DNA of 64,000 nt from sequence record OP595145.1, one strand, 5' to 3'. How positions within the stretch are numbered: position 1 is the stretch's first letter; each line of letters starts with the position of its first letter. The stretch comes from Escherichia phage vB_EcoM_DE16. The notes under the pieces are model-generated. The model did no database searches, was not told the origin of the DNA, and saw only the letters and a program-made list of their open reading frames with translations. The position numbers were made by a program, and so were the translations under genes. This document shows positions 1 to 64,000 of this stretch, in pieces.

Positions 1-1
1 T

Positions 2-784
2 GGAACCAAGTGGAGTGAGATTCCGGTAGTTGCAGCAGAGAAAGGATACAATCCTGTTGGTGTGGAGTCTATTACAGGGATATCTTCTACCTTTACAGGT
101 TATCTTGATAGTGGTAACTTCTATTCATTTTCCCCTGGTCGAGATGTTGAGACAGACGCAGAATTCCGCTCTCGTTTCAATGACAACGTTGACGAAGCTA
201 ACGCAGGGACACGAGCAGCTATTGTGAAAGCTCTGCTACTTACAGATGGTGTTACTAAGGTGAAGATTTATGATAACCCTACATTACATGATCAAGAACA
301 TGCTCCAGCTATGACTTTCCAGACTATAGTTTATGGTGGCAGTGCAGAAGAAATTGCAAATGTTATCTATAAAACCAAACCAATCAACACTTTGACACAC
401 GGAACAACTAACATAACAGTTACAACAGAAGATGGAGGACAAGAAATTATCCGCTTCTCTCCTGGTACTTCTGCTATGTATTCCGTAAAACTTGTTTATC
501 AAACTGTCAACGGAACAACTTTAAGTGGAACAGAAAAACAAAACATCGTAGAAGCTTTACAAAACCTGCAAGCTTACTTTGAGTTAGGTTCTTCAGTAAC
601 GAACGATCAAATCAAAGGTGTTATTTATGCAGCACTTGCTTTTGGACGCTTGACTTCTCTTCGTGTTTATGTTAAACTTAATACTGAGGATGACAGTAAA
701 TATACAGAGAATAATATAGTTCCTGCTTATAATGTTGTCCCTTCTTTTGACCTTGATAACATTTCTTACGAGTATGGAGTGTAA
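2..784 (+). CDS. baseplate wedge protein (gpJ/gp6-like), C-terminal part; 5' end lies outside the window
   Basis: Frame-2 ORF open from the window edge; first in-window start is an internal GTG at 62; sits directly upstream of a gpI-like gene and the tail fiber block. Confidence 0.45.
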   Translation, partial: GTKWSEIPVVAAEKGYNPVGVESITGISSTFTGYLDSGNFYSFSPGRDVETDAEFRSRFNDNVDEANAGTRAAIVKALLLTDGVTKVKIYDNPTLHDQEHAPAMTFQTIVYGGSAEEIANVIYKTKPINTLTHGTTNITVTTEDGGQEIIRFSPGTSAMYSVKLVYQTVNGTTLSGTEKQNIVEALQNLQAYFELGSSVTNDQIKGVIYAALAFGRLTSLRVYVKLNTEDDSKYTENNIVPAYNVVPSFDLDNISYEYGV

Positions 785-786
785 AA

Positions 787-1416
787 ATGGCAGTGAGTGT
801 TGACCATGTAACAACTTGGGCCAGTATCAATGAAGATGTTAAAAACCTTCTGATTGAAGATTTTAAATCTTCTCCTAACATTGTCAAGCTCCTCTACATC
901 GTATCCAGTGAAAAGCAAAAGATAGATCAGGCAATGATCTATCTTGCTAAACACCGCTTGATCTCTACAGCTACAGGCAAATACCTAGATATTCTAGGGG
1001 AAGAAATGGGGATCGAACGTAATGGCTCTGATGATGAAGAGTATAGAACAATATTAAAAATCAGGGCTTACCGCGTAGCCTCATCGGGGACTCGTGGTGA
1101 CATAATTGATATCTTCGCCCGTTTCACAGGAACAGAGCGTGAAACGCTTAATACTTACGTAGGTTTGAATAAAACCTTTGATGTGTTTTTCTACAACCTG
1201 TGTCTTCAATCTGATCAAGCTTTAGAGCAGTTGCTAAGTGTTTTCCCTATTATTAGTAGCTACCGTCTTGGAGCAAAAGCAGGATCAGCTTTTGGTTTTA
1301 GTTCTTATTATGCTACCAAACCGCCTCATGGTATTGGTGGTTTAGGTTCCCTGTACATGGAATCTACTGGGGATGAAACAGGACGCATGTGTACGCTTCT
1401 CAAGCAAATAGATTAA
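787..1416 (+). CDS. baseplate/tail protein, P2 gpI-like
   Basis: ATG 3 nt after the upstream stop; 209 aa; position between baseplate J-like and fiber genes; family assignment by pattern only. Confidence 0.4.
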   Translation: MAVSVDHVTTWASINEDVKNLLIEDFKSSPNIVKLLYIVSSEKQKIDQAMIYLAKHRLISTATGKYLDILGEEMGIERNGSDDEEYRTILKIRAYRVASSGTRGDIIDIFARFTGTERETLNTYVGLNKTFDVFFYNLCLQSDQALEQLLSVFPIISSYRLGAKAGSAFGFSSYYATKPPHGIGGLGSLYMESTGDETGRMCTLLKQID

Positions 1417-1425
1417 GGAGTTTAA

Positions 1426-2487
1426 ATGGCGAAGCCAATATATTATCCTGACTGGGCTACACAAACTGTAACGCTCCCAGGAACTTTAAACACAAACAAA
1501 ATTAGACCTAAAGAAACCATCCGCACAGTTGGTATGGATTATGGTCAAATCATGACTTGCGAAGAAATGAACTGGATTCTTAATAATATCGGTTTATGGA
1601 TTCGCTATTTGGTGGATGATTTTCTTCCAACTTTACCTAATACCTACTTGCCTTTAGTGGGAACTAAGATTACAATGGCAGGTGATGCTACTGGTGAGGC
1701 CACTTGGAACGGTAACAAAGAAGTTACTTTATCTATCCAAGTTCAAGATAACAGTCATAATCACTTGTCAGCAAACATTACAGATGCTACTAGTTCAACA
1801 GTAACACCAAACGTGTTGGTAAAACGTGATGCGGGTGGTGCTATTTATGGTGGTGATGTTTATGTTAACGGTACTTCCACAACAGATCCTGCAACACTGT
1901 TCTTCAAAAACTTTGCAGGACAAACAAATGGTGAGATTTCTGCCGAGTATCAAAGCGGAGGTCAGCTTTACATCTATCGTAGAAATCCTAACACAGGTAG
2001 TGTATTGGCAGGTGTTCGTTTATATGATGCAGGTTATGTTCTAATAGATAATCCAAGATCGAACAGTGGACAAGATACTTCTAACGGAAATGCTTTAGTT
2101 CGTTTAGATTATCTGAACTCTCGTTTGACTTCCCTTCAGAACACATTGCAGACGAATATTAACACTGTTCAAAACAACTTGAATAATGTTAACAACAACC
2201 TCTCTTCTCGTATAAACAATGTAGAAAGTAATCATCAAAGTCAGATTACAAATAACTACAACTATGCTAACGGAACCTTTGTAAGAGATATTCGTTATAC
2301 TAGCCAAGGTGTGTATTATCCGCCAGGGAACGAGGTTTCTTGGACTTATATCTGTTCTTCTGGTTATGTTCTTTCTGGTATTATCGTACAGGAAACAGGA
2401 CGTAGCTCTGCGGATAACATCGGTGGGGTTTACTTCAAACGCCTCCAGCGCAACGTTAACGGAAACTGGTACGATATTGGAGGCTAA
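1426..2487 (+). CDS. tail fiber-like protein
   Basis: AAGGAG RBS; 353 aa; Asn/Gln/Leu-rich heptad-like segment (NTLQTNINTVQNNLNNVNNNLSSRINNVESN) typical of fiber shafts. Confidence 0.45.
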   Translation: MAKPIYYPDWATQTVTLPGTLNTNKIRPKETIRTVGMDYGQIMTCEEMNWILNNIGLWIRYLVDDFLPTLPNTYLPLVGTKITMAGDATGEATWNGNKEVTLSIQVQDNSHNHLSANITDATSSTVTPNVLVKRDAGGAIYGGDVYVNGTSTTDPATLFFKNFAGQTNGEISAEYQSGGQLYIYRRNPNTGSVLAGVRLYDAGYVLIDNPRSNSGQDTSNGNALVRLDYLNSRLTSLQNTLQTNINTVQNNLNNVNNNLSSRINNVESNHQSQITNNYNYANGTFVRDIRYTSQGVYYPPGNEVSWTYICSSGYVLSGIIVQETGRSSADNIGGVYFKRLQRNVNGNWYDIGG

Positions 2488-3033
2488 ATGATATTTACAA
2501 ACTTTAAAAAATATATTCCTGAAGACCCTGAACTAAAAGAATTGGTAGAAGCAGAGAACATTCTTTTTCTTCGTTGCGATCAAGGTTACGACTGGTATGA
2601 TTTACGTAGCACAGAATTCAATAACGATAAAATGAAAGTCGTTTTTGATGATCAAAATCGTATTGTGTTTTGGAATACTGATCCTACACTACTTTGCCCT
2701 GAAGATCTTTCTATAGCACAAGTAGACTTTAATATAGATACTTTTGAGGATATTAGGAACAAGGTTCTGGATTTAGAAACCTTAACTCTTAAGGATAAAG
2801 AGTATTCCCGTGAAGAGTTGATGACACAAGCTAGTGCAAAAATTCGCTCTTTACAAGAAACAGCGGTAGCACTTATAACACCTTTACAGTATGCTAAAGA
2901 TTTAGAAATGGCTACTGAAGACGAATTAGCTTATCTTAAAAATCTTCAAGTTTATGTAGTTAAACTAAATCGTGTTCCGCTTCAAAAAGACTATCCTTAC
3001 GCTATAGATTGGCCTACATTACCGACAGAATAA
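2488..3033 (+). CDS. hypothetical protein, possibly tail fiber assembly/chaperone
   Basis: ATG overlaps upstream stop (TAAATG); GGAGG RBS; function inferred from position only. Confidence 0.3.
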   Translation: MIFTNFKKYIPEDPELKELVEAENILFLRCDQGYDWYDLRSTEFNNDKMKVVFDDQNRIVFWNTDPTLLCPEDLSIAQVDFNIDTFEDIRNKVLDLETLTLKDKEYSREELMTQASAKIRSLQETAVALITPLQYAKDLEMATEDELAYLKNLQVYVVKLNRVPLQKDYPYAIDWPTLPTE

Positions 3034-3042
3034 GGGATCACT

Positions 3043-3378
3043 ATGGAATTTCAAGAAGCATGGGGACTTGCAAAGGATGCAATAATCCCTTTAATCGGAG
3101 TCATCTGGTTCTTTTTCAAACAAAAAATGGATAAATTCGGCTCTGATCTTGAGGAAATGGAGGAGAAAAGTCGAGAGCTAGAGAAGAAGTTGGTCTTTGT
3201 TGAATCAACTTATGCAACTAAAGCCGAACTTACCCAGATGCTAAATCAAATTAACTCTACATTAATGGCAAATAATAACACCCTTGAGCAAAAAATTGAA
3301 AAGATTATGGACCTCAAGAATGCGACTATCCAAATGATGCTAGATGACATAGTTAAACGTACACAGAATAAGGGGTAA
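3043..3378 (+). CDS. small membrane-anchored coiled-coil protein
   Basis: N-terminal hydrophobic helix (IIPLIGVIWFFF) followed by charged coiled-coil-like region; 111 aa. Confidence 0.35.
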   Translation: MEFQEAWGLAKDAIIPLIGVIWFFFKQKMDKFGSDLEEMEEKSRELEKKLVFVESTYATKAELTQMLNQINSTLMANNNTLEQKIEKIMDLKNATIQMMLDDIVKRTQNKG

Positions 3379-3381
3379 TTA

Positions 3382-6300
3382 ATGGCAACATTCCCAACAT
3401 ATCCAGCAACGTCTCTCGAACAGGGCGTAGACCTGGTTATTTTCTCATCTAACCAACTCCATGATGTTATTAATGGAAGTGCTACAGAGAGTATTGAAAC
3501 AGAATCAGGGTTGATACCAACCCTGAGAAAAGCCCTTGTTGACAACTTTTTCTTTAAAAGCCCATTGGATTGGGCGCAAGGCACAAACGAAACAGTTTTT
3601 AACCAACTTCGTTATTTCCAGAATGGAGTATTGAGCGGTTATTACTATGCCCCTAACGCTACATTGGTTAACCCAATCCCTATGCAAGGGACTCCAGTAG
3701 GAGATAACAACTGGGTATTGTGGGGACTGAAAACAGAACAATTAGCAACAGAAGTCACCCCGTGGGTATACTCTGGTGCAACGGGTTATGAAACAGTAAT
3801 TAGTCCTCCTTACATCTTTGATAGTGCTATTGTTACGATCAATGGTGTTATTCAGGTTCTGGGGGAAGCTTTCCGTATAGAAGATAGTAAGATCATCTTA
3901 TCTGAACCTTTGGGACACGATCCTGCAACAGGACTACCAAACAAGCTTTTTGCTTATATTGGTAAAATCGTAGCTTCAGCAGATACAGATCCTAATCTAG
4001 AGAACCGTCTTGTTAGTTTAGAAACAAAAACGGAAGAACTAACAGAAAGCATGGATAAAGTCCCTCTGCAAACTATTGCTCGTAAATATGGTTTGTTAGA
4101 TGATGAGGTGGCTTACGCAACAGCAGGTCAATCGTTAACAGGGATTAAAGCTCTGTATGATCCAGTAGCACAGTCTTCCTACACATTACCTCCTAACATC
4201 ACAGGAACTTTAACATCCTTGTCTGTTTCTGGAGTAATGACTTATTCTGGGGGGTCTGTAGATCTTTCTGCACTAGCTGTTGAACGTGGACAGTTTGTTC
4301 ATTTGCCTACAAGCTTTGGTAATAACGTAACTCTGACAGCTAAAAATCAGACGATTGGACGTGGTGCTGGTCGTTATCGTTGGGCTGGAAGTTTACCAAA
4401 AAGTATTTTGGCTTCTGATACATTGGAGACAAGCGGTGGATTAGGTCCAAATGCATGGGTTCTGACCAATACAGAAGGACTGTTAACCCCTCGTGGTGGA
4501 ACATACAACGATTTATTCGATGTTGTCTACTTGTCAGAATTTGCTAACAACACAACAACATATACCACACCAGAAGCAGCTTTCCAAGCGGCACTGTTAG
4601 CAGCAAAAGCTTCGAAAAGCAAGATTCTCGATGCTTACGGTTGCGATATGACTTTCACGACAAGCTCTTTTGATATTCAAGGTATCACTTTGCGTGGGGG
4701 TGTGTTCCGTGGTCAACGCGACTATCGTGTGCAAAATGCTACAGTAGAAGGCACAACTTTCCGTAACTCTCGTGTTATGTATTGGGGTGGTGCTGTGCGC
4801 ATGTTCGATTGTTTGTGGGACGGTGCTCCTCGCGCAGGTCAAGTTGGTAGCTTGGTATTCCAAGGCAACCCAATATCAGGTACTTTTGAAATTGATAATT
4901 GTACTTTTAAAAACGGGTTATACGGCATCCTTCAACAAGGAACAGGGGAACCAGTAACACGTGGTGTCTTCCGTAACCTTACCTTCATGGACATGCAAGG
5001 TGATGCAATAGAACTGAACGTCATCAATAAACATTATGACGATGGTTGTGTGATTGAGAATATTTACCTGTCTAATATCGATGGAACTAATGCTCCTATT
5101 CCTCTGTCCAACTGGGGTATCGGTATTGGTGTAGCTGGTAAAGGACCATATGGTTACGGAATCCCTGATGATCAATATTGTAAGAATATTACAATTCGTA
5201 ACGTTTTTGCAAAACGTTGCCGTCAGATTGTCCACGTAGAAGTTGGTCGTAATATCTCTATCGAAAACATTCATGGCGATCCAGACCAGACTGTATCTGT
5301 TGGGACAGGTTTGGCAACTGGCGCAGTTGTAATGTATGGAAGTAAAGATTTTACGATTGATGGTGTTTATGGAGAGCCTAAAACAGACGGTAGCACACTT
5401 GCAAGTAATATCCGTATGATTTATTTGGAGTGGGGAACTAACGCAGTTCTGGACGAAGAGGGTAATCCGGTAGTTCCGGCACAGGGCAGACCTTCAAATC
5501 CATGCTTTAACTATTCTGTTCGTAACATTCACACCAAAACTGGGCGTGTTTTTGCGGGAGTTTCCGCTGGGCCAGGTTATGAAAACAGAGTTAGCTTTGA
5601 AAATATTCGTTGCGCTGCATTGCAGTTGTTCGGTATAGCTTCTTGGCTTTCAATGTCTAACATCACCTGTAATATCTTCGATTGTGTTGGTCAACCTGAA
5701 TCTGGTCCAGGGACATTTTATGATGGATTCTTCCGTAGAGAAAAATCTGTTCTTGAAATGGTTAACGTAAACTGTTACCCAGATGGCAAGACGATGGTTA
5801 CTGGTCGTCCACAGTGGAGCCGTTGCCGTTACTCGGATATTCATCGTGTCAACTGTAATGTTGAAGCTAATATGTATACCAATATCGCAGGTGGTATTGG
5901 AGCTATTGTAGGGACAACGGGCAAAGTTTATTACTTAGAGCCTAATCCTAGTCGAAACATTGATGGAATGCATTTCCCAACAGGGAAAGAGTTTGACAAA
6001 GGGGATATGATAGTCAAGGCGGATAATACGTTCTTCCTTGTAACAACAAGTGGGGCATATATTCCAGATATCCCAGCTTTCGGTATTCGAGCTACACAGG
6101 CAGGAGATACCTTCCTGACACAGAACTTGACTCCTAACGGGACAGCAACAAATGCTTCTTGGTTGTATCATTACCCTCTGTCAGCAGGGACACGTATCCG
6201 TATTCCTGGTGCTGGTGTAGGTGGAGCAGATTTGGACACAGTTATTACTCGTGCACCTTATCAAGATAATGATACGTGGACTAACCCAGTTAAAATAGAC

Positions 6301-6435
6301 ATTGCAGATCCAATTGTAACGCCTACAAGTGCTGGAGTTAGAATTAAAACCATACCTAATGATTCCAGTAATGTTTCTGTAGGTAATACTGCGGTTATTC
6401 GCCCAACGCCAGTAGTAGATGTGCCAACAACCTAA
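3382..6435 (+). CDS. tailspike/tail fiber protein with beta-helix-like repeat core (possible depolymerase)
   Basis: 1017 aa; AAGGGG RBS; recurrent N-I-x-I/V-x-N and Gly-rich turn motifs (NITIRNVFAKRC, NISIENIHGD) as in parallel beta-helix spikes. Confidence 0.5.
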   Translation: MATFPTYPATSLEQGVDLVIFSSNQLHDVINGSATESIETESGLIPTLRKALVDNFFFKSPLDWAQGTNETVFNQLRYFQNGVLSGYYYAPNATLVNPIPMQGTPVGDNNWVLWGLKTEQLATEVTPWVYSGATGYETVISPPYIFDSAIVTINGVIQVLGEAFRIEDSKIILSEPLGHDPATGLPNKLFAYIGKIVASADTDPNLENRLVSLETKTEELTESMDKVPLQTIARKYGLLDDEVAYATAGQSLTGIKALYDPVAQSSYTLPPNITGTLTSLSVSGVMTYSGGSVDLSALAVERGQFVHLPTSFGNNVTLTAKNQTIGRGAGRYRWAGSLPKSILASDTLETSGGLGPNAWVLTNTEGLLTPRGGTYNDLFDVVYLSEFANNTTTYTTPEAAFQAALLAAKASKSKILDAYGCDMTFTTSSFDIQGITLRGGVFRGQRDYRVQNATVEGTTFRNSRVMYWGGAVRMFDCLWDGAPRAGQVGSLVFQGNPISGTFEIDNCTFKNGLYGILQQGTGEPVTRGVFRNLTFMDMQGDAIELNVINKHYDDGCVIENIYLSNIDGTNAPIPLSNWGIGIGVAGKGPYGYGIPDDQYCKNITIRNVFAKRCRQIVHVEVGRNISIENIHGDPDQTVSVGTGLATGAVVMYGSKDFTIDGVYGEPKTDGSTLASNIRMIYLEWGTNAVLDEEGNPVVPAQGRPSNPCFNYSVRNIHTKTGRVFAGVSAGPGYENRVSFENIRCAALQLFGIASWLSMSNITCNIFDCVGQPESGPGTFYDGFFRREKSVLEMVNVNCYPDGKTMVTGRPQWSRCRYSDIHRVNCNVEANMYTNIAGGIGAIVGTTGKVYYLEPNPSRNIDGMHFPTGKEFDKGDMIVKADNTFFLVTTSGAYIPDIPAFGIRATQAGDTFLTQNLTPNGTATNASWLYHYPLSAGTRIRIPGAGVGGADLDTVITRAPYQDNDTWTNPVKIDIADPIVTPTSAGVRIKTIPNDSSNVSVGNTAVIRPTPVVDVPTT

Positions 6436-6441
6436 TGGAAT

Positions 6442-6466
6442 AGAGGGGGATTCCCCCTCTTCTTCC
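6442..6466 (+). terminator. rho-independent terminator-like hairpin
   Basis: AGAGGGGGA-TT-CCCCCTCT stem-loop followed by T-rich run, 7 nt after the stop. Confidence 0.55.
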
Positions 6467-6496
6467 AATAGAATGGTCTAATGATAGGAGAGATAA

Positions 6497-8521
6497 ATGA
6501 ATTTAACAAGACCTAATAGTGCGATAGCCGATCTGGTAGAAGCTACTTATCGAAAACGTCGCAGCTTTGAGGCAGGTTTTACATTACGTAATTCCCGTGA
6601 AGTTTTGCTGTTAGCAGCAGAAGGGAATTATTACCAATGGAAAGGAACTTTTCCTAAAGTTGTTCCAGCAAACTCTACGCCAGCCACCACAGGTGGTATT
6701 TCTTCCCTTGCATGGCAAAGTGTTGGGACCGCTGATGATATAGCAATTATCAATGCCAAGTTTACAGCAATGCAGCAACAGATTGATGATCTGTCGGAAA
6801 CAATACCTGAAGCTGGTAAATCGGCTTATCAGATCGCACTTGATAATGGTTTTGTTGGAACAGAAGCACAATGGCTTGCTTCTTTGAAAGGGGATACTGG
6901 TGCTCAACTTAATATTAAAGGATCATTAGCAAGCACTAGTGAACTACCATCCACAGGTAACGTTGCAGGGGATGGTTATATCGTAGGTGATGTAATCTAC
7001 GCTTGGGATGGTTCTGTTTGGAAACTTATTTCTTCTCTTGGGCCAGAAGGTAAATCAGCTTACGAGGTATGGTTGGCAGATGGTAATACAGGATCTGTTT
7101 ATGATTTTCTTACCTCTATAAAAGGTGATAAAGGTGATGTTGGTCCTACAGGGCCACAGGGAGCACCTGGTGTTAACGCCAACGGTTTTGATTATCGTGG
7201 GGATTTGCCTTCTACAAGTAACTTACCACAACCTAACTCTGAAAACGTAAGCCAAGCTTATTCTATCAATGGTAATCTTTATGTCTCTAATGGGACAGCT
7301 TGGGTCAACATGGGTAATATTGTTGGTCCTCAAGGTCCACAAGGTGAGGCAGGTAAAGACGGTCTTGATGGAACAGATGGAGATGAAGGGAAATCTGCAT
7401 ATCAAAGTTGGCTGGATGCTGGTAATGAAGGGACAGAAGTAGATTTTATTGCCTCACTTAAAGGTCCAAAAGGAGACAAGGGTGATCAAGGAGAGCGAGG
7501 TCCACAAGGTGAACTAGGTCCACAAGGACCAGTGGGTGCAACAGGATCAGGTTTAGAGATTATCGGGGTTCTGAACAGTGAAGCTGAACTTCCTCCTACT
7601 GGAGAAGTAGGTGATGCATATAAAATTAATAATGATTTGTATGTTTGGATTCAAGATGCTACGGAATGGATGAATGTTGGCAGTCTTGGAGGAACATCAA
7701 TTACAGCTAAAGGTCATGTTCCGAACAGTGAAGCTCTCCCTGTTTATAATAACTATGGTGATGCCTATTTAACTGAAGACACTAGTAATCTTTACATCTA
7801 TACCTACGATCAAGACACCAATTCCGCATCTTTTGTTGACATGGGAAGTATTAAAGGCGACAAAGGTGAAAAAGGGGATAAAGGAGATAAGGGTGATCCT
7901 GGAACAAACGGAACCAACGGTACTGATGGGACCAACGGTAAGGACGGCGCACAGTGGTTTGTAGCAACAACTAATCCAGTTGCAGGAGACGGTGTTATCA
8001 ATGATTACGCTTTCAACACTACCACTGGAGCAGTGTTTAAGAAAACAGATTCTTCTACATGGACACTTATAGGAACTCTTCCTAGTATACCAGAAGCACC
8101 TCAAGACGGCTTGACGTATGGTCGTTCTGATGGGAACTGGATCGAAATATCAGGATCAGATCCTACAGAAGCTATAACACCAACTAAAGTTACAGCAGGT
8201 TTCATGGAACTTGAAACAACTACTGCCAACTCTGGAGCATCTTGGACTCCTTCTGGAACTTCCAATATGTATGTTGTTACAGTAACTGACGCTCTGACAG
8301 TTGGAGCATGGCCTGGTGTCACTGGCTCTACAAAGCCTAAAGCGTTTTCAGCAATGATTTATTTGATTCAAGATACAACGGGACACACGGTTACACTAGA
8401 TGCGTCTTATGGAGCACTGAATGATACAGAAATAGCAACTACTGCTAACGCAGTAACAATTTTGCAATTAACGTATCCTGGTGTGGGTGATATCGTGGAC
8501 ATGGTTGTTGTAACACGATAA
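6497..8521 (+). CDS. tail fiber protein with collagen-like Gly-X-Y repeats
   Basis: 674 aa; several G-X-Y runs (GDKGDVGPTGPQGAPG; GPQGPQGEAGKDGLDGTDGDEGK; GPKGDKGDQGERGPQGELGPQGPVGATG; GDKGEKGDKGDKGDPGTNGTNGTDGTNGKDG). Confidence 0.6.
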   Translation: MNLTRPNSAIADLVEATYRKRRSFEAGFTLRNSREVLLLAAEGNYYQWKGTFPKVVPANSTPATTGGISSLAWQSVGTADDIAIINAKFTAMQQQIDDLSETIPEAGKSAYQIALDNGFVGTEAQWLASLKGDTGAQLNIKGSLASTSELPSTGNVAGDGYIVGDVIYAWDGSVWKLISSLGPEGKSAYEVWLADGNTGSVYDFLTSIKGDKGDVGPTGPQGAPGVNANGFDYRGDLPSTSNLPQPNSENVSQAYSINGNLYVSNGTAWVNMGNIVGPQGPQGEAGKDGLDGTDGDEGKSAYQSWLDAGNEGTEVDFIASLKGPKGDKGDQGERGPQGELGPQGPVGATGSGLEIIGVLNSEAELPPTGEVGDAYKINNDLYVWIQDATEWMNVGSLGGTSITAKGHVPNSEALPVYNNYGDAYLTEDTSNLYIYTYDQDTNSASFVDMGSIKGDKGEKGDKGDKGDPGTNGTNGTDGTNGKDGAQWFVATTNPVAGDGVINDYAFNTTTGAVFKKTDSSTWTLIGTLPSIPEAPQDGLTYGRSDGNWIEISGSDPTEAITPTKVTAGFMELETTTANSGASWTPSGTSNMYVVTVTDALTVGAWPGVTGSTKPKAFSAMIYLIQDTTGHTVTLDASYGALNDTEIATTANAVTILQLTYPGVGDIVDMVVVTR

Positions 8522-8525
8522 CAGA

Positions 8526-8549
8526 AGCCCCGAAAGGGGCTTTCTTTTT
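8526..8549 (+). terminator. rho-independent terminator
   Basis: AAGCCCC-GAAA-GGGGCTT hairpin followed by TTCTTTTT. Confidence 0.65.
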
Positions 8550-8562
8550 ATGGAGGGTTTAA

Positions 8563-11235
8563 ATGTTTCCAATTCCAATATTTACTATTATGACCAGCAC
8601 TGGTGTCGTTCCTCTGCCAGCAGGTATTGTTAAAAAAGTAATTACTTTAGATTACCCAGATAACGCTGGTAATTCTAACAGCAGTTTAGCAATTTTGCTT
8701 AATGATGGTAGATTGTTTACTCAAGGCGCAAACCTCTTTGGTGAGATTGCAGATGGAACTCGTAGTGCACGATTCAATAATTTCCACTTAGCTTCTACTG
8801 TAGTAGCAGATGTGTTTACCGCAGATCGTTGTTTTGTTATTAAAACTAACAGTGGGGGATGGCAATATTCAGGATTGACAGCAGGGTTGGTAGGATCTAT
8901 AGCAGCAGGTGGTACGGATGCATGTGTAACTACTTGGACCAGCTTTCCATCTGTAATAACAGGGACTATTTCTTTAGCCAATCTTAAAGAGGTTAAAGGA
9001 GGGTATAACAATACTCTCTGGTTAATGAATAGTGGTGTTCTTTATGGATCGGGTCAAAACACAGTAGGCAGTTTAGGTGCAAGCACTACTAACGAAGTTT
9101 CTACTCCTCGTCAGATAACAAGCGCAGCAGTTGCTTTTGATGCAGGTTACAACCAATGCTCTTATGTCAACAATGTGGGAACCTTGCGTGTTTGTGGAGC
9201 TAGTAAAGGTTTAGCAGGTAATAATAACACAACAACCGCTTTTGTCAATGCCAAGATATCCACTACTGAAACAGTGTATGTCAAAGATTACATCAATACA
9301 GTTTCCCAGACAATAGTTGTAGGAGATACCTCCGGTGGTACGGGTACGGTAAACTACTTATATGTTAGGTCTAATACAGAAACAACCTACACTAAACTGG
9401 ACACCTTTGCAGCAGGTTTCTCAACATGGAAGTTTCCACCAAGCCGCCACTCTTTTTTCGTTGGGATCAATAATTCCTTGTGGGCTATTGGTAAGAACTA
9501 CACTGCAAACTTAGGTTTGGGGTATGATTCTGCGAGCGGAGATCCGCTTCAAGTGGGAAAACCAGTTAAACCTGAAGGAGTGGGTTCCTGGGATATAAAC
9601 AAGCTCACAAGCGTTCATACGCTGAATATGGATGTTACTAACCAATTAGGTTATCAAGGAACCTTTTTCGTTTATAACGGGGATATGTATTATTCCGGTA
9701 TTTGGAAAGATGGGAAAGCCTCGTATCTGTTCAATAGTGGTTTAAACTATAATAAATTCACACCAATAGCAAGCTCTGTGATTACAGGGGATGTGCTGGC
9801 AACTAGCTTAACTACAGATTCTTTAGGAATTTGTATTGTAGGTGGAACTAAACAGTTGACGCATTCTGTTAGCCCAGAAGGAGGTAAACTTTTCAATATT
9901 AAATACACTTCTTCTGCCCCTGCAAACATGACAATATCATCTACTGGTTTAATGACTTTCCATGCAGAAGGTGGTTTTGATGCAGGTATGACAGCCTTAA
10001 ACGCTGAAGGAACAACTTTATCAGATACCTCTGGAGGATATGCTTCAACATTAAGTGTTTACACCCCTAGCTTATCTGCGATGGATGTAGGAACAACACA
10101 AACAATGGTAGCAGAAATAACGCCAACAGGGGCAGCAAGCTTACCTGGTATGGTTGTTGAGTATACAACTACAGATCCTAATGTTGCTACAGTAGATCCT
10201 ACAACTGGTGTAATAACTGGTGTTGGTGATGGTGGTTGTAGAATTGGTTGCACAGCTACGTATCAAGGTGTTGTTACCGCTTCTGATAGTTCTTATTTAA
10301 CGGTGAACGCTGTTGCGGGAAAGGAGTTAGCTCCATCTCCGAGTAGTAGTTTAACGGTTCTAAACGGATATTTCAACCACTCGGCAGATGGGGCAATCAC
10401 GTTCCCAATTTTATCGGGTACTGTCACACCAGCTAACTTTGTAGTTAAGGTGGATGACGTTGTAATACCTTCAAATAAAGTAATATTTAGAAATAAAGCT
10501 TTCTCTACAGTGGATAGTTATCCAGCAGGAGAATATAGACTGGCTATTGAATTTGCAAGTGCTTCAGTAGTGAATAGTGTTGATGTGTCTATGGAAGCAA
10601 ATCCAGATCTTTTAGAATTATGGGGCGGCAACAGAATTGGTTATTCTACAAGCCCAGCCTCACAATTCTTAAAAGGTTGTGCTAACTTAAGACGAATAAC
10701 TTCTGATTGTTTTAGTAACACATCTTACACCGGAACATCTATAAGTGGTATCTTCTCTGGCTGTACAAGTTTGACAGCTATCCCTGAAGGATTATTCAGT
10801 GATGCTTTATTTCCTTCAATGACAACAATGTCAAGCACGTTTGAAGGTTGTACATCTTTAACATCTATTCCTTCAGATTTATTTAAGAATCTGTCAAAAG
10901 TTACAAGATATTCTTACACCTTTAAAGATTGCACCTCTCTTGCAGAAGTTCCAGCAGGAATGTTTGATAATATTCCAACGAAAGTGACCTCTTTAACAGC
11001 TACATTCCAAGGTTGTTTAGCACTTACAGATTTTAATAAAATCTTTAATGACAATCCAGGGTTAACTGTTTGTGGTAAACGTGGATCATTATCTTCTTTC
11101 TTTAGTGGATGCACAAATCTTACAGGAACAGGAACAACATTAACAAATACATTAGGCGGAGTAGCTAATAGTTACCTATTCAGGTATTGCACAAAACTTT
11201 CTGATTATAATAATATTCCTTCGGGTTATAAATAA
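8563..11235 (+). CDS. tail fiber / receptor-binding protein with Ig-like segment and C-terminal BspA-type LRR-like repeats
   Basis: 890 aa; GGAGGG RBS; C-terminal ~200 aa carry at least 5 copies of F-x-G-C-T-S/N-L-T-x-I/V-P-x-x-L/M-F. Confidence 0.5.
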   Translation: MFPIPIFTIMTSTGVVPLPAGIVKKVITLDYPDNAGNSNSSLAILLNDGRLFTQGANLFGEIADGTRSARFNNFHLASTVVADVFTADRCFVIKTNSGGWQYSGLTAGLVGSIAAGGTDACVTTWTSFPSVITGTISLANLKEVKGGYNNTLWLMNSGVLYGSGQNTVGSLGASTTNEVSTPRQITSAAVAFDAGYNQCSYVNNVGTLRVCGASKGLAGNNNTTTAFVNAKISTTETVYVKDYINTVSQTIVVGDTSGGTGTVNYLYVRSNTETTYTKLDTFAAGFSTWKFPPSRHSFFVGINNSLWAIGKNYTANLGLGYDSASGDPLQVGKPVKPEGVGSWDINKLTSVHTLNMDVTNQLGYQGTFFVYNGDMYYSGIWKDGKASYLFNSGLNYNKFTPIASSVITGDVLATSLTTDSLGICIVGGTKQLTHSVSPEGGKLFNIKYTSSAPANMTISSTGLMTFHAEGGFDAGMTALNAEGTTLSDTSGGYASTLSVYTPSLSAMDVGTTQTMVAEITPTGAASLPGMVVEYTTTDPNVATVDPTTGVITGVGDGGCRIGCTATYQGVVTASDSSYLTVNAVAGKELAPSPSSSLTVLNGYFNHSADGAITFPILSGTVTPANFVVKVDDVVIPSNKVIFRNKAFSTVDSYPAGEYRLAIEFASASVVNSVDVSMEANPDLLELWGGNRIGYSTSPASQFLKGCANLRRITSDCFSNTSYTGTSISGIFSGCTSLTAIPEGLFSDALFPSMTTMSSTFEGCTSLTSIPSDLFKNLSKVTRYSYTFKDCTSLAEVPAGMFDNIPTKVTSLTATFQGCLALTDFNKIFNDNPGLTVCGKRGSLSSFFSGCTNLTGTGTTLTNTLGGVANSYLFRYCTKLSDYNNIPSGYK

Positions 11236-11237
11236 GA

Positions 11238-11266
11238 AAAGGAGCCATTTGGCTCCTTTCTTTTAT
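11238..11266. terminator. bidirectional rho-independent terminator between convergent gene blocks
   Basis: AAAGGAGCC-ATTT-GGCTCCTTT hairpin flanked by A-run and T-run; lies between plus-strand stop (11235) and minus-strand stop (11300). Confidence 0.65.
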
Positions 11267-11299
11267 TCAGCATTCAACCTCACACACTTGAAACAAACC

Positions 11300-12232
11300 T
11301 TAGAAGCAATGCAGGAAGTTTCGACCATATTGCAGTCCAATAGGAGCAAATGGAATATCATCGTCGAAGTCCATTGGAGGTTCTTCTTGATTACTTGGAG
11401 TTGGTTCTGGTTGTGGTTCAGGCTTCTTAACTTCTTTCTTCTCTTCTTTCTTAGGTTGTTCTGCGGAACCACGAATGGCAGCAGCAACTTTATCAGACAG
11501 AGCCAGAACTTTACGAGCAGAGTCAATCAGATCTTCTACAGATACAGTCTTAATGGTATGGTCTTTACAAGCATTGAGAATAGCGTGACCAACAGATGCC
11601 CCAAGATCATAATCATTAATATCAACGCCACGAGATTCAGCAATTTCCGATTTCAGCGTGACAGTTGCAGATTGAACAACCCCAGCGATATCGAAAGCAT
11701 CACCTTTAACACCATTACGAATCAGTTCCAGTGCACCATTTACTGCGTGACCAGTTTCCAGACCTACAGTATCACGTTTTTTATAGGACTGCTTAGGAGC
11801 AGCATCGTTGGAACCTTTATTGCCAGAAGATTTGTTAGACTTCTGAACACCATCGGTAGACAATACTGTAATACGAGATTTTTTAGTATTGTAGTAAGTT
11901 TTACCGCCTTTATTATCAACGCGATCAATATCAATACTTACTTCTACACCTTTTTCAATAGTGATCCAATTATCACCTTCTTTGACTTGCAGGTTTTCAT
12001 AACCTTCTTTCAGTTCAATGTCACCAAGAGAAATCCAAACACCTTTCTCATCTGGTTTAGCACCTTTCTCTTTCAGAACAAGAGAAGCTCGGTGAGTTGA
12101 AACAATCGTTTTTCCTTCCCAATGAAAAGTTTTAGGTTCAGCGAATTTATCCAGTTTAACGTAGTCTACGATACCAGTTGCATAAGTTACGGTTTTGCCT
12201 TTACGATCAGTTTCAGTATTAATTACGGACAT
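11300..12232 (-). CDS. SSB-like protein carrying an E. coli SSB C-terminal tip motif (PMDFDDDIPF) followed by a 15-aa extension
   Basis: 310 aa; AGAGGAG RBS; acidic Pro/Glu-rich linker then MDFDDDIPF; N-terminal domain not recognisable by eye. Confidence 0.45.
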   Translation of the reverse strand: MSVINTETDRKGKTVTYATGIVDYVKLDKFAEPKTFHWEGKTIVSTHRASLVLKEKGAKPDEKGVWISLGDIELKEGYENLQVKEGDNWITIEKGVEVSIDIDRVDNKGGKTYYNTKKSRITVLSTDGVQKSNKSSGNKGSNDAAPKQSYKKRDTVGLETGHAVNGALELIRNGVKGDAFDIAGVVQSATVTLKSEIAESRGVDINDYDLGASVGHAILNACKDHTIKTVSVEDLIDSARKVLALSDKVAAAIRGSAEQPKKEEKKEVKKPEPQPEPTPSNQEEPPMDFDDDIPFAPIGLQYGRNFLHCF

Positions 12233-12248
12233 TATTATCTCCTCTACA

Positions 12249-12641
12249 TTACATTAATTTTGCACAGAAAGAACGGAGTCTTTCCATATCATCTTGCTCT
12301 AACAGGTATTTACCTTTACCTATTCCAACTCCAATTTCACCATTAGGAAAATGAACTATTTGCACTGGGAAACCTCCGAGTTTAATTGTGGCAGCTTTGC
12401 CTTCTTCGTCTATAACGTTTCGGATTGTATCTTGCAGTGAAATGAATTCTTTGTTTGTAACGGTGGTTTCAATTATTTCAGATGTTTCAACACGAGCAGT
12501 TAGCTTCTTGTTTCCACCTTGAATAACCAAAATTTGAAAATAAAAAGAGTTGTCAAGACCTACAACATTTTTCTCAACTAGTGTCAAACTGGTATAGTTT
12601 CCATAAACAGTTTCAACAGCTATCTTAGAACGTTCAGTCAT
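12249..12641 (-). CDS. hypothetical protein
   Basis: 130 aa ORF with ATG start, tightly packed in the minus-strand operon. Confidence 0.4.
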   Translation of the reverse strand: MTERSKIAVETVYGNYTSLTLVEKNVVGLDNSFYFQILVIQGGNKKLTARVETSEIIETTVTNKEFISLQDTIRNVIDEEGKAATIKLGGFPVQIVHFPNGEIGVGIGKGKYLLEQDDMERLRSFCAKLM

Positions 12642-12686
12642 TGAATGCTATCCTATCATAAAATGTTTAATATTGTCAAGCTTTAA

Positions 12687-13280
12687 TTACCAAGGAATAT
12701 CATCTTCTTCCAATCTGGTATCTACTTGAGGTGGACGTGGAACCTTAACCTCTTTCACAAAACGAAGATATGGGAAACGTGTAGCAATTTTAATAACATG
12801 TTTGGCATCTTCTCTAACATCTTTGTGCAAGAAGCAGATCCCTGTTTCCAAGGTTGTTTCAAAATCTTCAGAATAATAACAATCCTTCCCATCAAATGCA
12901 GCCTGGCAGATGGACAGATCGAACTCATTTAGAAAGGTTGTCATTACGCTTGTTTCCATAATCATAAGGTTGCAAAGCTGACCATCACGTTCAAACTCAA
13001 AAACGTGTTTAAGACCAGTAACACCTTCATAATTGTCAGAAGCCTCTTTGTTTCCTAGTTTACGAATATTGGTTCCCATTAAAGCAGATGCAATTAATCC
13101 TTGTATTTGTTCTTCAGTCCGATGTGCAGGAAGGGATGTATAGAAATCCAGATCACGTCCAGCAATATCAAGAATACGCCAATCACGAACAGCACCGCCA
13201 GCCAAGACAGAATTAGGATCAGCGATCTTTAATACGGTAAGAATCTCTTTGGCAATATTGATTTGTTTTGATTTAGTCAT
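12687..13280 (-). CDS. nucleotidyltransferase-fold-like protein with SSB-tip-like acidic C-terminus (EEDDIPW)
   Basis: 197 aa; GG-x13-DLD arrangement (LAGGAVRDWRILDIAGRDLDF) compatible with pol-beta-type NTase; true C-terminus is ...LEEDDIPW. Confidence 0.4.
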   Translation of the reverse strand: MTKSKQINIAKEILTVLKIADPNSVLAGGAVRDWRILDIAGRDLDFYTSLPAHRTEEQIQGLIASALMGTNIRKLGNKEASDNYEGVTGLKHVFEFERDGQLCNLMIMETSVMTTFLNEFDLSICQAAFDGKDCYYSEDFETTLETGICFLHKDVREDAKHVIKIATRFPYLRFVKEVKVPRPPQVDTRLEEDDIPW

Positions 13281-13491
13281 TGATACGCTCCACAGTTACT
13301 TTTACAACATCGTCCATATTAATCTCATCCCCCAAGACCTCAATAACACCTTCCTCATAAAGTCGAGCACATTCTTCCCACACTTCAGCTTCCGTCATTC
13401 CACCTGCAATCTTATTTGCAAGACCTTTAATAACATCTTCATTTTGTTCATCAATAAGAATTGAAACATTAAAGCTCACTAATTTACGCAT
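13273..13491 (-). CDS. hypothetical protein
   Basis: 72 aa; AAGGAG RBS 6 nt upstream of ATG. Confidence 0.4.
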   Translation of the reverse strand: MRKLVSFNVSILIDEQNEDVIKGLANKIAGGMTEAEVWEECARLYEEGVIEVLGDEINMDDVVKVTVERIND

Positions 13492-13501
13492 TGTTTTCTC
13501 C

Positions 13502-13669
13502 TTATACTTCTAAACGGAAAGTTTCTTTAGATACAAAATCGTATCCACCTTTTTCAAGCCAGTCATTGTAAACCTCATCAGCTTGAGACTCTATCATAAA
13601 ATACCGAGTGGTAACTTCGTCTCCGACAATACGCACAATTTTATAGCAAATCATGATACCATTTCCCAT
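13502..13669 (-). CDS. hypothetical small protein (55 aa), not in supplied ORF track
   Basis: ATG overlaps upstream stop (TAATG); GAGGAAG RBS; translated by hand to MGNGIMICYKIVRIVGDEVTTRYFMIESQADEVYNDWLEKGGYDFVSKETFRLEV. Confidence 0.35.
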   Translation of the reverse strand: MGNGIMICYKIVRIVGDEVTTRYFMIESQADEVYNDWLEKGGYDFVSKETFRLEV

Positions 13670-13860
13670 TAATCTTCCTCCAGATCAATTTCATTATAAC
13701 AATGTATACAGAAACCATCATTGTGCATATGTTGTTCATAAGACATATCTTTACCACAAGACCAACAACGGATATCCCCATCGTCCCATTCACGTTCTTC
13801 TTCGCCTTCAAATTCATCTGGTAGGTAAGGCATACCAAAATAATCTAAATCGTAACTCAT
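13669..13860 (-). CDS. small zinc-ribbon protein (CxxC...CxxC)
   Basis: Track ORF 13669..13965 trimmed to the internal ATG at 13860 preceded by AGGAG; CWSCG...CIHC pairs; the longer version would run through the polymerase terminator hairpin. Confidence 0.4.
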   Translation of the reverse strand: MSYDLDYFGMPYLPDEFEGEEEREWDDGDIRCWSCGKDMSYEQHMHNDGFCIHCYNEIDLEED

Positions 13861-13873
13861 ATCTTCTCCTATA

Positions 13874-13891
13874 AAGGGGCAGAAGCCCCTT
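13874..13891 (-). terminator. intergenic GC hairpin after the DNA polymerase gene
   Basis: AAGGGGC-AGAA-GCCCCTT stem-loop; weak U-tract. Confidence 0.35.
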
Positions 13892-13909
13892 ATAAAACAA
13901 TACGTTAGA

Positions 13910-16507
13910 TCAATGACAGGATGCCCAGGAATTACCCACATCATATCCGGCAGTAAGCTGAACATTAAGATTGTAAAATTCTCCAGCCTTAGTAACAGCT
14001 AAGGCAGCAAGTTCACCTGCCCGACTATAGGCTGTAAACCATCCACCTTTGGGAGATTCATGAATGTTAGCCCAAATTTGCCCTGTCTCTTTTTCCTTAT
14101 TATGCTTCCATTCTTCGACTTTAGCAAGGCATTCTTTATCAATTTTCTTTTGTTCTTCAGGATCGTCTACTTTCTTCCAACCTAATGATTCAGGTGAAAA
14201 CCATTTGAATTCTACAAGGTTACGAGAAACTTCAAGCTGGGCTTCATCGTGGTATGCAATCATTTGTTGCACGAAGTCTTTATTCTTCCAATCATCTTTA
14301 AAGAAGTCAACACTTAGTCCTTCTTCTTCGATCATGTCGTCATAAATAACCATTGCACGTTTAGCACAGATAACCCCACCACTTTGGAACAGAGAGTTAA
14401 GAATCGCGTGAGCAGAACGAGTAGGAACCTTACGACCGTCAATACCCAAAACATATTGTTTACCAGTCTTAACCCAGAAATCGTTTAAACGTTCTTTAAG
14501 ACGCGCCAATGGGAATGCAGCTTCCCAGAAAGCATCGAACACCAATTGACCTGTAAACTTATCGCTACCAATTGTTTTAGCAACCTTGTCGGCTTGTGCA
14601 CCATAGGTAATACCATACTTAACAGATTTAGCAGGACTACGTTCAAATTTACGTCCAATAGTTTCAGTGATACGTTTTGCCATCATTGTGTGAACATCAT
14701 TAGGTTTCTCTAACAACAGGGCGTTACAATACTCGTGTGGCTCCGGCTCGTACCGCCAACAGTAGTGTGATTCAATTTTTGCTTCCAAAGAGTCGAAGTC
14801 GTAGCCGATCTGGAAGTATTTAGGAACCTCCACACCAAACAAGTTACGCATCTCCCATCCAAACAAAGATGTGACACGAGGAATATTAGCTACAGACCTA
14901 TGCTTCATACGCGAGGTTGCAGCATCACATGTAGCGGCTGGGGTAGGAATACGCCCATCCGCCCTTACTGCGGCTAAGAAACCTTTATCGTATTCTTGAT
15001 CTTCTTCATCTTCTTCCCAATCAGCACCGCCACCTAAAATAGAGTTCCTACGATGTTTATACGTTAAGTATTCTACAATCTGTGTAGCATAAGGGAATTT
15101 CTCACCCAAAGCTTGCAGGTTAGGACAGATTTCTTTTTCCTGACCTTTGGTAAAGCATGGGTTAGTCAATACTTTAAGACCGCGACCTTTACCTTTTGCT
15201 ATACGCTCTTGAATCTTCCTTTCCAAAGTTTCCGGTGTGCACTCCAGATGATCACAACGATCCTGACAAAAATTAGAAGATAGAGTTTGCTCAACGTAAG
15301 CTCGAATACCTTTCTGAAGTTCTTCCTCGCTCTTTTTAATCTTGGTGCCAGATTTAAGAGTCAAGTCTTTATCTTTATATTCAGACGGTACCCAACCTAA
15401 TCCTACAAGCCAGTTTTTAATATGGGTAGTATCGTTCAATGTTGCAGGGATGTTAGGATCACACAAAGGCTCATCTGCTGCAACTGGCAGTTTCCACTCT
15501 TTCCCCAACATCACTAACCACCAATCTCCATCCCTCTCTTCCAAATGACCATCATGTTTCTTAGCAAAATTGATCATATGGTTAGTTGGCTCTAAGTTCT
15601 TTTTAATTTGCAACTTAGGTGGAATAAAAGCCTTAAGATAACCTTTTGTTGCTGGTTTAGGTGGCAAAATAGGCTCAACGAGTAAACGAAGACGCTCCAT
15701 TTCTGCATCCAAAAAAGCAAGGTTCTCTTCTGCTTGCTTCATGTTAAAAGCAAACCCACGGTGTTCCTGGCGTGTAATAATGTCTGCTACACGTTGTTCA
15801 AGTTCAAATGGACCTTCCCATTTATCATAATCACCCCATTCTTCCATAAGGTAATTATATACGCTCGTATTGGCTTTGTTGTCATAGATACAGTAATAAA
15901 GCATATCAGCAGCAAAAGTCTTAAATCGATCTTCTTCTGGAATCTCTTTACGGAAATCTATTTTTACATCACCCCCTGCCTTTCGAGAAAGTGCTGCCAA
16001 ACTATGTCCTGATTTGCCTTCAATCTTTCGATCTGGGTTTAACACTTTACTCAAAATCAAGGAGTCAATAAGTTTTACCTTATTTTTGCCCCACGTATTA
16101 TATTTAACACTGTAATCTAAGCCATAAAACAGTTTTGTAGCCAACCAGTCATAGTTGATACCGTTGTGAGCCACAGCCATTTCAACCAGATATTCAGGCT
16201 TATCTTTAAAATAACCTTCATGATTAATAAAGTCTGGGAAATCTTTTAGTTGAAAATGTGTGTAATCTTGCGCCACATACTCTTTAAGAACATATGTGTA
16301 TTTACCATCTGACTCTTCATAAGGACGCCCATCAAAGATGTATTTAGGGCCATCGTGGAAAGCTACTATTTCTCCTGTTTCATGGTTCTCTAAGACAATA
16401 CAGTGCATTTGAAATGTGTCTTTGAGACGATAAGGACTAGCTAAATAATCGATAGTGTCATTATTCAACAATCCGTTTGCTTCAATATCCCATGTAAACT
16501 TACTCAC
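13910..16507 (-). CDS. DNA polymerase, family A, T7 gp5-like, with N-terminal 3'-5' exonuclease
   Basis: 865 aa; N-terminus MSKFTWDIEANGLL mirrors T7 gp5 MIVSDIEANALL (Exo I); motif B-like ERSPAKSVKYGITYG; motif C YHDE; C-terminus ...NSWASCH like T7 ...PNWAICH; GTG start after AGGAGG, overlapping upstream stop (TAGTG). Confidence 0.85.
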   Translation of the reverse strand: MSKFTWDIEANGLLNNDTIDYLASPYRLKDTFQMHCIVLENHETGEIVAFHDGPKYIFDGRPYEESDGKYTYVLKEYVAQDYTHFQLKDFPDFINHEGYFKDKPEYLVEMAVAHNGINYDWLATKLFYGLDYSVKYNTWGKNKVKLIDSLILSKVLNPDRKIEGKSGHSLAALSRKAGGDVKIDFRKEIPEEDRFKTFAADMLYYCIYDNKANTSVYNYLMEEWGDYDKWEGPFELEQRVADIITRQEHRGFAFNMKQAEENLAFLDAEMERLRLLVEPILPPKPATKGYLKAFIPPKLQIKKNLEPTNHMINFAKKHDGHLEERDGDWWLVMLGKEWKLPVAADEPLCDPNIPATLNDTTHIKNWLVGLGWVPSEYKDKDLTLKSGTKIKKSEEELQKGIRAYVEQTLSSNFCQDRCDHLECTPETLERKIQERIAKGKGRGLKVLTNPCFTKGQEKEICPNLQALGEKFPYATQIVEYLTYKHRRNSILGGGADWEEDEEDQEYDKGFLAAVRADGRIPTPAATCDAATSRMKHRSVANIPRVTSLFGWEMRNLFGVEVPKYFQIGYDFDSLEAKIESHYCWRYEPEPHEYCNALLLEKPNDVHTMMAKRITETIGRKFERSPAKSVKYGITYGAQADKVAKTIGSDKFTGQLVFDAFWEAAFPLARLKERLNDFWVKTGKQYVLGIDGRKVPTRSAHAILNSLFQSGGVICAKRAMVIYDDMIEEEGLSVDFFKDDWKNKDFVQQMIAYHDEAQLEVSRNLVEFKWFSPESLGWKKVDDPEEQKKIDKECLAKVEEWKHNKEKETGQIWANIHESPKGGWFTAYSRAGELAALAVTKAGEFYNLNVQLTAGYDVGNSWASCH

Positions 16508-17301
16508 TATTCCTCCTTTCTAATGTTCTCCAGAACCCACTGAAGTTCTTTTAAACTTAAACTTCTTACTCCCGCAGTTTTACTAGCTTCAGCTTTAAGT
16601 AACGGGTAAGCCTCAATGATACGCGTTTTAAGATCAGAAGTCAAGGCTTTTAAAAAATAGGTAGATGCTTCAGATAAAGAATCTTCTTCTGATAACACTT
16701 TACCTGCACTTGCTCCCGCTCTCCTAACGGCTATATCGTAGTCTTTACTGTTACCTAATACGAATAGTCGATTCTCTCCTAAAACAACGGGAGAACGCTT
16801 CTCGTTGCGTTTAATCCATATCTGGAATACACAAGGAACATCCCAAGGTTCTCCATGAAGAATAAAAGATCCTTTTGGACATTCTTCTTCGTAAAGAAGA
16901 TGCATATGGGGATTTAGTTTGTGTGCAAAAAAGATTTTTTGAAATGTGCGAGGCAAGATAAAACAAATACCACCTTCGTTATCCAGCATTTCAGCACAAT
17001 GGTTAAAGAATTTAATGGCAAGACTAGCATTTTTTCCAAATGGAGGATTACCGACAAAAGCAGTTACACTACCAACAGACTCAACAGATTGAGCTAAAAA
17101 ATCTGCCTCAATACAATCTTCAAACTTAGGGTCAATATCAAAAGAAGTTATGTTTTTAAAACAAGAAGAGAAAGCTCCTTCTCCCGCAGATGGTTCTACG
17201 TAGTTAGCTTCCTCTCCAAAAATTTCTTTGATCTTATCACATAAGAACCCCGCATAAGCGGGGTTAGTGTAATATTGATCAAGTGTGTTCAACTTGCTCA
17301 A
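16507..17301 (-). CDS. N6-adenine DNA methyltransferase-like protein
   Basis: 264 aa; motif I-like VEPSAGEGAF then motif IV GNPPFG; TTG start after AAGGAGG; stop overlaps polymerase start. Confidence 0.6.
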   Translation of the reverse strand: MSKLNTLDQYYTNPAYAGFLCDKIKEIFGEEANYVEPSAGEGAFSSCFKNITSFDIDPKFEDCIEADFLAQSVESVGSVTAFVGNPPFGKNASLAIKFFNHCAEMLDNEGGICFILPRTFQKIFFAHKLNPHMHLLYEEECPKGSFILHGEPWDVPCVFQIWIKRNEKRSPVVLGENRLFVLGNSKDYDIAVRRAGASAGKVLSEEDSLSEASTYFLKALTSDLKTRIIEAYPLLKAEASKTAGVRSLSLKELQWVLENIRKEE

Positions 17302-17310
17302 TAGTCCTCC

Positions 17311-17742
17311 TTAGTTGTTAGCGAACTCAATAGTGAGGTCCACTTTACCATCATCAGAAATAACCATGTTTTTGGTATTTTTAAAGATGATATCTACTTT
17401 ACCTTCACTTACACGACAGAATGCAACACCATCTGCAACTTTATCAATATAATATTTGTAAGAAAGAATACCCACTTTACTACGACCAGCACCTTTTGTG
17501 AAAGAAGGGCTTACATCGAAACGGAAACCTTTAGAAGAAACAACACGGTAAGAACGTCCAGTTGGGATATGTTCAATAACAGAGACATTGTTCTCAACAA
17601 CTTTTACAGCAAACTCTTCAGGATGATCCTCAACAATCATGTGCGGAATGGCAAATGCCAACGCTTGTTTGTGTTTAATAACACCAGCACCCAGAGCACC
17701 AGCAGCTTTAACTTTTGCATTCAGATCGATTGTCATACGCAT
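17311..17742 (-). CDS. hypothetical protein
   Basis: 143 aa; GAGGAG RBS before ATG. Confidence 0.4.
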   Translation of the reverse strand: MRMTIDLNAKVKAAGALGAGVIKHKQALAFAIPHMIVEDHPEEFAVKVVENNVSVIEHIPTGRSYRVVSSKGFRFDVSPSFTKGAGRSKVGILSYKYYIDKVADGVAFCRVSEGKVDIIFKNTKNMVISDDGKVDLTIEFANN

Positions 17743-17811
17743 TTTTACTTCTCCTCTTGTTTGGTTGATGAGACAAGTATAAGTCCCTTCCGCAAAGTTG
17801 TCAACAGGTAT

Positions 17812-17837
17812 TTTTAATAAAAGGGCCGAAGCCCTTA
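17812..17837 (-). terminator. rho-independent terminator after primase-helicase gene
   Basis: AAGGGC-CGAA-GCCCTT hairpin followed on the minus strand by TTTTATTAAAAAT; includes the stop codon. Confidence 0.6.
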
Positions 17838-19613
17838 ATAGTTGCTATCCGTAGGCAAATTAGCAGGATTGTTGAAATACTGCTCTTTGTCATGCAGAGT
17901 TGCAGTTCTAATGTCATAGTAAAACTGCCCTGCTGGACCAGTCTCTGAGAACTCACGGTTTTTTAGGATAAAGCAATGAGTCGTATTTCGTTCTACAGGG
18001 TCTTCAGCGGCTTTATCTCGTTCCAAAGCCAAGGTAATACCAGCACCTTTAGCCAAGAAACTACTACCCATTGCATCGTCCTCTGTTAAGTGTTCATTGC
18101 CACCATTAGCCGATTTCTTAACGTGTGAGATGACAATAATAGTTATAGCATACTCTTTCATGATGCGCTTCAACCATGTTGCTAACTCTTCCTGGGCTTG
18201 AACATCCATACCAGAAAGCAAATCAGAATAAGGGTCGATAACAAGAATTGTTACTCCAAAATAGATGATCATCTCCAAAACTTTTTCTTTGATAGACTCC
18301 ACATCTGCTCCACGATCATCACACACATAAAAACGTGGTGATCCATCTTCTCTTTCGTAAAAATCTAGGATTTTTTCTTTATTCTCTTCCAAGATTTGAA
18401 ATTTCTCTTCCGGTGTTTTCCTATGTAGAGGAATGTGCAGGAAAGAGGACAACAGGTTACGAGAATATTTCTTATAGGTTGCTTCCAATGACAGAATACC
18501 GAGGGTATGTTCTGGGTGTGCAACAATAATATGTTTGGTGATCTCGTTCACCATCAAAGTTTTACCGATACTGGTCTTTGCCAGGATGACTGTAATCTCT
18601 TCCTCTACTAAACCACCACCCAGCATATTTGCAGCAACACGCATAAAAGGAGGCAAGGTAATCATCTTGGATTCCAAACATTCTAATGCAGCTTCATACA
18701 AGACATTAGAAGCATAAACACCTGCTGGGGTGTATAGACGAGCACTCCAAAAAGCTTTTACGAAATCCTTTGCACGACCTTCTTCCAGATACTGATTGGC
18801 ATCCTTAAGATCCATCTGCATACGGTAGACTTTGTTACGAGGCAGCACCTTAACAATATTTTCAAATGCCTCATTACCCGCTTTGTCATTATCCATGCAA
18901 ACAATAATCTTCTTAAATTTTTCAAAGAAAGGATATTGTGCCTGAACTTGTTTATACATACTGGTTTCACCAGTTGTGCCACTTACTACTGCTGGAAGCT
19001 CATATTTGTTGTCCAAGTTTTCAGACAGCATTTGATAAGCTGCCAGAGCATCGTGTTCACCACCTGTAATTACCACAGTATGAGAACGATCTGCAAAACG
19101 AATTTGTCCAAAAAGATCTACATCTTTACCTACTTGACCAATAGGTTTACTGAAATCTTTAGGATGAATACGACGCTTAAAACCAACCAATTCTTTACCG
19201 ATGGTAGTCGGATATAAACAACTTTCTACTACCATCTGATCCCCTTCCTGACGGTATTCATAACGAACACCATAGAAAGATGAAACTTTTTCTTTAATGC
19301 CTCGATAACCACGTGGGTTGGTTGATGTTTCTTGAACAATTTTACGATGAATCTGTTTATTAAATTCCGAACCCACAATCTCCTCCTCTTCTTCTAAAAC
19401 TTCACCATTTTCTCGTAACCATTCTACGCTAGGAATAGTGTATTCACACGCAAAGCACTTAGCACCTTTATGCTCTCCATTAGAATCTAATCCATAAACC
19501 ATCAGGTTATTACGAGAGCGATCCTTGCCATTTTTCATGCAGCGCGGACAACCTGTATGCCCTTCCTTGCTAAGATCAACATCAAATCCATATTTAGTTA
19601 TAATGTGCGACAC
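17835..19613 (-). CDS. bifunctional DNA primase/helicase, T7 gp4-like
   Basis: 592 aa; N-terminal Cys4 zinc ribbon (CPRC...CFAC); TOPRIM-like GGEHDALAAYQ; DnaB-type helicase Walker A AKTSIGKT; GTG start after AGGAGAA. Confidence 0.8.
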   Translation of the reverse strand: MSHIITKYGFDVDLSKEGHTGCPRCMKNGKDRSRNNLMVYGLDSNGEHKGAKCFACEYTIPSVEWLRENGEVLEEEEEIVGSEFNKQIHRKIVQETSTNPRGYRGIKEKVSSFYGVRYEYRQEGDQMVVESCLYPTTIGKELVGFKRRIHPKDFSKPIGQVGKDVDLFGQIRFADRSHTVVITGGEHDALAAYQMLSENLDNKYELPAVVSGTTGETSMYKQVQAQYPFFEKFKKIIVCMDNDKAGNEAFENIVKVLPRNKVYRMQMDLKDANQYLEEGRAKDFVKAFWSARLYTPAGVYASNVLYEAALECLESKMITLPPFMRVAANMLGGGLVEEEITVILAKTSIGKTLMVNEITKHIIVAHPEHTLGILSLEATYKKYSRNLLSSFLHIPLHRKTPEEKFQILEENKEKILDFYEREDGSPRFYVCDDRGADVESIKEKVLEMIIYFGVTILVIDPYSDLLSGMDVQAQEELATWLKRIMKEYAITIIVISHVKKSANGGNEHLTEDDAMGSSFLAKGAGITLALERDKAAEDPVERNTTHCFILKNREFSETGPAGQFYYDIRTATLHDKEQYFNNPANLPTDSNY

Positions 19614-19625
19614 TTTGTTCTCCTG

Positions 19626-19904
19626 TTAAAATGGTTCGTTAGTCTCCATCATATATTCTGCTTCTAGTTCTTCCATGTGCTTTCTAAATTGGAAAGCAAT
19701 TTCTGCTACAGTTACATTTAAATCTTTTTCAAAAACTTCTGTAGAGCCTTCGTAAAAACGAATACCGTCAATTAAAAGCCCTCCGTGGTAATCCCAATCA
19801 CTTTCACGAGAAAGCGGGTTAGGCTCTTCATAATAGTAATCCACCTCCACGACTAAGGCTTTCCCGTTACGAGTGGTGTATTCAAAATCAAAAGTGTTAA
19901 TCAT
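19626..19904 (-). CDS. hypothetical protein
   Basis: 92 aa; ATG overlaps upstream stop. Confidence 0.4.
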   Translation of the reverse strand: MINTFDFEYTTRNGKALVVEVDYYYEEPNPLSRESDWDYHGGLLIDGIRFYEGSTEVFEKDLNVTVAEIAFQFRKHMEELEAEYMMETNEPF

Positions 19905-20848
19905 TATAGCTCCTCAAATAAAAGTCTACGACGCTCATTCAACACATCAATGTGATAATGAGTCCTGACATACTTAGCTAATGCTAATCCTTTCTCCATG
20001 CAAACATCGGGAGCACTTAATAAGTATTCCGTAATATCTTTCCACTCGGAAGGTGTTTCAGCAAAGAATAACAGATCTTTAAACTCTTGTGTATGATAAT
20101 TCTCACGAGGAGAACAAATCAAAGGTAAACCCTTAGCACCTGCCTCAAGAATTTTAAGATTGCTTTTTGCATTATTAAACACGTTATCAATCAATGGCGC
20201 AAGACTGACTTGATGACCATCGTAAGATTCCATGTAGTTGGCATATGGTCTTACACCTTCATAAACACAAGTTGGTGCTACATTTTCTCTGATTACAGAC
20301 CATTCACGACTACTTAAAACTTCAGAATCCCTACGAAAACCACATATTGTAAGATCTTTACCAAAATCGGGCAAGATAGCCAAATCTTGTTTATGTGTTT
20401 CACTTCCAGCCCAGACTAATGGAGTTTTGGAGTAGCGATCACGGGTCAACACAAATTGACCTTCATCGTAAGGAAGTCCATTAGGGATTATGTGCACATT
20501 ATCATTGTATTGTGAAAGTTCAACTTGCAAGGCAGGTGTCGTAGTTGTAACAAGGTCACTGTGCTCTAAAAACCATTTTAAATGTTCACGAATACCTGAT
20601 TCAAAAATACCTTCTAACATGTGTCCTTTTGGAATAACTAAAGAGTCATCCAAATCCATAACCATTTTAAAGCCTAGGTTTTTAAGGGCTAAAAAGCCCT
20701 CTTTACCTTTTGTTGGCACTCCGTTAAAAACGAAAACGTTGTGTTTAGGTTGTGAAGAGAACTGCCTTGAGTAAGGCAGCACTACCCTATGGAAATCGCA
20801 GACACTATAATTGATTCCGTTACGATTGTCAAGAATTATTTGTCCCAT
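19904..20848 (-). CDS. glycosyltransferase-like protein (paralog 1 of a tandem pair)
   Basis: 314 aa; shares CDFHRV, NN-x-KSNLKILEAGAKG-x-P and VRTHY blocks with the next gene. Confidence 0.5.
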   Translation of the reverse strand: MGQIILDNRNGINYSVCDFHRVVLPYSRQFSSQPKHNVFVFNGVPTKGKEGFLALKNLGFKMVMDLDDSLVIPKGHMLEGIFESGIREHLKWFLEHSDLVTTTTPALQVELSQYNDNVHIIPNGLPYDEGQFVLTRDRYSKTPLVWAGSETHKQDLAILPDFGKDLTICGFRRDSEVLSSREWSVIRENVAPTCVYEGVRPYANYMESYDGHQVSLAPLIDNVFNNAKSNLKILEAGAKGLPLICSPRENYHTQEFKDLLFFAETPSEWKDITEYLLSAPDVCMEKGLALAKYVRTHYHIDVLNERRRLLFEEL

Positions 20849-20855
20849 ACTTCAC

Positions 20856-21803
20856 CTACAAACTTTCAATAACCTGGCGTCGCAATTCGTTTGCATCTGC
20901 CAGATTATAATGTGTTCGAACATGTTCAGCCAAGAACAAGCCACGATCTTCCCGATAGTTTGGATTGCGAAGAAGCTTAACAATTTCGTAATGCCATTCT
21001 GCTTTATTCTCTGCGTAAGCAACAGCACGAGCATCTACAGGGTTAAAATAAGGTAACACCTTAGAACAAACAATCGGAATACCTTTTGCCCCAGCTTCCA
21101 GGATTTTGAGATTACTTTTGCAATTATTAAAATCATTATCTACCAAAGGAGCTATAGCAATAGCATGACTTTCGTAAACACTCATGTAATTATCTAAATC
21201 TTTTACAGCAGCTTTATATTTAGCGTTTGGTAAATTTCTGCGAATCTTAATCCACTCTTGTCCCGTGATGCTCTGTGATGCTTCATATCCCGCAATAGTA
21301 AGAAGTTCATCATCGAAAGTATTAGAGACTAGTCGTAAGTCGGGTTCGTGACTAGCACCGCCAGCCCATACAACAGGGGTACCGGATGAACGATCATTTG
21401 ACAAAGTGAATTGTCCACTATCAAAAGGAAGTGCATTTCGGATCACAACAACATTCCTATTTAAGTGACGGATCTTATATGCCAAGTATTCCGTAGTCAC
21501 AATAACCACATCAGCAAGCTTAACCATAGCCACAATAGCATGAGTGTTTGACTCGTATAAACTTGCCAAATAATGCTCTGGATTAAGTTGGTAAAAATCA
21601 TCTAAGTCTACAACAATCTTAACACCTTGACGTTTCAAAGATAAAACGTATTCTGCACCTTTAGAGTGGATACGGTTAAACACAACAACATCTTTCTTAG
21701 GTTGAATATTACTGTTGTTAAATGGTATAACAATACGATGATAGTCACAACCGCTGTGAGGTTTTGCATCAATTTTTAGTTTAGACCATTTTTTATTTGA
21801 CAT
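20856..21803 (-). CDS. glycosyltransferase-like protein (paralog 2 of a tandem pair)
   Basis: 315 aa; colinear similarity to 19904..20848 over the whole length (CDYHRI, NNCKSNLKILEAGAKGIPIV, HVRTHY). Confidence 0.5.
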   Translation of the reverse strand: MSNKKWSKLKIDAKPHSGCDYHRIVIPFNNSNIQPKKDVVVFNRIHSKGAEYVLSLKRQGVKIVVDLDDFYQLNPEHYLASLYESNTHAIVAMVKLADVVIVTTEYLAYKIRHLNRNVVVIRNALPFDSGQFTLSNDRSSGTPVVWAGGASHEPDLRLVSNTFDDELLTIAGYEASQSITGQEWIKIRRNLPNAKYKAAVKDLDNYMSVYESHAIAIAPLVDNDFNNCKSNLKILEAGAKGIPIVCSKVLPYFNPVDARAVAYAENKAEWHYEIVKLLRNPNYREDRGLFLAEHVRTHYNLADANELRRQVIESL

Positions 21804-22476
21804 GTGCTAGTGCCTCCTCATAGGAAATTCGGATTTTCCCATTTTTAATATCCTCTAAAGATGCTTTATATTCTTCCCAGTTAATCCCAATAGCAGCTTC
21901 TTTCTCTTCTTTTGTCAGGTTAGCAAAAGGCATAGGATTGTTTCCAAAAACATCGTCTGGGTGGATATAAGCCATGATACGAAGTGGACAAGGTGTTGCC
22001 TGAATACCATGATTCAAACCAGCAGCTTGCAAACGGTGTCCCCATTCAGCATCTTCAAAACCATAACCGTGAGTGTAAGGACGGAAATAACCCATCTTCT
22101 CAACAACGGCACGAGAATACATTGCAAATTGACACATTGCAAGTTCCCAGAGAATAACTTCTCCTTTGCTTCCAACAACTTTATCTTTGAAATACTCCGG
22201 CATACCAAAGAAATCCCATCCTCCAGAAACAGCCTGATCTACAAAGTATGTTTCCCATCCTTCCATGACTGGGTAGCAATCATCGTCAAAAATAAACCAA
22301 TAATCATAACCTTCTTCATAAAACTGGTGCATAAGTTCATTCCTGGCATAAGCTACACCTTTACGATCTGGATCGTTGAATACTCGAAAATCTGCACGTG
22401 GATCTGTTACAAGGTAGTCTTTAAGTGGACGGACACCTACAGTGATAACACCCACTCCGATTTTAATATTTTCCAT
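21793..22476 (-). CDS. glycosyltransferase, GT-A fold-like (DxD)
   Basis: 227 aa; GVAYARNELM...WFIFDDDCYP resembles a nucleotide-sugar transferase DxD region. Confidence 0.45.
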   Translation of the reverse strand: MENIKIGVGVITVGVRPLKDYLVTDPRADFRVFNDPDRKGVAYARNELMHQFYEEGYDYWFIFDDDCYPVMEGWETYFVDQAVSGGWDFFGMPEYFKDKVVGSKGEVILWELAMCQFAMYSRAVVEKMGYFRPYTHGYGFEDAEWGHRLQAAGLNHGIQATPCPLRIMAYIHPDDVFGNNPMPFANLTKEEKEAAIGINWEEYKASLEDIKNGKIRISYEEALAHVK

Positions 22477-22484
22477 TATCTCTC

Positions 22485-23048
22485 CTAAATAGTTTTACTG
22501 TGATCGTGACAGTGTAATAAATGATGTATAGACCGTTGAGGATTTGTTTGACCTAATCTGTAAATGTGGAACAGATACATTCCCCGCATCAATCCTAACC
22601 TTTTTCCTTTTTCGTGTAAAGTGCGAGAGAAAATTAAGTCAAATTGAATAGATTTTTCTTCGAAAGGAATTTCATTCCATAGTGATTTCCTAAAAAGCAA
22701 AAAGAAACCTGCCAGAGGTGTTCCGAAAGGAACTTCTTCAACACTCACTTTATGATATTCTCTTGCAATCTTAGCATATTCTATATGGTTTAGAATATCT
22801 GGATCATCGTTAATTTGGTTAGAGAAAAGCTGATAACCACTGCCTAACCTGTTACAAGTTGCACCTATTACATCAAAAGGCGGGTTTGACATAACAAGCT
22901 CTTCAAGCATAGATGGTTGATCAGGTAGGAGGAACATTGTATCGGTATCTCTTAAACACACCCAACTATCATCTGGAAGAACGGCAATGGCTTCATTGAT
23001 AGCCTTGCCGATATTTCCTGTCAGATAGGGAGTAATATAATAAATCAT
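22485..23048 (-). CDS. putative glycosyltransferase-like protein (DxD-type)
   Basis: 187 aa; WVCLRDTDTMF D-x-D-like motif; weak assignment. Confidence 0.3.
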   Translation of the reverse strand: MIYYITPYLTGNIGKAINEAIAVLPDDSWVCLRDTDTMFLLPDQPSMLEELVMSNPPFDVIGATCNRLGSGYQLFSNQINDDPDILNHIEYAKIAREYHKVSVEEVPFGTPLAGFFLLFRKSLWNEIPFEEKSIQFDLIFSRTLHEKGKRLGLMRGMYLFHIYRLGQTNPQRSIHHLLHCHDHSKTI

Positions 23049-23064
23049 TCTCCCCTCCGTTATA

Positions 23065-23256
23065 TTAACTGTCGGCTACAATCCCACGTTTAATCATTTC
23101 TTGTTGAATCTGGATCACACGATCTCGTGCTTCCATATATTCTTTAAAAGATTCTTGAAGATGGTCACGAGCTACGTCTCGTAGCTTAATCAGTTTGTCG
23201 TTTGTCACTTCTTGAAGAGAGATTTCGCCAGTTTCATTGGTCCCAAGCGTTTTCAT
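23065..23256 (-). CDS. hypothetical protein
   Basis: 63 aa charged helical ORF. Confidence 0.35.
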   Translation of the reverse strand: MKTLGTNETGEISLQEVTNDKLIKLRDVARDHLQESFKEYMEARDRVIQIQQEMIKRGIVADS

Positions 23257-23464
23257 TTACAACCTCCTTAATAGCTACTGCACAGTTCTTACAAATACAT
23301 TGACCTTTGTTCTTAGAAATTTCAATGTAAGGTTCATTTTCGTTTTCTCCGCGTCGTGAGTCGTATATTACTGTATTGAAGCAGACAACGCAAATGTTTT
23401 TAATAACGACATATTTTTGCACTTTCTGTTTAGTGCGAAAATTGACTTCAATGACTTCTCCCAT
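23234..23464 (-). CDS. small zinc-ribbon protein
   Basis: Track ORF trimmed to internal ATG (MGEVIEV...) with GGGGAG RBS and ATGA overlap with upstream stop; CVVC...CKNC. Confidence 0.35.
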   Translation of the reverse strand: MGEVIEVNFRTKQKVQKYVVIKNICVVCFNTVIYDSRRGENENEPYIEISKNKGQCICKNCAVAIKEVVNENAWDQ

Positions 23465-23748
23465 CAGTGAATCTCCCCTAAAATGTTGTTTTGAGACATT
23501 ACTGCGGAGCATTCTACAGCATCATGAGTCCTTGCAAAACGCTCCCACAACACAGCATCTACTTTAAGAACCATACAAGGATAAATACTGTCGTTGATCA
23601 TGTCAATGCTATATTTATCTACATCCTTTTCATCTTCCATAAACAAAGTAGCGTATGCTTCTAAATGCTTACGGGTGTAGTATACATCCTCCTCGGTAAG
23701 ACCGACAACCAGGTAACTTGCTACAACAACAGTATTATCTTCTTGCAT
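23464..23748 (-). CDS. hypothetical protein
   Basis: Track ORF trimmed to internal ATG (MQEDNTVV...) preceded by AGGGGAG, directly after the endolysin stop. Confidence 0.35.
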   Translation of the reverse strand: MQEDNTVVVASYLVVGLTEEDVYYTRKHLEAYATLFMEDEKDVDKYSIDMINDSIYPCMVLKVDAVLWERFARTHDAVECSAVMSQNNILGEIH

Positions 23749-23749
23749 T

Positions 23750-24271
23750 TTAACTCCCCTTTGGTAGATAGAAACCATGCACTTTATCTCGATAAACAAG
23801 ACGCATATCACGTTCCCAGTGTGTCCTTATATTCCGTTTCTTGAAGTATAGAGCACCTTTAGTAACATCTAAAACAGACCGCAATTCAGGAAAATGTTTC
23901 TCTAAATAAAGTAAACGCTCCGCTATTGCTTTTGCTTCCTGCCATTTATCTTTTTCTGTTACGTTAAAAGTTTTCGCATATGAGAATTGCCCTTTCTGGA
24001 ACAAAACTCCTCTGACTGTGTTAGGGAAGTAGGTATCATTTCTTCTGTTGATTACCACATTCCCAACGGCATTCATTCCTTTTTTACCCAGACCGCGACC
24101 TTCTGCGTAAATTGCACAAGCTAATAGAATTTTATCATTATATTGCTTTGTACATTTGTGAACTACTTTAGCGGTTTTTACGTTTGCAGCTTCGGCTTTC
24201 GCCACAACAGGTGTAAATGTAAAAGCAGTTAAGGATAGTAACGCAACTGTTACAAAGTTTTTTATCAGCAA
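23750..24271 (-). CDS. endolysin, SleB/CwlJ-type cell wall hydrolase with N-terminal signal peptide
   Basis: 173 aa; signal-like LLIKNFVTVALLSLTAFTFTPVVAKA; core LACAIYAEGRG...VGNVVINRRNDTYFPNTVRGVLFQKGQFS; TTG start after AAGGAGG. Confidence 0.6.
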   Translation of the reverse strand: MLIKNFVTVALLSLTAFTFTPVVAKAEAANVKTAKVVHKCTKQYNDKILLACAIYAEGRGLGKKGMNAVGNVVINRRNDTYFPNTVRGVLFQKGQFSYAKTFNVTEKDKWQEAKAIAERLLYLEKHFPELRSVLDVTKGALYFKKRNIRTHWERDMRLVYRDKVHGFYLPKGS

Positions 24272-24332
24272 ATTTTGCCTCCTTTTTAAGTTAACGAATT
24301 TCTAGTATAACACGATAGAGGCTTTATTGCAA

Positions 24333-24352
24333 GAGGGGGATTTCTCCCCCTC
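24333..24352 (-). other. intergenic GC hairpin
   Basis: GAGGGGGA-TTTC-TCCCCCTC stem-loop between TerD-like gene and endolysin; no clear U-tract. Confidence 0.35.
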
Positions 24353-24370
24353 AAAATCATTTGTTAATTA

Positions 24371-24973
24371 TTATGGACATTCATACCATTCTTTTTTACC
24401 ACCGAAGGCCATCACCACATCACAAATATCCAGACCAGCTTTACCTACACCATATGCTTTCAGCTTCCATTCTCCATCTTCACGAACCAAGGAAGCCACG
24501 TGGCAGATTGTGTTGCCAGCTACTTCAGGAGCCAGGAAGTCAAAATCCAGAATTTCCACATTGCGCTCGGAGTCGAAGATTTTAAGCATACCTTCAGAAG
24601 CATGACCAAAACGTTTCAGACCTGTATCATCATCAATGGTCAGAACAAAGGCAATCTCTTGTGCATCAGGAGAGATTTTAGCCAGAGTAATATCAATCTG
24701 CTCCATGCTGCCAGTTCCATCACGAACATCATCACCAGCGAAGGTAGAACGTTCAGGATCAAACTTGTTAGCATAGCAAACCAGATGACGTGCAGACAGC
24801 ATTTCAGGATTGCCAGCGGCATTGTGACGACAAACCAGTGCACTTACATCCAGGTCCAGTTTAGAATCAGATTTCCAAGAGAATTCCAGGCGCAGTTCTT
24901 TCAGAGCCGGAGCAACTTTCTTCAGGGAAATTTTTTCGCTAGAGCCTTTTTTCAGGGAAATTTTATCAGTCAT
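24371..24973 (-). CDS. terD: TerD-family protein
   Basis: 200 aa; N-terminal KISLKKGSSEKISLKK repeat, LDLDVSALV, GDDVRDGTGS, EIAFVLTIDD and GEWKLKAYGVG match the bacterial TerD pattern. Confidence 0.75.
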   Translation of the reverse strand: MTDKISLKKGSSEKISLKKVAPALKELRLEFSWKSDSKLDLDVSALVCRHNAAGNPEMLSARHLVCYANKFDPERSTFAGDDVRDGTGSMEQIDITLAKISPDAQEIAFVLTIDDDTGLKRFGHASEGMLKIFDSERNVEILDFDFLAPEVAGNTICHVASLVREDGEWKLKAYGVGKAGLDICDVVMAFGGKKEWYECP

Positions 24974-24988
24974 CTTTTGTCTCCTCTA

Positions 24989-25258
24989 TTATTTAAGTGT
25001 AATACCAGTTACAGTCAATTCTACTTCCAAAAGCTTAGATGTGTTTTGGATTGATACTAATTGTGCATGATGGTTTAGTTCTACAGCAGAATAATCATTC
25101 TCCCCATCATCTACTTTTAAATAAACAATAACTTCACTAAGGTCTAAACCATTTTCGTCAAATGCAGTTTCATAGACGAAAGTATCTCCTACATCCAAAT
25201 CTTTAATGGTAAGGCATCGTTTATTTACTTTTTGCTCATCAATTTCGAAGTTTAACAC
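24989..25258 (-). CDS. hypothetical protein (paralog A, C-terminus ...LEVELTVTGITLK)
   Basis: 89 aa; GTG start after AGGAGG; directly upstream of terD; paralog of 26280..26558. Confidence 0.4.
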   Translation of the reverse strand: MLNFEIDEQKVNKRCLTIKDLDVGDTFVYETAFDENGLDLSEVIVYLKVDDGENDYSAVELNHHAQLVSIQNTSKLLEVELTVTGITLK

Positions 25259-25487
25259 TTCTTCCTCCTAATGTTATCTCCGGTTTGTATATACGAAGAA
25301 TTATAGCATTTTCATTTTCTTTGTCAACCCATTCTTCATAATCGGGCCATACATGAATCTCTACTCTATTCGCAATATCTTCCATCCGCACAGTCCCAAT
25401 GAAATACTCTTTGAGACTGCGCATAATGAAAGCTTCTCTCTCGCGCCAATAATTTTCTACGACTTGAGAGGCAAGCTCGTCGATCAT
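25239..25487 (-). CDS. hypothetical protein
   Basis: 82 aa; ATGA overlap with upstream stop. Confidence 0.35.
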   Translation of the reverse strand: MIDELASQVVENYWREREAFIMRSLKEYFIGTVRMEDIANRVEIHVWPDYEEWVDKENENAIILRIYKPEITLGGRSVKLRN

Positions 25488-26278
25488 TTTTTAGCACCTA
25501 CTTTAACAACCCACTCTCCGAACTCTTCAGATAAGAGTTTGTCATAAAGCTCTGAATCTGTCAAGTCTAAATCTTTAATGCCAATAAAACCAACATTATC
25601 ATAAGCATTTGCCAGTTCTTTCAGGAAGCCAAACTTCTCATTACCAACGCCAACCATGAACCAATAGATAGGCTTATTCTTATTTTCTTCAATAAGACGA
25701 CGAACAGCACTAGGATCACCATTCTCACCATCTGTCTGGAAGAATACAACACCAGGGGTAACGTCAGCACCTGGTTCAGATACAGCTACAACCTTTTCAC
25801 GCTCTACAGACACTGTTTCAGTTTTACCAAGCAGACGATTAAAGAAGCCTTTCTTTGGAGCCTCCTCTTGTACCACTTGTTTAGTGGTAATATATTTGGT
25901 AACAGTGCCAAAATACTCATCGTAGATATCTGCCATTACAGGGGCGTAATTTGTTCCACCTCCGATACGAACATTACGCATACATTTACCAACATAGTCA
26001 TCGTAAACGTCTGCTGTTGCTGGAGTAAGCTCTTGAGAACTCGTATTGAAGGCCCACATGTCAATTTGTTCATTATCGTCGAACAGCATACCAAAAGGAA
26101 GCAGTTTACCTACAAAATCACTCACTACCCCACGAGCATATAGACTATGCATACTACCAGAAATATCTAGAGCACATGCTACACGAAGAACAATCTTACC
26201 TTCATTCAGGTTCTTATTCTTTTTCAGAGAGAAAGCAAGGTTTTCTTGACGTTTTTTCAGGCTGATTTTCTCGGACAT
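25484..26278 (-). CDS. von Willebrand factor A (vWA) domain protein with TerD-like N-terminal repeat (TerY-like)
   Basis: 264 aa; N-terminal MSEKISLKKRQENLAFSLKK; MIDAS motif ALDISGSM. Confidence 0.65.
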   Translation of the reverse strand: MSEKISLKKRQENLAFSLKKNKNLNEGKIVLRVACALDISGSMHSLYARGVVSDFVGKLLPFGMLFDDNEQIDMWAFNTSSQELTPATADVYDDYVGKCMRNVRIGGGTNYAPVMADIYDEYFGTVTKYITTKQVVQEEAPKKGFFNRLLGKTETVSVEREKVVAVSEPGADVTPGVVFFQTDGENGDPSAVRRLIEENKNKPIYWFMVGVGNEKFGFLKELANAYDNVGFIGIKDLDLTDSELYDKLLSEEFGEWVVKVGAKK

Positions 26279-26279
26279 A

Positions 26280-26558
26280 TTATTTCTCCTTCTTAAGTGT
26301 AATGTTGGTAACTTCTAAATCTACTTCCACCATATTTGTATCTGGTGGGATACAATGAGTATAGCCTCGTTGTGCTAGTGATCCATTAATACAAATCGCA
26401 CTGTTTGTGGAATTTTTAATGAACACCAAGTTACGGTAGGTATCCAACCCTGCGTCTTCATAGGCATCATAATACATGAATGTGGCCCCTATGCCAAGAT
26501 CTTCGAAAGCAATAGGCAAATCCTGACACTTTTCTTCTTGAATATTGAATCTAAACAC
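26280..26558 (-). CDS. hypothetical protein (paralog B, C-terminus ...VEVDLEVTNITLKKEK)
   Basis: Track ORF trimmed to GTG preceded by GAGGAGG; colinear with paralog A; directly upstream of the vWA gene. Confidence 0.35.
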   Translation of the reverse strand: MFRFNIQEEKCQDLPIAFEDLGIGATFMYYDAYEDAGLDTYRNLVFIKNSTNSAICINGSLAQRGYTHCIPPDTNMVEVDLEVTNITLKKEK

Positions 26559-27114
26559 GCATACCTCCTCTACCAATTTTGAAGCCCAAATCGTAAGCTT
26601 CCTTAGTGATCTTTTGTAACTCACTTATAGGAAGTGTTACAAGAGGATCATCTTCTTCAATTTCCATCTTGTCATCTTCTGTTTCAATGAGAGTATTATG
26701 CACTTTGTGATAAGGGTTGTCAACACGTTTAAACTTATTCTTTTCTGTGCTGAAAAAACAATCTGGATCTTCTTCACCATCACCCCAACCTTGGTTAGGA
26801 TCTCCGTCAGATTGTTCTGTAGGGATTTCACCTGTAAAGTACTCTTCCAGCACCATAGCAATACCGTCCCTTGGATTTGAGGAATGCATTAAATCACAAA
26901 CCTTACCCCAATCCATAGCCCATTCGAACCGTTCACGAACGCCATTTTCATCCTCCTTTCCAGAGAAAACACAACCATAACTATCATAGTTGCCATACAT
27001 CTCTTCAATAACAACACCATCCTTCAAAAGAAAGAGATAACAAGGTGATCCGTCGAAAGAAGTAGAAAGGGCAGCTTTGCCAGATTCCTTACACAAAAAA
27101 CTAAAACAACCCAT
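26551..27114 (-). CDS. hypothetical protein
   Basis: 187 aa; acidic, Cys-containing; ATG start. Confidence 0.4.
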   Translation of the reverse strand: MGCFSFLCKESGKAALSTSFDGSPCYLFLLKDGVVIEEMYGNYDSYGCVFSGKEDENGVRERFEWAMDWGKVCDLMHSSNPRDGIAMVLEEYFTGEIPTEQSDGDPNQGWGDGEEDPDCFFSTEKNKFKRVDNPYHKVHNTLIETEDDKMEIEEDDPLVTLPISELQKITKEAYDLGFKIGRGGMRV

Positions 27115-27317
27115 TACAAACCCTCCTTCAGATTATCAAGAGCTACAGTGGTTTCACAAAAGTCTCCATACGTTTTATGATGTTCCAGAAAAGCTTCGGG
27201 TCCACCCCAATCATTATCTTGTGTATTCCAGCCATCAATAAAAGCATCTTCAATGATTGTGATCAGTTCTTGTCGGGTTAACTGGATAATATCAGGATCG
27301 TTATCGTAGTTAAACAT
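27114..27317 (-). CDS. hypothetical protein
   Basis: 67 aa; start overlaps upstream stop. Confidence 0.35.
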   Translation of the reverse strand: MFNYDNDPDIIQLTRQELITIIEDAFIDGWNTQDNDWGGPEAFLEHHKTYGDFCETTVALDNLKEGL

Positions 27318-27483
27318 CTTCTTCCTCCTCTAAAATATGAAACCCGTAATTACAATAGTCCTGAAATGTTTCGTGTGCAAGATCTTCTATATCCTCTTGA
27401 GACATATCATCTTCAATTTCGATATCCACAACCTCATTGCATCCACACCAAGCAGTTTCAATATTCACTCGTAATATTTTCAT
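27310..27483 (-). CDS. hypothetical small acidic protein (57 aa), not in supplied ORF track
   Basis: AGGAGGAATA RBS plus ATG overlapping upstream stop; hand translation MKILRVNIETAWCGCNEVVDIEIEDD...; coordinates approximate. Confidence 0.3.
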   Translation of the reverse strand: MKILRVNIETAWCGCNEVVDIEIEDDMSQEDIEDLAHETFQDYCNYGFHILEEEEDV

Positions 27484-27680
27484 TATTCCTCCTCCTCGTT
27501 GAAGTCGATATCTGCAAGTAGTTGGAATTTACGGAAGTTACGACAACCTTCATAAATATAACAATCACGACAAACTGCTAGAACACTTGGGGGATATATG
27601 CCTCCCATCGGTGCGAATCGTTTTTCGTCATCATAACGGACACCAATGTCTTCATCAATTATATAGATACGGATTCTCAT
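27483..27680 (-). CDS. hypothetical Cys-containing small protein
   Basis: 65 aa; ATGA overlap with the TelA-like gene. Confidence 0.35.
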   Translation of the reverse strand: MRIRIYIIDEDIGVRYDDEKRFAPMGGIYPPSVLAVCRDCYIYEGCRNFRKFQLLADIDFNEEEE

Positions 27681-28789
27681 TTACCAAGCCCTCGTTTCAC
27701 AGCAGCTACCATCCCGTCTTCCAGAGATTGAACTTCATTAATATAATCAACACGAGCAGCACGGGCTTCCGTATTGATGCGGTTAGTTTCTTCCAACATC
27801 TTAACCAAGTTTTCCTGATCGTGACGCAGAGTTTCAATATCCAACACTTGACGGTTAGCCAGTGCTGCTGCTTCGATCTGATTCTGTGTGGCAAGATCGC
27901 TACCCAGTTTAATTGCCAGGTTAAATTCGTCAAGAACGTTATTCTGCGTCTCTGCTGCTTTCATTTGACGTAAGCTCTCGATATACATGGAGAAGTTAGC
28001 AGAGTAAGCAGGAATAACATTATTTACTATGTTACGCGCAGATCGCATTAAGCTTGCAGAAACTTTTTGCATACCTTGTACACGCGGTCCCATTTGGACA
28101 CACAGTAGGCGCAATGCTTTTAAATCTGCAATACGAATCTCCAGAAGATCCAAAGTATCTCGGATCACTTGTCGCTGTTCTACTGCATCTTCTGGAAGAG
28201 CAGCCAAAGCTTGTTCTTCTTTTTCATAGGTTGCTGTTAGAAGCTGCATATCTCGGTTCAAACTTGCAGCATATTGTCCAATAGCTTGATGTAGCTTTTC
28301 AAGATATACCAAGGAATCTTCTTCTTTGCGAATATCCATTTGAAGGTTCTTTACCAACTCTTCAATACGGTTATTAACATTATCAAACTCCCCAAACAGG
28401 TCTTCTTTCATACCCATAACTTTTTTAATGAGTTTAGTAATACCCTTGCTTTGTTTAATAGAGTTTGGATCAAGTTGTTTTGCCTGTTTAATCAAAGCTG
28501 TGAGTCGTTCACTCATCTGATCACCTTGATTACTACGTTGATGTTTTAATACCTCGGCATTCAAGGAACGCAAGGTTGTTCCTGCCTCTGCCCCGATTTC
28601 TTCGATTTCTTGCCTGGTCATAGAAGGCAAAGCTGGTACTTCTTGCGGTGCGGCTGGTGCATAAACAGGACTGGCATCTAACACGCTTGGAGCGAATACA
28701 GATTTACTGGCATCTGTTGTTGCAGCAAATACGCTCATTTCAGGCTTCTTCTGACCACCAGTAGCTGCTTTTAAAAATGGACTTGTCAT
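27677..28789 (-). CDS. TelA/KlaA-like toxic-anion-resistance family protein (predicted all-helical)
   Basis: 370 aa, helical/coiled-coil composition, size and neighbourhood (TerD, vWA, TerC) fit TelA; no sharp motif. Confidence 0.45.
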   Translation of the reverse strand: MTSPFLKAATGGQKKPEMSVFAATTDASKSVFAPSVLDASPVYAPAAPQEVPALPSMTRQEIEEIGAEAGTTLRSLNAEVLKHQRSNQGDQMSERLTALIKQAKQLDPNSIKQSKGITKLIKKVMGMKEDLFGEFDNVNNRIEELVKNLQMDIRKEEDSLVYLEKLHQAIGQYAASLNRDMQLLTATYEKEEQALAALPEDAVEQRQVIRDTLDLLEIRIADLKALRLLCVQMGPRVQGMQKVSASLMRSARNIVNNVIPAYSANFSMYIESLRQMKAAETQNNVLDEFNLAIKLGSDLATQNQIEAAALANRQVLDIETLRHDQENLVKMLEETNRINTEARAARVDYINEVQSLEDGMVAAVKRGLGK

Positions 28790-29376
28790 TCTTCATTCTC
28801 CTCTTCTGCATCTCTTATATATGGTGAAACACCGTACTCTTTAGCTACTTTAACCCAATCGTCCCATTTATACAACCATAATTTTCCTTCTGTCCCTTCT
28901 TTATCTGATTTCAACCACATATTAGGTTGCTTACCTGGGTACATGCGATTAGGTTTACGATTATAACCTCTAACACATCTTGTCGCAAACCTATCTACCA
29001 GAACAAGAACATATTTATATTCGTGGTTCAACGGCTCTTTGGAAGTGGCTTTAGGATTAGCCCCTAATTCTGCTGCCAGTTTTTGCCAATGAGCACCGTG
29101 CCTACTAAACTTACCCATACAACCATCAATAGCATGAGCAATTTCGTGCTTCATTGTATCTACGATCATATCTCTTGTGGAGTTCTTATGCAAGTGCCAA
29201 TTTACAACAACAATTTTATCTCGGTAGTTGCACCAACCGAAAGAGTTATTCACTTTGTTTCTAACACAAGCTTTATATCCTGCTTCACGTAACATGTTGT
29301 AGTAAACAGGAAAATCTTCTTTTATTTCCTGCATCACTTCCCACCACAAGAGTTGCAAGTCTCTCTCGGTATGCAT
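28786..29376 (-). CDS. SprT-like zinc metalloprotease domain protein
   Basis: 196 aa; HEIAH (HExxH) followed by GKFSRHGAHW. Confidence 0.5.
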   Translation of the reverse strand: MHTERDLQLLWWEVMQEIKEDFPVYYNMLREAGYKACVRNKVNNSFGWCNYRDKIVVVNWHLHKNSTRDMIVDTMKHEIAHAIDGCMGKFSRHGAHWQKLAAELGANPKATSKEPLNHEYKYVLVLVDRFATRCVRGYNRKPNRMYPGKQPNMWLKSDKEGTEGKLWLYKWDDWVKVAKEYGVSPYIRDAEEENEE

Positions 29377-29379
29377 AAC

Positions 29380-29973
29380 TTACACCTTAAAAGCGAAATG
29401 TGTGGTCGTGGCTTCAAAATCAGGGCCAGATAAACTTGCACTGAAATCTGAAATATTTGTAATTAAAAAGCTTTTATGCATACCTAACACAGCCACGCTT
29501 TCAATATCTTCTACTAACATTTCAATCATGTTAGAAACATGGCTGAACGTATAGTTTTGTTTTTTGATGGTGTAGAAAGAAAGACTCCCACCTGCTGTAT
29601 AAGATACCTCTTCAAAATCTTTAATCGTATATTGTGTGCCATCAGTAAAGAAAATGGTAGCTTTATTAGTAGCACGTTTCTTGTTTTTTGGTCCTTTTTT
29701 ACGTTTACTGCGAGTAGGCAAACCATTTGGAAATACCGTAGCTACAAATTCTTCAGGAGAAACCTCCTTACCGAAATCATAACCGTAAGAAACAGCGTCT
29801 ATAAACTCGTCGTCTTCATTTTTAAAATAATGAAAATAGGGCCAATTTGAGAGATTATCGAGCATCTTGTGCTCATCCACAGCAGAGAACGTATCCCTCA
29901 AAGCACGTGTGATTTGCAAAGCATTAGGCAAACTTTTAACACCTGTAATGGAAGTACGAATAGAAATTGTCAT
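29380..29973 (-). CDS. hypothetical protein
   Basis: 197 aa ORF with ATG start. Confidence 0.4.
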   Translation of the reverse strand: MTISIRTSITGVKSLPNALQITRALRDTFSAVDEHKMLDNLSNWPYFHYFKNEDDEFIDAVSYGYDFGKEVSPEEFVATVFPNGLPTRSKRKKGPKNKKRATNKATIFFTDGTQYTIKDFEEVSYTAGGSLSFYTIKKQNYTFSHVSNMIEMLVEDIESVAVLGMHKSFLITNISDFSASLSGPDFEATTTHFAFKV

Positions 29974-29987
29974 TGTTTTTCTCCTTA

Positions 29988-30425
29988 TTAACGTCGCTTG
30001 CTACGAGATGAACTCTTTTTACTTAAAGGGCTATTGTAAGATTTACGAGTTGTATAGCTACTATTTGTTTTAAAAGTTTGTCTCGGCTTTTCATAAGTTT
30101 TTATCTCTTGTTTAGGCTTACCATAAAAATTAGTTTTCGGTTTAGGTGTATTATAATGCTTATTAATAATCGTTCTGTTATCGTTATAATCTCCACTGCT
30201 ACGATTACTACCGCCACTCATCATATGCCCTAACAACATACCTGTAGCAAACTCACCAACACCGCTACTACTAGAACCGCCACCATTGTTGATAATAGTT
30301 GTATCTCCGTCAGATCCTTGTTGAGCGTATTGTTGAGGAGGTTGTTGGTATTGTGCAGGATTTGTTTCATCCTCGCAAGCTGTTAAAAAGATACAACCAA
30401 TTAAAATCAGGGCTAGTTTTTTCAT
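29988..30425 (-). CDS. lipoprotein (lipobox LTAC), Gly/Ser-rich with basic C-terminus
   Basis: Track ORF trimmed to ATG (MKKLALILIGCIFLTAC...) preceded by GAGGAAAG; signal peptidase II lipobox. Confidence 0.45.
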   Translation of the reverse strand: MKKLALILIGCIFLTACEDETNPAQYQQPPQQYAQQGSDGDTTIINNGGGSSSSGVGEFATGMLLGHMMSGGSNRSSGDYNDNRTIINKHYNTPKPKTNFYGKPKQEIKTYEKPRQTFKTNSSYTTRKSYNSPLSKKSSSRSKRR

Positions 30426-30612
30426 ATTTGCTTTCCTCGTTTTGGCTATTAATACATCTGTGTTTGAAATCTCCAGAGAAGCAATAAAGTTGCTCTCCAT
30501 CTCGGTATAAACTCACTTTACTGCCGTTGATTATGCTTGTCAATACAAAAATTACAACAAACAACCCTATTGCAAAACAGATATTTTCAAACACAACCAA
30601 CAAGTATTTCAT
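30367..30612 (-). CDS. small membrane protein whose 3' end overlaps the lipoprotein gene
   Basis: 81 aa; N-terminal TM helix; ATGA coupling to upstream gene; 59-nt out-of-frame overlap with lipoprotein start. Confidence 0.35.
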   Translation of the reverse strand: MKYLLVVFENICFAIGLFVVIFVLTSIINGSKVSLYRDGEQLYCFSGDFKHRCINSQNEESKYEKTSPDFNWLYLFNSLRG

Positions 30613-30959
30613 TTTAAAAATACCTCATCATCAGTTTCATTATCCCAGAAGAACAAATCCCAACCACTTGGATCATTCCATTTGGCTGCTGGAGAAGTCC
30701 ATATTTGCTCAATATCAATATTCAAAACTTCACCGTTTCGTTTTGAAACAGCTTTAGTTAATTCCCAACGGGATACAGGCTCCACTTCCCCTGAACCACT
30801 CCCACAACAAGCTACAACATTAGGAGGCAAATTAATTGGATCTTTGGTCACAATCATAACGCTTACCCCAGGGTAAACTTTTGAAAGATAATCTGAAATA
30901 TAATCCACATCACCAGATAAATCCCAAACAAGTTCTTGAATTTCATCAAAATTATTCAT
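30609..30959 (-). CDS. hypothetical protein
   Basis: 116 aa acidic ORF. Confidence 0.4.
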   Translation of the reverse strand: MNNFDEIQELVWDLSGDVDYISDYLSKVYPGVSVMIVTKDPINLPPNVVACCGSGSGEVEPVSRWELTKAVSKRNGEVLNIDIEQIWTSPAAKWNDPSGWDLFFWDNETDDEVFLK

Positions 30960-31001
30960 AAGTCTCTCCTATAAAATAGCCTCCCGAAGGAGGCTCATCT
31001 A

Positions 31002-31976
31002 TTAAACAGCAGCTTCTTCTTTTTCAGGGAAGATAAAGCTTGCAATAACACCAAGAGCTAATGTGCCTAGAACAATCATCAGACTTACGTTAGGGGAAAT
31101 ATCATGCGGGAGGAATGACCACTTGGCATGAAGTGTTTCACCGAACGGGTGATACATAAGTTTAGCACCAACAAACACCAGAACCACAGCAACAGCTTTC
31201 TCTAAGTGAACCAGATATTTCACAGCTACACTTAACACAAAGAAAAGTGCACGTAAACCAAGAACAGCCATCAGCATTGCAGAATAAACTAGCAGAGGTT
31301 CTTGTGTCACCCCGATCACAGCCGGAACTGAATCAAAAGAGAAGACAATATCTGTAAGCTCAATAACAAACACACAAAGAAGAGCAGGAGTTGCATATTT
31401 AATACCATTCTTAATGGTAATGAACTTTTCACCATCTAGTGCATTGTGCACAGGCAGAACTTTACCTACTAAACGAACAGCCCAATGCTTAGAGTAATCA
31501 ATATCCTCTTCTTCGTCACCACCTTTGATGATAGCCACGGCAGACCAAGCTACAATCAAACCGAACAACACTTGGACCGACCAATGAAGGTTAAACAAAG
31601 CGGTCCCTGCTGCAACAAAAATACCTCGGAAGACAATGGCTCCTGCAATCCCCCAAAGTAAAATCTTATGTTGGAGATGTGTGCTCTTAATTCCAAAGCT
31701 TGCAAAAATTGCCATGAACACCATCAGGTTATCTACAGAAAGACTCTTTTCCAACACATAACCACTTAGGAAAAGCGCGGCAAACTCTTTACCATGTTCT
31801 ACCCAAATGAATGCGTAATATCCTAAAGCTAAAGCAATCCAAAAAACAGACCAAAGCAAAGCAGATTTAATTCCAATTTCTTTATTCTCTTTATGACCAA
31901 AGAAATCGATACCAATAGACAATGCCAAAATACCAACTAAAACAACTACATCAATAATTGGGAAACCGAGTTGCAT
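31002..31976 (-). CDS. terC: TerC-family integral membrane protein
   Basis: 324 aa multi-pass membrane protein; SLSVDNLMVFMAIF and FSFDSVPAVIGVTQEPLLVYSAMLMAVLGLRALFF match TerC signatures. Confidence 0.75.
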   Translation of the reverse strand: MQLGFPIIDVVVLVGILALSIGIDFFGHKENKEIGIKSALLWSVFWIALALGYYAFIWVEHGKEFAALFLSGYVLEKSLSVDNLMVFMAIFASFGIKSTHLQHKILLWGIAGAIVFRGIFVAAGTALFNLHWSVQVLFGLIVAWSAVAIIKGGDEEEDIDYSKHWAVRLVGKVLPVHNALDGEKFITIKNGIKYATPALLCVFVIELTDIVFSFDSVPAVIGVTQEPLLVYSAMLMAVLGLRALFFVLSVAVKYLVHLEKAVAVVLVFVGAKLMYHPFGETLHAKWSFLPHDISPNVSLMIVLGTLALGVIASFIFPEKEEAAV

Positions 31977-32055
31977 TCTTTTCTCCTCTCTTTGCGGGGA
32001 ACTATTCCCCGCTTCATGTGATATATCTTACTCTTTTTAAGAACTATGTCAACAC

Positions 32056-32277
32056 TTATTTTGTTGAATGAGAGGAAAAGATTCCTCGTAATACCGCCAG
32101 AATAAACGAAACACAAACCACGGTCCAGAAGGTTACTGGGACAGTGATATCTGCATGACCCATAACTTCAGCAACATAGTTGTAAGCCAGCAACAGTAAC
32201 CAAGCTGGAATCAAACTAAGCATAAAAGCAATAACAAAAAAGCTTACCACTGCAACAATACCTGCAAAAACACCCAT
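32056..32277 (-). CDS. small two-helix membrane protein
   Basis: 73 aa; two hydrophobic segments. Confidence 0.4.
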   Translation of the reverse strand: MGVFAGIVAVVSFFVIAFMLSLIPAWLLLLAYNYVAEVMGHADITVPVTFWTVVCVSFILAVLRGIFSSHSTK

Positions 32278-32289
32278 ACTAATCTCCTC

Positions 32290-32763
32290 TTAAAGTTTAT
32301 AAATAGTCACATCGTGACCTGTTTTTACTAAAGTTTCTTCAATCATCACTTGGATGATAGCCCAATTACCTCCGGCATGTCCCGCTCCAATCATAGGTAA
32401 ACCGATCTTACATTTTTGGTCACGGAGAAGCAAATCATTAGCCATAGCTATTAGTGCATCGTATAGGGCATCATAGTCCAACTGACGACCTTTAGCATTA
32501 TATCCGTAACGGTATTGCCCGTATAGATTATATACCAAAGGGTCTGATTGTTCGTCTGGCACCCCTAAACTAAAAGAACCTAACTTACTTTGATCACCAG
32601 CCATTGTGTCTAAATCTGCCGCATATGCATAAGGGAATGCTCGTTTAATTTGCGGAGCAATTCCTGCCCCCATATTACACATACAATTGCAACAATGAGC
32701 AATAACAGTTACTTCACCTGCTTTAGCGGCATCAATAAGATTACCTGTTTTCATTTTAAGCAT
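32290..32763 (-). CDS. macro-domain-like protein (ADP-ribose binding/processing fold)
   Basis: 157 aa; VIAHCCNCMCNMGAGIAPQI and IGLPMIGAGHAGGNW resemble the macro-domain N-x6-GGG and G-x-G-x-G loops. Confidence 0.5.
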   Translation of the reverse strand: MLKMKTGNLIDAAKAGEVTVIAHCCNCMCNMGAGIAPQIKRAFPYAYAADLDTMAGDQSKLGSFSLGVPDEQSDPLVYNLYGQYRYGYNAKGRQLDYDALYDALIAMANDLLLRDQKCKIGLPMIGAGHAGGNWAIIQVMIEETLVKTGHDVTIYKL

Positions 32764-32775
32764 TTTAGCTCCTTA

Positions 32776-33603
32776 TTACAGAATGTGTTGTTTTGTGTAA
32801 CGATCCAAGAATTCAAAGTTTTCAGCATACTTTGAAATTCGGTTGTAACCTTCTCCCAAACATCCGAAGAAAAGTTGCTCTACATAGTAGTGTGGCAATT
32901 GGCTAAGAATGATTTTGAAGTCTTCGTGATTTTGGCCCATAAGATACTTAATAGGACGAACAAGACACTGTGCATCACGTTCTTCATTAATCATTTTAAC
33001 AAACGCTTCTGGTGTATTAATATAATTAAAATTCAGTTTAGCTTCGGTATCTGCTTGATTACCTTCATATTTTGCAAAATACAAGAAGTAAACATCATTT
33101 TTAACTTGATTTTCATCAAGGATCTCAATCAGTTTGTCTTCATGAGTTCCAGTGATATTTACATCATCAATAAACACAAGCTTCTTATCACCCCAGAATT
33201 CTTTGTTGCAGTAGAATGTATCCCCATCGATAAGTTTCTTACGACTAGCTTTATCCAAGAAACCATAATCGTTGATATAGCTAACTTTACGATGAATAAT
33301 ATCCAGTTCTGCTGAACGACCTTGATCATATTGTGATTGCAACATATTAAAGTAATTAATAAAATGATCTGTCATCATTGTTGCAGCATTATGCACATGG
33401 TTGTAAGGAGAAGGAATGATAACAAATTGTTCCCCAATATGTTTCATTGCCACTTGAGCAAAAAACTGAAGTGCCAATTCTTTACCCATACGACGCGCAG
33501 CCTGGTTACTACCAAATTTCAATTTTGAATAATCTTGGATATCAAAAGTAGCAGTTTCCAGGTCATCAAATTTATTTGCAAAAATTTGAGTTTGATTACG
33601 CAT
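32776..33603 (-). CDS. type I phosphoribosyltransferase-like protein
   Basis: 275 aa; PRPP-loop-like KLVFIDDVNITGTH. Confidence 0.5.
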   Translation of the reverse strand: MRNQTQIFANKFDDLETATFDIQDYSKLKFGSNQAARRMGKELALQFFAQVAMKHIGEQFVIIPSPYNHVHNAATMMTDHFINYFNMLQSQYDQGRSAELDIIHRKVSYINDYGFLDKASRKKLIDGDTFYCNKEFWGDKKLVFIDDVNITGTHEDKLIEILDENQVKNDVYFLYFAKYEGNQADTEAKLNFNYINTPEAFVKMINEERDAQCLVRPIKYLMGQNHEDFKIILSQLPHYYVEQLFFGCLGEGYNRISKYAENFEFLDRYTKQHIL

Positions 33604-34252
33604 TTACAATTTCTCCTCTTTTAAGTTTCTCTAGTAAGTCGTTAGGGTTCTTAATATGACAGAAGTTAATCCCTATGTCAACACATTTACCATCAAATTC
33701 TTCGCTGTCCCCAACATGTAAAATCTCTTCAGCCTTCAAAGGAATGCTTGAATATGTGGCGGTCCTAACAAAGAATCTAGGATCTGGTTTACACAACAGA
33801 TGTTCGTCTGAAAAATGCATAAATTCAAAACAATTCCAACTGTCGAACATACAAGCACGACGCAAAATATCCCCAGATATAAAATTAGTATTGCTTTTAA
33901 TACTAAGATCATATTTACCAGACAAGTATAGCAAACAAACTGGCAAATCTAAAGCAATATGTGGAGGAAATTTAAGAAACCATTGCTCACACTCAAAACG
34001 CATTTGTGCAGATTCTACAGGGGTTAAACCTATCTTTCTTCCCAACATATTCCATGCATATGCTACACCTTCTGCACACCCATTTAGTGCAGCATTATCC
34101 ATAATTTCTTTGGCATCTTTATATGCTTCTTTTGCCGCACGTTCAGACATTCTACCATATGTAGCAATAGTGTGCGTACGTGCATCTGCATAGTTTTGAT
34201 TGGCAGAAATAAGAGTATTCCATACATCAAAAGAGATATGTTTTATTGTCAT
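33596..34252 (-). CDS. HAD-superfamily hydrolase (phosphatase)-like protein
   Basis: Track ORF trimmed to ATG after GGTGGG; motif I-like FDVWNTL, conserved Lys (CKPDPRFF), motif IV-like HVGDSEEFD. Confidence 0.5.
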   Translation of the reverse strand: MTIKHISFDVWNTLISANQNYADARTHTIATYGRMSERAAKEAYKDAKEIMDNAALNGCAEGVAYAWNMLGRKIGLTPVESAQMRFECEQWFLKFPPHIALDLPVCLLYLSGKYDLSIKSNTNFISGDILRRACMFDSWNCFEFMHFSDEHLLCKPDPRFFVRTATYSSIPLKAEEILHVGDSEEFDGKCVDIGINFCHIKNPNDLLEKLKRGEIVNA

Positions 34253-34253
34253 A

Positions 34254-34859
34254 CTAGGCCCACCATGCATCAAGATTTAAGTTACTGTCTACCACAACTT
34301 GTTCTATGTGGTAGCCTTTTATCTGTATGCCACTGTTCAAGAGCATATCATATGCTTCATTGAAACGCAACTTATCTTCTGCGGAATATAAGCGAGCATT
34401 ATAAAATCGGTAATCAATTTCTTCAGCATTAGAAGAAATACGGAAGAAGTTTGTTTCTACTTCGGGATCACTTGCTGAAGTCTTAATGTGAACTTCTCCA
34501 TAATTTTCTTTACTTAGATCCATGAAAAGAACACAGGCAACATGTTTAAACATTCGTTCCAGTTTGTAACGAACAACATTGAAACCTGCATTCTCAAGTT
34601 TTTCTACACACTGCAACATTAAAGTAGTGTCGAGATCGCTTTGATACTTTGTTAACATACGATCACGTTGAGACTTTGTATCCCGATGTAAATCAATTGT
34701 TGTGCATTTTGCACCAATAATCTTAGCTGCTTTCATCAACTCTTCAGAACTAACGTTAGATAAAGTAAGATGAAAATGGGCTTTCCACACTTTTTTAGCA
34801 GGGACACCAAAAGATTTATCCCCACTATTCGGCATGTTGACTACTACACTATGTTGCAT
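34254..34859 (-). CDS. hypothetical protein (one H-x-T-x motif, weak 2H-phosphoesterase-like hint)
   Basis: 201 aa; HFHLTL motif; second motif not clear. Confidence 0.35.
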   Translation of the reverse strand: MQHSVVVNMPNSGDKSFGVPAKKVWKAHFHLTLSNVSSEELMKAAKIIGAKCTTIDLHRDTKSQRDRMLTKYQSDLDTTLMLQCVEKLENAGFNVVRYKLERMFKHVACVLFMDLSKENYGEVHIKTSASDPEVETNFFRISSNAEEIDYRFYNARLYSAEDKLRFNEAYDMLLNSGIQIKGYHIEQVVVDSNLNLDAWWA

Positions 34860-34874
34860 TACTTATCTCCTCAC

Positions 34875-35066
34875 TTAAAATGGAAGTCTTTGAAGTTCAT
34901 CTCCTCCGATATCAAGTAATTTAGCAACATCTCGATCAGAAAGCAACTCTTTTCTTTGTAAAATATCCACAAGGGTTGCAAGAATGTCCTTAACGTCCCG
35001 ATCACTGTTCTTCAAAAGTTCTCCTGCCGTCCCTACTTTATCTCCTACAGCAAAATATGTAACCAT
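34875..35066 (-). CDS. hypothetical small protein
   Basis: Track ORF trimmed to ATG after AGGAGG; 63 aa. Confidence 0.3.
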   Translation of the reverse strand: MVTYFAVGDKVGTAGELLKNSDRDVKDILATLVDILQRKELLSDRDVAKLLDIGGDELQRLPF

Positions 35067-35079
35067 GAAACCTCCTAAG

Positions 35080-35550
35080 TTAATCTGATTGCCAACCACT
35101 TGCCGTTTTGGTCCATAATCTTTGATTATCTGACCCTCTGAAAGGTTTTGTAGTTGGATTGTTTATTTCATACTTTCCGTCTACAATAATGTCAACAAGA
35201 TTTTTAATATATAAAGGCACTTCCTCAAAAGTATATCCTGTATACACCATTATATCTTTGCTTGACCCATAAACGTCTCTAACCTTTTCTATAAGGCTTT
35301 TAACATTGTAAATATTCTGCGGATCTAATGGTTCTCCTCCTAAAATTGTTAAACCTTTTACAAACGGTCTTGACAAATCTTTTAAAACTTGCTCTACATT
35401 TTCGTGAGTAAATGGTTTCCCGTAAGAATAAGACCAGGCTTTCTGGTTAAAACAGCCACGACAACCGTGGCTACAACCACTAACCCAGAGGGAGCACCTA
35501 ACTCCCTCACCATTAATAAGATCTACAGGTTCATATCCTGCAAAATTCAA
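35080..35550 (-). CDS. nrdG: anaerobic ribonucleoside-triphosphate reductase activating protein (radical SAM)
   Basis: 156 aa; CxxxCxxC cluster (GCSHGCRGC); colinear with T4 NrdG including C-terminal RGSDNQRLW. Confidence 0.85.
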   Translation of the reverse strand: MNFAGYEPVDLINGEGVRCSLWVSGCSHGCRGCFNQKAWSYSYGKPFTHENVEQVLKDLSRPFVKGLTILGGEPLDPQNIYNVKSLIEKVRDVYGSSKDIMVYTGYTFEEVPLYIKNLVDIIVDGKYEINNPTTKPFRGSDNQRLWTKTASGWQSD

Positions 35551-37361
35551 AGATGTTTCTCCCTTTGCAAAACTTCCTGCATTTTACCTTTGTTATAAGG
35601 CCGTGAATTAGGGGCAGAAAGATACCCTGATACACGTCTAACTACAGAAATAGTTTCTTCTTCATGGTTGCCACAATCAGGGCACTCAAACCCTTTAGCC
35701 GTTGCCTTAAATTCTCCATGAAAACCACACTTAAAGCATTGATCCACGGGCTGATTAATACCAAAATAGTGAATATGTTCATAAGCGTAGTCTACTAAAG
35801 TCTCCAAAGCTTCTAAGTTATTCTTTAAGTTTGGTGTTTCGACATAACTTATGTTACCACCATTGCTAATCTGTGCAAAACCTGCTTCATAATCCCATTT
35901 TTCAAAAGGATTTGTTACCAACCATACAGGTTGATGAAAAGAGTTGGTAAGATAGTCTCTTTCTACCAAACCTGGGTATTTTTCATTTAAAGCTGTTGCA
36001 AACTTATAGCACAAGGATTCTGCTGGAGTTCCATAGAGACTAAACGCCAGTTTAGATCGTTCTTTAAACACAGCACACACATCTTTCATATGTTGCAGAA
36101 TGTTTTTACCAAGTTCCTTTTTATCTTTTTCTTCTGGATAAAGGATTTCCAAAGCTTCAGCAAGACCTACATAACCAATACTAATAGAAGCATAACCATC
36201 TTCAAACAAAACACCAATTTCATCGTTGGCATTTAAACGCGCTAAAGCCCCTTCCATGAAAAGAATAGGGTTTTCAGATGCTTTGGTATGTCTAATACGG
36301 TTTACACGTAGCATGTGAGCATCATAGGCTATCTCCATATGCTTATTAAGAAGATCGGTGAAAGATTCTCCTTTGCTTCTCGCTTCCGCAGCAATCAGAG
36401 GCAAGTTGATAGAAACTACTCCAAGGTTGAATCGTCCATCATATTTTTCTCCTTGTTCTGTGGCATAGTACGACAAAAAGGAACGACAGCCCATACTCGT
36501 AACGGTACCATCTGCTGATCCCGTAACTTCTTTGTTCAAAGGAACAGAAATAAAATCTGGATAAATACGATCAGCACAACATGCCAAAGCTTGTTGCTTA
36601 AGGTCATAGTTAGGATCACTAGGTTTCATGTTAACACCTTCTTGTAAAAAGAAAATAACTTTAGGGAATACAGGCGTTACATGATCTTTGCCTAGACCAT
36701 TACTATGCACTTTAAGATAGTTAGCTGTGATCATTCTGCCAAAAACAGAGGTATCCAGACCCATACTGATTGTAATAAAAGGAGATTGTCCATTTACACT
36801 CATTAAAGTATTAACCTGATACAAGAGAGTTTGCATAGCATCATATACATCTTGTTCAGTCATTTCTAGGGCTTCTTTCCTTGCATAACAACCGTAGCGA
36901 CGTTTGGTTATCTCCATGTTTTTAAGGAAACTAGCTTCAACATAAGGACTAAGACCTTTATCAATGTGCGCACACGTCTGACCGCCATACTGACTGGAGG
37001 CAACAGCTTGGATGATTTGAGTTAGCACTGTAGTAGCTACTCCAATAGATTTTGGTTTTTCTATCTGTGCAGCACCGATCTTAAAACCATTCTCTAACAT
37101 ATCTTGATAATTAACAAGACAACAGTTTGTAAGAGGAGAGAGTAGATAATCCAAGTCGTGAATATGTCCAAAACCTTCTGTATGCCATTCTGACAAGTTT
37201 TTTGGCAGTATCTGTGTCATTGCCATATGTTTGCTTAAAATCCCCGCCAAGAGATCCCTGTGCGTGTTAACGAGGTGGGAAGGTTTGTTTGCATTCTCTC
37301 TAGTGTATGTTTCTGAAGTGCGATCTAAAAAAGAAAAAACATCTTGGTACAAATCTTTCAT
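35547..37361 (-). CDS. nrdD: anaerobic ribonucleoside-triphosphate reductase (glycyl radical enzyme)
   Basis: 604 aa; N-terminal ENANKPSHLVNTHRDLLAGILSKH close to T4 NrdD; C-terminal Zn ribbon CFKCG...CPDCG and glycyl-radical motif RRVSGY. Confidence 0.9.
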   Translation of the reverse strand: MKDLYQDVFSFLDRTSETYTRENANKPSHLVNTHRDLLAGILSKHMAMTQILPKNLSEWHTEGFGHIHDLDYLLSPLTNCCLVNYQDMLENGFKIGAAQIEKPKSIGVATTVLTQIIQAVASSQYGGQTCAHIDKGLSPYVEASFLKNMEITKRRYGCYARKEALEMTEQDVYDAMQTLLYQVNTLMSVNGQSPFITISMGLDTSVFGRMITANYLKVHSNGLGKDHVTPVFPKVIFFLQEGVNMKPSDPNYDLKQQALACCADRIYPDFISVPLNKEVTGSADGTVTSMGCRSFLSYYATEQGEKYDGRFNLGVVSINLPLIAAEARSKGESFTDLLNKHMEIAYDAHMLRVNRIRHTKASENPILFMEGALARLNANDEIGVLFEDGYASISIGYVGLAEALEILYPEEKDKKELGKNILQHMKDVCAVFKERSKLAFSLYGTPAESLCYKFATALNEKYPGLVERDYLTNSFHQPVWLVTNPFEKWDYEAGFAQISNGGNISYVETPNLKNNLEALETLVDYAYEHIHYFGINQPVDQCFKCGFHGEFKATAKGFECPDCGNHEEETISVVRRVSGYLSAPNSRPYNKGKMQEVLQREKHL

Positions 37362-37424
37362 TATTAATCCTTATTTTGTGAGTAGAACTATTATTCTACC
37401 TCTTTCAACCGAAAAAAGCTTTGA

Positions 37425-37455
37425 GGGAAATCAAAAAAGGCGCAAAGTGCGCCTT
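37425..37455 (-). terminator. rho-independent terminator after the 449-aa gene
   Basis: Minus-strand AAGGCGC-ACTTT-GCGCCTT hairpin followed by TTTTTTGATTT. Confidence 0.65.
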
Positions 37456-37461
37456 TAAGTT

Positions 37462-38811
37462 TTATCGTTTGGAGAGGAATTGTCTTCCCATGATCTTACC
37501 ATTCTTTACAGCGGTCCCATCATGTCCATTATAATCCCAAGTTCCGTCGATATTACGCAAGAAACTATCACGAACAGTGTAGGCTTTACCGTTCTCTACT
37601 TTACTTTCTTCCACAATGATCGCCATAACAAGCTTATTTTCAATTTCGGTAGTAACCGATTCTTTGATACCCTCTGTAACTTCACGATCATATTGGATAT
37701 AAACTCGCTCCTCAGTCACTTGCACGTCTACCACATTTTTAAATGTGTAGGTCTGTTGTGTAGTGTAGAGGACACGAACGACACTCTTCTTACCTACTGG
37801 CGGCTTCTGACGACGTTTGCGGTAACGTGGAGACGGGTTAAGTTTAATATAGCCTACAATGTCTGATCCATCTCCAGAGTGGCTCCAATAAAGTGTCTCT
37901 GCCAACAAACCTTTTCCTTGGTCCCCATTTCGAAAAAGAACATCAACAGGACCATCACAAGGGCGTTTACCTCCGATGTGGGCTTGGTATTTTGCTGTTC
38001 TTGGGAGAACAAAATATTCTTCAATCTGCCATTCACTATCGTATTTCTCCCACTCAAAGTGGTTGGCTTTGCATACTTCTAAAACACCATTTTTGTAACG
38101 GACTTGAACAAAGTCCTCACAAGGTTGAATACCTGTATTAGGAATATAGGTAGGCTCTGTGTCTTCTGGTTCAAAAGTCTCTTTTTGTTGTTCCACATCT
38201 TCCACTTTTCTTACATGCTTAGTATAAAACATATCTTTAAACTCCTGTGCTTCAACCTCAACTGCAAATTCATGTTCTCTGACAGCCGGAGGCACAAGGC
38301 TTCCACACTCAAGATGTAGAGCATCCAGACCTGCCATTTTATCGTAAAAGATAACTTTTCGATACTTCTTACCGTCTTCTGGAATAGCAGGGTCTACTCG
38401 TTTAAGACGGGAAGCATCGCTTTTAGTCCAAAAACTCTTCCCTGTTGTATTATTGAAAGTAGTAATCATTTCTCCAATTTCTTCTTCAGAAAGGTTACTA
38501 GTGTCTGTGTAAACATCTTCAATTTTTAGCATTTTAGTTTTCTTAAAAATTAAATCTAGCATTGCATCTCCTGTAAAACGTAGTTCATTATCTCCTACTG
38601 TCGGCTCTCCAGTAAATTCATCGGTCCCGACTGTGTGACAGATGTATGGAAAATTTGTGCAACCGTGTAAAAGAGCATATTGTCCTGTAAGTTTAGGATC
38701 TGTCTCTTTAGTCCAACCATATGCAATCTCAATAGCTTTGCAAAGCTTATCGAACAAGCCCCGATTGTTTGCCGCTGTTACCAAATCTTGCTTATGTGCA
38801 TATACATTCAT
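37462..38811 (-). CDS. hypothetical protein (449 aa)
   Basis: Long ORF with ATG start and own terminator; no motif recognised. Confidence 0.45.
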   Translation of the reverse strand: MNVYAHKQDLVTAANNRGLFDKLCKAIEIAYGWTKETDPKLTGQYALLHGCTNFPYICHTVGTDEFTGEPTVGDNELRFTGDAMLDLIFKKTKMLKIEDVYTDTSNLSEEEIGEMITTFNNTTGKSFWTKSDASRLKRVDPAIPEDGKKYRKVIFYDKMAGLDALHLECGSLVPPAVREHEFAVEVEAQEFKDMFYTKHVRKVEDVEQQKETFEPEDTEPTYIPNTGIQPCEDFVQVRYKNGVLEVCKANHFEWEKYDSEWQIEEYFVLPRTAKYQAHIGGKRPCDGPVDVLFRNGDQGKGLLAETLYWSHSGDGSDIVGYIKLNPSPRYRKRRQKPPVGKKSVVRVLYTTQQTYTFKNVVDVQVTEERVYIQYDREVTEGIKESVTTEIENKLVMAIIVEESKVENGKAYTVRDSFLRNIDGTWDYNGHDGTAVKNGKIMGRQFLSKR

Positions 38812-39362
38812 AATAACCCTCCTCGTTTTATTGCAATAGATGCCCTAGGCTCTGCGATACCAGTGGCGTATAAATATGGATGACCTTGTGGAGAAGTTCT
38901 CATCCCAAACGAACCTAATTCTAACCCATACATATCTTCCACGTCAAGACCAATATCTGTCTCTATGATTTGAGTTTGAACTTTGTAATACGTCCAAAAG
39001 AAATAGCGCATAGTTTCGGCATATTCTTTGACGGACGCTCCTGGATAAAACTCAATAATTTCCAACTTTAAGAAAATGTTAAAATGAGCATCATCCAATT
39101 CTTCTTCTGTTCGGTAGCAAGGTGTTAGAGCCATATAAGGATGATCTGTTGAAAATTCAAACCCATCTTTCTCCATCTGGAGGAAAGACTGCTCTGCACT
39201 GGCTACGTAGAACTTACCATTAGGATGCCCCAAGGGGCGATCCTCTTTACCTTCTGGTAATGTATATGCAAGGATATCCGCATCTACAAGATAAGGGACT
39301 TCCAACATCTCCGCAAATCGCCCGTAGTAATCAATAGCTTGAGCAATAACAGCTACGTTCAT
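38808..39362 (-). CDS. hypothetical protein
   Basis: 184 aa; ATGA overlap with downstream gene. Confidence 0.4.
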   Translation of the reverse strand: MNVAVIAQAIDYYGRFAEMLEVPYLVDADILAYTLPEGKEDRPLGHPNGKFYVASAEQSFLQMEKDGFEFSTDHPYMALTPCYRTEEELDDAHFNIFLKLEIIEFYPGASVKEYAETMRYFFWTYYKVQTQIIETDIGLDVEDMYGLELGSFGMRTSPQGHPYLYATGIAEPRASIAIKRGGLL

Positions 39363-39610
39363 GATCTTCCTCCTGTGCGGAAAGCGCGTTTAGTAATGTT
39401 GGACATAATGATTAAATCTTGTAAAGTCATATCTGGGAACTGTTGTTCTAAAACTCCCTCAACAGCACCTATAATATCTGACAATTCAACAAGTTGCATT
39501 ATTTTGCAATCCTGTTCAACAGCATCAAAAAGTTCTTCTACTTCCTCTTTAATCTTTTCTATGCTGCCATAAGGTTGTTTCTTAATGTCTGTTATGTGAT
39601 ACCCCGCCAT
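39359..39610 (-). CDS. hypothetical protein, possibly MazG-like helical NTP pyrophosphohydrolase
   Basis: 83 aa; EEVEELFDAVEQD...ELSDIIGAVEGVL pattern. Confidence 0.3.
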   Translation of the reverse strand: MAGYHITDIKKQPYGSIEKIKEEVEELFDAVEQDCKIMQLVELSDIIGAVEGVLEQQFPDMTLQDLIIMSNITKRAFRTGGRS

Positions 39611-41203
39611 TTAACGATCCTCTCTGATTTGATTAATCTTACGAGCAAGGGCAGCTATAAGCTTATCTTCTTCGGATACAGGAGCCGTGCTCTTACCTAA
39701 ACGATGCATGTCTAGAATCTCTTGAACAGTCCGGTTCCATTGTAGACATTTAATACAACGTGTATGTGCAACATACAGAAGATTTCGTTCTGATTCTTCA
39801 AGACCTACCCACTCACCCTTCTTATCATAATTAGAAGGGAAGTCATTTGCAACAATAACCTGATCCCATTCCAAACCTTTTGATTTGTGGGCTGTAGTTA
39901 AAGTAACTTTAGCCGTTGGAGAGTTACGGTGCATACGTAAAGTGTATGCAATATTATTAGCTTTACCAGAAACAACAATGTTTAAAAGTCGTTTTGCATC
40001 AGGATCTGATTCTGCACACTCTACAAATTCTTCCCAAGAAGTGTAAGGTAGAACTGTCTCATGCTTAACTTTGTCCAAATCACCTCTACGTAAAGCATTA
40101 ACACTATCAACCATAGAAATGAAATCTTTGGTATCTACGTTAATAATAATCTCTTCTCCGTTAGCGATTCGGTCCATAGCTTCGAGCAACAGGGTCAAAT
40201 TCTTACGGAAAATAATGGTGTAAGGTTTACTATAATCTACCACATCAGAATGAAAACTTCCAGTGACAGTATCATAACCTTTCCCTACCAGCGGATGCTT
40301 CAGAGGTGAGCGATCAGAAAGGATCGCATTAGCAATGTCCGCAACTTTAGGACCAAAGCGAAAACAAGCTGTCAGAGGCAACTCAACCCCATATGTAGCC
40401 GTTTGCTTCATCATGTTCTGGCTTCCACGGAACTGATAAATACTCTGAAACTCATCACCCACAACAACAATACGTTTAGCCGATTTAGCATTGCGAAGGA
40501 TAGACAGGAATGCAGGGTTAACATCCTGGAATTCATCTCCAAAAATAATATCGTATCCTAAATCTTCTTTACTCAATTCAAAGAGTTTCACATAGGTGTC
40601 ATGAGTCATAATGGTTTCTGATTTAGGATCAATACGCTCACGCCAAAGTTGCTTCGCATATTTAACAACTTCGTTAATAAGTTTTTGTTCGTTGATGTTC
40701 TTACGTTTAAGATCTGACATATGCACTTTAGGAAAATGTTTATGTCCAATATGTTCATCGTCAGAAAACTCGTATTTAGCTAAAGTTTGTTTTACCATTA
40801 ACCCGATCATTGCACGAGTCAGTAGCACTTTACCATTCTTATCGATCAAGTTCTGAATCTTGAATTTTTTAGCAATCTCACTACCAGTTCCAGCTACGTT
40901 AACATATTGACCTTCTGGACGAGACAATTTGTGTCGAAGGTTTTGTGGAAGACGCTGGTAGCAGATAGAATGTAGCGTTCGGCACATAACATTAGGCGGC
41001 ATTTTACGTCGAGCTTCCTCTGCCATACTTTTGTTAAACGCCAAGTATAGAATACTATCATTTGTGCCATTAGCCAACATATACAGTGTTGACGTTTTAC
41101 CTGATCCAGATTTAGCTTGAATTGTAACGAAACGATTTTCTTTATACCCGCTTTCAATAGCGTATTGTTCCTCGGTAGGTGTAAAACTCAATTGTGTAGA
41201 CAC
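39611..41203 (-). CDS. SF1 DNA helicase, UvrD/Rep-like
   Basis: 530 aa; Walker A AKSGSGKTSTL; motif II GDEFQDVN; motif III VVGDEFQSIYQFRGS; motif VI TAHKSKGLEWD. Confidence 0.75.
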   Translation of the reverse strand: MSTQLSFTPTEEQYAIESGYKENRFVTIQAKSGSGKTSTLYMLANGTNDSILYLAFNKSMAEEARRKMPPNVMCRTLHSICYQRLPQNLRHKLSRPEGQYVNVAGTGSEIAKKFKIQNLIDKNGKVLLTRAMIGLMVKQTLAKYEFSDDEHIGHKHFPKVHMSDLKRKNINEQKLINEVVKYAKQLWRERIDPKSETIMTHDTYVKLFELSKEDLGYDIIFGDEFQDVNPAFLSILRNAKSAKRIVVVGDEFQSIYQFRGSQNMMKQTATYGVELPLTACFRFGPKVADIANAILSDRSPLKHPLVGKGYDTVTGSFHSDVVDYSKPYTIIFRKNLTLLLEAMDRIANGEEIIINVDTKDFISMVDSVNALRRGDLDKVKHETVLPYTSWEEFVECAESDPDAKRLLNIVVSGKANNIAYTLRMHRNSPTAKVTLTTAHKSKGLEWDQVIVANDFPSNYDKKGEWVGLEESERNLLYVAHTRCIKCLQWNRTVQEILDMHRLGKSTAPVSEEDKLIAALARKINQIREDR

Positions 41204-41217
41204 GTATTTCTCCTCTC

Positions 41218-41733
41218 TTAATAAAAACTCTTGACAATCCTCATCATTTCCTTAGCTCTGCTGGCATAAGGTTCTTTTAGATTAGGTGGCAAATGTGCAT
41301 TAATGTACCCCATTTGTTTTTCCCATGTCCACTTATCTTTAAATCTTGGCATGGTGTCTCCTGCTAAACTGTTTTCTTTTCGTGTTTGAATAATCCAATT
41401 ACATGGAAAATGCACACCACCTTTACGGAAGGGAATATAATGTCCCAATGTGAATGCCTTATTGTTCTTTAAACGTCCAGCTAAATTAAGATTAACAATA
41501 AGACTACGAAACACGTAGTATTGATAAAGATTGTCAACAGTATATACAGAGTAGTATGCTCTAAGTGCATTATCTCGACTAAGATTACCAACATCCAAAC
41601 TGCACCAGTTTAAATTACTTGGATCGTAGTTGTGATTATCAATCCATTCTTCTCTTTCCTCAAATTCTGCATTAACAGCGGATTGCCCTGCTGTAGATAC
41701 AAAAAGAGAATTTGCATCAAAGAACATACTCAC
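41218..41733 (-). CDS. hypothetical protein
   Basis: 171 aa ORF. Confidence 0.4.
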   Translation of the reverse strand: MSMFFDANSLFVSTAGQSAVNAEFEEREEWIDNHNYDPSNLNWCSLDVGNLSRDNALRAYYSVYTVDNLYQYYVFRSLIVNLNLAGRLKNNKAFTLGHYIPFRKGGVHFPCNWIIQTRKENSLAGDTMPRFKDKWTWEKQMGYINAHLPPNLKEPYASRAKEMMRIVKSFY

Positions 41734-41741
41734 TCCCCCTT

Positions 41742-42095
41742 TTAGTTTACATCGTTTAGAGCATTACCAATCTTTAAGATAATAACATCGTTAAGAGCTT
41801 CTTCTCCATTAAGGCCAGAGAAAGCAGGAGTAACGAAAGTTACCATATAATAATGGTCTTCTTGTAGGATTGCGATAACGCCGTCTAGTTTAACATCTCC
41901 TGTGAAACGAAAAACTTTCAACTTTTGTTCTAAAGGAAGATCTCCTTCAACATTTAAAACCATATCTCCGACACCAAACTTTTCTGCCCCGATGTAGATG
42001 TAAGCTTGGTCCTCTTTTTTATGGTAATACAATGTTGCTTGTTTGTCTTGTAGTGTTGTGATACCAAACACATCTACATCAATAATATTTTTCAA
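41742..42095 (-). CDS. hypothetical protein
   Basis: Track ORF trimmed to TTG after GGGAGGAG (TTGA overlap with upstream stop); untrimmed version would overlap upstream gene by 60 nt. Confidence 0.3.
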   Translation of the reverse strand: MKNIIDVDVFGITTLQDKQATLYYHKKEDQAYIYIGAEKFGVGDMVLNVEGDLPLEQKLKVFRFTGDVKLDGVIAILQEDHYYMVTFVTPAFSGLNGEEALNDVIILKIGNALNDVN

Positions 42096-42460
42096 AAATT
42101 CTCCTCCCAAATCCAATAATTGTCTACATAAGTAGGATGCCTTTTGTCCCACTCTTTTCTAGCCCAGGCCACGGCTGCTACCAATACATCTCCATGACAA
42201 GGTTGAGGGGAGCAGAAGCAAACTAAATCTTTCCCTTCTAACTCTAATAAATCTTCAAGAGTGATCTTACCACAACGAATTTGCTCCCACAACCACTCTT
42301 TATACCTTTGTATAGTTGATCCTCGTGGTTCATCATCTTTTAACTTAAAAGGGTTTGCAAACTTAGAGGCTTTTAGTCCCATATGTGGCATTGCTCTACC
42401 AATATAAACAGCACCATCTGGGATTGTTTTGCCTAAATGGTAAAAGTTTAATACCTTCAT
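42092..42460 (-). CDS. hypothetical protein with C-x-C-x5-C-H-G-D motif
   Basis: 122 aa; VCFCSPQPCHGDVL. Confidence 0.4.
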   Translation of the reverse strand: MKVLNFYHLGKTIPDGAVYIGRAMPHMGLKASKFANPFKLKDDEPRGSTIQRYKEWLWEQIRCGKITLEDLLELEGKDLVCFCSPQPCHGDVLVAAVAWARKEWDKRHPTYVDNYWIWEENF

Positions 42461-42461
42461 A

Positions 42462-42824
42462 TTAACCTAAACACATACGTGCGATCAGACCTTGGATGAG
42501 TTTATCTGCTTCTTCACGATCATAGTCGGTATCTTCTATACCACCATCTTCGTCACGATAAACTTTACCTTCCAGGTACCCAGCATCGATCAAACCAATA
42601 ATCAAATCAAACTGCCAGCAAGAGTTACCGAAAGGGCGTTTTCCACTGAAACTGTCTTCTTCTTCCCAAAGTGTAGAGAGCAGTCGTCTGAAATATTCAC
42701 GCACAGTAACAGTGCCAAGATCATCGTCTTCAAAAACAACATCTAAAGCATCTGGTTCAGCTTTCTCTACAACAGGCACATAACGTTGACCATTAATAAC
42801 AACATCTACGATTGTTTCTCTCAT
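42462..42824 (-). CDS. hypothetical acidic protein
   Basis: 120 aa ORF. Confidence 0.4.
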   Translation of the reverse strand: MRETIVDVVINGQRYVPVVEKAEPDALDVVFEDDDLGTVTVREYFRRLLSTLWEEEDSFSGKRPFGNSCWQFDLIIGLIDAGYLEGKVYRDEDGGIEDTDYDREEADKLIQGLIARMCLG

Positions 42825-43183
42825 TTTTCCTCCTTTTTGTATTCAATGAACATATCTGCATAGTAAGCTTTACGTTCTTCAAATTTAGCAGGGTTTACCA
42901 CAATGAACAACACCTTTCTGTTGTCTTGTGGTTCTTTGACTGTAATATATAAATCTTTTGTGCAATAGAAACCTGTGGCTTTGTAAGCGTCACCCCAATT
43001 ATCCACTCCACGATCTATACGATCAAACTTACAGTTATACTTTTTATCATCCACCTGGTAGACAGCTTCACCACCATACCAAGTGAAGAATTGGCTACCT
43101 TCCACCCCAATCTTGAAACCATCACGGGCAGCTGTAGCATTGGTGGCAATCATCAACATCAGGACACAAAGTAGCCTTTTCAT
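42821..43183 (-). CDS. secreted/periplasmic protein (signal peptide)
   Basis: 120 aa; N-terminal MKRLLCVLMLMIATNATAA. Confidence 0.4.
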   Translation of the reverse strand: MKRLLCVLMLMIATNATAARDGFKIGVEGSQFFTWYGGEAVYQVDDKKYNCKFDRIDRGVDNWGDAYKATGFYCTKDLYITVKEPQDNRKVLFIVVNPAKFEERKAYYADMFIEYKKEEK

Positions 43184-43489
43184 TTAGAATTCCTCTTCAG
43201 TCTTCTGTCGGTTTTTGAAGAATACTACGTCATATACCTCTCCGTAACCATCATTTACACAAAACATAATAAAACGATCATCTTCTGCTGTTGGTGCACG
43301 ATGTTCAAGTTCAAAACTTTCAATAAAACCGCGTGAATTTACGTAGTAGATTTCATCCTCACCAGAGAACATCCAATCCCTGTCTATCAGATAGAAAGCT
43401 AAACTCACAGGCGACAACTCATCCTTCACAGAATCATTGTACAGCATGTGGGCTGCAACTGCCAAGCTTAAAGTCGGATTATACAACAT
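43184..43489 (-). CDS. hypothetical protein, tandem paralog 1
   Basis: 101 aa; shares DEIYY..., ELEHR..., DDRFIMFCVNDGYGEVYDVVFFK with the upstream gene; GAGGAGG RBS and TAATG coupling. Confidence 0.4.
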   Translation of the reverse strand: MLYNPTLSLAVAAHMLYNDSVKDELSPVSLAFYLIDRDWMFSGEDEIYYVNSRGFIESFELEHRAPTAEDDRFIMFCVNDGYGEVYDVVFFKNRQKTEEEF

Positions 43490-43797
43490 TACACCTCCTC
43501 GTCAGACTCATCTGCTTTAGAGAATACAACATTAAACGTTTCACCGCAACCATTATTTACGAAATACATGATAAAGTTTTCATCTTCGTCTACAGGGCCA
43601 CGGTATTCCAGTTCGTAGCTATACAGAGAACTATCGCTTGTGGCTCCCTGCGGATACCAGAAATAGATCTCATCGAAAGATTTAACCCACTTCAAACCTG
43701 TACGATCCTCAAACACTAATGAGGAAGGATTGTCAGCATCTTTGACAGCTTCTTCATAATCCTGGTGGAACTTGACTGCTGTTGATAATGTGCTCAT
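43489..43797 (-). CDS. hypothetical protein, tandem paralog 2
   Basis: Track ORF (GTG-initiated) trimmed to ATG after GAGGAGG; 102 aa; ...ENFIMYFVNNGCGETFNVVFSK. Confidence 0.4.
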   Translation of the reverse strand: MSTLSTAVKFHQDYEEAVKDADNPSSLVFEDRTGLKWVKSFDEIYFWYPQGATSDSSLYSYELEYRGPVDEDENFIMYFVNNGCGETFNVVFSKADESDEEV

Positions 43798-43970
43798 TAT
43801 GCCTCCTCGTAATGTTTGCAAACAACGTGTCTCCACGTCTTCTTATAATGTTCTCGCTTCGTCATAGCTTCTTGATAAGAGGGAATACGCTGTAACAGAA
43901 GTCTCCATTCGCAGTCTACGCCCATACGTCCGTACAAAGCATAACGAACATTGTTTTTCTTGTCTTGCAT
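43797..43970 (-). CDS. hypothetical small basic protein (57 aa), not in supplied ORF track
   Basis: GGAGGG RBS plus ATG; stop overlaps downstream ATG (TAATG). Confidence 0.3.
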   Translation of the reverse strand: MQDKKNNVRYALYGRMGVDCEWRLLLQRIPSYQEAMTKREHYKKTWRHVVCKHYEEA

Positions 43971-43989
43971 ACTCCCTCCGATCAGTTAA

Positions 43990-44187
43990 TTAAACTTTTT
44001 CCCAAGTACCAAAAGCACAGGAAGGGTAGATTCCAACTTGAGGGTTTCCGTTATCATCTTTGAAAGTAAAACTGTTGTTGTCTTTATCAAGAACTGTAGA
44101 ATAAATCTTACCAACAGTAACGCAGTTGGAAGCTTGACCCAGTTCAGTGAGAGTAAGACATTTCATTTTCTGTTTCTTTGTAGCCAT
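43990..44187 (-). CDS. hypothetical protein
   Basis: 65 aa ORF with ATG. Confidence 0.35.
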   Translation of the reverse strand: MATKKQKMKCLTLTELGQASNCVTVGKIYSTVLDKDNNSFTFKDDNGNPQVGIYPSCAFGTWEKV

Positions 44188-44269
44188 TTATAAAATCTCC
44201 TTAGTAAGTGAATCTTTATTCTACACAAAGAGCTTTGCACATGTCAAGTAACTCTTTGTCAGATTAGTC

Positions 44270-44539
44270 TTAATGATTAGTGATGTTGATGACAATCTTA
44301 GTTTCAACCTTAGCCCAACAGTAGTCTGCTTCATTAAAACGACTAGTCACAATGTATTCTCCTGCACGAGAACCTGTTAAGCACACTGCACCTGTATCTG
44401 TAGCTAAGTAGTAGTCCCGTTCTTGTTCACTTACTTCTGAATCGTAGTAGTAGAAAACAGACATAGGTTCAATTTCATCTAAACGATATAATTTTGGAAC
44501 AGGGGATTTCTCGATAAACTCGATAGAAGTCTTACTCAT
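44270..44539 (-). CDS. hypothetical protein
   Basis: 89 aa ORF. Confidence 0.35.
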   Translation of the reverse strand: MSKTSIEFIEKSPVPKLYRLDEIEPMSVFYYYDSEVSEQERDYYLATDTGAVCLTGSRAGEYIVTSRFNEADYCWAKVETKIVINITNH

Positions 44540-44733
44540 TTGTTTTCTCCTAGATCTAAACTAATTAAGAAGTCACGAAGGATGATCATTTGTTCTGTAG
44601 ATAATGATAATACACCTTCTCCATAAATATCACCAGACCATTCAGCAGTCAGATCTAGTGTACCAGTACCAGGAAACCAATCAATAGTGATCTGATTACC
44701 ATTAGAGTCAGGTAGTATTTCACTAACTAACAT
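44536..44733 (-). CDS. hypothetical protein
   Basis: Track ORF trimmed to ATG after AGGAGAG; 65 aa. Confidence 0.3.
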   Translation of the reverse strand: MLVSEILPDSNGNQITIDWFPGTGTLDLTAEWSGDIYGEGVLSLSTEQMIILRDFLISLDLGENK

Positions 44734-44910
44734 AACACACTCTCCTATTATTGTTCTTGATCTTACGATCATCTACCGATAAGAACAAGTACTTAAATCT
44801 CTGTTCTTCGAACATCTAACGATAGAGATTAATCTATTACATAATCTATACTCGCTATCGCTCGACCCTTCGGGGTTAGGGTAGCATATTTTTTTGAAAA
44901 AAGTCAACAT

Positions 44911-45228
44911 TTATTTTTTGGTAAGTAGATAAATCAATTGTTCACCTGCTTCTGGTGCATATAGTGATTTAGTATCGGAGTCAAAGAAGTGAGTGACCCC
45001 TGTTACTTTGGATACCTGAATAGATAATCGTGCAAGCTTAAGCAGATTATCCATTTCCGCAATCTTTGCACGAAATACTGCACGTGTAGCGTCAAAAGCT
45101 GCATGTGGCATGTATTTACGATTTAGACTACTACGTTTAAATTTACGATAATCTGCAATGATCCTGTTACGTTCTTTGTTCAAGTACTCTACCAGTGCAG
45201 TATATACGTGTGGTTCTTTGTTAGCCAT
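44911..45228 (-). CDS. hypothetical protein
   Basis: Track ORF trimmed to ATG (MANKEPHVY...) after AGGAGA. Confidence 0.35.
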   Translation of the reverse strand: MANKEPHVYTALVEYLNKERNRIIADYRKFKRSSLNRKYMPHAAFDATRAVFRAKIAEMDNLLKLARLSIQVSKVTGVTHFFDSDTKSLYAPEAGEQLIYLLTKK

Positions 45229-45433
45229 TGTTAATCTCCTCTTCATATGTTGGTAGTGCATGGTATGCGATCACAGGTGCCAAGTCAAAATAAAAATGAC
45301 CATTGATAACAGCTATCGTTCCATTGCGTGTTTTGTTAACTTCACAGAATCCCTTCTTGCCGTTTGCCATGATTACAAGCCACTCTCCGATAGGAACATC
45401 CTCAGTACCAGATACTTTAATCCATCCACTCAC
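45221..45433 (-). CDS. hypothetical protein
   Basis: 70 aa ORF. Confidence 0.35.
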   Translation of the reverse strand: MSGWIKVSGTEDVPIGEWLVIMANGKKGFCEVNKTRNGTIAVINGHFYFDLAPVIAYHALPTYEEEINNG

Positions 45434-45690
45434 TTTACTTCCCCTTTGTAATCGGACACTATACCAGGTCTTACTTTTGCCTTAAGATGTTTCAACTCTG
45501 CCATAGGAGTTGCCACTTGTATAAGGTTAATAATTTCAACCTCGTAGATAGTATACTCATAACCCGCATACTTCCCGATGGAATGCAGGTATTTGATAGC
45601 ATGTTCAGGTGAATCTGCTTCAACATACCCCAAATCTTTTGTAGTGCGGCCTTCACAGTCGCCTTCTGTAGTTACGTGATAAAGTGTCAT
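45430..45690 (-). CDS. hypothetical protein
   Basis: Track ORF trimmed to ATG (MTLYHVT...) after GAGGAGG. Confidence 0.35.
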   Translation of the reverse strand: MTLYHVTTEGDCEGRTTKDLGYVEADSPEHAIKYLHSIGKYAGYEYTIYEVEIINLIQVATPMAELKHLKAKVRPGIVSDYKGEVK

Positions 45691-45836
45691 AAAACCTCCT
45701 CGTAGTAAGGCAAAGCTTTGATTAACTGTTCTGAAGTGCCATTCTCTGTCCATGTAACCCCGTTGTCAAGAGAAACAAACCCTTTCTTATCGATAAATTT
45801 ACGGAGACAACCAGTGAACTTGTTTTTGTAGATCAT
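45687..45836 (-). CDS. hypothetical small protein (49 aa), not in supplied ORF track
   Basis: ATGA coupling at both ends; AAGGAAAG RBS; alternative to the 5' extension of track ORF 45430..45753. Confidence 0.3.
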   Translation of the reverse strand: MIYKNKFTGCLRKFIDKKGFVSLDNGVTWTENGTSEQLIKALPYYEEVL

Positions 45837-46267
45837 TTCTTCTTTCCTTTCTTTAATTTGTTGTGACCTTTACCCTTATAAAGCTTGTGATTACGAGCAG
45901 ACGGGTTATTTTGGTTCTCCAGTCGGCTAACAGGTGTATTCCAAAGGTTTCCTGCTACAAAAGATGCTGCCACAAGTTCTTCCAGGTATACAAAATCCAA
46001 AGCAGGTATCTTTGTTTCCCTCATCTCGCGTTCTACATTAGACAACACGCCTTCTTCCTTACTGTCTTCTTTTTCAATTACAGACCAACCCTCTTCCTGC
46101 CAAGCTTCCCCTCTGAACCAAGTTTCCATGTTATAACCTTGTTCGTCGAGAATAACACCATCTCGCATCTCAAACCATTCGCCACCACAAAAATGGCGGT
46201 GCTCAACACGTCTACCTTCCTTCATTGCTTCTTTAGCTTCGGGCCAAGTCAGTTTGATGTTTTGCAT
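45833..46267 (-). CDS. hypothetical protein with N-terminal region resembling DUF2829 (Tad2-like) proteins
   Basis: 144 aa; first gene of the leftward operon; N-terminal LTWPEAKEAMKEGRRV...GEWFEM; Lys-rich C-terminus; assignment tentative. Confidence 0.35.
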   Translation of the reverse strand: MQNIKLTWPEAKEAMKEGRRVEHRHFCGGEWFEMRDGVILDEQGYNMETWFRGEAWQEEGWSVIEKEDSKEEGVLSNVEREMRETKIPALDFVYLEELVAASFVAGNLWNTPVSRLENQNNPSARNHKLYKGKGHNKLKKGKKK

Positions 46268-46328
46268 TTGTTTTCTCCTTTTGTTTGGTAGGAGTTGATC
46301 TTAACAAGATTAAAAAGTATGTCAATAC

Positions 46329-46356
46329 TTGATCTGAAATTATTTTCAGGTATCAT
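46329..46356 (+). promoter_or_regulatory. candidate sigma70-like promoter for the rightward early operon
   Basis: TTGATC, 16-nt spacer, TATCAT; about 25 nt upstream of the first plus-strand early gene. Confidence 0.35.
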
Positions 46357-46381
46357 GTATGAACATTAACAAGAGAGGTAG

Positions 46382-46675
46382 ATGATGAACATTACTTTAG
46401 CAACTAAGAATATTTCTGAAACAATTAACGGTTTTGGTGTGATTGTAGCCTTGCACGGTAACAATGAGAAATGGTTGGCTTCTTTTGAAGAGGATCGTCA
46501 ACACAACATTATTTTAGATGCCCCTATAAAAGTTATGCATATCGTTGGTGAAAGCAAAGTGCTCACTTCCTCCCGTTCAAAAGAACAAATTACAAATGAA
46601 TTAGTAAAACTGCTTGACAATGTTCTTAACATGTTTGATAATGCACCCATCGATACAAAACGTGTCTTAATGTGA
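46382..46675 (+). CDS. hypothetical early protein
   Basis: 97 aa; AGAGAGG RBS. Confidence 0.4.
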   Translation: MMNITLATKNISETINGFGVIVALHGNNEKWLASFEEDRQHNIILDAPIKVMHIVGESKVLTSSRSKEQITNELVKLLDNVLNMFDNAPIDTKRVLM

Positions 46676-46687
46676 GAGGAGAACAAA

Positions 46688-46975
46688 ATGTACTATTCAC
46701 AAGACGAAGTAGCAAACATTAAACTGGCAGTGGGAGATCTTATTGTGTCACCTAACTACTATTGGGATAACACAGATTTGGTTGAAGTAGTAACCCATGT
46801 TGGAGTTGAAGGTATTGTGCTCTACACACTAGGTGGAGGTGTTGTTGGGGAAATGGAACGTTATACGACAACGAAGAAACTGGTAAGCTCTTATCACATG
46901 TTTTTACACCAAGGTTCGGAAGAGTATACAGCTTTCTTGTTGAAATTAGATGCAGATCGGGAGAAGGCACGATGA
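46688..46975 (+). CDS. hypothetical early protein
   Basis: 95 aa; GAGGAG RBS. Confidence 0.4.
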   Translation: MYYSQDEVANIKLAVGDLIVSPNYYWDNTDLVEVVTHVGVEGIVLYTLGGGVVGEMERYTTTKKLVSSYHMFLHQGSEEYTAFLLKLDADREKAR

Positions 46976-47328
46976 AAATTGTACACGATGAAATTCAAAT
47001 AGAAGAAAGTGACCTGATGGATTTGGATGCAGCTTTGGGGAAGGTAATCTATGCAGGAATTAAAGCCTTCCGTGAGAAGGCAAACAATAGCACGTTTGTC
47101 ATGATCCCCACTAAACTGATGCGTGTTTTGTATCCAAATAGAAGTGCGCCGTATACAGATGAAGAAGAGGAGACAGGTAGAAGAGAGTGGTTAAATATTT
47201 TAGAAAAGATGGAGAATGCTTTTATTGATAGTGGTAATCCAGAAATCGTGTATGCTCAAGATCAAAGGAAGGCACGATTAGAGGGCCGTCTTTTATTCGC
47301 TAGTTATTTTGATAATCTTTGGAGCTAA
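46972..47328 (+). CDS. hypothetical early protein
   Basis: 118 aa; ATGA overlap with upstream gene. Confidence 0.4.
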   Translation: MKIVHDEIQIEESDLMDLDAALGKVIYAGIKAFREKANNSTFVMIPTKLMRVLYPNRSAPYTDEEEETGRREWLNILEKMENAFIDSGNPEIVYAQDQRKARLEGRLLFASYFDNLWS

Positions 47329-47330
47329 AT

Positions 47331-47507
47331 ATGTCTGAATTCTTCACAATGGTTTTCTTAGGGATCTATCTGATTATTAGTGCTGTTGGCTTAATCATGT
47401 CTCTAATAGAGGAAATGGGAATTAAGTGGAATTGTGCATTCGGTATAGCTCTTATGCTCACTCCAGTTTGGATCTACATTTGCAAATCGGTTGAACTAAT
47501 TGGTTAA
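47331..47507 (+). CDS. small membrane protein
   Basis: Track ORF trimmed to ATG; 58 aa; two hydrophobic helices. Confidence 0.35.
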   Translation: MSEFFTMVFLGIYLIISAVGLIMSLIEEMGIKWNCAFGIALMLTPVWIYICKSVELIG

Positions 47508-47517
47508 TGGAGGTAAT

Positions 47518-47856
47518 ATGTTTAGTAAAGAAATGAGAGAGGTGATCGCTACTCTGGTAGTTGATCATGGTGTTGAAGTTGAGCGTCACGTTTGGAAAGA
47601 TGAGCCTCCTTTCTTTGATTTGGCATCACGGGCTAAAAGTCACATGTATCTCCTTGAAGATGATAAGGATTTTATTCTGCGTATGCGTTATGATCGAGAG
47701 TTTAGAATTCCTCTTGACACAGATCCTGATGATGTAGTATTGTGGTTGGCAGAGCATTTCGCATTTAACGCTCTACATGGAAGAAGTTTTGGTAATGAAC
47801 GTTGGGATACCATTTGTCGTAAACATAATATTGAACCAGAATACGGGAGTATGTAA
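47518..47856 (+). CDS. hypothetical early protein
   Basis: Track ORF (TTG) trimmed to ATG after GGAGG. Confidence 0.4.
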   Translation: MFSKEMREVIATLVVDHGVEVERHVWKDEPPFFDLASRAKSHMYLLEDDKDFILRMRYDREFRIPLDTDPDDVVLWLAEHFAFNALHGRSFGNERWDTICRKHNIEPEYGSM

Positions 47857-48107
47857 TGTTAAGTATCAAACCTAAAATGATTACTGAAGATCAAAAAGAT
47901 TACATTTATAAATGTGGTCGGGTGTGGAAAGAATACACTAAAGGTAATGAAGTTATTGTAGTTACGGAACATACTATTTCTTTATCAGATCTTTTTGGGG
48001 ATTATTTGCAAGTCATTAAAATTGGTATTGACAGAGGTTTGGTGCAGGTGTTAACATTATCCCAAGTTGAAGCAGAACACTTAGACAAAATCATTGTCGA
48101 GTTCTAA
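47856..48107 (+). CDS. hypothetical early protein
   Basis: 83 aa; TAATG coupling. Confidence 0.4.
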   Translation: MLSIKPKMITEDQKDYIYKCGRVWKEYTKGNEVIVVTEHTISLSDLFGDYLQVIKIGIDRGLVQVLTLSQVEAEHLDKIIVEF

Positions 48108-48120
48108 GAGGAGAAAGAAT

Positions 48121-48285
48121 ATGATCTCTTTAGAATCAATAGCTTTTAAGAAGGGGTATACCGCAGGGTTCAAGTTTGGTATGTTTAATAAAGTAAATCC
48201 ATATTGTCCAATGACACACAAAAAGGAATTCGAAGAATGGGAAGATGGATTTTCTAAAGGCTATCAGGCAAAAGGTTGGTTGTAA
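48121..48285 (+). CDS. hypothetical small protein
   Basis: Track ORF trimmed to ATG after AAGAGGAG; 54 aa. Confidence 0.35.
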   Translation: MISLESIAFKKGYTAGFKFGMFNKVNPYCPMTHKKEFEEWEDGFSKGYQAKGWL

Positions 48286-48294
48286 GGAGAGAAT

Positions 48295-48459
48295 ATGATT
48301 TTAAACTTCATCATCAACTTGTGTTTGACATTGGGATTACTCTGTGCAATAGTATCCCCTCTGGTTGGTGAATATTGTTCTGAACTGGCGATGTTTATAG
48401 TTCTTGGTGCGGCTATTGCTAATATGTTTGTCGCTGCGATTTGTATGTTGTGGGAATAG
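48295..48459 (+). CDS. small membrane protein (54 aa), not in supplied ORF track
   Basis: TAAGGAGAG RBS; two hydrophobic segments. Confidence 0.35.
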   Translation: MILNFIINLCLTLGLLCAIVSPLVGEYCSELAMFIVLGAAIANMFVAAICMLWE

Positions 48460-48470
48460 GAGGGAAGTTT

Positions 48471-48827
48471 ATGAAAAAACTAATCTTAGCCACATTGCTG
48501 GCTACCGTAAGCTTCACCACTTACGCTCAAAAATTTGTAGCAGTTAAAACGGATATTGGTAAAGATGTTGTGATCACAGGCAACAAATTTTACTATACAC
48601 CTGGAAATGGTGTTCTAGAAGAGTGCAAAGATGTTGAGGCATATACAGGAAAAGAAGATAACACGGAACGTCCTTTTTATTCGATTATAGCTACTTGCAA
48701 AAATGAAATAGTAGCTATTAAACAATACAAAGATGCCCCTGGAGGAGAGTACTTATTAGTCAAGAATATTAAGAGTGAAAAAACTGCAAAGTTTACAGTA
48801 ATTATTTTAAAAGGAGAAACGTTCTAA
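48471..48827 (+). CDS. secreted protein with signal peptide
   Basis: Track ORF trimmed to ATG after GGAGGGAAG; MKKLILATLLATVSFTTYAQ. Confidence 0.4.
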   Translation: MKKLILATLLATVSFTTYAQKFVAVKTDIGKDVVITGNKFYYTPGNGVLEECKDVEAYTGKEDNTERPFYSIIATCKNEIVAIKQYKDAPGGEYLLVKNIKSEKTAKFTVIILKGETF

Positions 48828-49966
48828 TGAAATACACTATTTTTGGAGATGTAGCTGTTGTAAATAAGGAATATGGCGTTGAAGCTAATAAACTTCCTGC
48901 TGGAGTTTGGGTTGTCAACTGCGATCCGCACGGTAACTACTCTTTAGCGCGTGGCGAAAGTTTCTCTCTTCCGAACACTCTTTATGGGGAAACTAAAGAT
49001 CGCGCCGCACATGTTATTAAAACATTTGCTCGTCGTAGTAAAGAAGGTAAAAATACTGGGGTGTTACTGACAGGCACAAAAGGTAGTGGTAAGACGATGT
49101 TAGCTAAACTAATTAGCATGTCCCTAATGTCCACAGAAGGTTTAGGTATTCCAACCATTTTGGTTACACAGCCTTACACAGATGCTGGATTCTTAGAATT
49201 TATGAGTAAAATTACAGATCGTGCTGTTGTTTTATTTGACGAATTTGATAAAGTGTATGCTAAGAAAGAAGATCAGGAAGCACTGTTGACCTTGTTGGAT
49301 GGAACAGGAAGTGGGAATAAACTTTACATCCTCACTAAAAATAGTGGCTATATCTCGGAATATTTTGTAAACCGTCCTAGTCGTATTTATTACAGTTTCA
49401 ATTACGATAAACTGTCTAGTGAAACTATGTTAGATTACTTGGATAAGAACTTGGTAAATAAAAAGCACGTAGATAACTTCCAACGTTTATGGGATGTTAG
49501 CACAGAGCTGTCTTTCGATGTTATTCAAGGCATTGTAGAAGAATTGAATTTCTATCCAAAAATGACTTTTAAAGAATGTCTTGAAATGATGGGTATTTCT
49601 TTAGGCAACGATGCTAAATGGAATGTGGCTTCTATCGTAGCTAATGGCAAAACCCTGAAGGTGAATTGGATCAATAACTGGCACGACTTCACCCCTACTA
49701 AGTTTTTGTCGGGTTCTTGTTCCCTGAACATCTATCTGCAAAGCTTGAAAGATGATGAAGTGGAAGCAATGGAAACCAACAGTTATGTTATCCTGGATGA
49801 AGATGGCGATCCACATATTGATCTGTGTGCAACTGCTGATGGTCTAACTTGTGATCTGATTGAAGGTGGTAAGATTCTGGTGATGAGCACTACACCAGGA
49901 AACACTCTGCGAGTGGTGCTGGAGCCTGTAACACAACGTTCCACTACACTGGGTAGCGTGTTCTGA
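48827..49966 (+). CDS. AAA+/P-loop ATPase
   Basis: 379 aa; Walker A GTKGSGKT; Walker B VVLFDEFD. Confidence 0.55.
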   Translation: MKYTIFGDVAVVNKEYGVEANKLPAGVWVVNCDPHGNYSLARGESFSLPNTLYGETKDRAAHVIKTFARRSKEGKNTGVLLTGTKGSGKTMLAKLISMSLMSTEGLGIPTILVTQPYTDAGFLEFMSKITDRAVVLFDEFDKVYAKKEDQEALLTLLDGTGSGNKLYILTKNSGYISEYFVNRPSRIYYSFNYDKLSSETMLDYLDKNLVNKKHVDNFQRLWDVSTELSFDVIQGIVEELNFYPKMTFKECLEMMGISLGNDAKWNVASIVANGKTLKVNWINNWHDFTPTKFLSGSCSLNIYLQSLKDDEVEAMETNSYVILDEDGDPHIDLCATADGLTCDLIEGGKILVMSTTPGNTLRVVLEPVTQRSTTLGSVF

Positions 49967-49982
49967 TACAGCACAAATAACT

Positions 49983-50008
49983 AAACCCGCTTCGGCGGGT
50001 TTTGTTAT
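49983..50008 (+). terminator. rho-independent terminator
   Basis: AAACCCGC-TTCG-GCGGGTTT hairpin followed by TGTTAT. Confidence 0.7.
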
Positions 50009-50046
50009 ATTGACTTCAGACTTATAGGGAGAGAGGATAGATAAAG

Positions 50047-51249
50047 ATGGCGAAGACGTTAGAACAGTATATAGGAGAATGTAAACCAATAGCGGAAGCT
50101 AAAGGATATGAGATTATAGGGATTGTAGAGCCATTTAAAGGTGTGCACACGAAGATGATCAACTTCTGCCCTAATCATGGGGAGTGGAGAACATCCACAT
50201 TTGCCAATTTTAAACGTGGTAAGTCTGGTTGCCCTGGGTGCAAAAATGAGAAAGCAAGACAAGACAACAGTAAAAACCTAGATTATTACCTTTCGGAATG
50301 TAAGCCTATTGCTGAAGCTAAGGGAATCGAGATTTTAGGCATTAATGGAGAGTTTATAGGTGTACATACAAAGATGATCAACCTTTGTCCTGAGCACGGG
50401 GAATGGCGAACATTAACATTTCATAATCTTAAGGGTGGTAGTGGTTGTCCTAAATGCGGTAACAAAAGATCTAGGAATTCTAAAATACTCCCAGACGATC
50501 AGCACATACAAGACTTCATTAATACAGGAAAGTTTAAAGAGGGTACAATCTTCACTAAAACAGATAAAAAACGAGGCCGCGATTCTTTATGGTGTGTAGA
50601 GTGTCCTACCTGCTCTCACGATGAGTATGTGCAAGCTGGGGTGTGTGATGGTAAGTTTTATGTCGCAGGGAATGACCTTAAACAAGGGAAGATTCCTTGC
50701 CGTTGTGCAACTAACTGTCATTACACAGAAGCCCAGATTACCTATAGGGTAAAAAAGGCAGTAGAAAGGAAAGGGTATATCTGGGTAGGTTGGATCGGGA
50801 AACCGTCTGTAAGATTAGGTAAGTTTAAATATGGATGTAAGAAACATGGGGTACAAATAGGACGTGCCAGTGGTTTGTTAAATCATGGCACTGGTTGTCC
50901 GCAATGTGCTAACCAGACACAACAACAATGTTACATTAACCACATTCATGATGAACAAGGTATTCTCTGTGCTTTGAAATTTGGAATTGCCAATAATAGT
51001 GATCGCCGTATCAAAAAACAAAATAGTCGTAATGTGTTTACTATGAAACAGGTCCAAGTGTGGCACTTCCCTACTGTGAAGCAATGCAAAGATGCAGAGA
51101 AGCGTTGTAAGCGTGTCCTTCACACGGAAGCAGTGAGCAAATATGCTATGCCAGATGGCTACACAGAAACAGTAGAGTTATCTTGCATGGCCTCAATACA
51201 AAACATTTATAAACTTTATGGTGGAACATTACAGGAGGAAACATGTTAG
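50047..51249 (+). CDS. Cys/His-rich protein with tandem ~55-aa zinc-ribbon-like repeats
   Basis: 400 aa; two near-identical modules (ECKPIAEAKG...GVHTKMIN-x-CP-x-HGEWRT-x-TF...GCP-x-CxN) plus further CxxC/CP-x-C pairs. Confidence 0.5.
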   Translation: MAKTLEQYIGECKPIAEAKGYEIIGIVEPFKGVHTKMINFCPNHGEWRTSTFANFKRGKSGCPGCKNEKARQDNSKNLDYYLSECKPIAEAKGIEILGINGEFIGVHTKMINLCPEHGEWRTLTFHNLKGGSGCPKCGNKRSRNSKILPDDQHIQDFINTGKFKEGTIFTKTDKKRGRDSLWCVECPTCSHDEYVQAGVCDGKFYVAGNDLKQGKIPCRCATNCHYTEAQITYRVKKAVERKGYIWVGWIGKPSVRLGKFKYGCKKHGVQIGRASGLLNHGTGCPQCANQTQQQCYINHIHDEQGILCALKFGIANNSDRRIKKQNSRNVFTMKQVQVWHFPTVKQCKDAEKRCKRVLHTEAVSKYAMPDGYTETVELSCMASIQNIYKLYGGTLQEETC

Positions 51250-51608
51250 TTGACGTTCAAATTATGCGCAATGAAAGGATGGATTTCTTTGAAGCAGTAG
51301 AGGAACATCTGATTCGATGGGATTATGAATTTGTTCCTGCTGGATGTGGACCAGTAGAGCATTTAGCGGAAGACGATGATGTATACATGATCATTCGTCA
51401 AGTGTACCAGACAGACCAGTGTGAAGAAACTCCCGAACTGATTTTGTTTGAGTGTAAAGATCTTGCAAAATATTTTGACTATGGCGGAAAAGAGGGTCAT
51501 AATCTCTCCAGATACAATAAACGTCTACTTATCTTAGACTACATGCGGAACAACAAACACAAACTCATCGACGCAGACGCAGTTTATGGCTACTGGTGGA
51601 TGGACTAA
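51243..51608 (+). CDS. hypothetical early protein
   Basis: 121 aa; start overlaps upstream gene. Confidence 0.4.
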   Translation: MLVDVQIMRNERMDFFEAVEEHLIRWDYEFVPAGCGPVEHLAEDDDVYMIIRQVYQTDQCEETPELILFECKDLAKYFDYGGKEGHNLSRYNKRLLILDYMRNNKHKLIDADAVYGYWWMD

Positions 51609-51621
51609 CAAAGGAGAAATT

Positions 51622-51801
51622 ATGGCACGTTTAGCAGATCATGAAATCTTTAAACCTATTCTGAACCACTATGATGAACTTAAAGCAGTGTTGGATTGTT
51701 ATAGAGAGGATGAAGAACGTTTGGAAGTCAATCTTAAGATAGTTCTGATGAAAGCTTTTCAAGACGGGCAAGCTAAAGTTTTAGAAGGCATGAAAAAATG
51801 A
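51622..51801 (+). CDS. hypothetical small protein
   Basis: Track ORF trimmed to ATG after AAAGGAG; 59 aa. Confidence 0.35.
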   Translation: MARLADHEIFKPILNHYDELKAVLDCYREDEERLEVNLKIVLMKAFQDGQAKVLEGMKK

Positions 51802-52340
51802 GAATAACTGATGAATATGTATTCTTCTTTTCACATAAAGATGTGTTTAGTAATTGGTATATTGCACCCTTTACAGAAACTGAACCAGGTTACAATGAGA
51901 CTTTCTGTTGTGTTGAGCAATATATGATGTGGCGTAAGGCTTTGCTGTTCAAGGATCATGCGATTGCAGCAGCTATCCTTGATCACTCGACTATACGTGA
52001 CAACGAGAGGAAACAAGCTTATTACAAACGTATGGGTAGGGCAGTGTCGGATTTTGATAACAACGTATGGGAAGAGAACCGTGAGCGTATTGTTATGCGA
52101 GGTTTATGCTTGAAATATGTACAGAATCCAGATTTGTATGCAGACTTACACCTTTACCAATACAAAACGTTTGTTGAAGCAAGCCCCTACGATAAGGTTT
52201 ACGGAATTGGAATGGGGATGTATGAACCAGGGGTGCTAAACCCTGCCACCTGGAAAGGGCAGAATCTTTTAGGCAAATATCATAATAAACTGATCGAAAT
52301 ACTTTTCCCAGACAAAATACCGCAAAGACGATATTTGTGA
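51798..52340 (+). CDS. NADAR (YbiA-like) domain protein
   Basis: 180 aa; FFFS...FSNWY, FCCVEQYMMWRKALLF, ASPYDKVYGIGMG follow the NADAR pattern. Confidence 0.55.
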   Translation: MRITDEYVFFFSHKDVFSNWYIAPFTETEPGYNETFCCVEQYMMWRKALLFKDHAIAAAILDHSTIRDNERKQAYYKRMGRAVSDFDNNVWEENRERIVMRGLCLKYVQNPDLYADLHLYQYKTFVEASPYDKVYGIGMGMYEPGVLNPATWKGQNLLGKYHNKLIEILFPDKIPQRRYL

Positions 52341-52395
52341 TATTTTAACTTTTTTCATTTTTAGAACAAAGGTGTCACTTTGTAGCACAGAAATA

Positions 52396-52430
52396 AGGCT
52401 CCTACAGCACCGTAGAGAGCCTATTATTTT
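52396..52430 (+). terminator. terminator-like hairpin after the NADAR gene
   Basis: AGGCTCCTAC-AGCACC-GTAGAGAGCCT imperfect stem followed by ATTATTTT. Confidence 0.45.
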
Positions 52431-52581
52431 GTCCTATACAAACCTTGTCTTTTTCAGTTTGCATCACTAGGATTCGATCTGAGTGGGTTCCTGAAGGTCT
52501 GCCAATAAGATTAAAGGTTATCTCAAATTCCCATTACCTATTATCTCAAAAATCCCTCAAATTATTTAAACTTTTTAAGAA

Positions 52582-52758
52582 TTTACAAAAGTGAAAGTTG
52601 AAAACCAAAATTTAAAGTTTAGGAAAATTATCTTAAAATGTTAGATACAAAACAAAACTCAAAAGTCAAGGAAAATTTTAAAAATTTTGCGCGCCCACAG
52701 TATTTAAAGTTTTTTTGCTTTTACAAAAATGAAAGTACAAAAGCAAAATTTAAAGTTT
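52582..52758. repeat. AT-rich direct repeats (two ~39-bp copies) with embedded TTTAAAGTTT near-palindromes
   Basis: TTTACAAAAGTGAAAGTTGAAAACCAAAATTTAAAGTTT (52582-52620) vs TTTACAAAAATGAAAGTACAAAAGCAAAATTTAAAGTTT (52720-52758). Confidence 0.6.
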
Positions 52759-52807
52759 ACAAAAATTTATGCAGGTGGGAATGAGAAGAGTTCTCATGTG
52801 GAAATGC

Positions 52808-52886
52808 AAATGATAATGATTCGCATTTAGGTTTATAAATGAGATTGATTCTTATTCAATAAGGTAAATGATAATCATTCTCATTT
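52808..52886. promoter_or_regulatory. two Fur-box-like palindromic operators
   Basis: AAATGATAATGATTCGCATTT (52808-52828) and AAATGATAATCATTCTCATTT (52866-52886) vs Fur consensus GATAATGATAATCATTATC; also palindrome AATGAGAAGAGTTCTCATG at ~52779-52797. Confidence 0.45.
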
Positions 52887-53117
52887 AGAGAATGACGCGC
52901 AGGGGCGGTGTTTGTCTCGCGCTCCCGTGTCCCCTCGCCATGTAATAAGAATAACAGATCCAGCCAGGAAAGCAAGCGATTATTTTATCTTTACATTTCT
53001 TTACAAATATATAGCGCCCAGCCTACCGGCGATCAACCTTCCAACCAGCGCCCTGGTATGTTAGCCCCGCCTTTACGCCGTGGGGTGGCGCTTCCTCTTC
53101 TGTATGTAAAACAGTAT

Positions 53118-53160
53118 AAGCCCGATCCCTGGGCTTGTCAAGATTATTTTTTGTTTTCTT
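53118..53160 (+). terminator. terminator-like hairpin at the end of the GC-rich island
   Basis: AAGCCC-GATCCCT-GGGCTT stem then TTTTTTGTTTTCTT 10 nt downstream. Confidence 0.3.
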
Positions 53161-53519
53161 GCCAGGATAGGACACCTAACCAAAAATGCATATCGCCCCG
53201 CGCCCCTGGTGGGATCTTGCTTTCCCCGCCGCCACTGCAAGCCCATAAATAACCATCAGCGAACGGATCAAAGTTTTCTATTTCTTCCACCTTATGATCG
53301 CCCAGGTTGAGAACGGTTTCAACCTTTAAGCCCGTTGCGCTTGCTACCTGGTGCACCGTGCCGCCTTGCCAGCCCAATGAGTGCATAAGGTGTAATGTAG
53401 TATTTGTCATGGTATCGCCCTTTCTTTGTTGTGCGCCCTGGTTGGCGCGGTAGAAAGATGATAGCCGTTTCCTTCATATACAGCAAGCAAAAAGAAAATA
53501 AAAAAGATTGAAAAAGTGG

Positions 53520-53548
53520 TTGACGTTCCTCACCTGGTAGCGTAGTAT
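53520..53548 (+). promoter_or_regulatory. sigma70-like promoter with long leader
   Basis: TTGACG, 17 nt, TAGTAT; ~135-nt leader before ATG 53683. Confidence 0.4.
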
Positions 53549-53682
53549 TCATCTTGTCGAGGGGGCGCGGCACAACGACAATAAACAACAGGAGGGCGCA
53601 ATGTAGGACGGGCAAAGGTGAGGATCTCCATAATCCACCGTCCACCAACAAAAAACATCATTCATCACCTGGAGTTAAAATC

Positions 53683-53880
53683 ATGGCAACATTGCACATA
53701 GTAGCGAAAGCAGGACAAATCAGCGTCGTGGTAAACGGTTTTACTGAGTTCAGTCATCCCCAGGATGATCATGAAACGGTTTTATCTTTTATTGATTCCT
53801 TGTTAGAAATGGGAGTCATTACAGAAGACCAGCACGCTACAAAATGCAAGCGCGTTAATCAAATTGCAGGGATAGAATAA
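53683..53880 (+). CDS. hypothetical early protein
   Basis: Track ORF trimmed to ATG after GGAG; 65 aa. Confidence 0.35.
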   Translation: MATLHIVAKAGQISVVVNGFTEFSHPQDDHETVLSFIDSLLEMGVITEDQHATKCKRVNQIAGIE

Positions 53881-53886
53881 AAAGTA

Positions 53887-53946
53887 TTGACAACAAACAA
53901 CAACCTGATAAGATGTATCACATAGGGCGGGAAGTGGTTTCCCGCT
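53887..53946 (+). promoter_or_regulatory. promoter plus 5'UTR stem-loop cassette
   Basis: TTGACA, 16 nt, TAAGAT; hairpin GGGCGGGAA-GTGG-TTTCCCGC; then AGAGAGATTATCATC-ATG. Confidence 0.5.
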
Positions 53947-53970
53947 CGTAACAGAAGAGAGATTATCATC

Positions 53971-54243
53971 ATGGCATCATATAGCGCAACAATGATCGTA
54001 GCTGGCACAACTGGTAAACCTATGAGCGGTGGCGGATCTTTCGCTAATATCAATATTGACGGGCGTTTATCCCTGGACGCAGCGATTGCCATTGCACGGG
54101 AAACATTTAAAAAAGAATGTAATTTCAATAAGCAAGATTATTTAGGTTTCGCTATTGAAAAAACCGCGCGCTTTGTTGATTATAAAAGCCCGAAAATGAT
54201 CGACACTACACTAAAAGCGCAAGATGTAGCGTTTTTGCTTTAA
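53971..54243 (+). CDS. hypothetical early protein
   Basis: 90 aa; cassette-supplied RBS and ATGGC start. Confidence 0.45.
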   Translation: MASYSATMIVAGTTGKPMSGGGSFANINIDGRLSLDAAIAIARETFKKECNFNKQDYLGFAIEKTARFVDYKSPKMIDTTLKAQDVAFLL

Positions 54244-54246
54244 GGC

Positions 54247-54302
54247 TTGACATTAACGAATAATTTGTTAATATGTTACATAAAGCGGGAATAGTTCCCG
54301 CT
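54247..54302 (+). promoter_or_regulatory. promoter plus 5'UTR stem-loop cassette
   Basis: TTGACA, 16 nt, TAATAT; hairpin AGCGGGAA-TAG-TTCCCGCT. Confidence 0.5.
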
Positions 54303-54319
54303 ATTTGTAAGGTGGTAGA

Positions 54320-54577
54320 ATGTTTTACATCAAATTAAAAGGTCACGTGATCGCGTTCAAAGATAACGCTTTTTACAGATTAGCAAAATATGCGTTAATA
54401 CATCCCCACTATGTTTATATAAGGGGGCGTGATGAAATAAATATCTTTGATCAAACAACATGCGAGAACATCGAGATCCGCAAGGTTGGCGTACGTGACT
54501 ATCGTACATCTTTCTACCCTTGCAAGGATTCAGCAAGTCTTTTTAAAGTATGCCAATTGTTGAAAAAAGGTGGTTAA
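54320..54577 (+). CDS. hypothetical early protein
   Basis: 85 aa; GGTGG RBS. Confidence 0.4.
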   Translation: MFYIKLKGHVIAFKDNAFYRLAKYALIHPHYVYIRGRDEINIFDQTTCENIEIRKVGVRDYRTSFYPCKDSASLFKVCQLLKKGG

Positions 54578-54578
54578 T

Positions 54579-55136
54579 ATGGGCCGCGAATATGTGATCC
54601 AGTCTTGGGTAAAACATGAAGCAGATGATCCGCGCATCATTCCCGATCATCTTATCGATGAATCCACGGGATATAGCGGTGAGCAAATAGGTAACAGATT
54701 AGCACGTAGTAACGGCAACGTAAAAGCGCGTTATGTGCGCCCTGGCTGGCTGGCAAATGGTAACGCTGATTTATCCAGTGCGGAAGATGCGAGCGACGGC
54801 GCGAAAGATAATCCTTTGTACAAAATTGATCCGGCTTTTCGTGTCCTGGATGAATACCCCAGCAAGATAGCGGCGCTCGATCAGGCCCTGGAAAGTAAGC
54901 GCATCACCTGGACCGCTTACAACATGGCAAAAAACGTACTTGATGGTAAATTGATTCAAGCTGAAAGAAAATTAGCCAAAATTGCAGCCATAGCCCAGGA
55001 GGAAGACGAGGAGACAACGGAAGAGGAAGAGTACGAAGAGATCCCGCCGTTGTTGTGTGTTGATGCTTTTCCTGATTATCAGCCGACAGAGGAAGAAAAA
55101 AGGATCGCACTAGAAAACTTTGAAAATAGTCTTTGA
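54579..55136 (+). CDS. hypothetical protein with acidic C-terminal region
   Basis: Track ORF trimmed to ATG after AAAGGTGG; 185 aa. Confidence 0.4.
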   Translation: MGREYVIQSWVKHEADDPRIIPDHLIDESTGYSGEQIGNRLARSNGNVKARYVRPGWLANGNADLSSAEDASDGAKDNPLYKIDPAFRVLDEYPSKIAALDQALESKRITWTAYNMAKNVLDGKLIQAERKLAKIAAIAQEEDEETTEEEEYEEIPPLLCVDAFPDYQPTEEEKRIALENFENSL

Positions 55137-55189
55137 CATATCGCCGCCACTGGCATAATATTTACCACGTAGGGCGGCAATGGTGCCGC
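55134..55189 (+). promoter_or_regulatory. promoter plus 5'UTR stem-loop cassette
   Basis: TTGACA, CATAAT/TAATAT; hairpin GGCGGCA-ATGG-TGCCGC. Confidence 0.5.
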
Positions 55190-55218
55190 TCATAGTGAAA
55201 TTATGCAAGAGGCTTACA

Positions 55219-55314
55219 ATGATTAATAAAGAAAATAGCTTGACGGTTGGAACGATTAACGCTATCATTCTAGCCGTTCCATTTTGGGTTGTAGTAGCGG
55301 CTATTATTTTCTAA
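55219..55314 (+). CDS. small membrane peptide (31 aa), not in supplied ORF track
   Basis: CAAGAGG RBS; MINKENSLTVGTINAIILAVPFWVVVAAIIF. Confidence 0.3.
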   Translation: MINKENSLTVGTINAIILAVPFWVVVAAIIF

Positions 55315-55322
55315 AAATATTC

Positions 55323-55383
55323 TTGACAACGTTTTTTAATCTGATAAGATGTATCACATAGGGCGGCGGAATACTTCCCCGCC
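55323..55383 (+). promoter_or_regulatory. promoter plus 5'UTR stem-loop cassette
   Basis: TTGACA, 16 nt, TAAGAT; hairpin GGGCGGCGGAA-TAC-TTCCCCGCC. Confidence 0.5.
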
Positions 55384-55406
55384 AAAACAAAAAAAAGGGT
55401 AACACA

Positions 55407-55769
55407 ATGAGCAAGCAAATCAATACTATCATGTTTAATCTGGTATCTTTCCGCGATGATATGAAAAATTTACCACGTGAAACGGTTGATATCCATGTTT
55501 CAGCTTATCGCGCCCTTATTGATATGTTACCGCTAAAACGTGATCAACATGCCGCTAATATGATGCTTAATGCTATGCTTAAAAAGATGATTCAAACGGA
55601 TCTTACTCTGGCGTATGAGTATCAAGGGCGCTTATATGCGACTTACAACAAAGCGGTACCTGGTCTGGGAAGTACCGAAGAGTTGCACGGCTTAAACCTG
55701 GATCAAAACACTTGGGATAGTATGCGCCGCGTTATGGTATGGGCCGAAAGCGGTAAAATTTACGAATAA
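55407..55769 (+). CDS. hypothetical early protein
   Basis: 120 aa. Confidence 0.45.
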   Translation: MSKQINTIMFNLVSFRDDMKNLPRETVDIHVSAYRALIDMLPLKRDQHAANMMLNAMLKKMIQTDLTLAYEYQGRLYATYNKAVPGLGSTEELHGLNLDQNTWDSMRRVMVWAESGKIYE

Positions 55770-55775
55770 AAACGG

Positions 55776-55832
55776 TTGACACTGTTTAAACTTCTGGTAT
55801 AGTTTATCACGTAGGGCGGCAATGGTGCCGCC
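55776..55832 (+). promoter_or_regulatory. promoter plus 5'UTR stem-loop cassette
   Basis: TTGACA, 16 nt, TATAGT; hairpin GGCGGC-AATGG-TGCCGCC. Confidence 0.5.
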
Positions 55833-55852
55833 AACAATAAAAGGTTAACATC

Positions 55853-56032
55853 ATGGCTATCATTGCAAAAACTGAGATTATAGGTTTAGATTCGATCCTC
55901 CTGGCTTATGAGGAAACTTTAAAAATGTATGTAGTGACCTATGGTGATTATGTGCGTGAATACGAATACATTGATCTTGCTTTCGAATGTTACATTCGCC
56001 AGGTCAATAAAGCCTATAACGATTATCGTTAA
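55853..56032 (+). CDS. hypothetical small protein (59 aa), not in supplied ORF track
   Basis: AAAGG RBS; ATGGCT start as in other cassette genes. Confidence 0.35.
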   Translation: MAIIAKTEIIGLDSILLAYEETLKMYVVTYGDYVREYEYIDLAFECYIRQVNKAYNDYR

Positions 56033-56051
56033 AAGTTTTAGTCTTATACTA

Positions 56052-56103
56052 TTGACAATGAGTGATAGTATAAGCATAATAACTTTTATCGGGAATACTT
56101 CCC
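56052..56103 (+). promoter_or_regulatory. promoter plus short 5'UTR stem-loop cassette
   Basis: TTGACA, 17 nt, CATAAT; hairpin GGGAA-TAC-TTCCC. Confidence 0.45.
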
Positions 56104-56129
56104 ACTAACCAAAAAGAGAGATTATCATC

Positions 56130-56495
56130 ATGGCTATTAATATCAATGTTTCCGCTTATGCTACCCTGGCTAACACGGCTAAAATTGAATTATCCAGCAT
56201 TGAAGCGGTGCACATTAGCGCCCGTCGCTGGTTTCAACAGTCCTACGGTAACACATATTTTTCTTTAATGGTTGACGTTGAGATCGGCGGTAAACTGATC
56301 GAGGTGGTTAACGTTCCGTTTCAATATGGCTATGGTGATCATTTTGATACCGTCGCCCTGGAAGAATTTAGCAAGGTTATTAATATGGAAGGTAAAGAGT
56401 TTTCACGCGGCGCGTATCTTTCCCGTTTTTGCCGTGACAATGGGATCACTGTATACAGTCATGCGAGCGATGTTAAACGTAAAAAAGATTTATAA
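56130..56495 (+). CDS. hypothetical early protein
   Basis: 121 aa; AGAGAGATTATCATC-ATGGCT. Confidence 0.45.
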   Translation: MAININVSAYATLANTAKIELSSIEAVHISARRWFQQSYGNTYFSLMVDVEIGGKLIEVVNVPFQYGYGDHFDTVALEEFSKVINMEGKEFSRGAYLSRFCRDNGITVYSHASDVKRKKDL

Positions 56496-56501
56496 AAAGC
56501 A

Positions 56502-56560
56502 TTGACAGCACGAATAAAAAGAGTAAACTGTATTACATAGAGAGCGGGAATACTTCCCGC
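56502..56560 (+). promoter_or_regulatory. promoter plus 5'UTR stem-loop cassette
   Basis: TTGACA, 16 nt, TAAACT; hairpin GCGGGAA-TAC-TTCCCGC. Confidence 0.5.
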
Positions 56561-56584
56561 CTCACTGAAAAAGAGATTAATATC

Positions 56585-56824
56585 ATGGCTAAATCAAAAA
56601 TGTTCTTAGGTCACAAAAATAAAACTCATTGGAATGTAAGCCTTTGGATTAATAATGACGAATCATTATATCGGTTGGCGAAAGAATTTATCGCCGCTAA
56701 TACTAATCGTAATGATGCTGCCCGTGATATGATGTTATTCCTGGAACAAACTGGACAAGATAAAACTCCAGACGGTTTCAAGTATAGCACTACAGCGATC
56801 CGCGCCGCGATGGTTGGAATGTAA
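56585..56824 (+). CDS. hypothetical early protein
   Basis: 79 aa. Confidence 0.45.
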   Translation: MAKSKMFLGHKNKTHWNVSLWINNDESLYRLAKEFIAANTNRNDAARDMMLFLEQTGQDKTPDGFKYSTTAIRAAMVGM

Positions 56825-56833
56825 TAAAAACAG

Positions 56834-56893
56834 TTGACAACGTTTAAAATTAGTGTAAGATGTATCACATAGGGCGGGAAGTGGTTTCCCGCC
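56834..56893 (+). promoter_or_regulatory. promoter plus 5'UTR stem-loop cassette
   Basis: TTGACA, 16 nt, TAAGAT; hairpin GGGCGGGAA-GTGG-TTTCCCGCC (same as the 53887 copy). Confidence 0.5.
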
Positions 56894-56914
56894 AAAACAG
56901 AGAGATTAAAGATT

Positions 56915-57142
56915 ATGGCTATCAATATTGTTCGCGTATCCGGCACCGTTGGCACTTCCCAGGTTATTGCAGTTGTAACAAACAAAAAGATTAATGATGT
57001 ATGTGAGATCTTGAATAAGTGGGCTGTTGCTAATTTTGGGGAATATGCAAGCGTCGAGTACATCGAATCCTACCAGGTGCCAACCATCAGCCTAACCGAT
57101 CTCAACGTTGATCGCCTGTTATGCCTGGATGAATTAATCTGA
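56915..57142 (+). CDS. hypothetical early protein
   Basis: 75 aa. Confidence 0.45.
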   Translation: MAINIVRVSGTVGTSQVIAVVTNKKINDVCEILNKWAVANFGEYASVEYIESYQVPTISLTDLNVDRLLCLDELI

Positions 57143-57151
57143 AAAAGATTG

Positions 57152-57207
57152 TTGACACGGGAAAGAAAAAGAGTAAACTGTATTACGTAGGGCGGCAATA
57201 GTGCCGC
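57152..57207 (+). promoter_or_regulatory. promoter plus 5'UTR stem-loop cassette
   Basis: TTGACA, 16 nt, TAAACT; hairpin GGCGGCA-ATAG-TGCCGC. Confidence 0.5.
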
Positions 57208-57232
57208 TCACAACAGAAGAGAGATTATCACG

Positions 57233-57448
57233 ATGGCTAATATCCGTACACTGTTAAAAAATGCAAGTCAAGTTTTATTTTCAGATGACGAGTATTTCAA
57301 TAAAGACATTACAGGCGTAAAAAATCTTAAAGATGTAAAGGATGTGATAGGTATTCGCGGATCTTTACGTAAAGGTGACTACTACGGCAATAAAGTACAA
57401 TATAAATTAAATCAGTCTTATGATTTTACTTTGACAATTATTTCATAA
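57233..57448 (+). CDS. hypothetical early protein
   Basis: 71 aa. Confidence 0.45.
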   Translation: MANIRTLLKNASQVLFSDDEYFNKDITGVKNLKDVKDVIGIRGSLRKGDYYGNKVQYKLNQSYDFTLTIIS

Positions 57449-57454
57449 AACCGC

Positions 57455-57516
57455 TTGCAATCTTAATAAAATAAAGTAAACTGTATTACATCAAGGCGGC
57501 GGAATGGTCCACCGCC
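57455..57516 (+). promoter_or_regulatory. promoter plus 5'UTR stem-loop cassette
   Basis: TTGCAA, 16 nt, TAAACT; hairpin GGCGGCGGA-ATGG-TCCACCGCC. Confidence 0.45.
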
Positions 57517-57540
57517 TAACAAAGAGAAGAGGAAAACACC

Positions 57541-57708
57541 ATGATCACTTTCGCTACCCGTGAAGCCGCTCGCAACGTTGCCCGTAAAGTTAACGCCGCC
57601 AACCTGGGCGCTACGTTTAAAGCACCTGTAAAAGATGAATCAGGGAAATGGATCTTCCCTGGTCTGCGTCATGCTGACAAGTTAGGTACTTTAAGCCTTA
57701 AAAAATAA
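57541..57708 (+). CDS. hypothetical small basic protein (55 aa), not in supplied ORF track
   Basis: AGAGGAAAA RBS; MITFATREAARNVARKVNAANLG... Confidence 0.35.
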   Translation: MITFATREAARNVARKVNAANLGATFKAPVKDESGKWIFPGLRHADKLGTLSLKK

Positions 57709-57711
57709 TCG

Positions 57712-57749
57712 TTGACTTTTCGTTATAGCGCCTTATAATGGGCGCTATA
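57712..57749 (+). promoter_or_regulatory. sigma70-like promoter with -10 box inside a perfect palindrome
   Basis: TTGACT, 16 nt, TATAAT; inverted repeat TATAGCGCC / GGCGCTATA brackets the -10. Confidence 0.45.
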
Positions 57750-57782
57750 GAGAAGAGAAACCACTACTAACAAGGAAACATC

Positions 57783-58004
57783 ATGATCACTTTCGCTATT
57801 GTCGCCGTTGTCGCTGGTCAGGTTTACGTAAACGATACATTCACCACAGAAGACAAGGCCGCAGGAGACATAACCGCCGTTTACAATAAGTGCAAGGCAG
57901 TAGAAAGGATGTTAGCGCCTTGTATGTTAATGAGTGAACGCCAGGACGGGATAACAGTGTTTACTAACATTGAAACAGGGTACCAAATGGTAGTAACAAA
58001 ATAA
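57783..58004 (+). CDS. hypothetical early protein
   Basis: 73 aa; hydrophobic N-terminus MITFAIVAVVAG. Confidence 0.4.
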   Translation: MITFAIVAVVAGQVYVNDTFTTEDKAAGDITAVYNKCKAVERMLAPCMLMSERQDGITVFTNIETGYQMVVTK

Positions 58005-58007
58005 AGC

Positions 58008-58065
58008 TTGACACGGATTTAATTTTCAGTAAACTGTTACACGTAGGGCGGGAATAGTTCCCGCT
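58008..58065 (+). promoter_or_regulatory. promoter plus 5'UTR stem-loop cassette
   Basis: TTGACA, 16 nt, TAAACT; hairpin GGGCGGGAA-TAG-TTCCCGC. Confidence 0.5.
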
Positions 58066-58082
58066 AAAAAGAGAGAAAGACC

Positions 58083-58436
58083 ATGAAAGCACAAAATGCA
58101 ATTAAAGAGTACATCCTTGCCGCTATCGATTTTAATGATTACGGTATTACAACCGAAAAAGAGAAGATCGCGGAATTGATGCGCCGTTTTAATTCAGAGT
58201 ACTGGTACCCTGATAACCAATCACGTTTTAATTATAGTATTGTTAAAGCACTTGCATCATGGTTACAAGGTTTGCCATCAGATATCAATATCGCTTTCGA
58301 ATATTGGGAAATTGATCGCTTGTTAACATCCTGGGGATACATTAAAGAGAATAGCAACGATGATAAAATCCAACGAGAAAGGGAAAATTATTGGCTTTAT
58401 ATTGCAGGCGTGATCCTTGCTTGCTCTTATGAATGA
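58083..58436 (+). CDS. hypothetical early protein
   Basis: 117 aa. Confidence 0.45.
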   Translation: MKAQNAIKEYILAAIDFNDYGITTEKEKIAELMRRFNSEYWYPDNQSRFNYSIVKALASWLQGLPSDINIAFEYWEIDRLLTSWGYIKENSNDDKIQRERENYWLYIAGVILACSYE

Positions 58437-58442
58437 TAAACC

Positions 58443-58496
58443 TTGACAATTTTACAAAACAGTTTAAATTAACAATATAGCGGCAATGGTGCCGCT
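58443..58496 (+). promoter_or_regulatory. promoter plus 5'UTR stem-loop cassette
   Basis: TTGACA, 16 nt, TAAATT; hairpin AGCGGCA-ATGG-TGCCGCT. Confidence 0.5.
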
Positions 58497-58515
58497 CATA
58501 TGAAGAGGAAACAAA

Positions 58516-58662
58516 ATGAATACATCTAATCGCGCAGAAAAAATTCAATCTTCCAAGATCCGCAAGGCCTGGAACGAGGAAGTGATCCGCAAAGGCGACA
58601 AGCGCAATAAAACAAAGCGCGGGAAGAGTGACAAATATAATTGGATGGATTTAGAGGATTAA
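58516..58662 (+). CDS. hypothetical small basic protein (48 aa), not in supplied ORF track
   Basis: GAAGAGGAAA RBS; followed by a strong terminator. Confidence 0.35.
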   Translation: MNTSNRAEKIQSSKIRKAWNEEVIRKGDKRNKTKRGKSDKYNWMDLED

Positions 58663-58668
58663 CATAAC

Positions 58669-58696
58669 AAGGGCGCACCAAGCGCCCTTTCTTTTT
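58669..58696 (+). terminator. rho-independent terminator
   Basis: GGGCGC-ACCAA-GCGCCC hairpin followed by TTTCTTTTTAT. Confidence 0.7.
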
Positions 58697-58717
58697 ATAT
58701 GTAGAGGATAAACAAAG

Positions 58718-58903
58718 ATGACTTTAAACGAGCTTAAAACAGCCTACAACGCAACGTTAAAAATAGCCGTGCGTTACCGTGATGCGTACGGTTTTATCGC
58801 GCAGGGCGTGATCCTGGGCTTTTCTGACGATGGTTTGATCTATGTTGATGCACATCATAACAAGGTAAAACCTGAAAACGTCATTAGCATAAAATATCTT
58901 TAA
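58718..58903 (+). CDS. hypothetical early protein
   Basis: 61 aa; GAGGA RBS. Confidence 0.4.
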   Translation: MTLNELKTAYNATLKIAVRYRDAYGFIAQGVILGFSDDGLIYVDAHHNKVKPENVISIKYL

Positions 58904-58909
58904 AAGTGG

Positions 58910-58969
58910 TTGACACCATAACCGGACCTGTTAAACTGTATTACATCAGGCGGGGAATAGTTCCCCACC
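58910..58969 (+). promoter_or_regulatory. promoter plus 5'UTR stem-loop cassette
   Basis: TTGACA, 16 nt, TAAACT; hairpin GGCGGGGAA-TAG-TTCCCCACC. Confidence 0.5.
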
Positions 58970-58988
58970 ATACAAAAAGGTAAATATT

Positions 58989-59195
58989 ATGATCACAACA
59001 AAACAAGAAAAAATTATTACAGACATTGCCGCAGTAGCCGCTATTGCTATTATTGGTACCTACTATGACACCGCGCGTCCTTCCTCCTTGCATGAGGTCG
59101 CCGCCGTTGCATCAGTTGGCGTACTGTTTTACGTTGGTAAACGCTATTTATCACCAATGATTAACAAGCTGACACCGTGGAAAAATAAAGGTTGA
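58989..59195 (+). CDS. small membrane protein
   Basis: 68 aa; two hydrophobic segments. Confidence 0.4.
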   Translation: MITTKQEKIITDIAAVAAIAIIGTYYDTARPSSLHEVAAVASVGVLFYVGKRYLSPMINKLTPWKNKG

Positions 59196-59250
59196 TCCTG
59201 TTTTATATTGTGTTATAGTTATCGTGTAGGGCGGCAATGGTGCCGCGCCC
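59192..59250 (+). promoter_or_regulatory. promoter plus 5'UTR stem-loop cassette
   Basis: TTGATC, 16 nt, TATAGT; hairpin GGCGGCA-ATGG-TGCCGC then GCCCTTTT. Confidence 0.45.
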
Positions 59251-59266
59251 TTTTGAGGATGCAATC

Positions 59267-59551
59267 ATGAGTAAAGCTAACACCGTGTTAATGTTTTCCC
59301 TAGTTAATGATGCCGCTCACTTGTCCAACATGACGCAGGAGGGTAACACATTAACGGCAACATTCACCAATAAGCTTGACCGAGTGATCATCATCTCACT
59401 GAAAACAGTTAGTAAAGGCTTTTACTCGTTAGCTTATCATTGGATCACCGATACCGATGAGACAAGCCAGGACTATAGCGCCCCTTTCCCTGAATCAATG
59501 GCACGGGAGATCATCGCCGCCGTTGTAAATGATGGTTTGTTTACTGCATAA
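59267..59551 (+). CDS. hypothetical early protein
   Basis: Track ORF trimmed to ATG after GAGGA; 94 aa. Confidence 0.4.
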   Translation: MSKANTVLMFSLVNDAAHLSNMTQEGNTLTATFTNKLDRVIIISLKTVSKGFYSLAYHWITDTDETSQDYSAPFPESMAREIIAAVVNDGLFTA

Positions 59552-59566
59552 AAATTTAGAAAAGGC

Positions 59567-59623
59567 TTGCAATAATTTTGAGATAGTGTATATTTAATTC
59601 ATAGGGCGGCGGGAATAGTTTCC
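59567..59623 (+). promoter_or_regulatory. promoter plus degenerate 5'UTR stem-loop cassette
   Basis: TTGCAA, 16 nt, TATATT; decayed hairpin GGGCGGCGGGAATAGTTTCC. Confidence 0.4.
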
Positions 59624-59646
59624 AAAGCAAACGAGAGGATTACACG

Positions 59647-59766
59647 ATGAGCAAGTACACAGTAGAATACACGGTAGAAAATCCGGCAGTATCCGAAGGT
59701 AAAAAGATGACATTTGCCATCAGTATAATCGCTTTCGTTGTCACTATCTTATCAATCATCTTATAA
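59647..59766 (+). CDS. small membrane peptide (39 aa), not in supplied ORF track
   Basis: GAGAGGA RBS; C-terminal TM segment; coordinates approximate. Confidence 0.3.
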   Translation: MSKYTVEYTVENPAVSEGKKMTFAISIIAFVVTILSIIL

Positions 59767-59776
59767 GGTGCACACC

Positions 59777-59938
59777 ATGAAAACAACAGACATTATCAAA
59801 GAGATCGCCCTTGCCGCTGGCGTTGAAGTCGAGGAAGTGATCGCGCTCAATCTTACAGAAAACGATCTGCGCAACTATGAAGCGGAAAGCGTGAAAGCAA
59901 GCGGCGCGGTCCTGGTATATGATCCGGCTAACAAGTAA
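59777..59938 (+). CDS. hypothetical small protein
   Basis: Track ORF trimmed to ATG after AGGTG; 53 aa. Confidence 0.35.
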   Translation: MKTTDIIKEIALAAGVEVEEVIALNLTENDLRNYEAESVKASGAVLVYDPANK

Positions 59939-59947
59939 GGGGATAAC

Positions 59948-60058
59948 ATGAATCCGAAAGATATGCAAGCATGGAAAGGGTACGACGATCTAAGCGCCTT
60001 GCGCAATAAGTCAAGCCGTAACCTTAGACGGTTGGAAGCAAAGAAAAAGAAAAAATAG
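59948..60058 (+). CDS. hypothetical small basic peptide (36 aa), not in supplied ORF track
   Basis: AAGGGG RBS; Lys-rich C-terminus. Confidence 0.3.
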   Translation: MNPKDMQAWKGYDDLSALRNKSSRNLRRLEAKKKKK

Positions 60059-60059
60059 T

Positions 60060-60115
60060 TTGACAAGTCCGCCTAGTCTGATAATATATATCTTGTAGGG
60101 CGGCAATGGTGCCGC
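60060..60115 (+). promoter_or_regulatory. promoter plus 5'UTR stem-loop cassette
   Basis: TTGACA, 17 nt, TAATAT; hairpin GGGCGGCA-ATGG-TGCCGC. Confidence 0.5.
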
Positions 60116-60136
60116 TCACAAGAAGAGAGAAAAATC

Positions 60137-60421
60137 ATGAAAATCACAAAAAGCCTAACTAATTATGCAGCACGTCGCGGATTATGTTTAACCGTTGAAA
60201 ACTTAGGGAAAGAAGACTTTTTGTGTTTTTGGGAGCTTGAAAATGATTGCGAGTGGATGTTTTCTTATTCTATCTGCGAAGATCAAAACGGTTGTTTGTT
60301 AACCTGGCGCGGTAATATCTATTTACCGGAAGAAATTAAAGAAGAGTTACCAGGTACGATCATGACAGAGAGACAGCTTAAGGAAATGATTAATTTTGTA
60401 GGGCAAAACATTAAAAAATAA
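60137..60421 (+). CDS. hypothetical early protein
   Basis: 94 aa. Confidence 0.45.
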   Translation: MKITKSLTNYAARRGLCLTVENLGKEDFLCFWELENDCEWMFSYSICEDQNGCLLTWRGNIYLPEEIKEELPGTIMTERQLKEMINFVGQNIKK

Positions 60422-60422
60422 T

Positions 60423-60483
60423 TTGACAGCACGCAAACAACGTAGTAAAGTTTACCACATAGGGCGGCGGAATGGTCCACCGC
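60423..60483 (+). promoter_or_regulatory. promoter plus 5'UTR stem-loop cassette
   Basis: TTGACA, 17 nt, TAAAGT; hairpin GGCGGCGG-AATGG-TCCACCGC. Confidence 0.5.
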
Positions 60484-60506
60484 TCACAACAGAAGAGAAA
60501 CAAATC

Positions 60507-60677
60507 ATGATCCCGACTATGTTTTATGTATCGCGCAAAGGTCACAATATTTTTTGGTCTGAAGATTTAAATGAAGCTATGACGTTTGCCCGTGATCGTG
60601 TTGCTATCGGTGGCGTTAACATCACCGTAACCGATGAAAACGGCATTGAATACTATAACGGCGACAATGAAGAGTAA
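60507..60677 (+). CDS. hypothetical small protein
   Basis: Track ORF trimmed to ATG downstream of the cassette; 56 aa. Confidence 0.4.
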   Translation: MIPTMFYVSRKGHNIFWSEDLNEAMTFARDRVAIGGVNITVTDENGIEYYNGDNEE

Positions 60678-60684
60678 TCAACAA

Positions 60685-60702
60685 GGCGGGATTAATCCCG
60701 CC
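60685..60702 (+). other. intergenic palindromic hairpin without promoter boxes
   Basis: GGCGGGAT-TA-ATCCCGCC perfect palindrome. Confidence 0.4.
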
Positions 60703-60721
60703 TGTATTAAAGGGTAATATA

Positions 60722-60859
60722 ATGAAAACTTTCAACGCAACAGCCTCGACAATTGGTTATATTATTACAGTGCAAGCCGTTGACCTGGTAGCGGCAGCAA
60801 ACAAGATTAAAAAGATGATCCCAACAGGCAGCGAATTTTCCGTTTGGGAAGTAAAATAA
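60722..60859 (+). CDS. hypothetical small protein (45 aa), not in supplied ORF track
   Basis: AAAGGG RBS; MKTFNATASTIGYIITVQAVDL... Confidence 0.3.
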   Translation: MKTFNATASTIGYIITVQAVDLVAAANKIKKMIPTGSEFSVWEVK

Positions 60860-60862
60860 AGC

Positions 60863-60923
60863 TTGACAATAATTTGTTATCTAGTAAAGTGTATTACGTA
60901 GGGCGGGGCAATGGTGCAACGCC
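60863..60923 (+). promoter_or_regulatory. promoter plus degenerate 5'UTR stem-loop cassette
   Basis: TTGACA, 15 nt, TAAAGT; hairpin GGGCGGGGCAATGGTGCAACGCC. Confidence 0.4.
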
Positions 60924-60942
60924 TACTAATGAGGGTAGAATC

Positions 60943-61047
60943 ATGTTAGAGAAAATTTTCACGGTTGCAGTGGTTGGCCTGGCGTTATCGGTTGGAGTAG
61001 TTGCAACTATGGCTAATATGATCCTATCTTCCCACGGTATCGGTTAA
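60943..61047 (+). CDS. small membrane peptide
   Basis: Track ORF trimmed to ATG after GAGGG; 34 aa hydrophobic. Confidence 0.3.
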   Translation: MLEKIFTVAVVGLALSVGVVATMANMILSSHGIG

Positions 61048-61048
61048 G

Positions 61049-61273
61049 GTGAAACAAATGATCACGAATAAGACAGGTAAAACGGAATTTTTACGCAGCT
61101 TGCAAGTTGGTAAACCTGAGATTTGGCATTGTACTAAATCCGCGCATAATGAAATGAAAGATTTTACCGCTACTTTACAACGTGTTAAAATATCTATCAC
61201 ACAGAAAAAAGCCTTGTTAGTAGTAGAAAACGAGATCCCGCAAACTATTATTATTGTCGAGCGTACAGCATGA
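61049..61273 (+). CDS. hypothetical early protein
   Basis: 74 aa; AAGGTG RBS. Confidence 0.4.
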   Translation: MKQMITNKTGKTEFLRSLQVGKPEIWHCTKSAHNEMKDFTATLQRVKISITQKKALLVVENEIPQTIIIVERTA

Positions 61274-61656
61274 AAACAGAAATCATTATTGAAATCATCA
61301 ACGGCTATAAAGAAGCCTTTATTTTTGCTGAATCAGCAAGGGATCATGAAGGTAATTTTATTGATAACTTAGACGATTATGATTTTTCTCCTAGCGCAGA
61401 TCAACGGATCGCCCAGGATGTAACAGCCTTTATTAATGCTAATCTTGCCGCTATCTCTGAGGCAATGAGCGACGGCGCAACAGCCAACCAGATCGGGAAT
61501 GATTTACATTTTACCCGTAACGGTCACGGCGTAGGCTTTTGGGATCGCCCTGAAATATACACCACTAACACAGCCAACCGCCTAACCAATGCAGCTAAGT
61601 TTATGCCGAACGTGTCGGCTTACATTGGTGAAGATAATTTGATTTATATTGAATAA
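61270..61656 (+). CDS. hypothetical early protein
   Basis: 128 aa; ATGA coupling. Confidence 0.45.
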   Translation: MKTEIIIEIINGYKEAFIFAESARDHEGNFIDNLDDYDFSPSADQRIAQDVTAFINANLAAISEAMSDGATANQIGNDLHFTRNGHGVGFWDRPEIYTTNTANRLTNAAKFMPNVSAYIGEDNLIYIE

Positions 61657-61662
61657 AAAGTA

Positions 61663-61718
61663 TTGACACAGATCGCCAGTGTGCTAATATTTACCACGTA
61701 GGGCGGCAATGGTGCCGC
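61663..61718 (+). promoter_or_regulatory. promoter plus 5'UTR stem-loop cassette
   Basis: TTGACA, 16 nt, TAATAT; hairpin GGGCGGCA-ATGG-TGCCGC. Confidence 0.5.
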
Positions 61719-61739
61719 TCCCCGAAAAAGGTAAACATT

Positions 61740-61931
61740 ATGAAAACCATCTCCTACCTGGAATCGAATAACATGTTTTTTGCGCCCGTTGATGAAATCA
61801 TCGAAGCATTAAACAACGAGGAAGGGATCAAAGGTTTATCTTATAGCCAACTTTTAGGAATGGTTGCAGCAAATGAAGAGCTTGCTTACTATGTTGAAAA
61901 TTTTGATGAAGCTGTAATCTTTACAAAATAA
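61740..61931 (+). CDS. hypothetical early protein
   Basis: 63 aa. Confidence 0.4.
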   Translation: MKTISYLESNNMFFAPVDEIIEALNNEEGIKGLSYSQLLGMVAANEELAYYVENFDEAVIFTK

Positions 61932-61934
61932 TCC

Positions 61935-61991
61935 TTGATCTAATCTCTTAGATAACTTATATTTAATGCGTAGGGCGGCAATGGTGCCGCC
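61935..61991 (+). promoter_or_regulatory. promoter plus 5'UTR stem-loop cassette
   Basis: TTGATC, 17 nt, TATATT; hairpin GGGCGGCA-ATGG-TGCCGCC. Confidence 0.5.
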
Positions 61992-62009
61992 GATAATGAG
62001 GAAAGTAAA

Positions 62010-62309
62010 ATGGAAACTATCGCTATTGTTACCGTAGAAAAACTGGTTGTTGGTGATGTATTCGCGTTAATGGTGCCTAACAGTAGCAAGCTGGGCGCTT
62101 ATGAAGTGATGGATCATAAAAATGAATCATTTGGCGACGGTTGCACAATGGCGGTAAAATCTTTAAAGGATGGAATCATCCGTCAAGCTAATTGGCACAA
62201 AGGGAATCAAGTCGGATTAATATCAGCTAATTTCTTGCCAGAAGAGCAAACGTTAGACCAACTATCAGGCGGTAAGACGTTAGCCGAACTACTGGAAACA
62301 GCGATCTAA
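62010..62309 (+). CDS. hypothetical early protein
   Basis: 99 aa. Confidence 0.45.
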   Translation: METIAIVTVEKLVVGDVFALMVPNSSKLGAYEVMDHKNESFGDGCTMAVKSLKDGIIRQANWHKGNQVGLISANFLPEEQTLDQLSGGKTLAELLETAI

Positions 62310-62317
62310 TCAACAAA

Positions 62318-62333
62318 GGGGCGGCAACGCCCC
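62318..62333 (+). other. intergenic GC hairpin (second family), no promoter boxes
   Basis: GGGGCG-GCAA-CGCCCC. Confidence 0.4.
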
Positions 62334-62353
62334 ACATCAGAAAGGAAAAGATT

Positions 62354-62590
62354 ATGAGTATTGCAACAGTATTAACCGCCGTTAAAACCGCTGAATCATC
62401 CGGCTTGCATGTTGAGCTTATAGATCAACCAGGTGGCGATCTCCTTGTCCAGGTTTACCCGCCGAAAGTAGGAGATGATTATTATTGGTGCTATTCTGAT
62501 ACGTTCGAACAAGTAGACACGAAAGCGATCACAGCTTTTATTTTAAAAGCCATTGAAGAAAATAACTTTCATCATAACATCAAGCAATAA
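62354..62590 (+). CDS. hypothetical early protein
   Basis: 78 aa. Confidence 0.45.
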   Translation: MSIATVLTAVKTAESSGLHVELIDQPGGDLLVQVYPPKVGDDYYWCYSDTFEQVDTKAITAFILKAIEENNFHHNIKQ

Positions 62591-62599
62591 ACCATAAGC

Positions 62600-62615
62600 G
62601 GGGCGGTAACGCCCC
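62600..62615 (+). other. intergenic GC hairpin (second family), no promoter boxes
   Basis: GGGGCG-GTAA-CGCCCC. Confidence 0.4.
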
Positions 62616-62645
62616 ATTAAACGCAATAGGAAGAGGCTAGAAAGC

Positions 62646-62930
62646 ATGAAAAAGATGATCGCAGTAGTTGCCCTGGTTGTTGGTATTAACGCGCCTGTAA
62701 TGGCTAATGAGTTGCCTGAATCCATCACGTTAACCGATATCAACGCAATAAACCGGATCGGTGTTAATTATCGCCTATGCCTTGCCGCTAAAACTTTCCA
62801 GGATGGCACGACAGAATACCACGGATTCGAGGGTATCCGCTGCGGTGAGCTTGCACGCGACCTTAAGGAAGATCCAGACCTTGAGGCCATACCGATGACC
62901 GTAAACGGTAAAGCCCAGGTAAACCGCTAA
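62646..62930 (+). CDS. secreted protein with signal peptide
   Basis: 94 aa; MKKMIAVVALVVGINAPVMA. Confidence 0.45.
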   Translation: MKKMIAVVALVVGINAPVMANELPESITLTDINAINRIGVNYRLCLAAKTFQDGTTEYHGFEGIRCGELARDLKEDPDLEAIPMTVNGKAQVNR

Positions 62931-62932
62931 CC

Positions 62933-63067
62933 ATGAGAAAGGTAATCATCACAATGGGGATCGTAGTAGCAACGCTGGCGCTTATTCCCTTCCTGGTTGA
63001 ATATGTGCTGATTAATGTTGTCCTGGTAGTCAGTGACCTATTGGAAACGGTTGGCAACTGGTTTTAA
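62933..63067 (+). CDS. small membrane peptide (44 aa), not in supplied ORF track
   Basis: ATG 2 nt after upstream stop; two hydrophobic segments. Confidence 0.3.
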   Translation: MRKVIITMGIVVATLALIPFLVEYVLINVVLVVSDLLETVGNWF

Positions 63068-63075
63068 GATAAATA

Positions 63076-63105
63076 AACAGGGCTTGTTTTTGTCCTGTTT
63101 TTTGT
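63076..63105 (+). terminator. weak terminator-like hairpin
   Basis: AACAGG-(12-nt loop)-CCTGTT then TTTTTTG. Confidence 0.3.
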
Positions 63106-63242
63106 TATACTTATTGAACGGGCGGCACCTGGGAGCAGGTGAAGATAATCACCGGACGACCCCGCTATATATTGATAGCTAACATCTATCAAACAACAAA
63201 ACATCAAAGGAATAAACTATCAAATCTTTACAATCCTACCTA

Positions 63243-63301
63243 TTGACACCGGATCACGCTTACATTATCATTTATCACGTAGGGCGGGAATGTTTCCCGC
63301 C
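63243..63301 (+). promoter_or_regulatory. promoter plus 5'UTR stem-loop cassette
   Basis: TTGACA, 15 nt, CATTAT; hairpin GGGCGGGAA-TGT-TTCCCGCC. Confidence 0.5.
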
Positions 63302-63319
63302 TGATTTAGGAGTCATATC

Positions 63320-63553
63320 ATGATCGAACAAATTAAAAGCACTAAACCAAATGTTAACGGTAATGTTTCTCACTTTATCGGGGATAATGAAAGAGGTACA
63401 CCGTACGCCGCCGTAACCGTTCAACCGAACGGGGATTATTGGTTTACCGTGTACGGATCTTACTCTTTTGGACGTTCGGCACATGATAAGATCTTGCAAG
63501 TGGTTAAGCCTACTGGGAAGAATATCACAGCAGAAAAATTTTATAAAAAATAA
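63320..63553 (+). CDS. hypothetical early protein
   Basis: 77 aa; AGGAG RBS. Confidence 0.45.
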   Translation: MIEQIKSTKPNVNGNVSHFIGDNERGTPYAAVTVQPNGDYWFTVYGSYSFGRSAHDKILQVVKPTGKNITAEKFYKK

Positions 63554-63554
63554 C

Positions 63555-63615
63555 TTGCTTTATAGCTCTTGTTAACTTATAGTTATTGCGTAGGGCGAGC
63601 AATACAGCAAGCCCA
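63555..63615 (+). promoter_or_regulatory. promoter plus degenerate 5'UTR stem-loop cassette
   Basis: TTGCTT, 17 nt, TATAGT; decayed hairpin GGGCGAGCAATACAGCAAGCCC. Confidence 0.35.
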
Positions 63616-63631
63616 CAAAGAGGAAAAGAAG

Positions 63632-64000
63632 ATGAGCAAATCAGCAATTAAAGCAGTTGAAAAAGCGCAAGAAGTGATCGCAACGTCAACCACTGGCGCA
63701 AAGGTTAATCTCGTTGGTTATCTGACAGATGAAACTATCCGTAAAAATTGGCATAATGCTGATTTACTGGCTTGCTTATTGATTAATAGTGTCGCTAATG
63801 CTTTCCAGTGTGAAACAGCCGAGAGCCTGGAGGAAAACTTGTTTGATAATATGGATCAAGCCATTGAAACCTATATACAATCAAACCTGGATAGCTGGAA
63901 CAGTAAAACATGGCCCGACAATTTACGCGATACAACTGATCAACTGATCCGCCTTGCCCTGATGGTTGAACGCGATAACGTTCACAACCGCACAAAGTAA
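63632..64000 (+). CDS. hypothetical early protein
   Basis: Track ORF trimmed to ATG after AGAGGAAAAG; stop at window end. Confidence 0.4.
   Translation: MSKSAIKAVEKAQEVIATSTTGAKVNLVGYLTDETIRKNWHNADLLACLLINSVANAFQCETAESLEENLFDNMDQAIETYIQSNLDSWNSKTWPDNLRDTTDQLIRLALMVERDNVHNRTK

Follow-up and report, generated by a model that had tools for sequence, protein, structure and literature searches.

Promoter-less stem-loops as probable seams of single-gene modules in the early region of a Phapecoctavirus

The DNA analysed here, referred to as the window, is a 64,000-nt stretch of Escherichia phage vB_EcoM_DE16 (OP595145.1), a Phapecoctavirus of the phAPEC8/ESCO13 type. Three GC-rich palindromes, termed hp1, hp2, and hp3, lie between small ORFan genes of its early region (Table 1). 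The genes flanking them belong to PHROG families of unknown function. g99 is confined to Phapecoctavirus, and g78 forms, together with a hairpin, a leader, and a trailer, a one-gene module that is delimited by hp2 and hp3.

Table 1 Features of the locus in the window.
Feature	Position	Strand	Description
g56 cassette promoter	60423..60451	+	TTGACA-17-TAAAGT, 10/12; presumed source of the g56-hp1-g45 transcript
g56	60507..60677	+	56-aa ORFan
hp1	60684..60703	+	AGGCGGGA-UUAA-UCCCGCCU; 6 nt past g56 stop codon, 18 nt ahead of g45 ATG
g45	60722..60859	+	45-aa ORFan downstream of hp1
g34 promoter cassette hairpin	60898..60926	+	GTAGGGCGGGGCAATGGTGCAACGCCTAC; alternative g78 module site in EmilieFrey-type phages
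g99 cassette promoter	61935..61963	+	TTGATC-17-TATATT, 9/12; presumed source of the g99-hp2-g78-hp3-g94 transcript
g99 cassette hairpin	61974-61991		Hairpin of the same cassette as the g99 promoter
g99	62010..62309	+	99-aa ORFan upstream of hp2
g78 module	62318..62599	+	282 nt, one gene: hairpin, leader, g78, trailer
hp2	62318..62333	+	GGGGCG-GCAA-CGCCCC, GNRA loop; g78 module left junction; 8 nt past g99 stop, 20 nt ahead of g78 ATG
g78	62354..62590	+	78-aa ORFan, phrog_20600, function unknown
hp3	62600..62615	+	GGGGCG-GUAA-CGCCCC, GNRA loop; g78 module right junction; 9 nt past g78 stop, 30 nt ahead of g94 ATG
g94	62646..62930	+	94-aa ORFan downstream of hp3; signal-peptide-like N terminus
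First canonical terminator past hp2/hp3	63075..63100	+	Hairpin plus T tract

The palindromes were found where a preceding sequence-only reading had placed them, at 60685–60702 (GGCGGGATTAATCCCGCC), 62318–62333 (GGGGCGGCAACGCCCC), and 62600–62615 (GGGGCGGTAACGCCCC). That reading had drawn hp1 with a TA loop; the palindrome stands, but because a 2-nt loop is impossible, hp1 was redrawn as an 8-bp stem with a UUAA loop, corresponding to AGGCGGGA-TTAA-TCCCGCCT on DNA. The stems of hp1, hp2, and hp3 are 8, 6, and 6 bp long, respectively, and the folds have no extension. Their predicted RNA hairpin energies ranged from −14 to −16 kcal/mol, with folding z-scores against shuffled sequences of −3.6, −4.3, and −2.1, and the plus-strand folds of hp2 and hp3 were stabler than those of the minus strand. 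When perfect GC-rich hairpins were defined by a stem of 6 bp or more, five or more G-C pairs, and a loop of 3–8 nt, the whole window contained 32, whereas dinucleotide shuffles gave 1.85 ± 1.3; the corresponding values for the early region (53881–64000) were 19 and 0.62. The shuffles thus ruled out a chance origin. All 19 early-region hairpins were intergenic, while spacers make up 23% of that region. Stable GNRA or UNCG loops occurred in seven hairpin types in the sense orientation and in none in the antisense orientation. The spacers around hp1–hp3 (44, 44, and 55 nt) were shorter than those of promoter cassettes (74–97 nt), and the gap between hairpin and ATG was 18–30 nt as compared with about 18–25 nt in the cassettes. 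A covariance-model search of 53000–64000 against Rfam 15 gave no match at E ≤ 1.

In agreement with the same reading, the consensus scan detected no sigma-70-like promoter upstream of any of the three hairpins and no U-tract downstream of them on the plus strand. The best −10-like box at hp2 (TCTAAT, 62305–62310) has no −35 partner, and a hidden promoter at this site was rejected. The sense-strand tails of hp1–hp3 (GTATTAAAG, ACATCAGAA, and ATTAAACGC, respectively) contain only one to three T in 9 nt. Hence, the arrangement of an intrinsic terminator, a GC-rich hairpin running straight into a U tract in the transcript, was absent, and a T-rich tail was seen on the minus strand only.

Alignment with full promoter cassettes indicated that hp1–hp3 are related to the cassette hairpins through common arms and leaders. 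The cassette hairpins at 56873 and 63283 have the same arms as hp1, GGCGGGA/TCCCGCC. The g45 leader with an hp1-type hairpin belongs to a full promoter cassette in phita32 (promoter TTGACA/TAAAGT) and in IMGVR_3300010279. Similarly, hp2 agrees exactly in its 3′ arm and leader with the cassette hairpin upstream of g78 in EmilieFrey and phita32, and the block GGCAACGCCCCAC(A/C)TC is unchanged across four contexts, of which two are bare and the others have a promoter. The expected separation of hairpin from promoter is therefore seen directly, as hairpins that are bare at hp1 and hp2 are promoter-borne in the phita32 and EmilieFrey contexts. The idea of a second, independent hairpin family did not hold, since hp1 and hp2 share arms or leader with cassette hairpins, and "decayed cassettes" is not the best description either; recombinant seam hairpins of one-gene modules fit better. 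We read hp1–hp3 as promoter-free copies of the GC-rich stem-loop found behind almost every early promoter of this phage.

The g78 module occurs in filled, empty, and relocated states. hp2 and hp3 form a 15/16 direct repeat around it. In the alignment, the site was filled in the window and ESCO13, and empty in B15 and TSP7_1, where it reads g99-TAATCGACAA-GGGGCGGCAACGCCCCC-ATTAAACGC-g94; empty-site alleles differed from filled ones by a few extra bases. The module was present at this site in 47 of the 60 records listed, and the other 13, representing 10 distinct phages, lacked it and kept one hybrid hairpin. Among the filled-site records, five phages, including Schickermooser and SKA64, carry a 19-nt deletion that removes the 5′ arm and loop of hp3, and the 5′ arm of hp3 has decayed in phita32 and IMGVR_3300010279. 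Because it is deleted or decayed in at least seven viable phages, hp3 is individually dispensable for viability. In EmilieFrey, phita32, and IMGVR_3300010279, the module interrupts the hairpin of the g34 cassette, and its two junctions there are hybrid hairpins reciprocal to each other. A search of IMG/VR with g78 returned three loci only. At the nucleotide level, the boundaries of the g78 module were thus shown to map to hairpins.

A crude test with the ends of BLAST HSPs placed 62% of breakpoints in intergenic DNA against 23% expected. When only intergenic positions were compared, this test gave no enrichment at hairpins (30% vs 46%), a comparison confounded by cassette-to-cassette cross-matches. 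We therefore make no statistical claim of hairpin specificity, which rests on the sequence-level junctions. In IMG/VR, exact matches to the 16-mer turned up in over 120 unrelated contigs of viruses, and in about one third of these a T tract follows; the 16-mer is generic, and its recurrence is uninformative on the origin of the hairpin.

A hairpin followed g56 in every context examined (about 10), in seven stem/loop variants, and the order of g56 stop codon, TAATCAAYAA, and hairpin was common to all relatives examined. Three stem pairs showed compensatory changes, which could stem from swaps of whole hairpins instead of selection for pairing. In TSP7_1, g56 is followed by a hybrid bulged hairpin and a truncated g45. 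In rV5-like phages, a different hairpin, AGGCGG-TTACCG-CCGCCT, takes the place of hp3 upstream of g94.

The closest known counterparts are the promoter-early stem-loops (PeSLs) of the T4-like phages RB49/phi1, PST, and nt-1 (Arbiol et al. 2010, PMC2839356; Comeau et al. 2014, PMC4122927). As in PeSLs, hp1–hp3 are stable, intergenic, GC-rich stem-loops upstream of small ORFans in a hyperplastic early region, and the same gene is found in different contexts. RB49 ORFan192 is flanked by two PeSLs, of which phi1 keeps a single chimeric one (PMC2839356); likewise, the ORFan indel here is bounded by two elements, and where the site is empty one chimera stands in their place. The neighbouring cassettes, each with a sigma-70 promoter and a stem-loop, match the PeSL subclass in which the stem-loop lies just downstream of the −10 box, and the cassette at 57724–57749 matches the subclass that overlaps it. 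In contrast, the promoter half of a PeSL, present in 17 neighbouring cassettes, is missing from hp1–hp3. Furthermore, the homology at the junctions is about 16–17 nt of stem-loop here and about 100 bp in PeSLs, and crossovers fall inside the stem-loop here and in the AT-rich part in PeSLs. Since the lineage differs (Stephanstirmvirinae/Vequintavirinae), we regard the hairpins as analogous and not homologous to PeSLs. The promoter-less hairpins at gene-module seams are an unreported variant of the promoter/stem-loop shuffling of T4-like phages. Our literature search on rV5-like and phAPEC8-like phages found no transcriptomics and no description of these hairpins; the rV5 and Certrevirus papers list promoters and terminators only.

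Here, we propose that bare cassette stem-loops serve as seams of one-gene modules and act in RNA as decay barriers or insulators, an account that we hold, as a whole, with moderate confidence. Each seam hairpin would take its 5′ arm from the left module's trailer, behind a stop codon and an A-rich spacer, and its 3′ arm from the right module's leader, ahead of a ribosome-binding site and a start codon, and crossovers between seam hairpins would insert, delete, or relocate single small genes. Recombination would proceed via short stem homology, possibly with the help of the palindrome. A crossover that joins a gene trailer straight to a leader hairpin would leave no promoter between them and would therefore yield a promoter-less hairpin within an operon. 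We also sought relatives with a T-tract terminator after g99 or g56, following the idea that the 5′ half of a terminator had been joined to the 3′ half of a leader hairpin with loss of both the T tract and the promoter; g99 occurred only in near-identical Phapecoctavirus contexts, and g56 was followed by a bare hairpin in all the contexts examined. The hp2 and hp3 junctions look as if one crossover in the arm G(C/T)AACGCC had brought in a circle consisting of the gene and one hairpin, and the junction of such a circle would carry one hybrid GGGGCGG(C/T)AACGCCCC hairpin. The junction sequences of the g78 module are compatible with integration of mini-circles as envisaged for PeSLs. In the early polycistronic mRNA, very stable tetraloop stems would then stand between a stop codon and the next ribosome-binding site and may serve there as barriers to decay or as insulators, a part that the cassette hairpins would play at the 5′ ends of primary transcripts. 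We infer a role in RNA as stable intercistronic hairpins, not terminators, because of the sense-strand GNRA loops, the compensatory stem changes, and the constant spacing to the start codon.

Several other explanations were weighed. The hairpins may be neutral scars: if crossovers need short GC homology, they rebuild the palindrome automatically, and no role in RNA is called for. The module junctions at hairpins, the loss or decay of hp3, and the bulged hybrid in TSP7_1 all suit this reading, but the exclusively sense orientation of the GNRA/UNCG tetraloops, the persistence of the g56 hairpin through its variants, and the different hairpin kept upstream of g94 by rV5-like phages argue against it, and we consider it unlikely. 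Conversely, they may be a separate family of dedicated RNA stability or processing elements whose overlap with indel junctions is incidental. RNase III cleaves double-stranded RNA of about two helical turns. RNase III cleavage, for which the sequence-only reading proposed assays, is thus improbable, because the stems measure only 6–8 bp against a duplex of about 20 bp or more at such a site. GNRA loops, high stability, the location between stop codon and ribosome-binding site, and the frequency of bare hairpins in Vequintavirus early regions speak for dedicated elements; besides the short stems, the arms and leaders common to promoter cassettes and a g78 module that ends in hairpins on either side in two separate genomic locations speak against them, which makes this reading rather improbable. 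The hairpins do resemble the intercistronic tetraloop hairpins of T4 and the stem-loops that reportedly stabilise E. coli mRNAs at their 5′ or 3′ ends, having short GC stems and extra-stable tetraloops, lying between cistrons or at transcript ends, and being without a U tract. Unlike those elements, hp1–hp3 coincide with recombination junctions, as read from the genomes compared. Enterobacterial REP/BIME elements are likewise said to be intra-operonic GC-rich palindromes near stop codons, recombination-prone and able to protect upstream mRNA or affect upstream translation; however, REPs are chromosomal, about 35 nt long, imperfect, and share a consensus, whereas hp1–hp3 are perfect phage palindromes of 16–20 nt.

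Transcription terminators, whether leaky sense attenuators or intrinsic terminators of antisense transcripts, share the GC-rich hairpin and its size with hp1–hp3. The antisense version arises because the A-rich 5′ flank becomes a T-rich tail on the minus strand, and the consensus scan did call all three hairpins terminator-like on that strand. Both hp1 and hp2 have the flank TAATCAACAA (three matches vs 0.33 expected), which also precedes a true terminator in Schickermooser (L001 8323). In addition, the fall in lacZ reporter expression caused by an RB49 PeSL stem-loop was similar to that caused by rrnB T1, a strong terminator (PMC2839356). Against this, hp1–hp3 lack a sense T tract and lie within operons, directly upstream of ribosome-binding sites; their orthologues in relatives never have a T tract, and several bare Vequintavirus hairpins have no A-rich flank. 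The minus-strand folds of hp2 and hp3 are the weaker ones, and the region from 53.9 to 64 kb has neither minus-strand genes nor convincing minus-strand promoters, so that we regard termination as very unlikely. Integron cassettes are mostly promoter-less single ORFs bounded by palindromic sites; they leave the array as circles and re-enter at sites of the same kind. By analogy with these arrays of single ORFs, the bare 16–20-nt stem-loop might be a sufficient and preferred recombination site for a structure-specific phage or host enzyme, an integron-like system of these lytic coliphages in which single-gene circles would leave and re-enter the genome through any hairpin of this family. This seems quite doubtful to us: attC sites are 57–141 nt long and imperfect, with R/L core sites and the IntI integrase, unlike the shorter, perfect hp1–hp3 in our sequence comparison, and we know of no integrase for this hairpin system. 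Sites bound by a protein, as RNA in nut/boxB-like antitermination or as DNA by a structure-specific recombinase or nuclease, are suggested by the likeness of GNRA-type loops on short GC stems to boxB and by the speculation of the PeSL authors on a GGGG...CCCC-recognising protein. Orthologous sites differ freely in loop and stem, however, and no candidate protein was found, making this explanation highly improbable. A lambda-type nut site was rejected, the early region containing no boxA (CGCTCTTA-like) and the loops being of 4 nt, not a GNRNA pentaloop.

If the proposed seams are real, modular shuffling of the PeSL type would extend beyond the T4-like phages to the phAPEC8, phi92, and rV5 groups as well. 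The stem-loop alone, about 16 nt, would then suffice as an exchange point, which would narrow the choice of mechanism. For annotation, we advise against labelling such hairpins as terminators. Among dozens of coliphages that have been sequenced and can be cultured, including several from the BASEL collection, the g78 module is found naturally in three states: between g99 and g94, absent from that site, and inside the hairpin of another cassette. These states make the mini-circle model directly accessible to experiment, and they also make it possible to examine how a hairpin affects a downstream gene that has or lacks a promoter of its own.

The 60000-64000 region was 97.8% identical to Escherichia phage dw-ec in a nucleotide database comparison. 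ESCO13, phAPEC8, Schickermooser, and dozens more Phapecoctavirus genomes (Stephanstirmvirinae) showed 94–98% identity, and weaker matches came from Justusliebigvirus and rV5-like Vequintavirus. MG065650, OR584014, and other records labelled as Campylobacter, Pseudomonas, Acinetobacter, Serratia, or Klebsiella phages were 92–100% identical here to E. coli Phapecoctavirus; not all of these host assignments are likely to be correct. Approximately 34 small ORFs, all on the + strand, are arrayed across the early region (53.9–64 kb), and almost all of them follow a 74–97-nt spacer comprising, in order, TTGACA, 16–17 nt, TAnAnT, ~7 nt, a (G/A)TAGGGCGG...CCGCC hairpin, and a ribosome-binding site. These spacers correspond to the cassettes of the sequence-only reading.

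Features of the window (+ strand coordinates; genes are named by the aa length of their products)
Feature	Coordinates	Structure	Context
hp1	60684-60703	AGGCGGGA-UUAA-UCCCGCCU; z = −3.6	g56/g45 spacer, 44 nt; 6 nt after stop codon, 18 nt before start codon
hp2	62318-62333	GGGGCG-GCAA-CGCCCC, GNRA tetraloop; z = −4.3	g99/g78 spacer, 44 nt; 8 nt after stop codon, 20 nt before start codon
hp3	62600-62615	GGGGCG-GUAA-CGCCCC, GNRA tetraloop; z = −2.1	g78/g94 spacer, 55 nt; 9 nt after stop codon, 30 nt before start codon
g78 module	62318-62599	hairpin, leader, g78, trailer; 282 nt	bounded by hp2 and hp3
Cassette hairpins with hp1 arms	56873-56893; 63283-63301	GGCGGGA/TCCCGCC	
Cassette ahead of g56	60462-60483	hairpin varies by phage	
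Cassette hairpin, whole in window	60898-60926		interrupted by the relocated g78 module in relatives
Hairpin over −10 box	57712-57749	9 bp; TATAGCGCC-TTATAATG-GGCGCTATA	loop contains TATAAT
Hairpin with full T tract	58663-58717	AAGGGCGC-ACCAA-GCGCCCTT TCTTTTTAT	immediately 5' of a ribosome-binding site
Spacer without genes	63068-63319	252 nt	
Canonical terminator	63075-63100		in that spacer
GC-rich structured segment	~63119-63165		past that terminator
13 further perfect GC hairpins	3505-50002	GNRA or UUCG loops in several (minus-strand reading), e.g. 24333-24352, 30978-30995	minus-strand gene region
One of these 13	31994-32012	resembles minus-strand promoter cassette	

The three palindromes were located exactly where that reading had placed them. 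The palindrome of hp1 held, but the proposed 2-nt loop is impossible. The predicted folding energies of hp1–hp3 were −14 to −16 kcal/mol. Perfect GC hairpins numbered 32 in the whole window versus 1.85 in dinucleotide shuffles (17-fold excess) and 19 versus 0.62 in the early region (30-fold excess), and all 19 of the latter were intergenic. At least one of the 13 hairpins outside the early region is cassette-like. As had been claimed, a consensus scan found no promoter-like site upstream of hp1, hp2, or hp3, and their sense-strand tails contained just 1–3 T per 9 nt. Their distances to the next start codon resemble those of cassette hairpins (~18–25 nt). The identical 16-mer hairpin sequence occurs in >120 unrelated viral contigs, with T tracts in roughly one third of these; the hairpin sequence as such is generic.

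These bare hairpins had been regarded as a second intergenic hairpin family. Alignment with full cassettes revealed a sequence relationship: the hp1 arms recur in two cassette hairpins, and in phita32 a complete cassette (TTGACA-16-TAAAGT, GCGGGAA-TAC-TTCCCGC, and the leader as in the window) lies ahead of g45. In IMGVR_3300010279 the cassette ahead of g45 is present with its hairpin collapsed. Likewise, the hp2/g78 leader block, GGCAACGCCCCAC(A/C)TC, ribosome-binding site, and ATGAGTATTGC, does not vary across four contexts: it forms a bare hairpin in the window and UPEC06, where the upstream genes differ, and in EmilieFrey and phita32 it supplies the 3' arm to a promoter-cassette hairpin with GGGCG(T/G) as 5' arm. 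Since arms and leaders are common to both, the bare hairpins do not constitute an independent family; the proposed kinship with cassettes and the separation of hairpin from promoter were both borne out. In the cassette ahead of g56 (~355-385 in the compared sequences L138, L139, and L140), the hairpin is GGCGGCGGAATGGTCCACCGC, GCGGGAAATGGTTTCCCGC, or GCGGCAATAGTGCCGC while promoter and leader stay alike; hairpins appear to be swapped within otherwise conserved cassettes.

At site 1, the hairpin position after g56, the gene and its flank TAATCAAYAA were followed by a hairpin in every context examined. Stems and loops varied (GGCGGGA-TTAA, GGCGGGAA-GTG, GGCGGGG-GAGTATT, GGCGGGG-AGTA, GGCGGCA-AGAA, GGCGGCA-ACAA, and a bulged hybrid, GGCGGGgAA-TAC-TTCCCGCC, next to a truncated g45), four different sequences lay downstream, and RNAalifold indicated compensatory changes in three base pairs of these stems.

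The g78 module was found in several states. Alignment of B15 and TSP7_1, which lack g78, showed one hairpin flanked on the left as hp2 is and on the right as hp3 is, in the order g99-TAATCGACAA-GGGGCGGCAACGCCCCC-ATTAAACGC-g94, whereas the filled site of the window and ESCO13 contains the module bounded by hp2 and hp3, which are direct repeats (15/16 identity). When the junction was queried against the phage collection, 13 of the 60 listed records had an empty site, representing 10 distinct phages (B15, ZCKP1, ukendt, anhysbys, vB_EcoM_01, 536P1, ETEC-TG, TSP7_1, vB_Ec-G1, and KKP_3264), and 47 had a filled site. The span was 19 nt shorter in five filled-site phages (Schickermooser, PsgM04F, SKA64, phiWec181, and phiWec186); by sequence comparison, ACCATAAGCGGGGCGGTAA was deleted between TAA repeats, with loss of the hp3 5' arm and loop. 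In vB_EcoM_01 (PP129558), 4118-4414 has the g99 3' end/hairpin junction in duplicate together with a stretch of N, most likely an assembly artefact.

In EmilieFrey, phita32, and IMGVR_3300010279, the module lies between g45 and a 34-aa gene, interrupting a cassette hairpin. Its left junction joins the 5' part of the cassette to GCAACGCCCC-ACATCAG, and its right junction joins ...AAGCGGGGCAGTAACG to CCC-ATTAATGAGGGTAGAATCATG; reciprocal hybrid hairpins are therefore present at both the g99/g94 and g45/34-aa-gene sites. Such hybrids would be expected if a circle of g78 with one hairpin recombined, by a single crossover, with a hairpin already in place. These junction sequences, not breakpoint statistics, indicate that the hairpins are module seams and that crossovers fell within the predicted stem-loops. 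A rough breakpoint analysis based on the ends of BLAST HSPs placed 62% of breakpoints in intergenic DNA versus 23% expected; relative to intergenic positions only, breakpoints were not enriched near hairpins (30% versus 46%). Paralogous cassette matches confound this analysis. In phita32 (2770-2830), the g94 leader of the window (ATTAAACGCAATAGRAAGAGGATA) precedes another small gene (MKQKLIDA...). Exchange relative to ORFs thus extends to leaders, with mosaic boundaries at the ribosome-binding site/start codon besides the hairpins.

Concerning function, the hairpins do not qualify as sense-strand intrinsic terminators, since T tracts are missing from all orthologues, and the suggested RNase III processing is improbable because the predicted stems are just 6–8 bp. 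The hairpins matched no Rfam family, and no boxA was found near them. Extra-stable GNRA or UNCG tetraloops occurred in seven distinct hairpin types in sense and in none in antisense, in agreement with the more stable predicted folding of hp2 and hp3 on the + strand. Pairing is preserved by the compensatory changes after g56 and, in the g78 leader, with two different 5' arms, and rV5-like phages carry another hairpin, AGGCGG-TTACCG-CCGCCT, ahead of g94 at the hp3 position beside the conserved flank TTAAACG. Together, the tetraloops, preserved pairing, and different hairpin at the hp3 position favour a role in the folded sense transcript. Most likely, the hairpins would insulate polycistronic early mRNA or act as barriers to its decay; stabilisation of RNA by them is plausible. 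5'-terminal stem-loops protect against RNase E, and cassette hairpins would form the extreme 5' end of primary transcripts, a parallel to this role. An effect of REP elements on upstream translation has been reported, and the hairpins may act similarly; a terminating ribosome would melt them because they begin 6–9 nt past the stop codon. Deletion of hp3 in five phages and its decay in two argue against an essential role.

All three hairpins also score as terminator-like on the minus strand because the complement of their A-rich 5' flank supplies a T-rich tail there. We gave low weight to minus-strand termination, since minus-strand genes are absent here and the flank is not general in relatives' bare hairpins. 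The flank TAATCAACAA, found at both hp1 and hp2, precedes a true terminator elsewhere, suggesting that bare hairpins could arise where a terminator hairpin crosses over with the hairpin of a downstream leader and T tract and promoter are deleted; however, the predicted ancestral arrangement was not found in the g99 and g56 contexts of relatives. The hairpin with a full T tract is followed by no promoter, so the next gene would need read-through, an attenuator-like arrangement. Relatives also carry this GGGCGC hairpin lacking the T tract, just beyond the window end (L001, 7754; L004, 5124). Past its terminator, the 252-nt spacer has a TATACT −10-like box and matches no Rfam family; UPEC06 has a similar sequence, and the spacer may encode a small non-coding RNA.

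Promoter-early stem-loops (PeSLs) are cassettes of a sigma-70 promoter and a GC stem-loop ahead of ORFans in hyperplastic regions of T4-like phages, with mini-circles as the proposed intermediates of shuffling (PMC2839356; PMC4122927). In RB49, two PeSLs flank ORFan192, and phi1 has one chimeric PeSL in its place (PMC2839356). The g78 locus likewise shows a gene flanked by two elements versus a single chimeric element in a relative. In contrast to PeSLs, hp1–hp3 lack a promoter, the shared sequence is only ~16–17 nt, crossovers appear to lie within the stem-loop, and the phage lineage is unrelated. The 57712-57749 hairpin, conserved in Schickermooser and B15, has the −10 box of the near-consensus promoter TTGACT-16-TATAAT within its loop and matches the PeSL subclass whose stem-loop overlaps the −10 box. 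Such elements were not found described in the literature searched on rV5-like and phAPEC8-like phages; the rV5 and Certrevirus papers report promoters and ARNold terminators only. On these sequence comparisons, hp1–hp3 are best regarded as promoter-less hairpins at the seams of a PeSL-like gene-shuffling system, previously unreported in this phage group.
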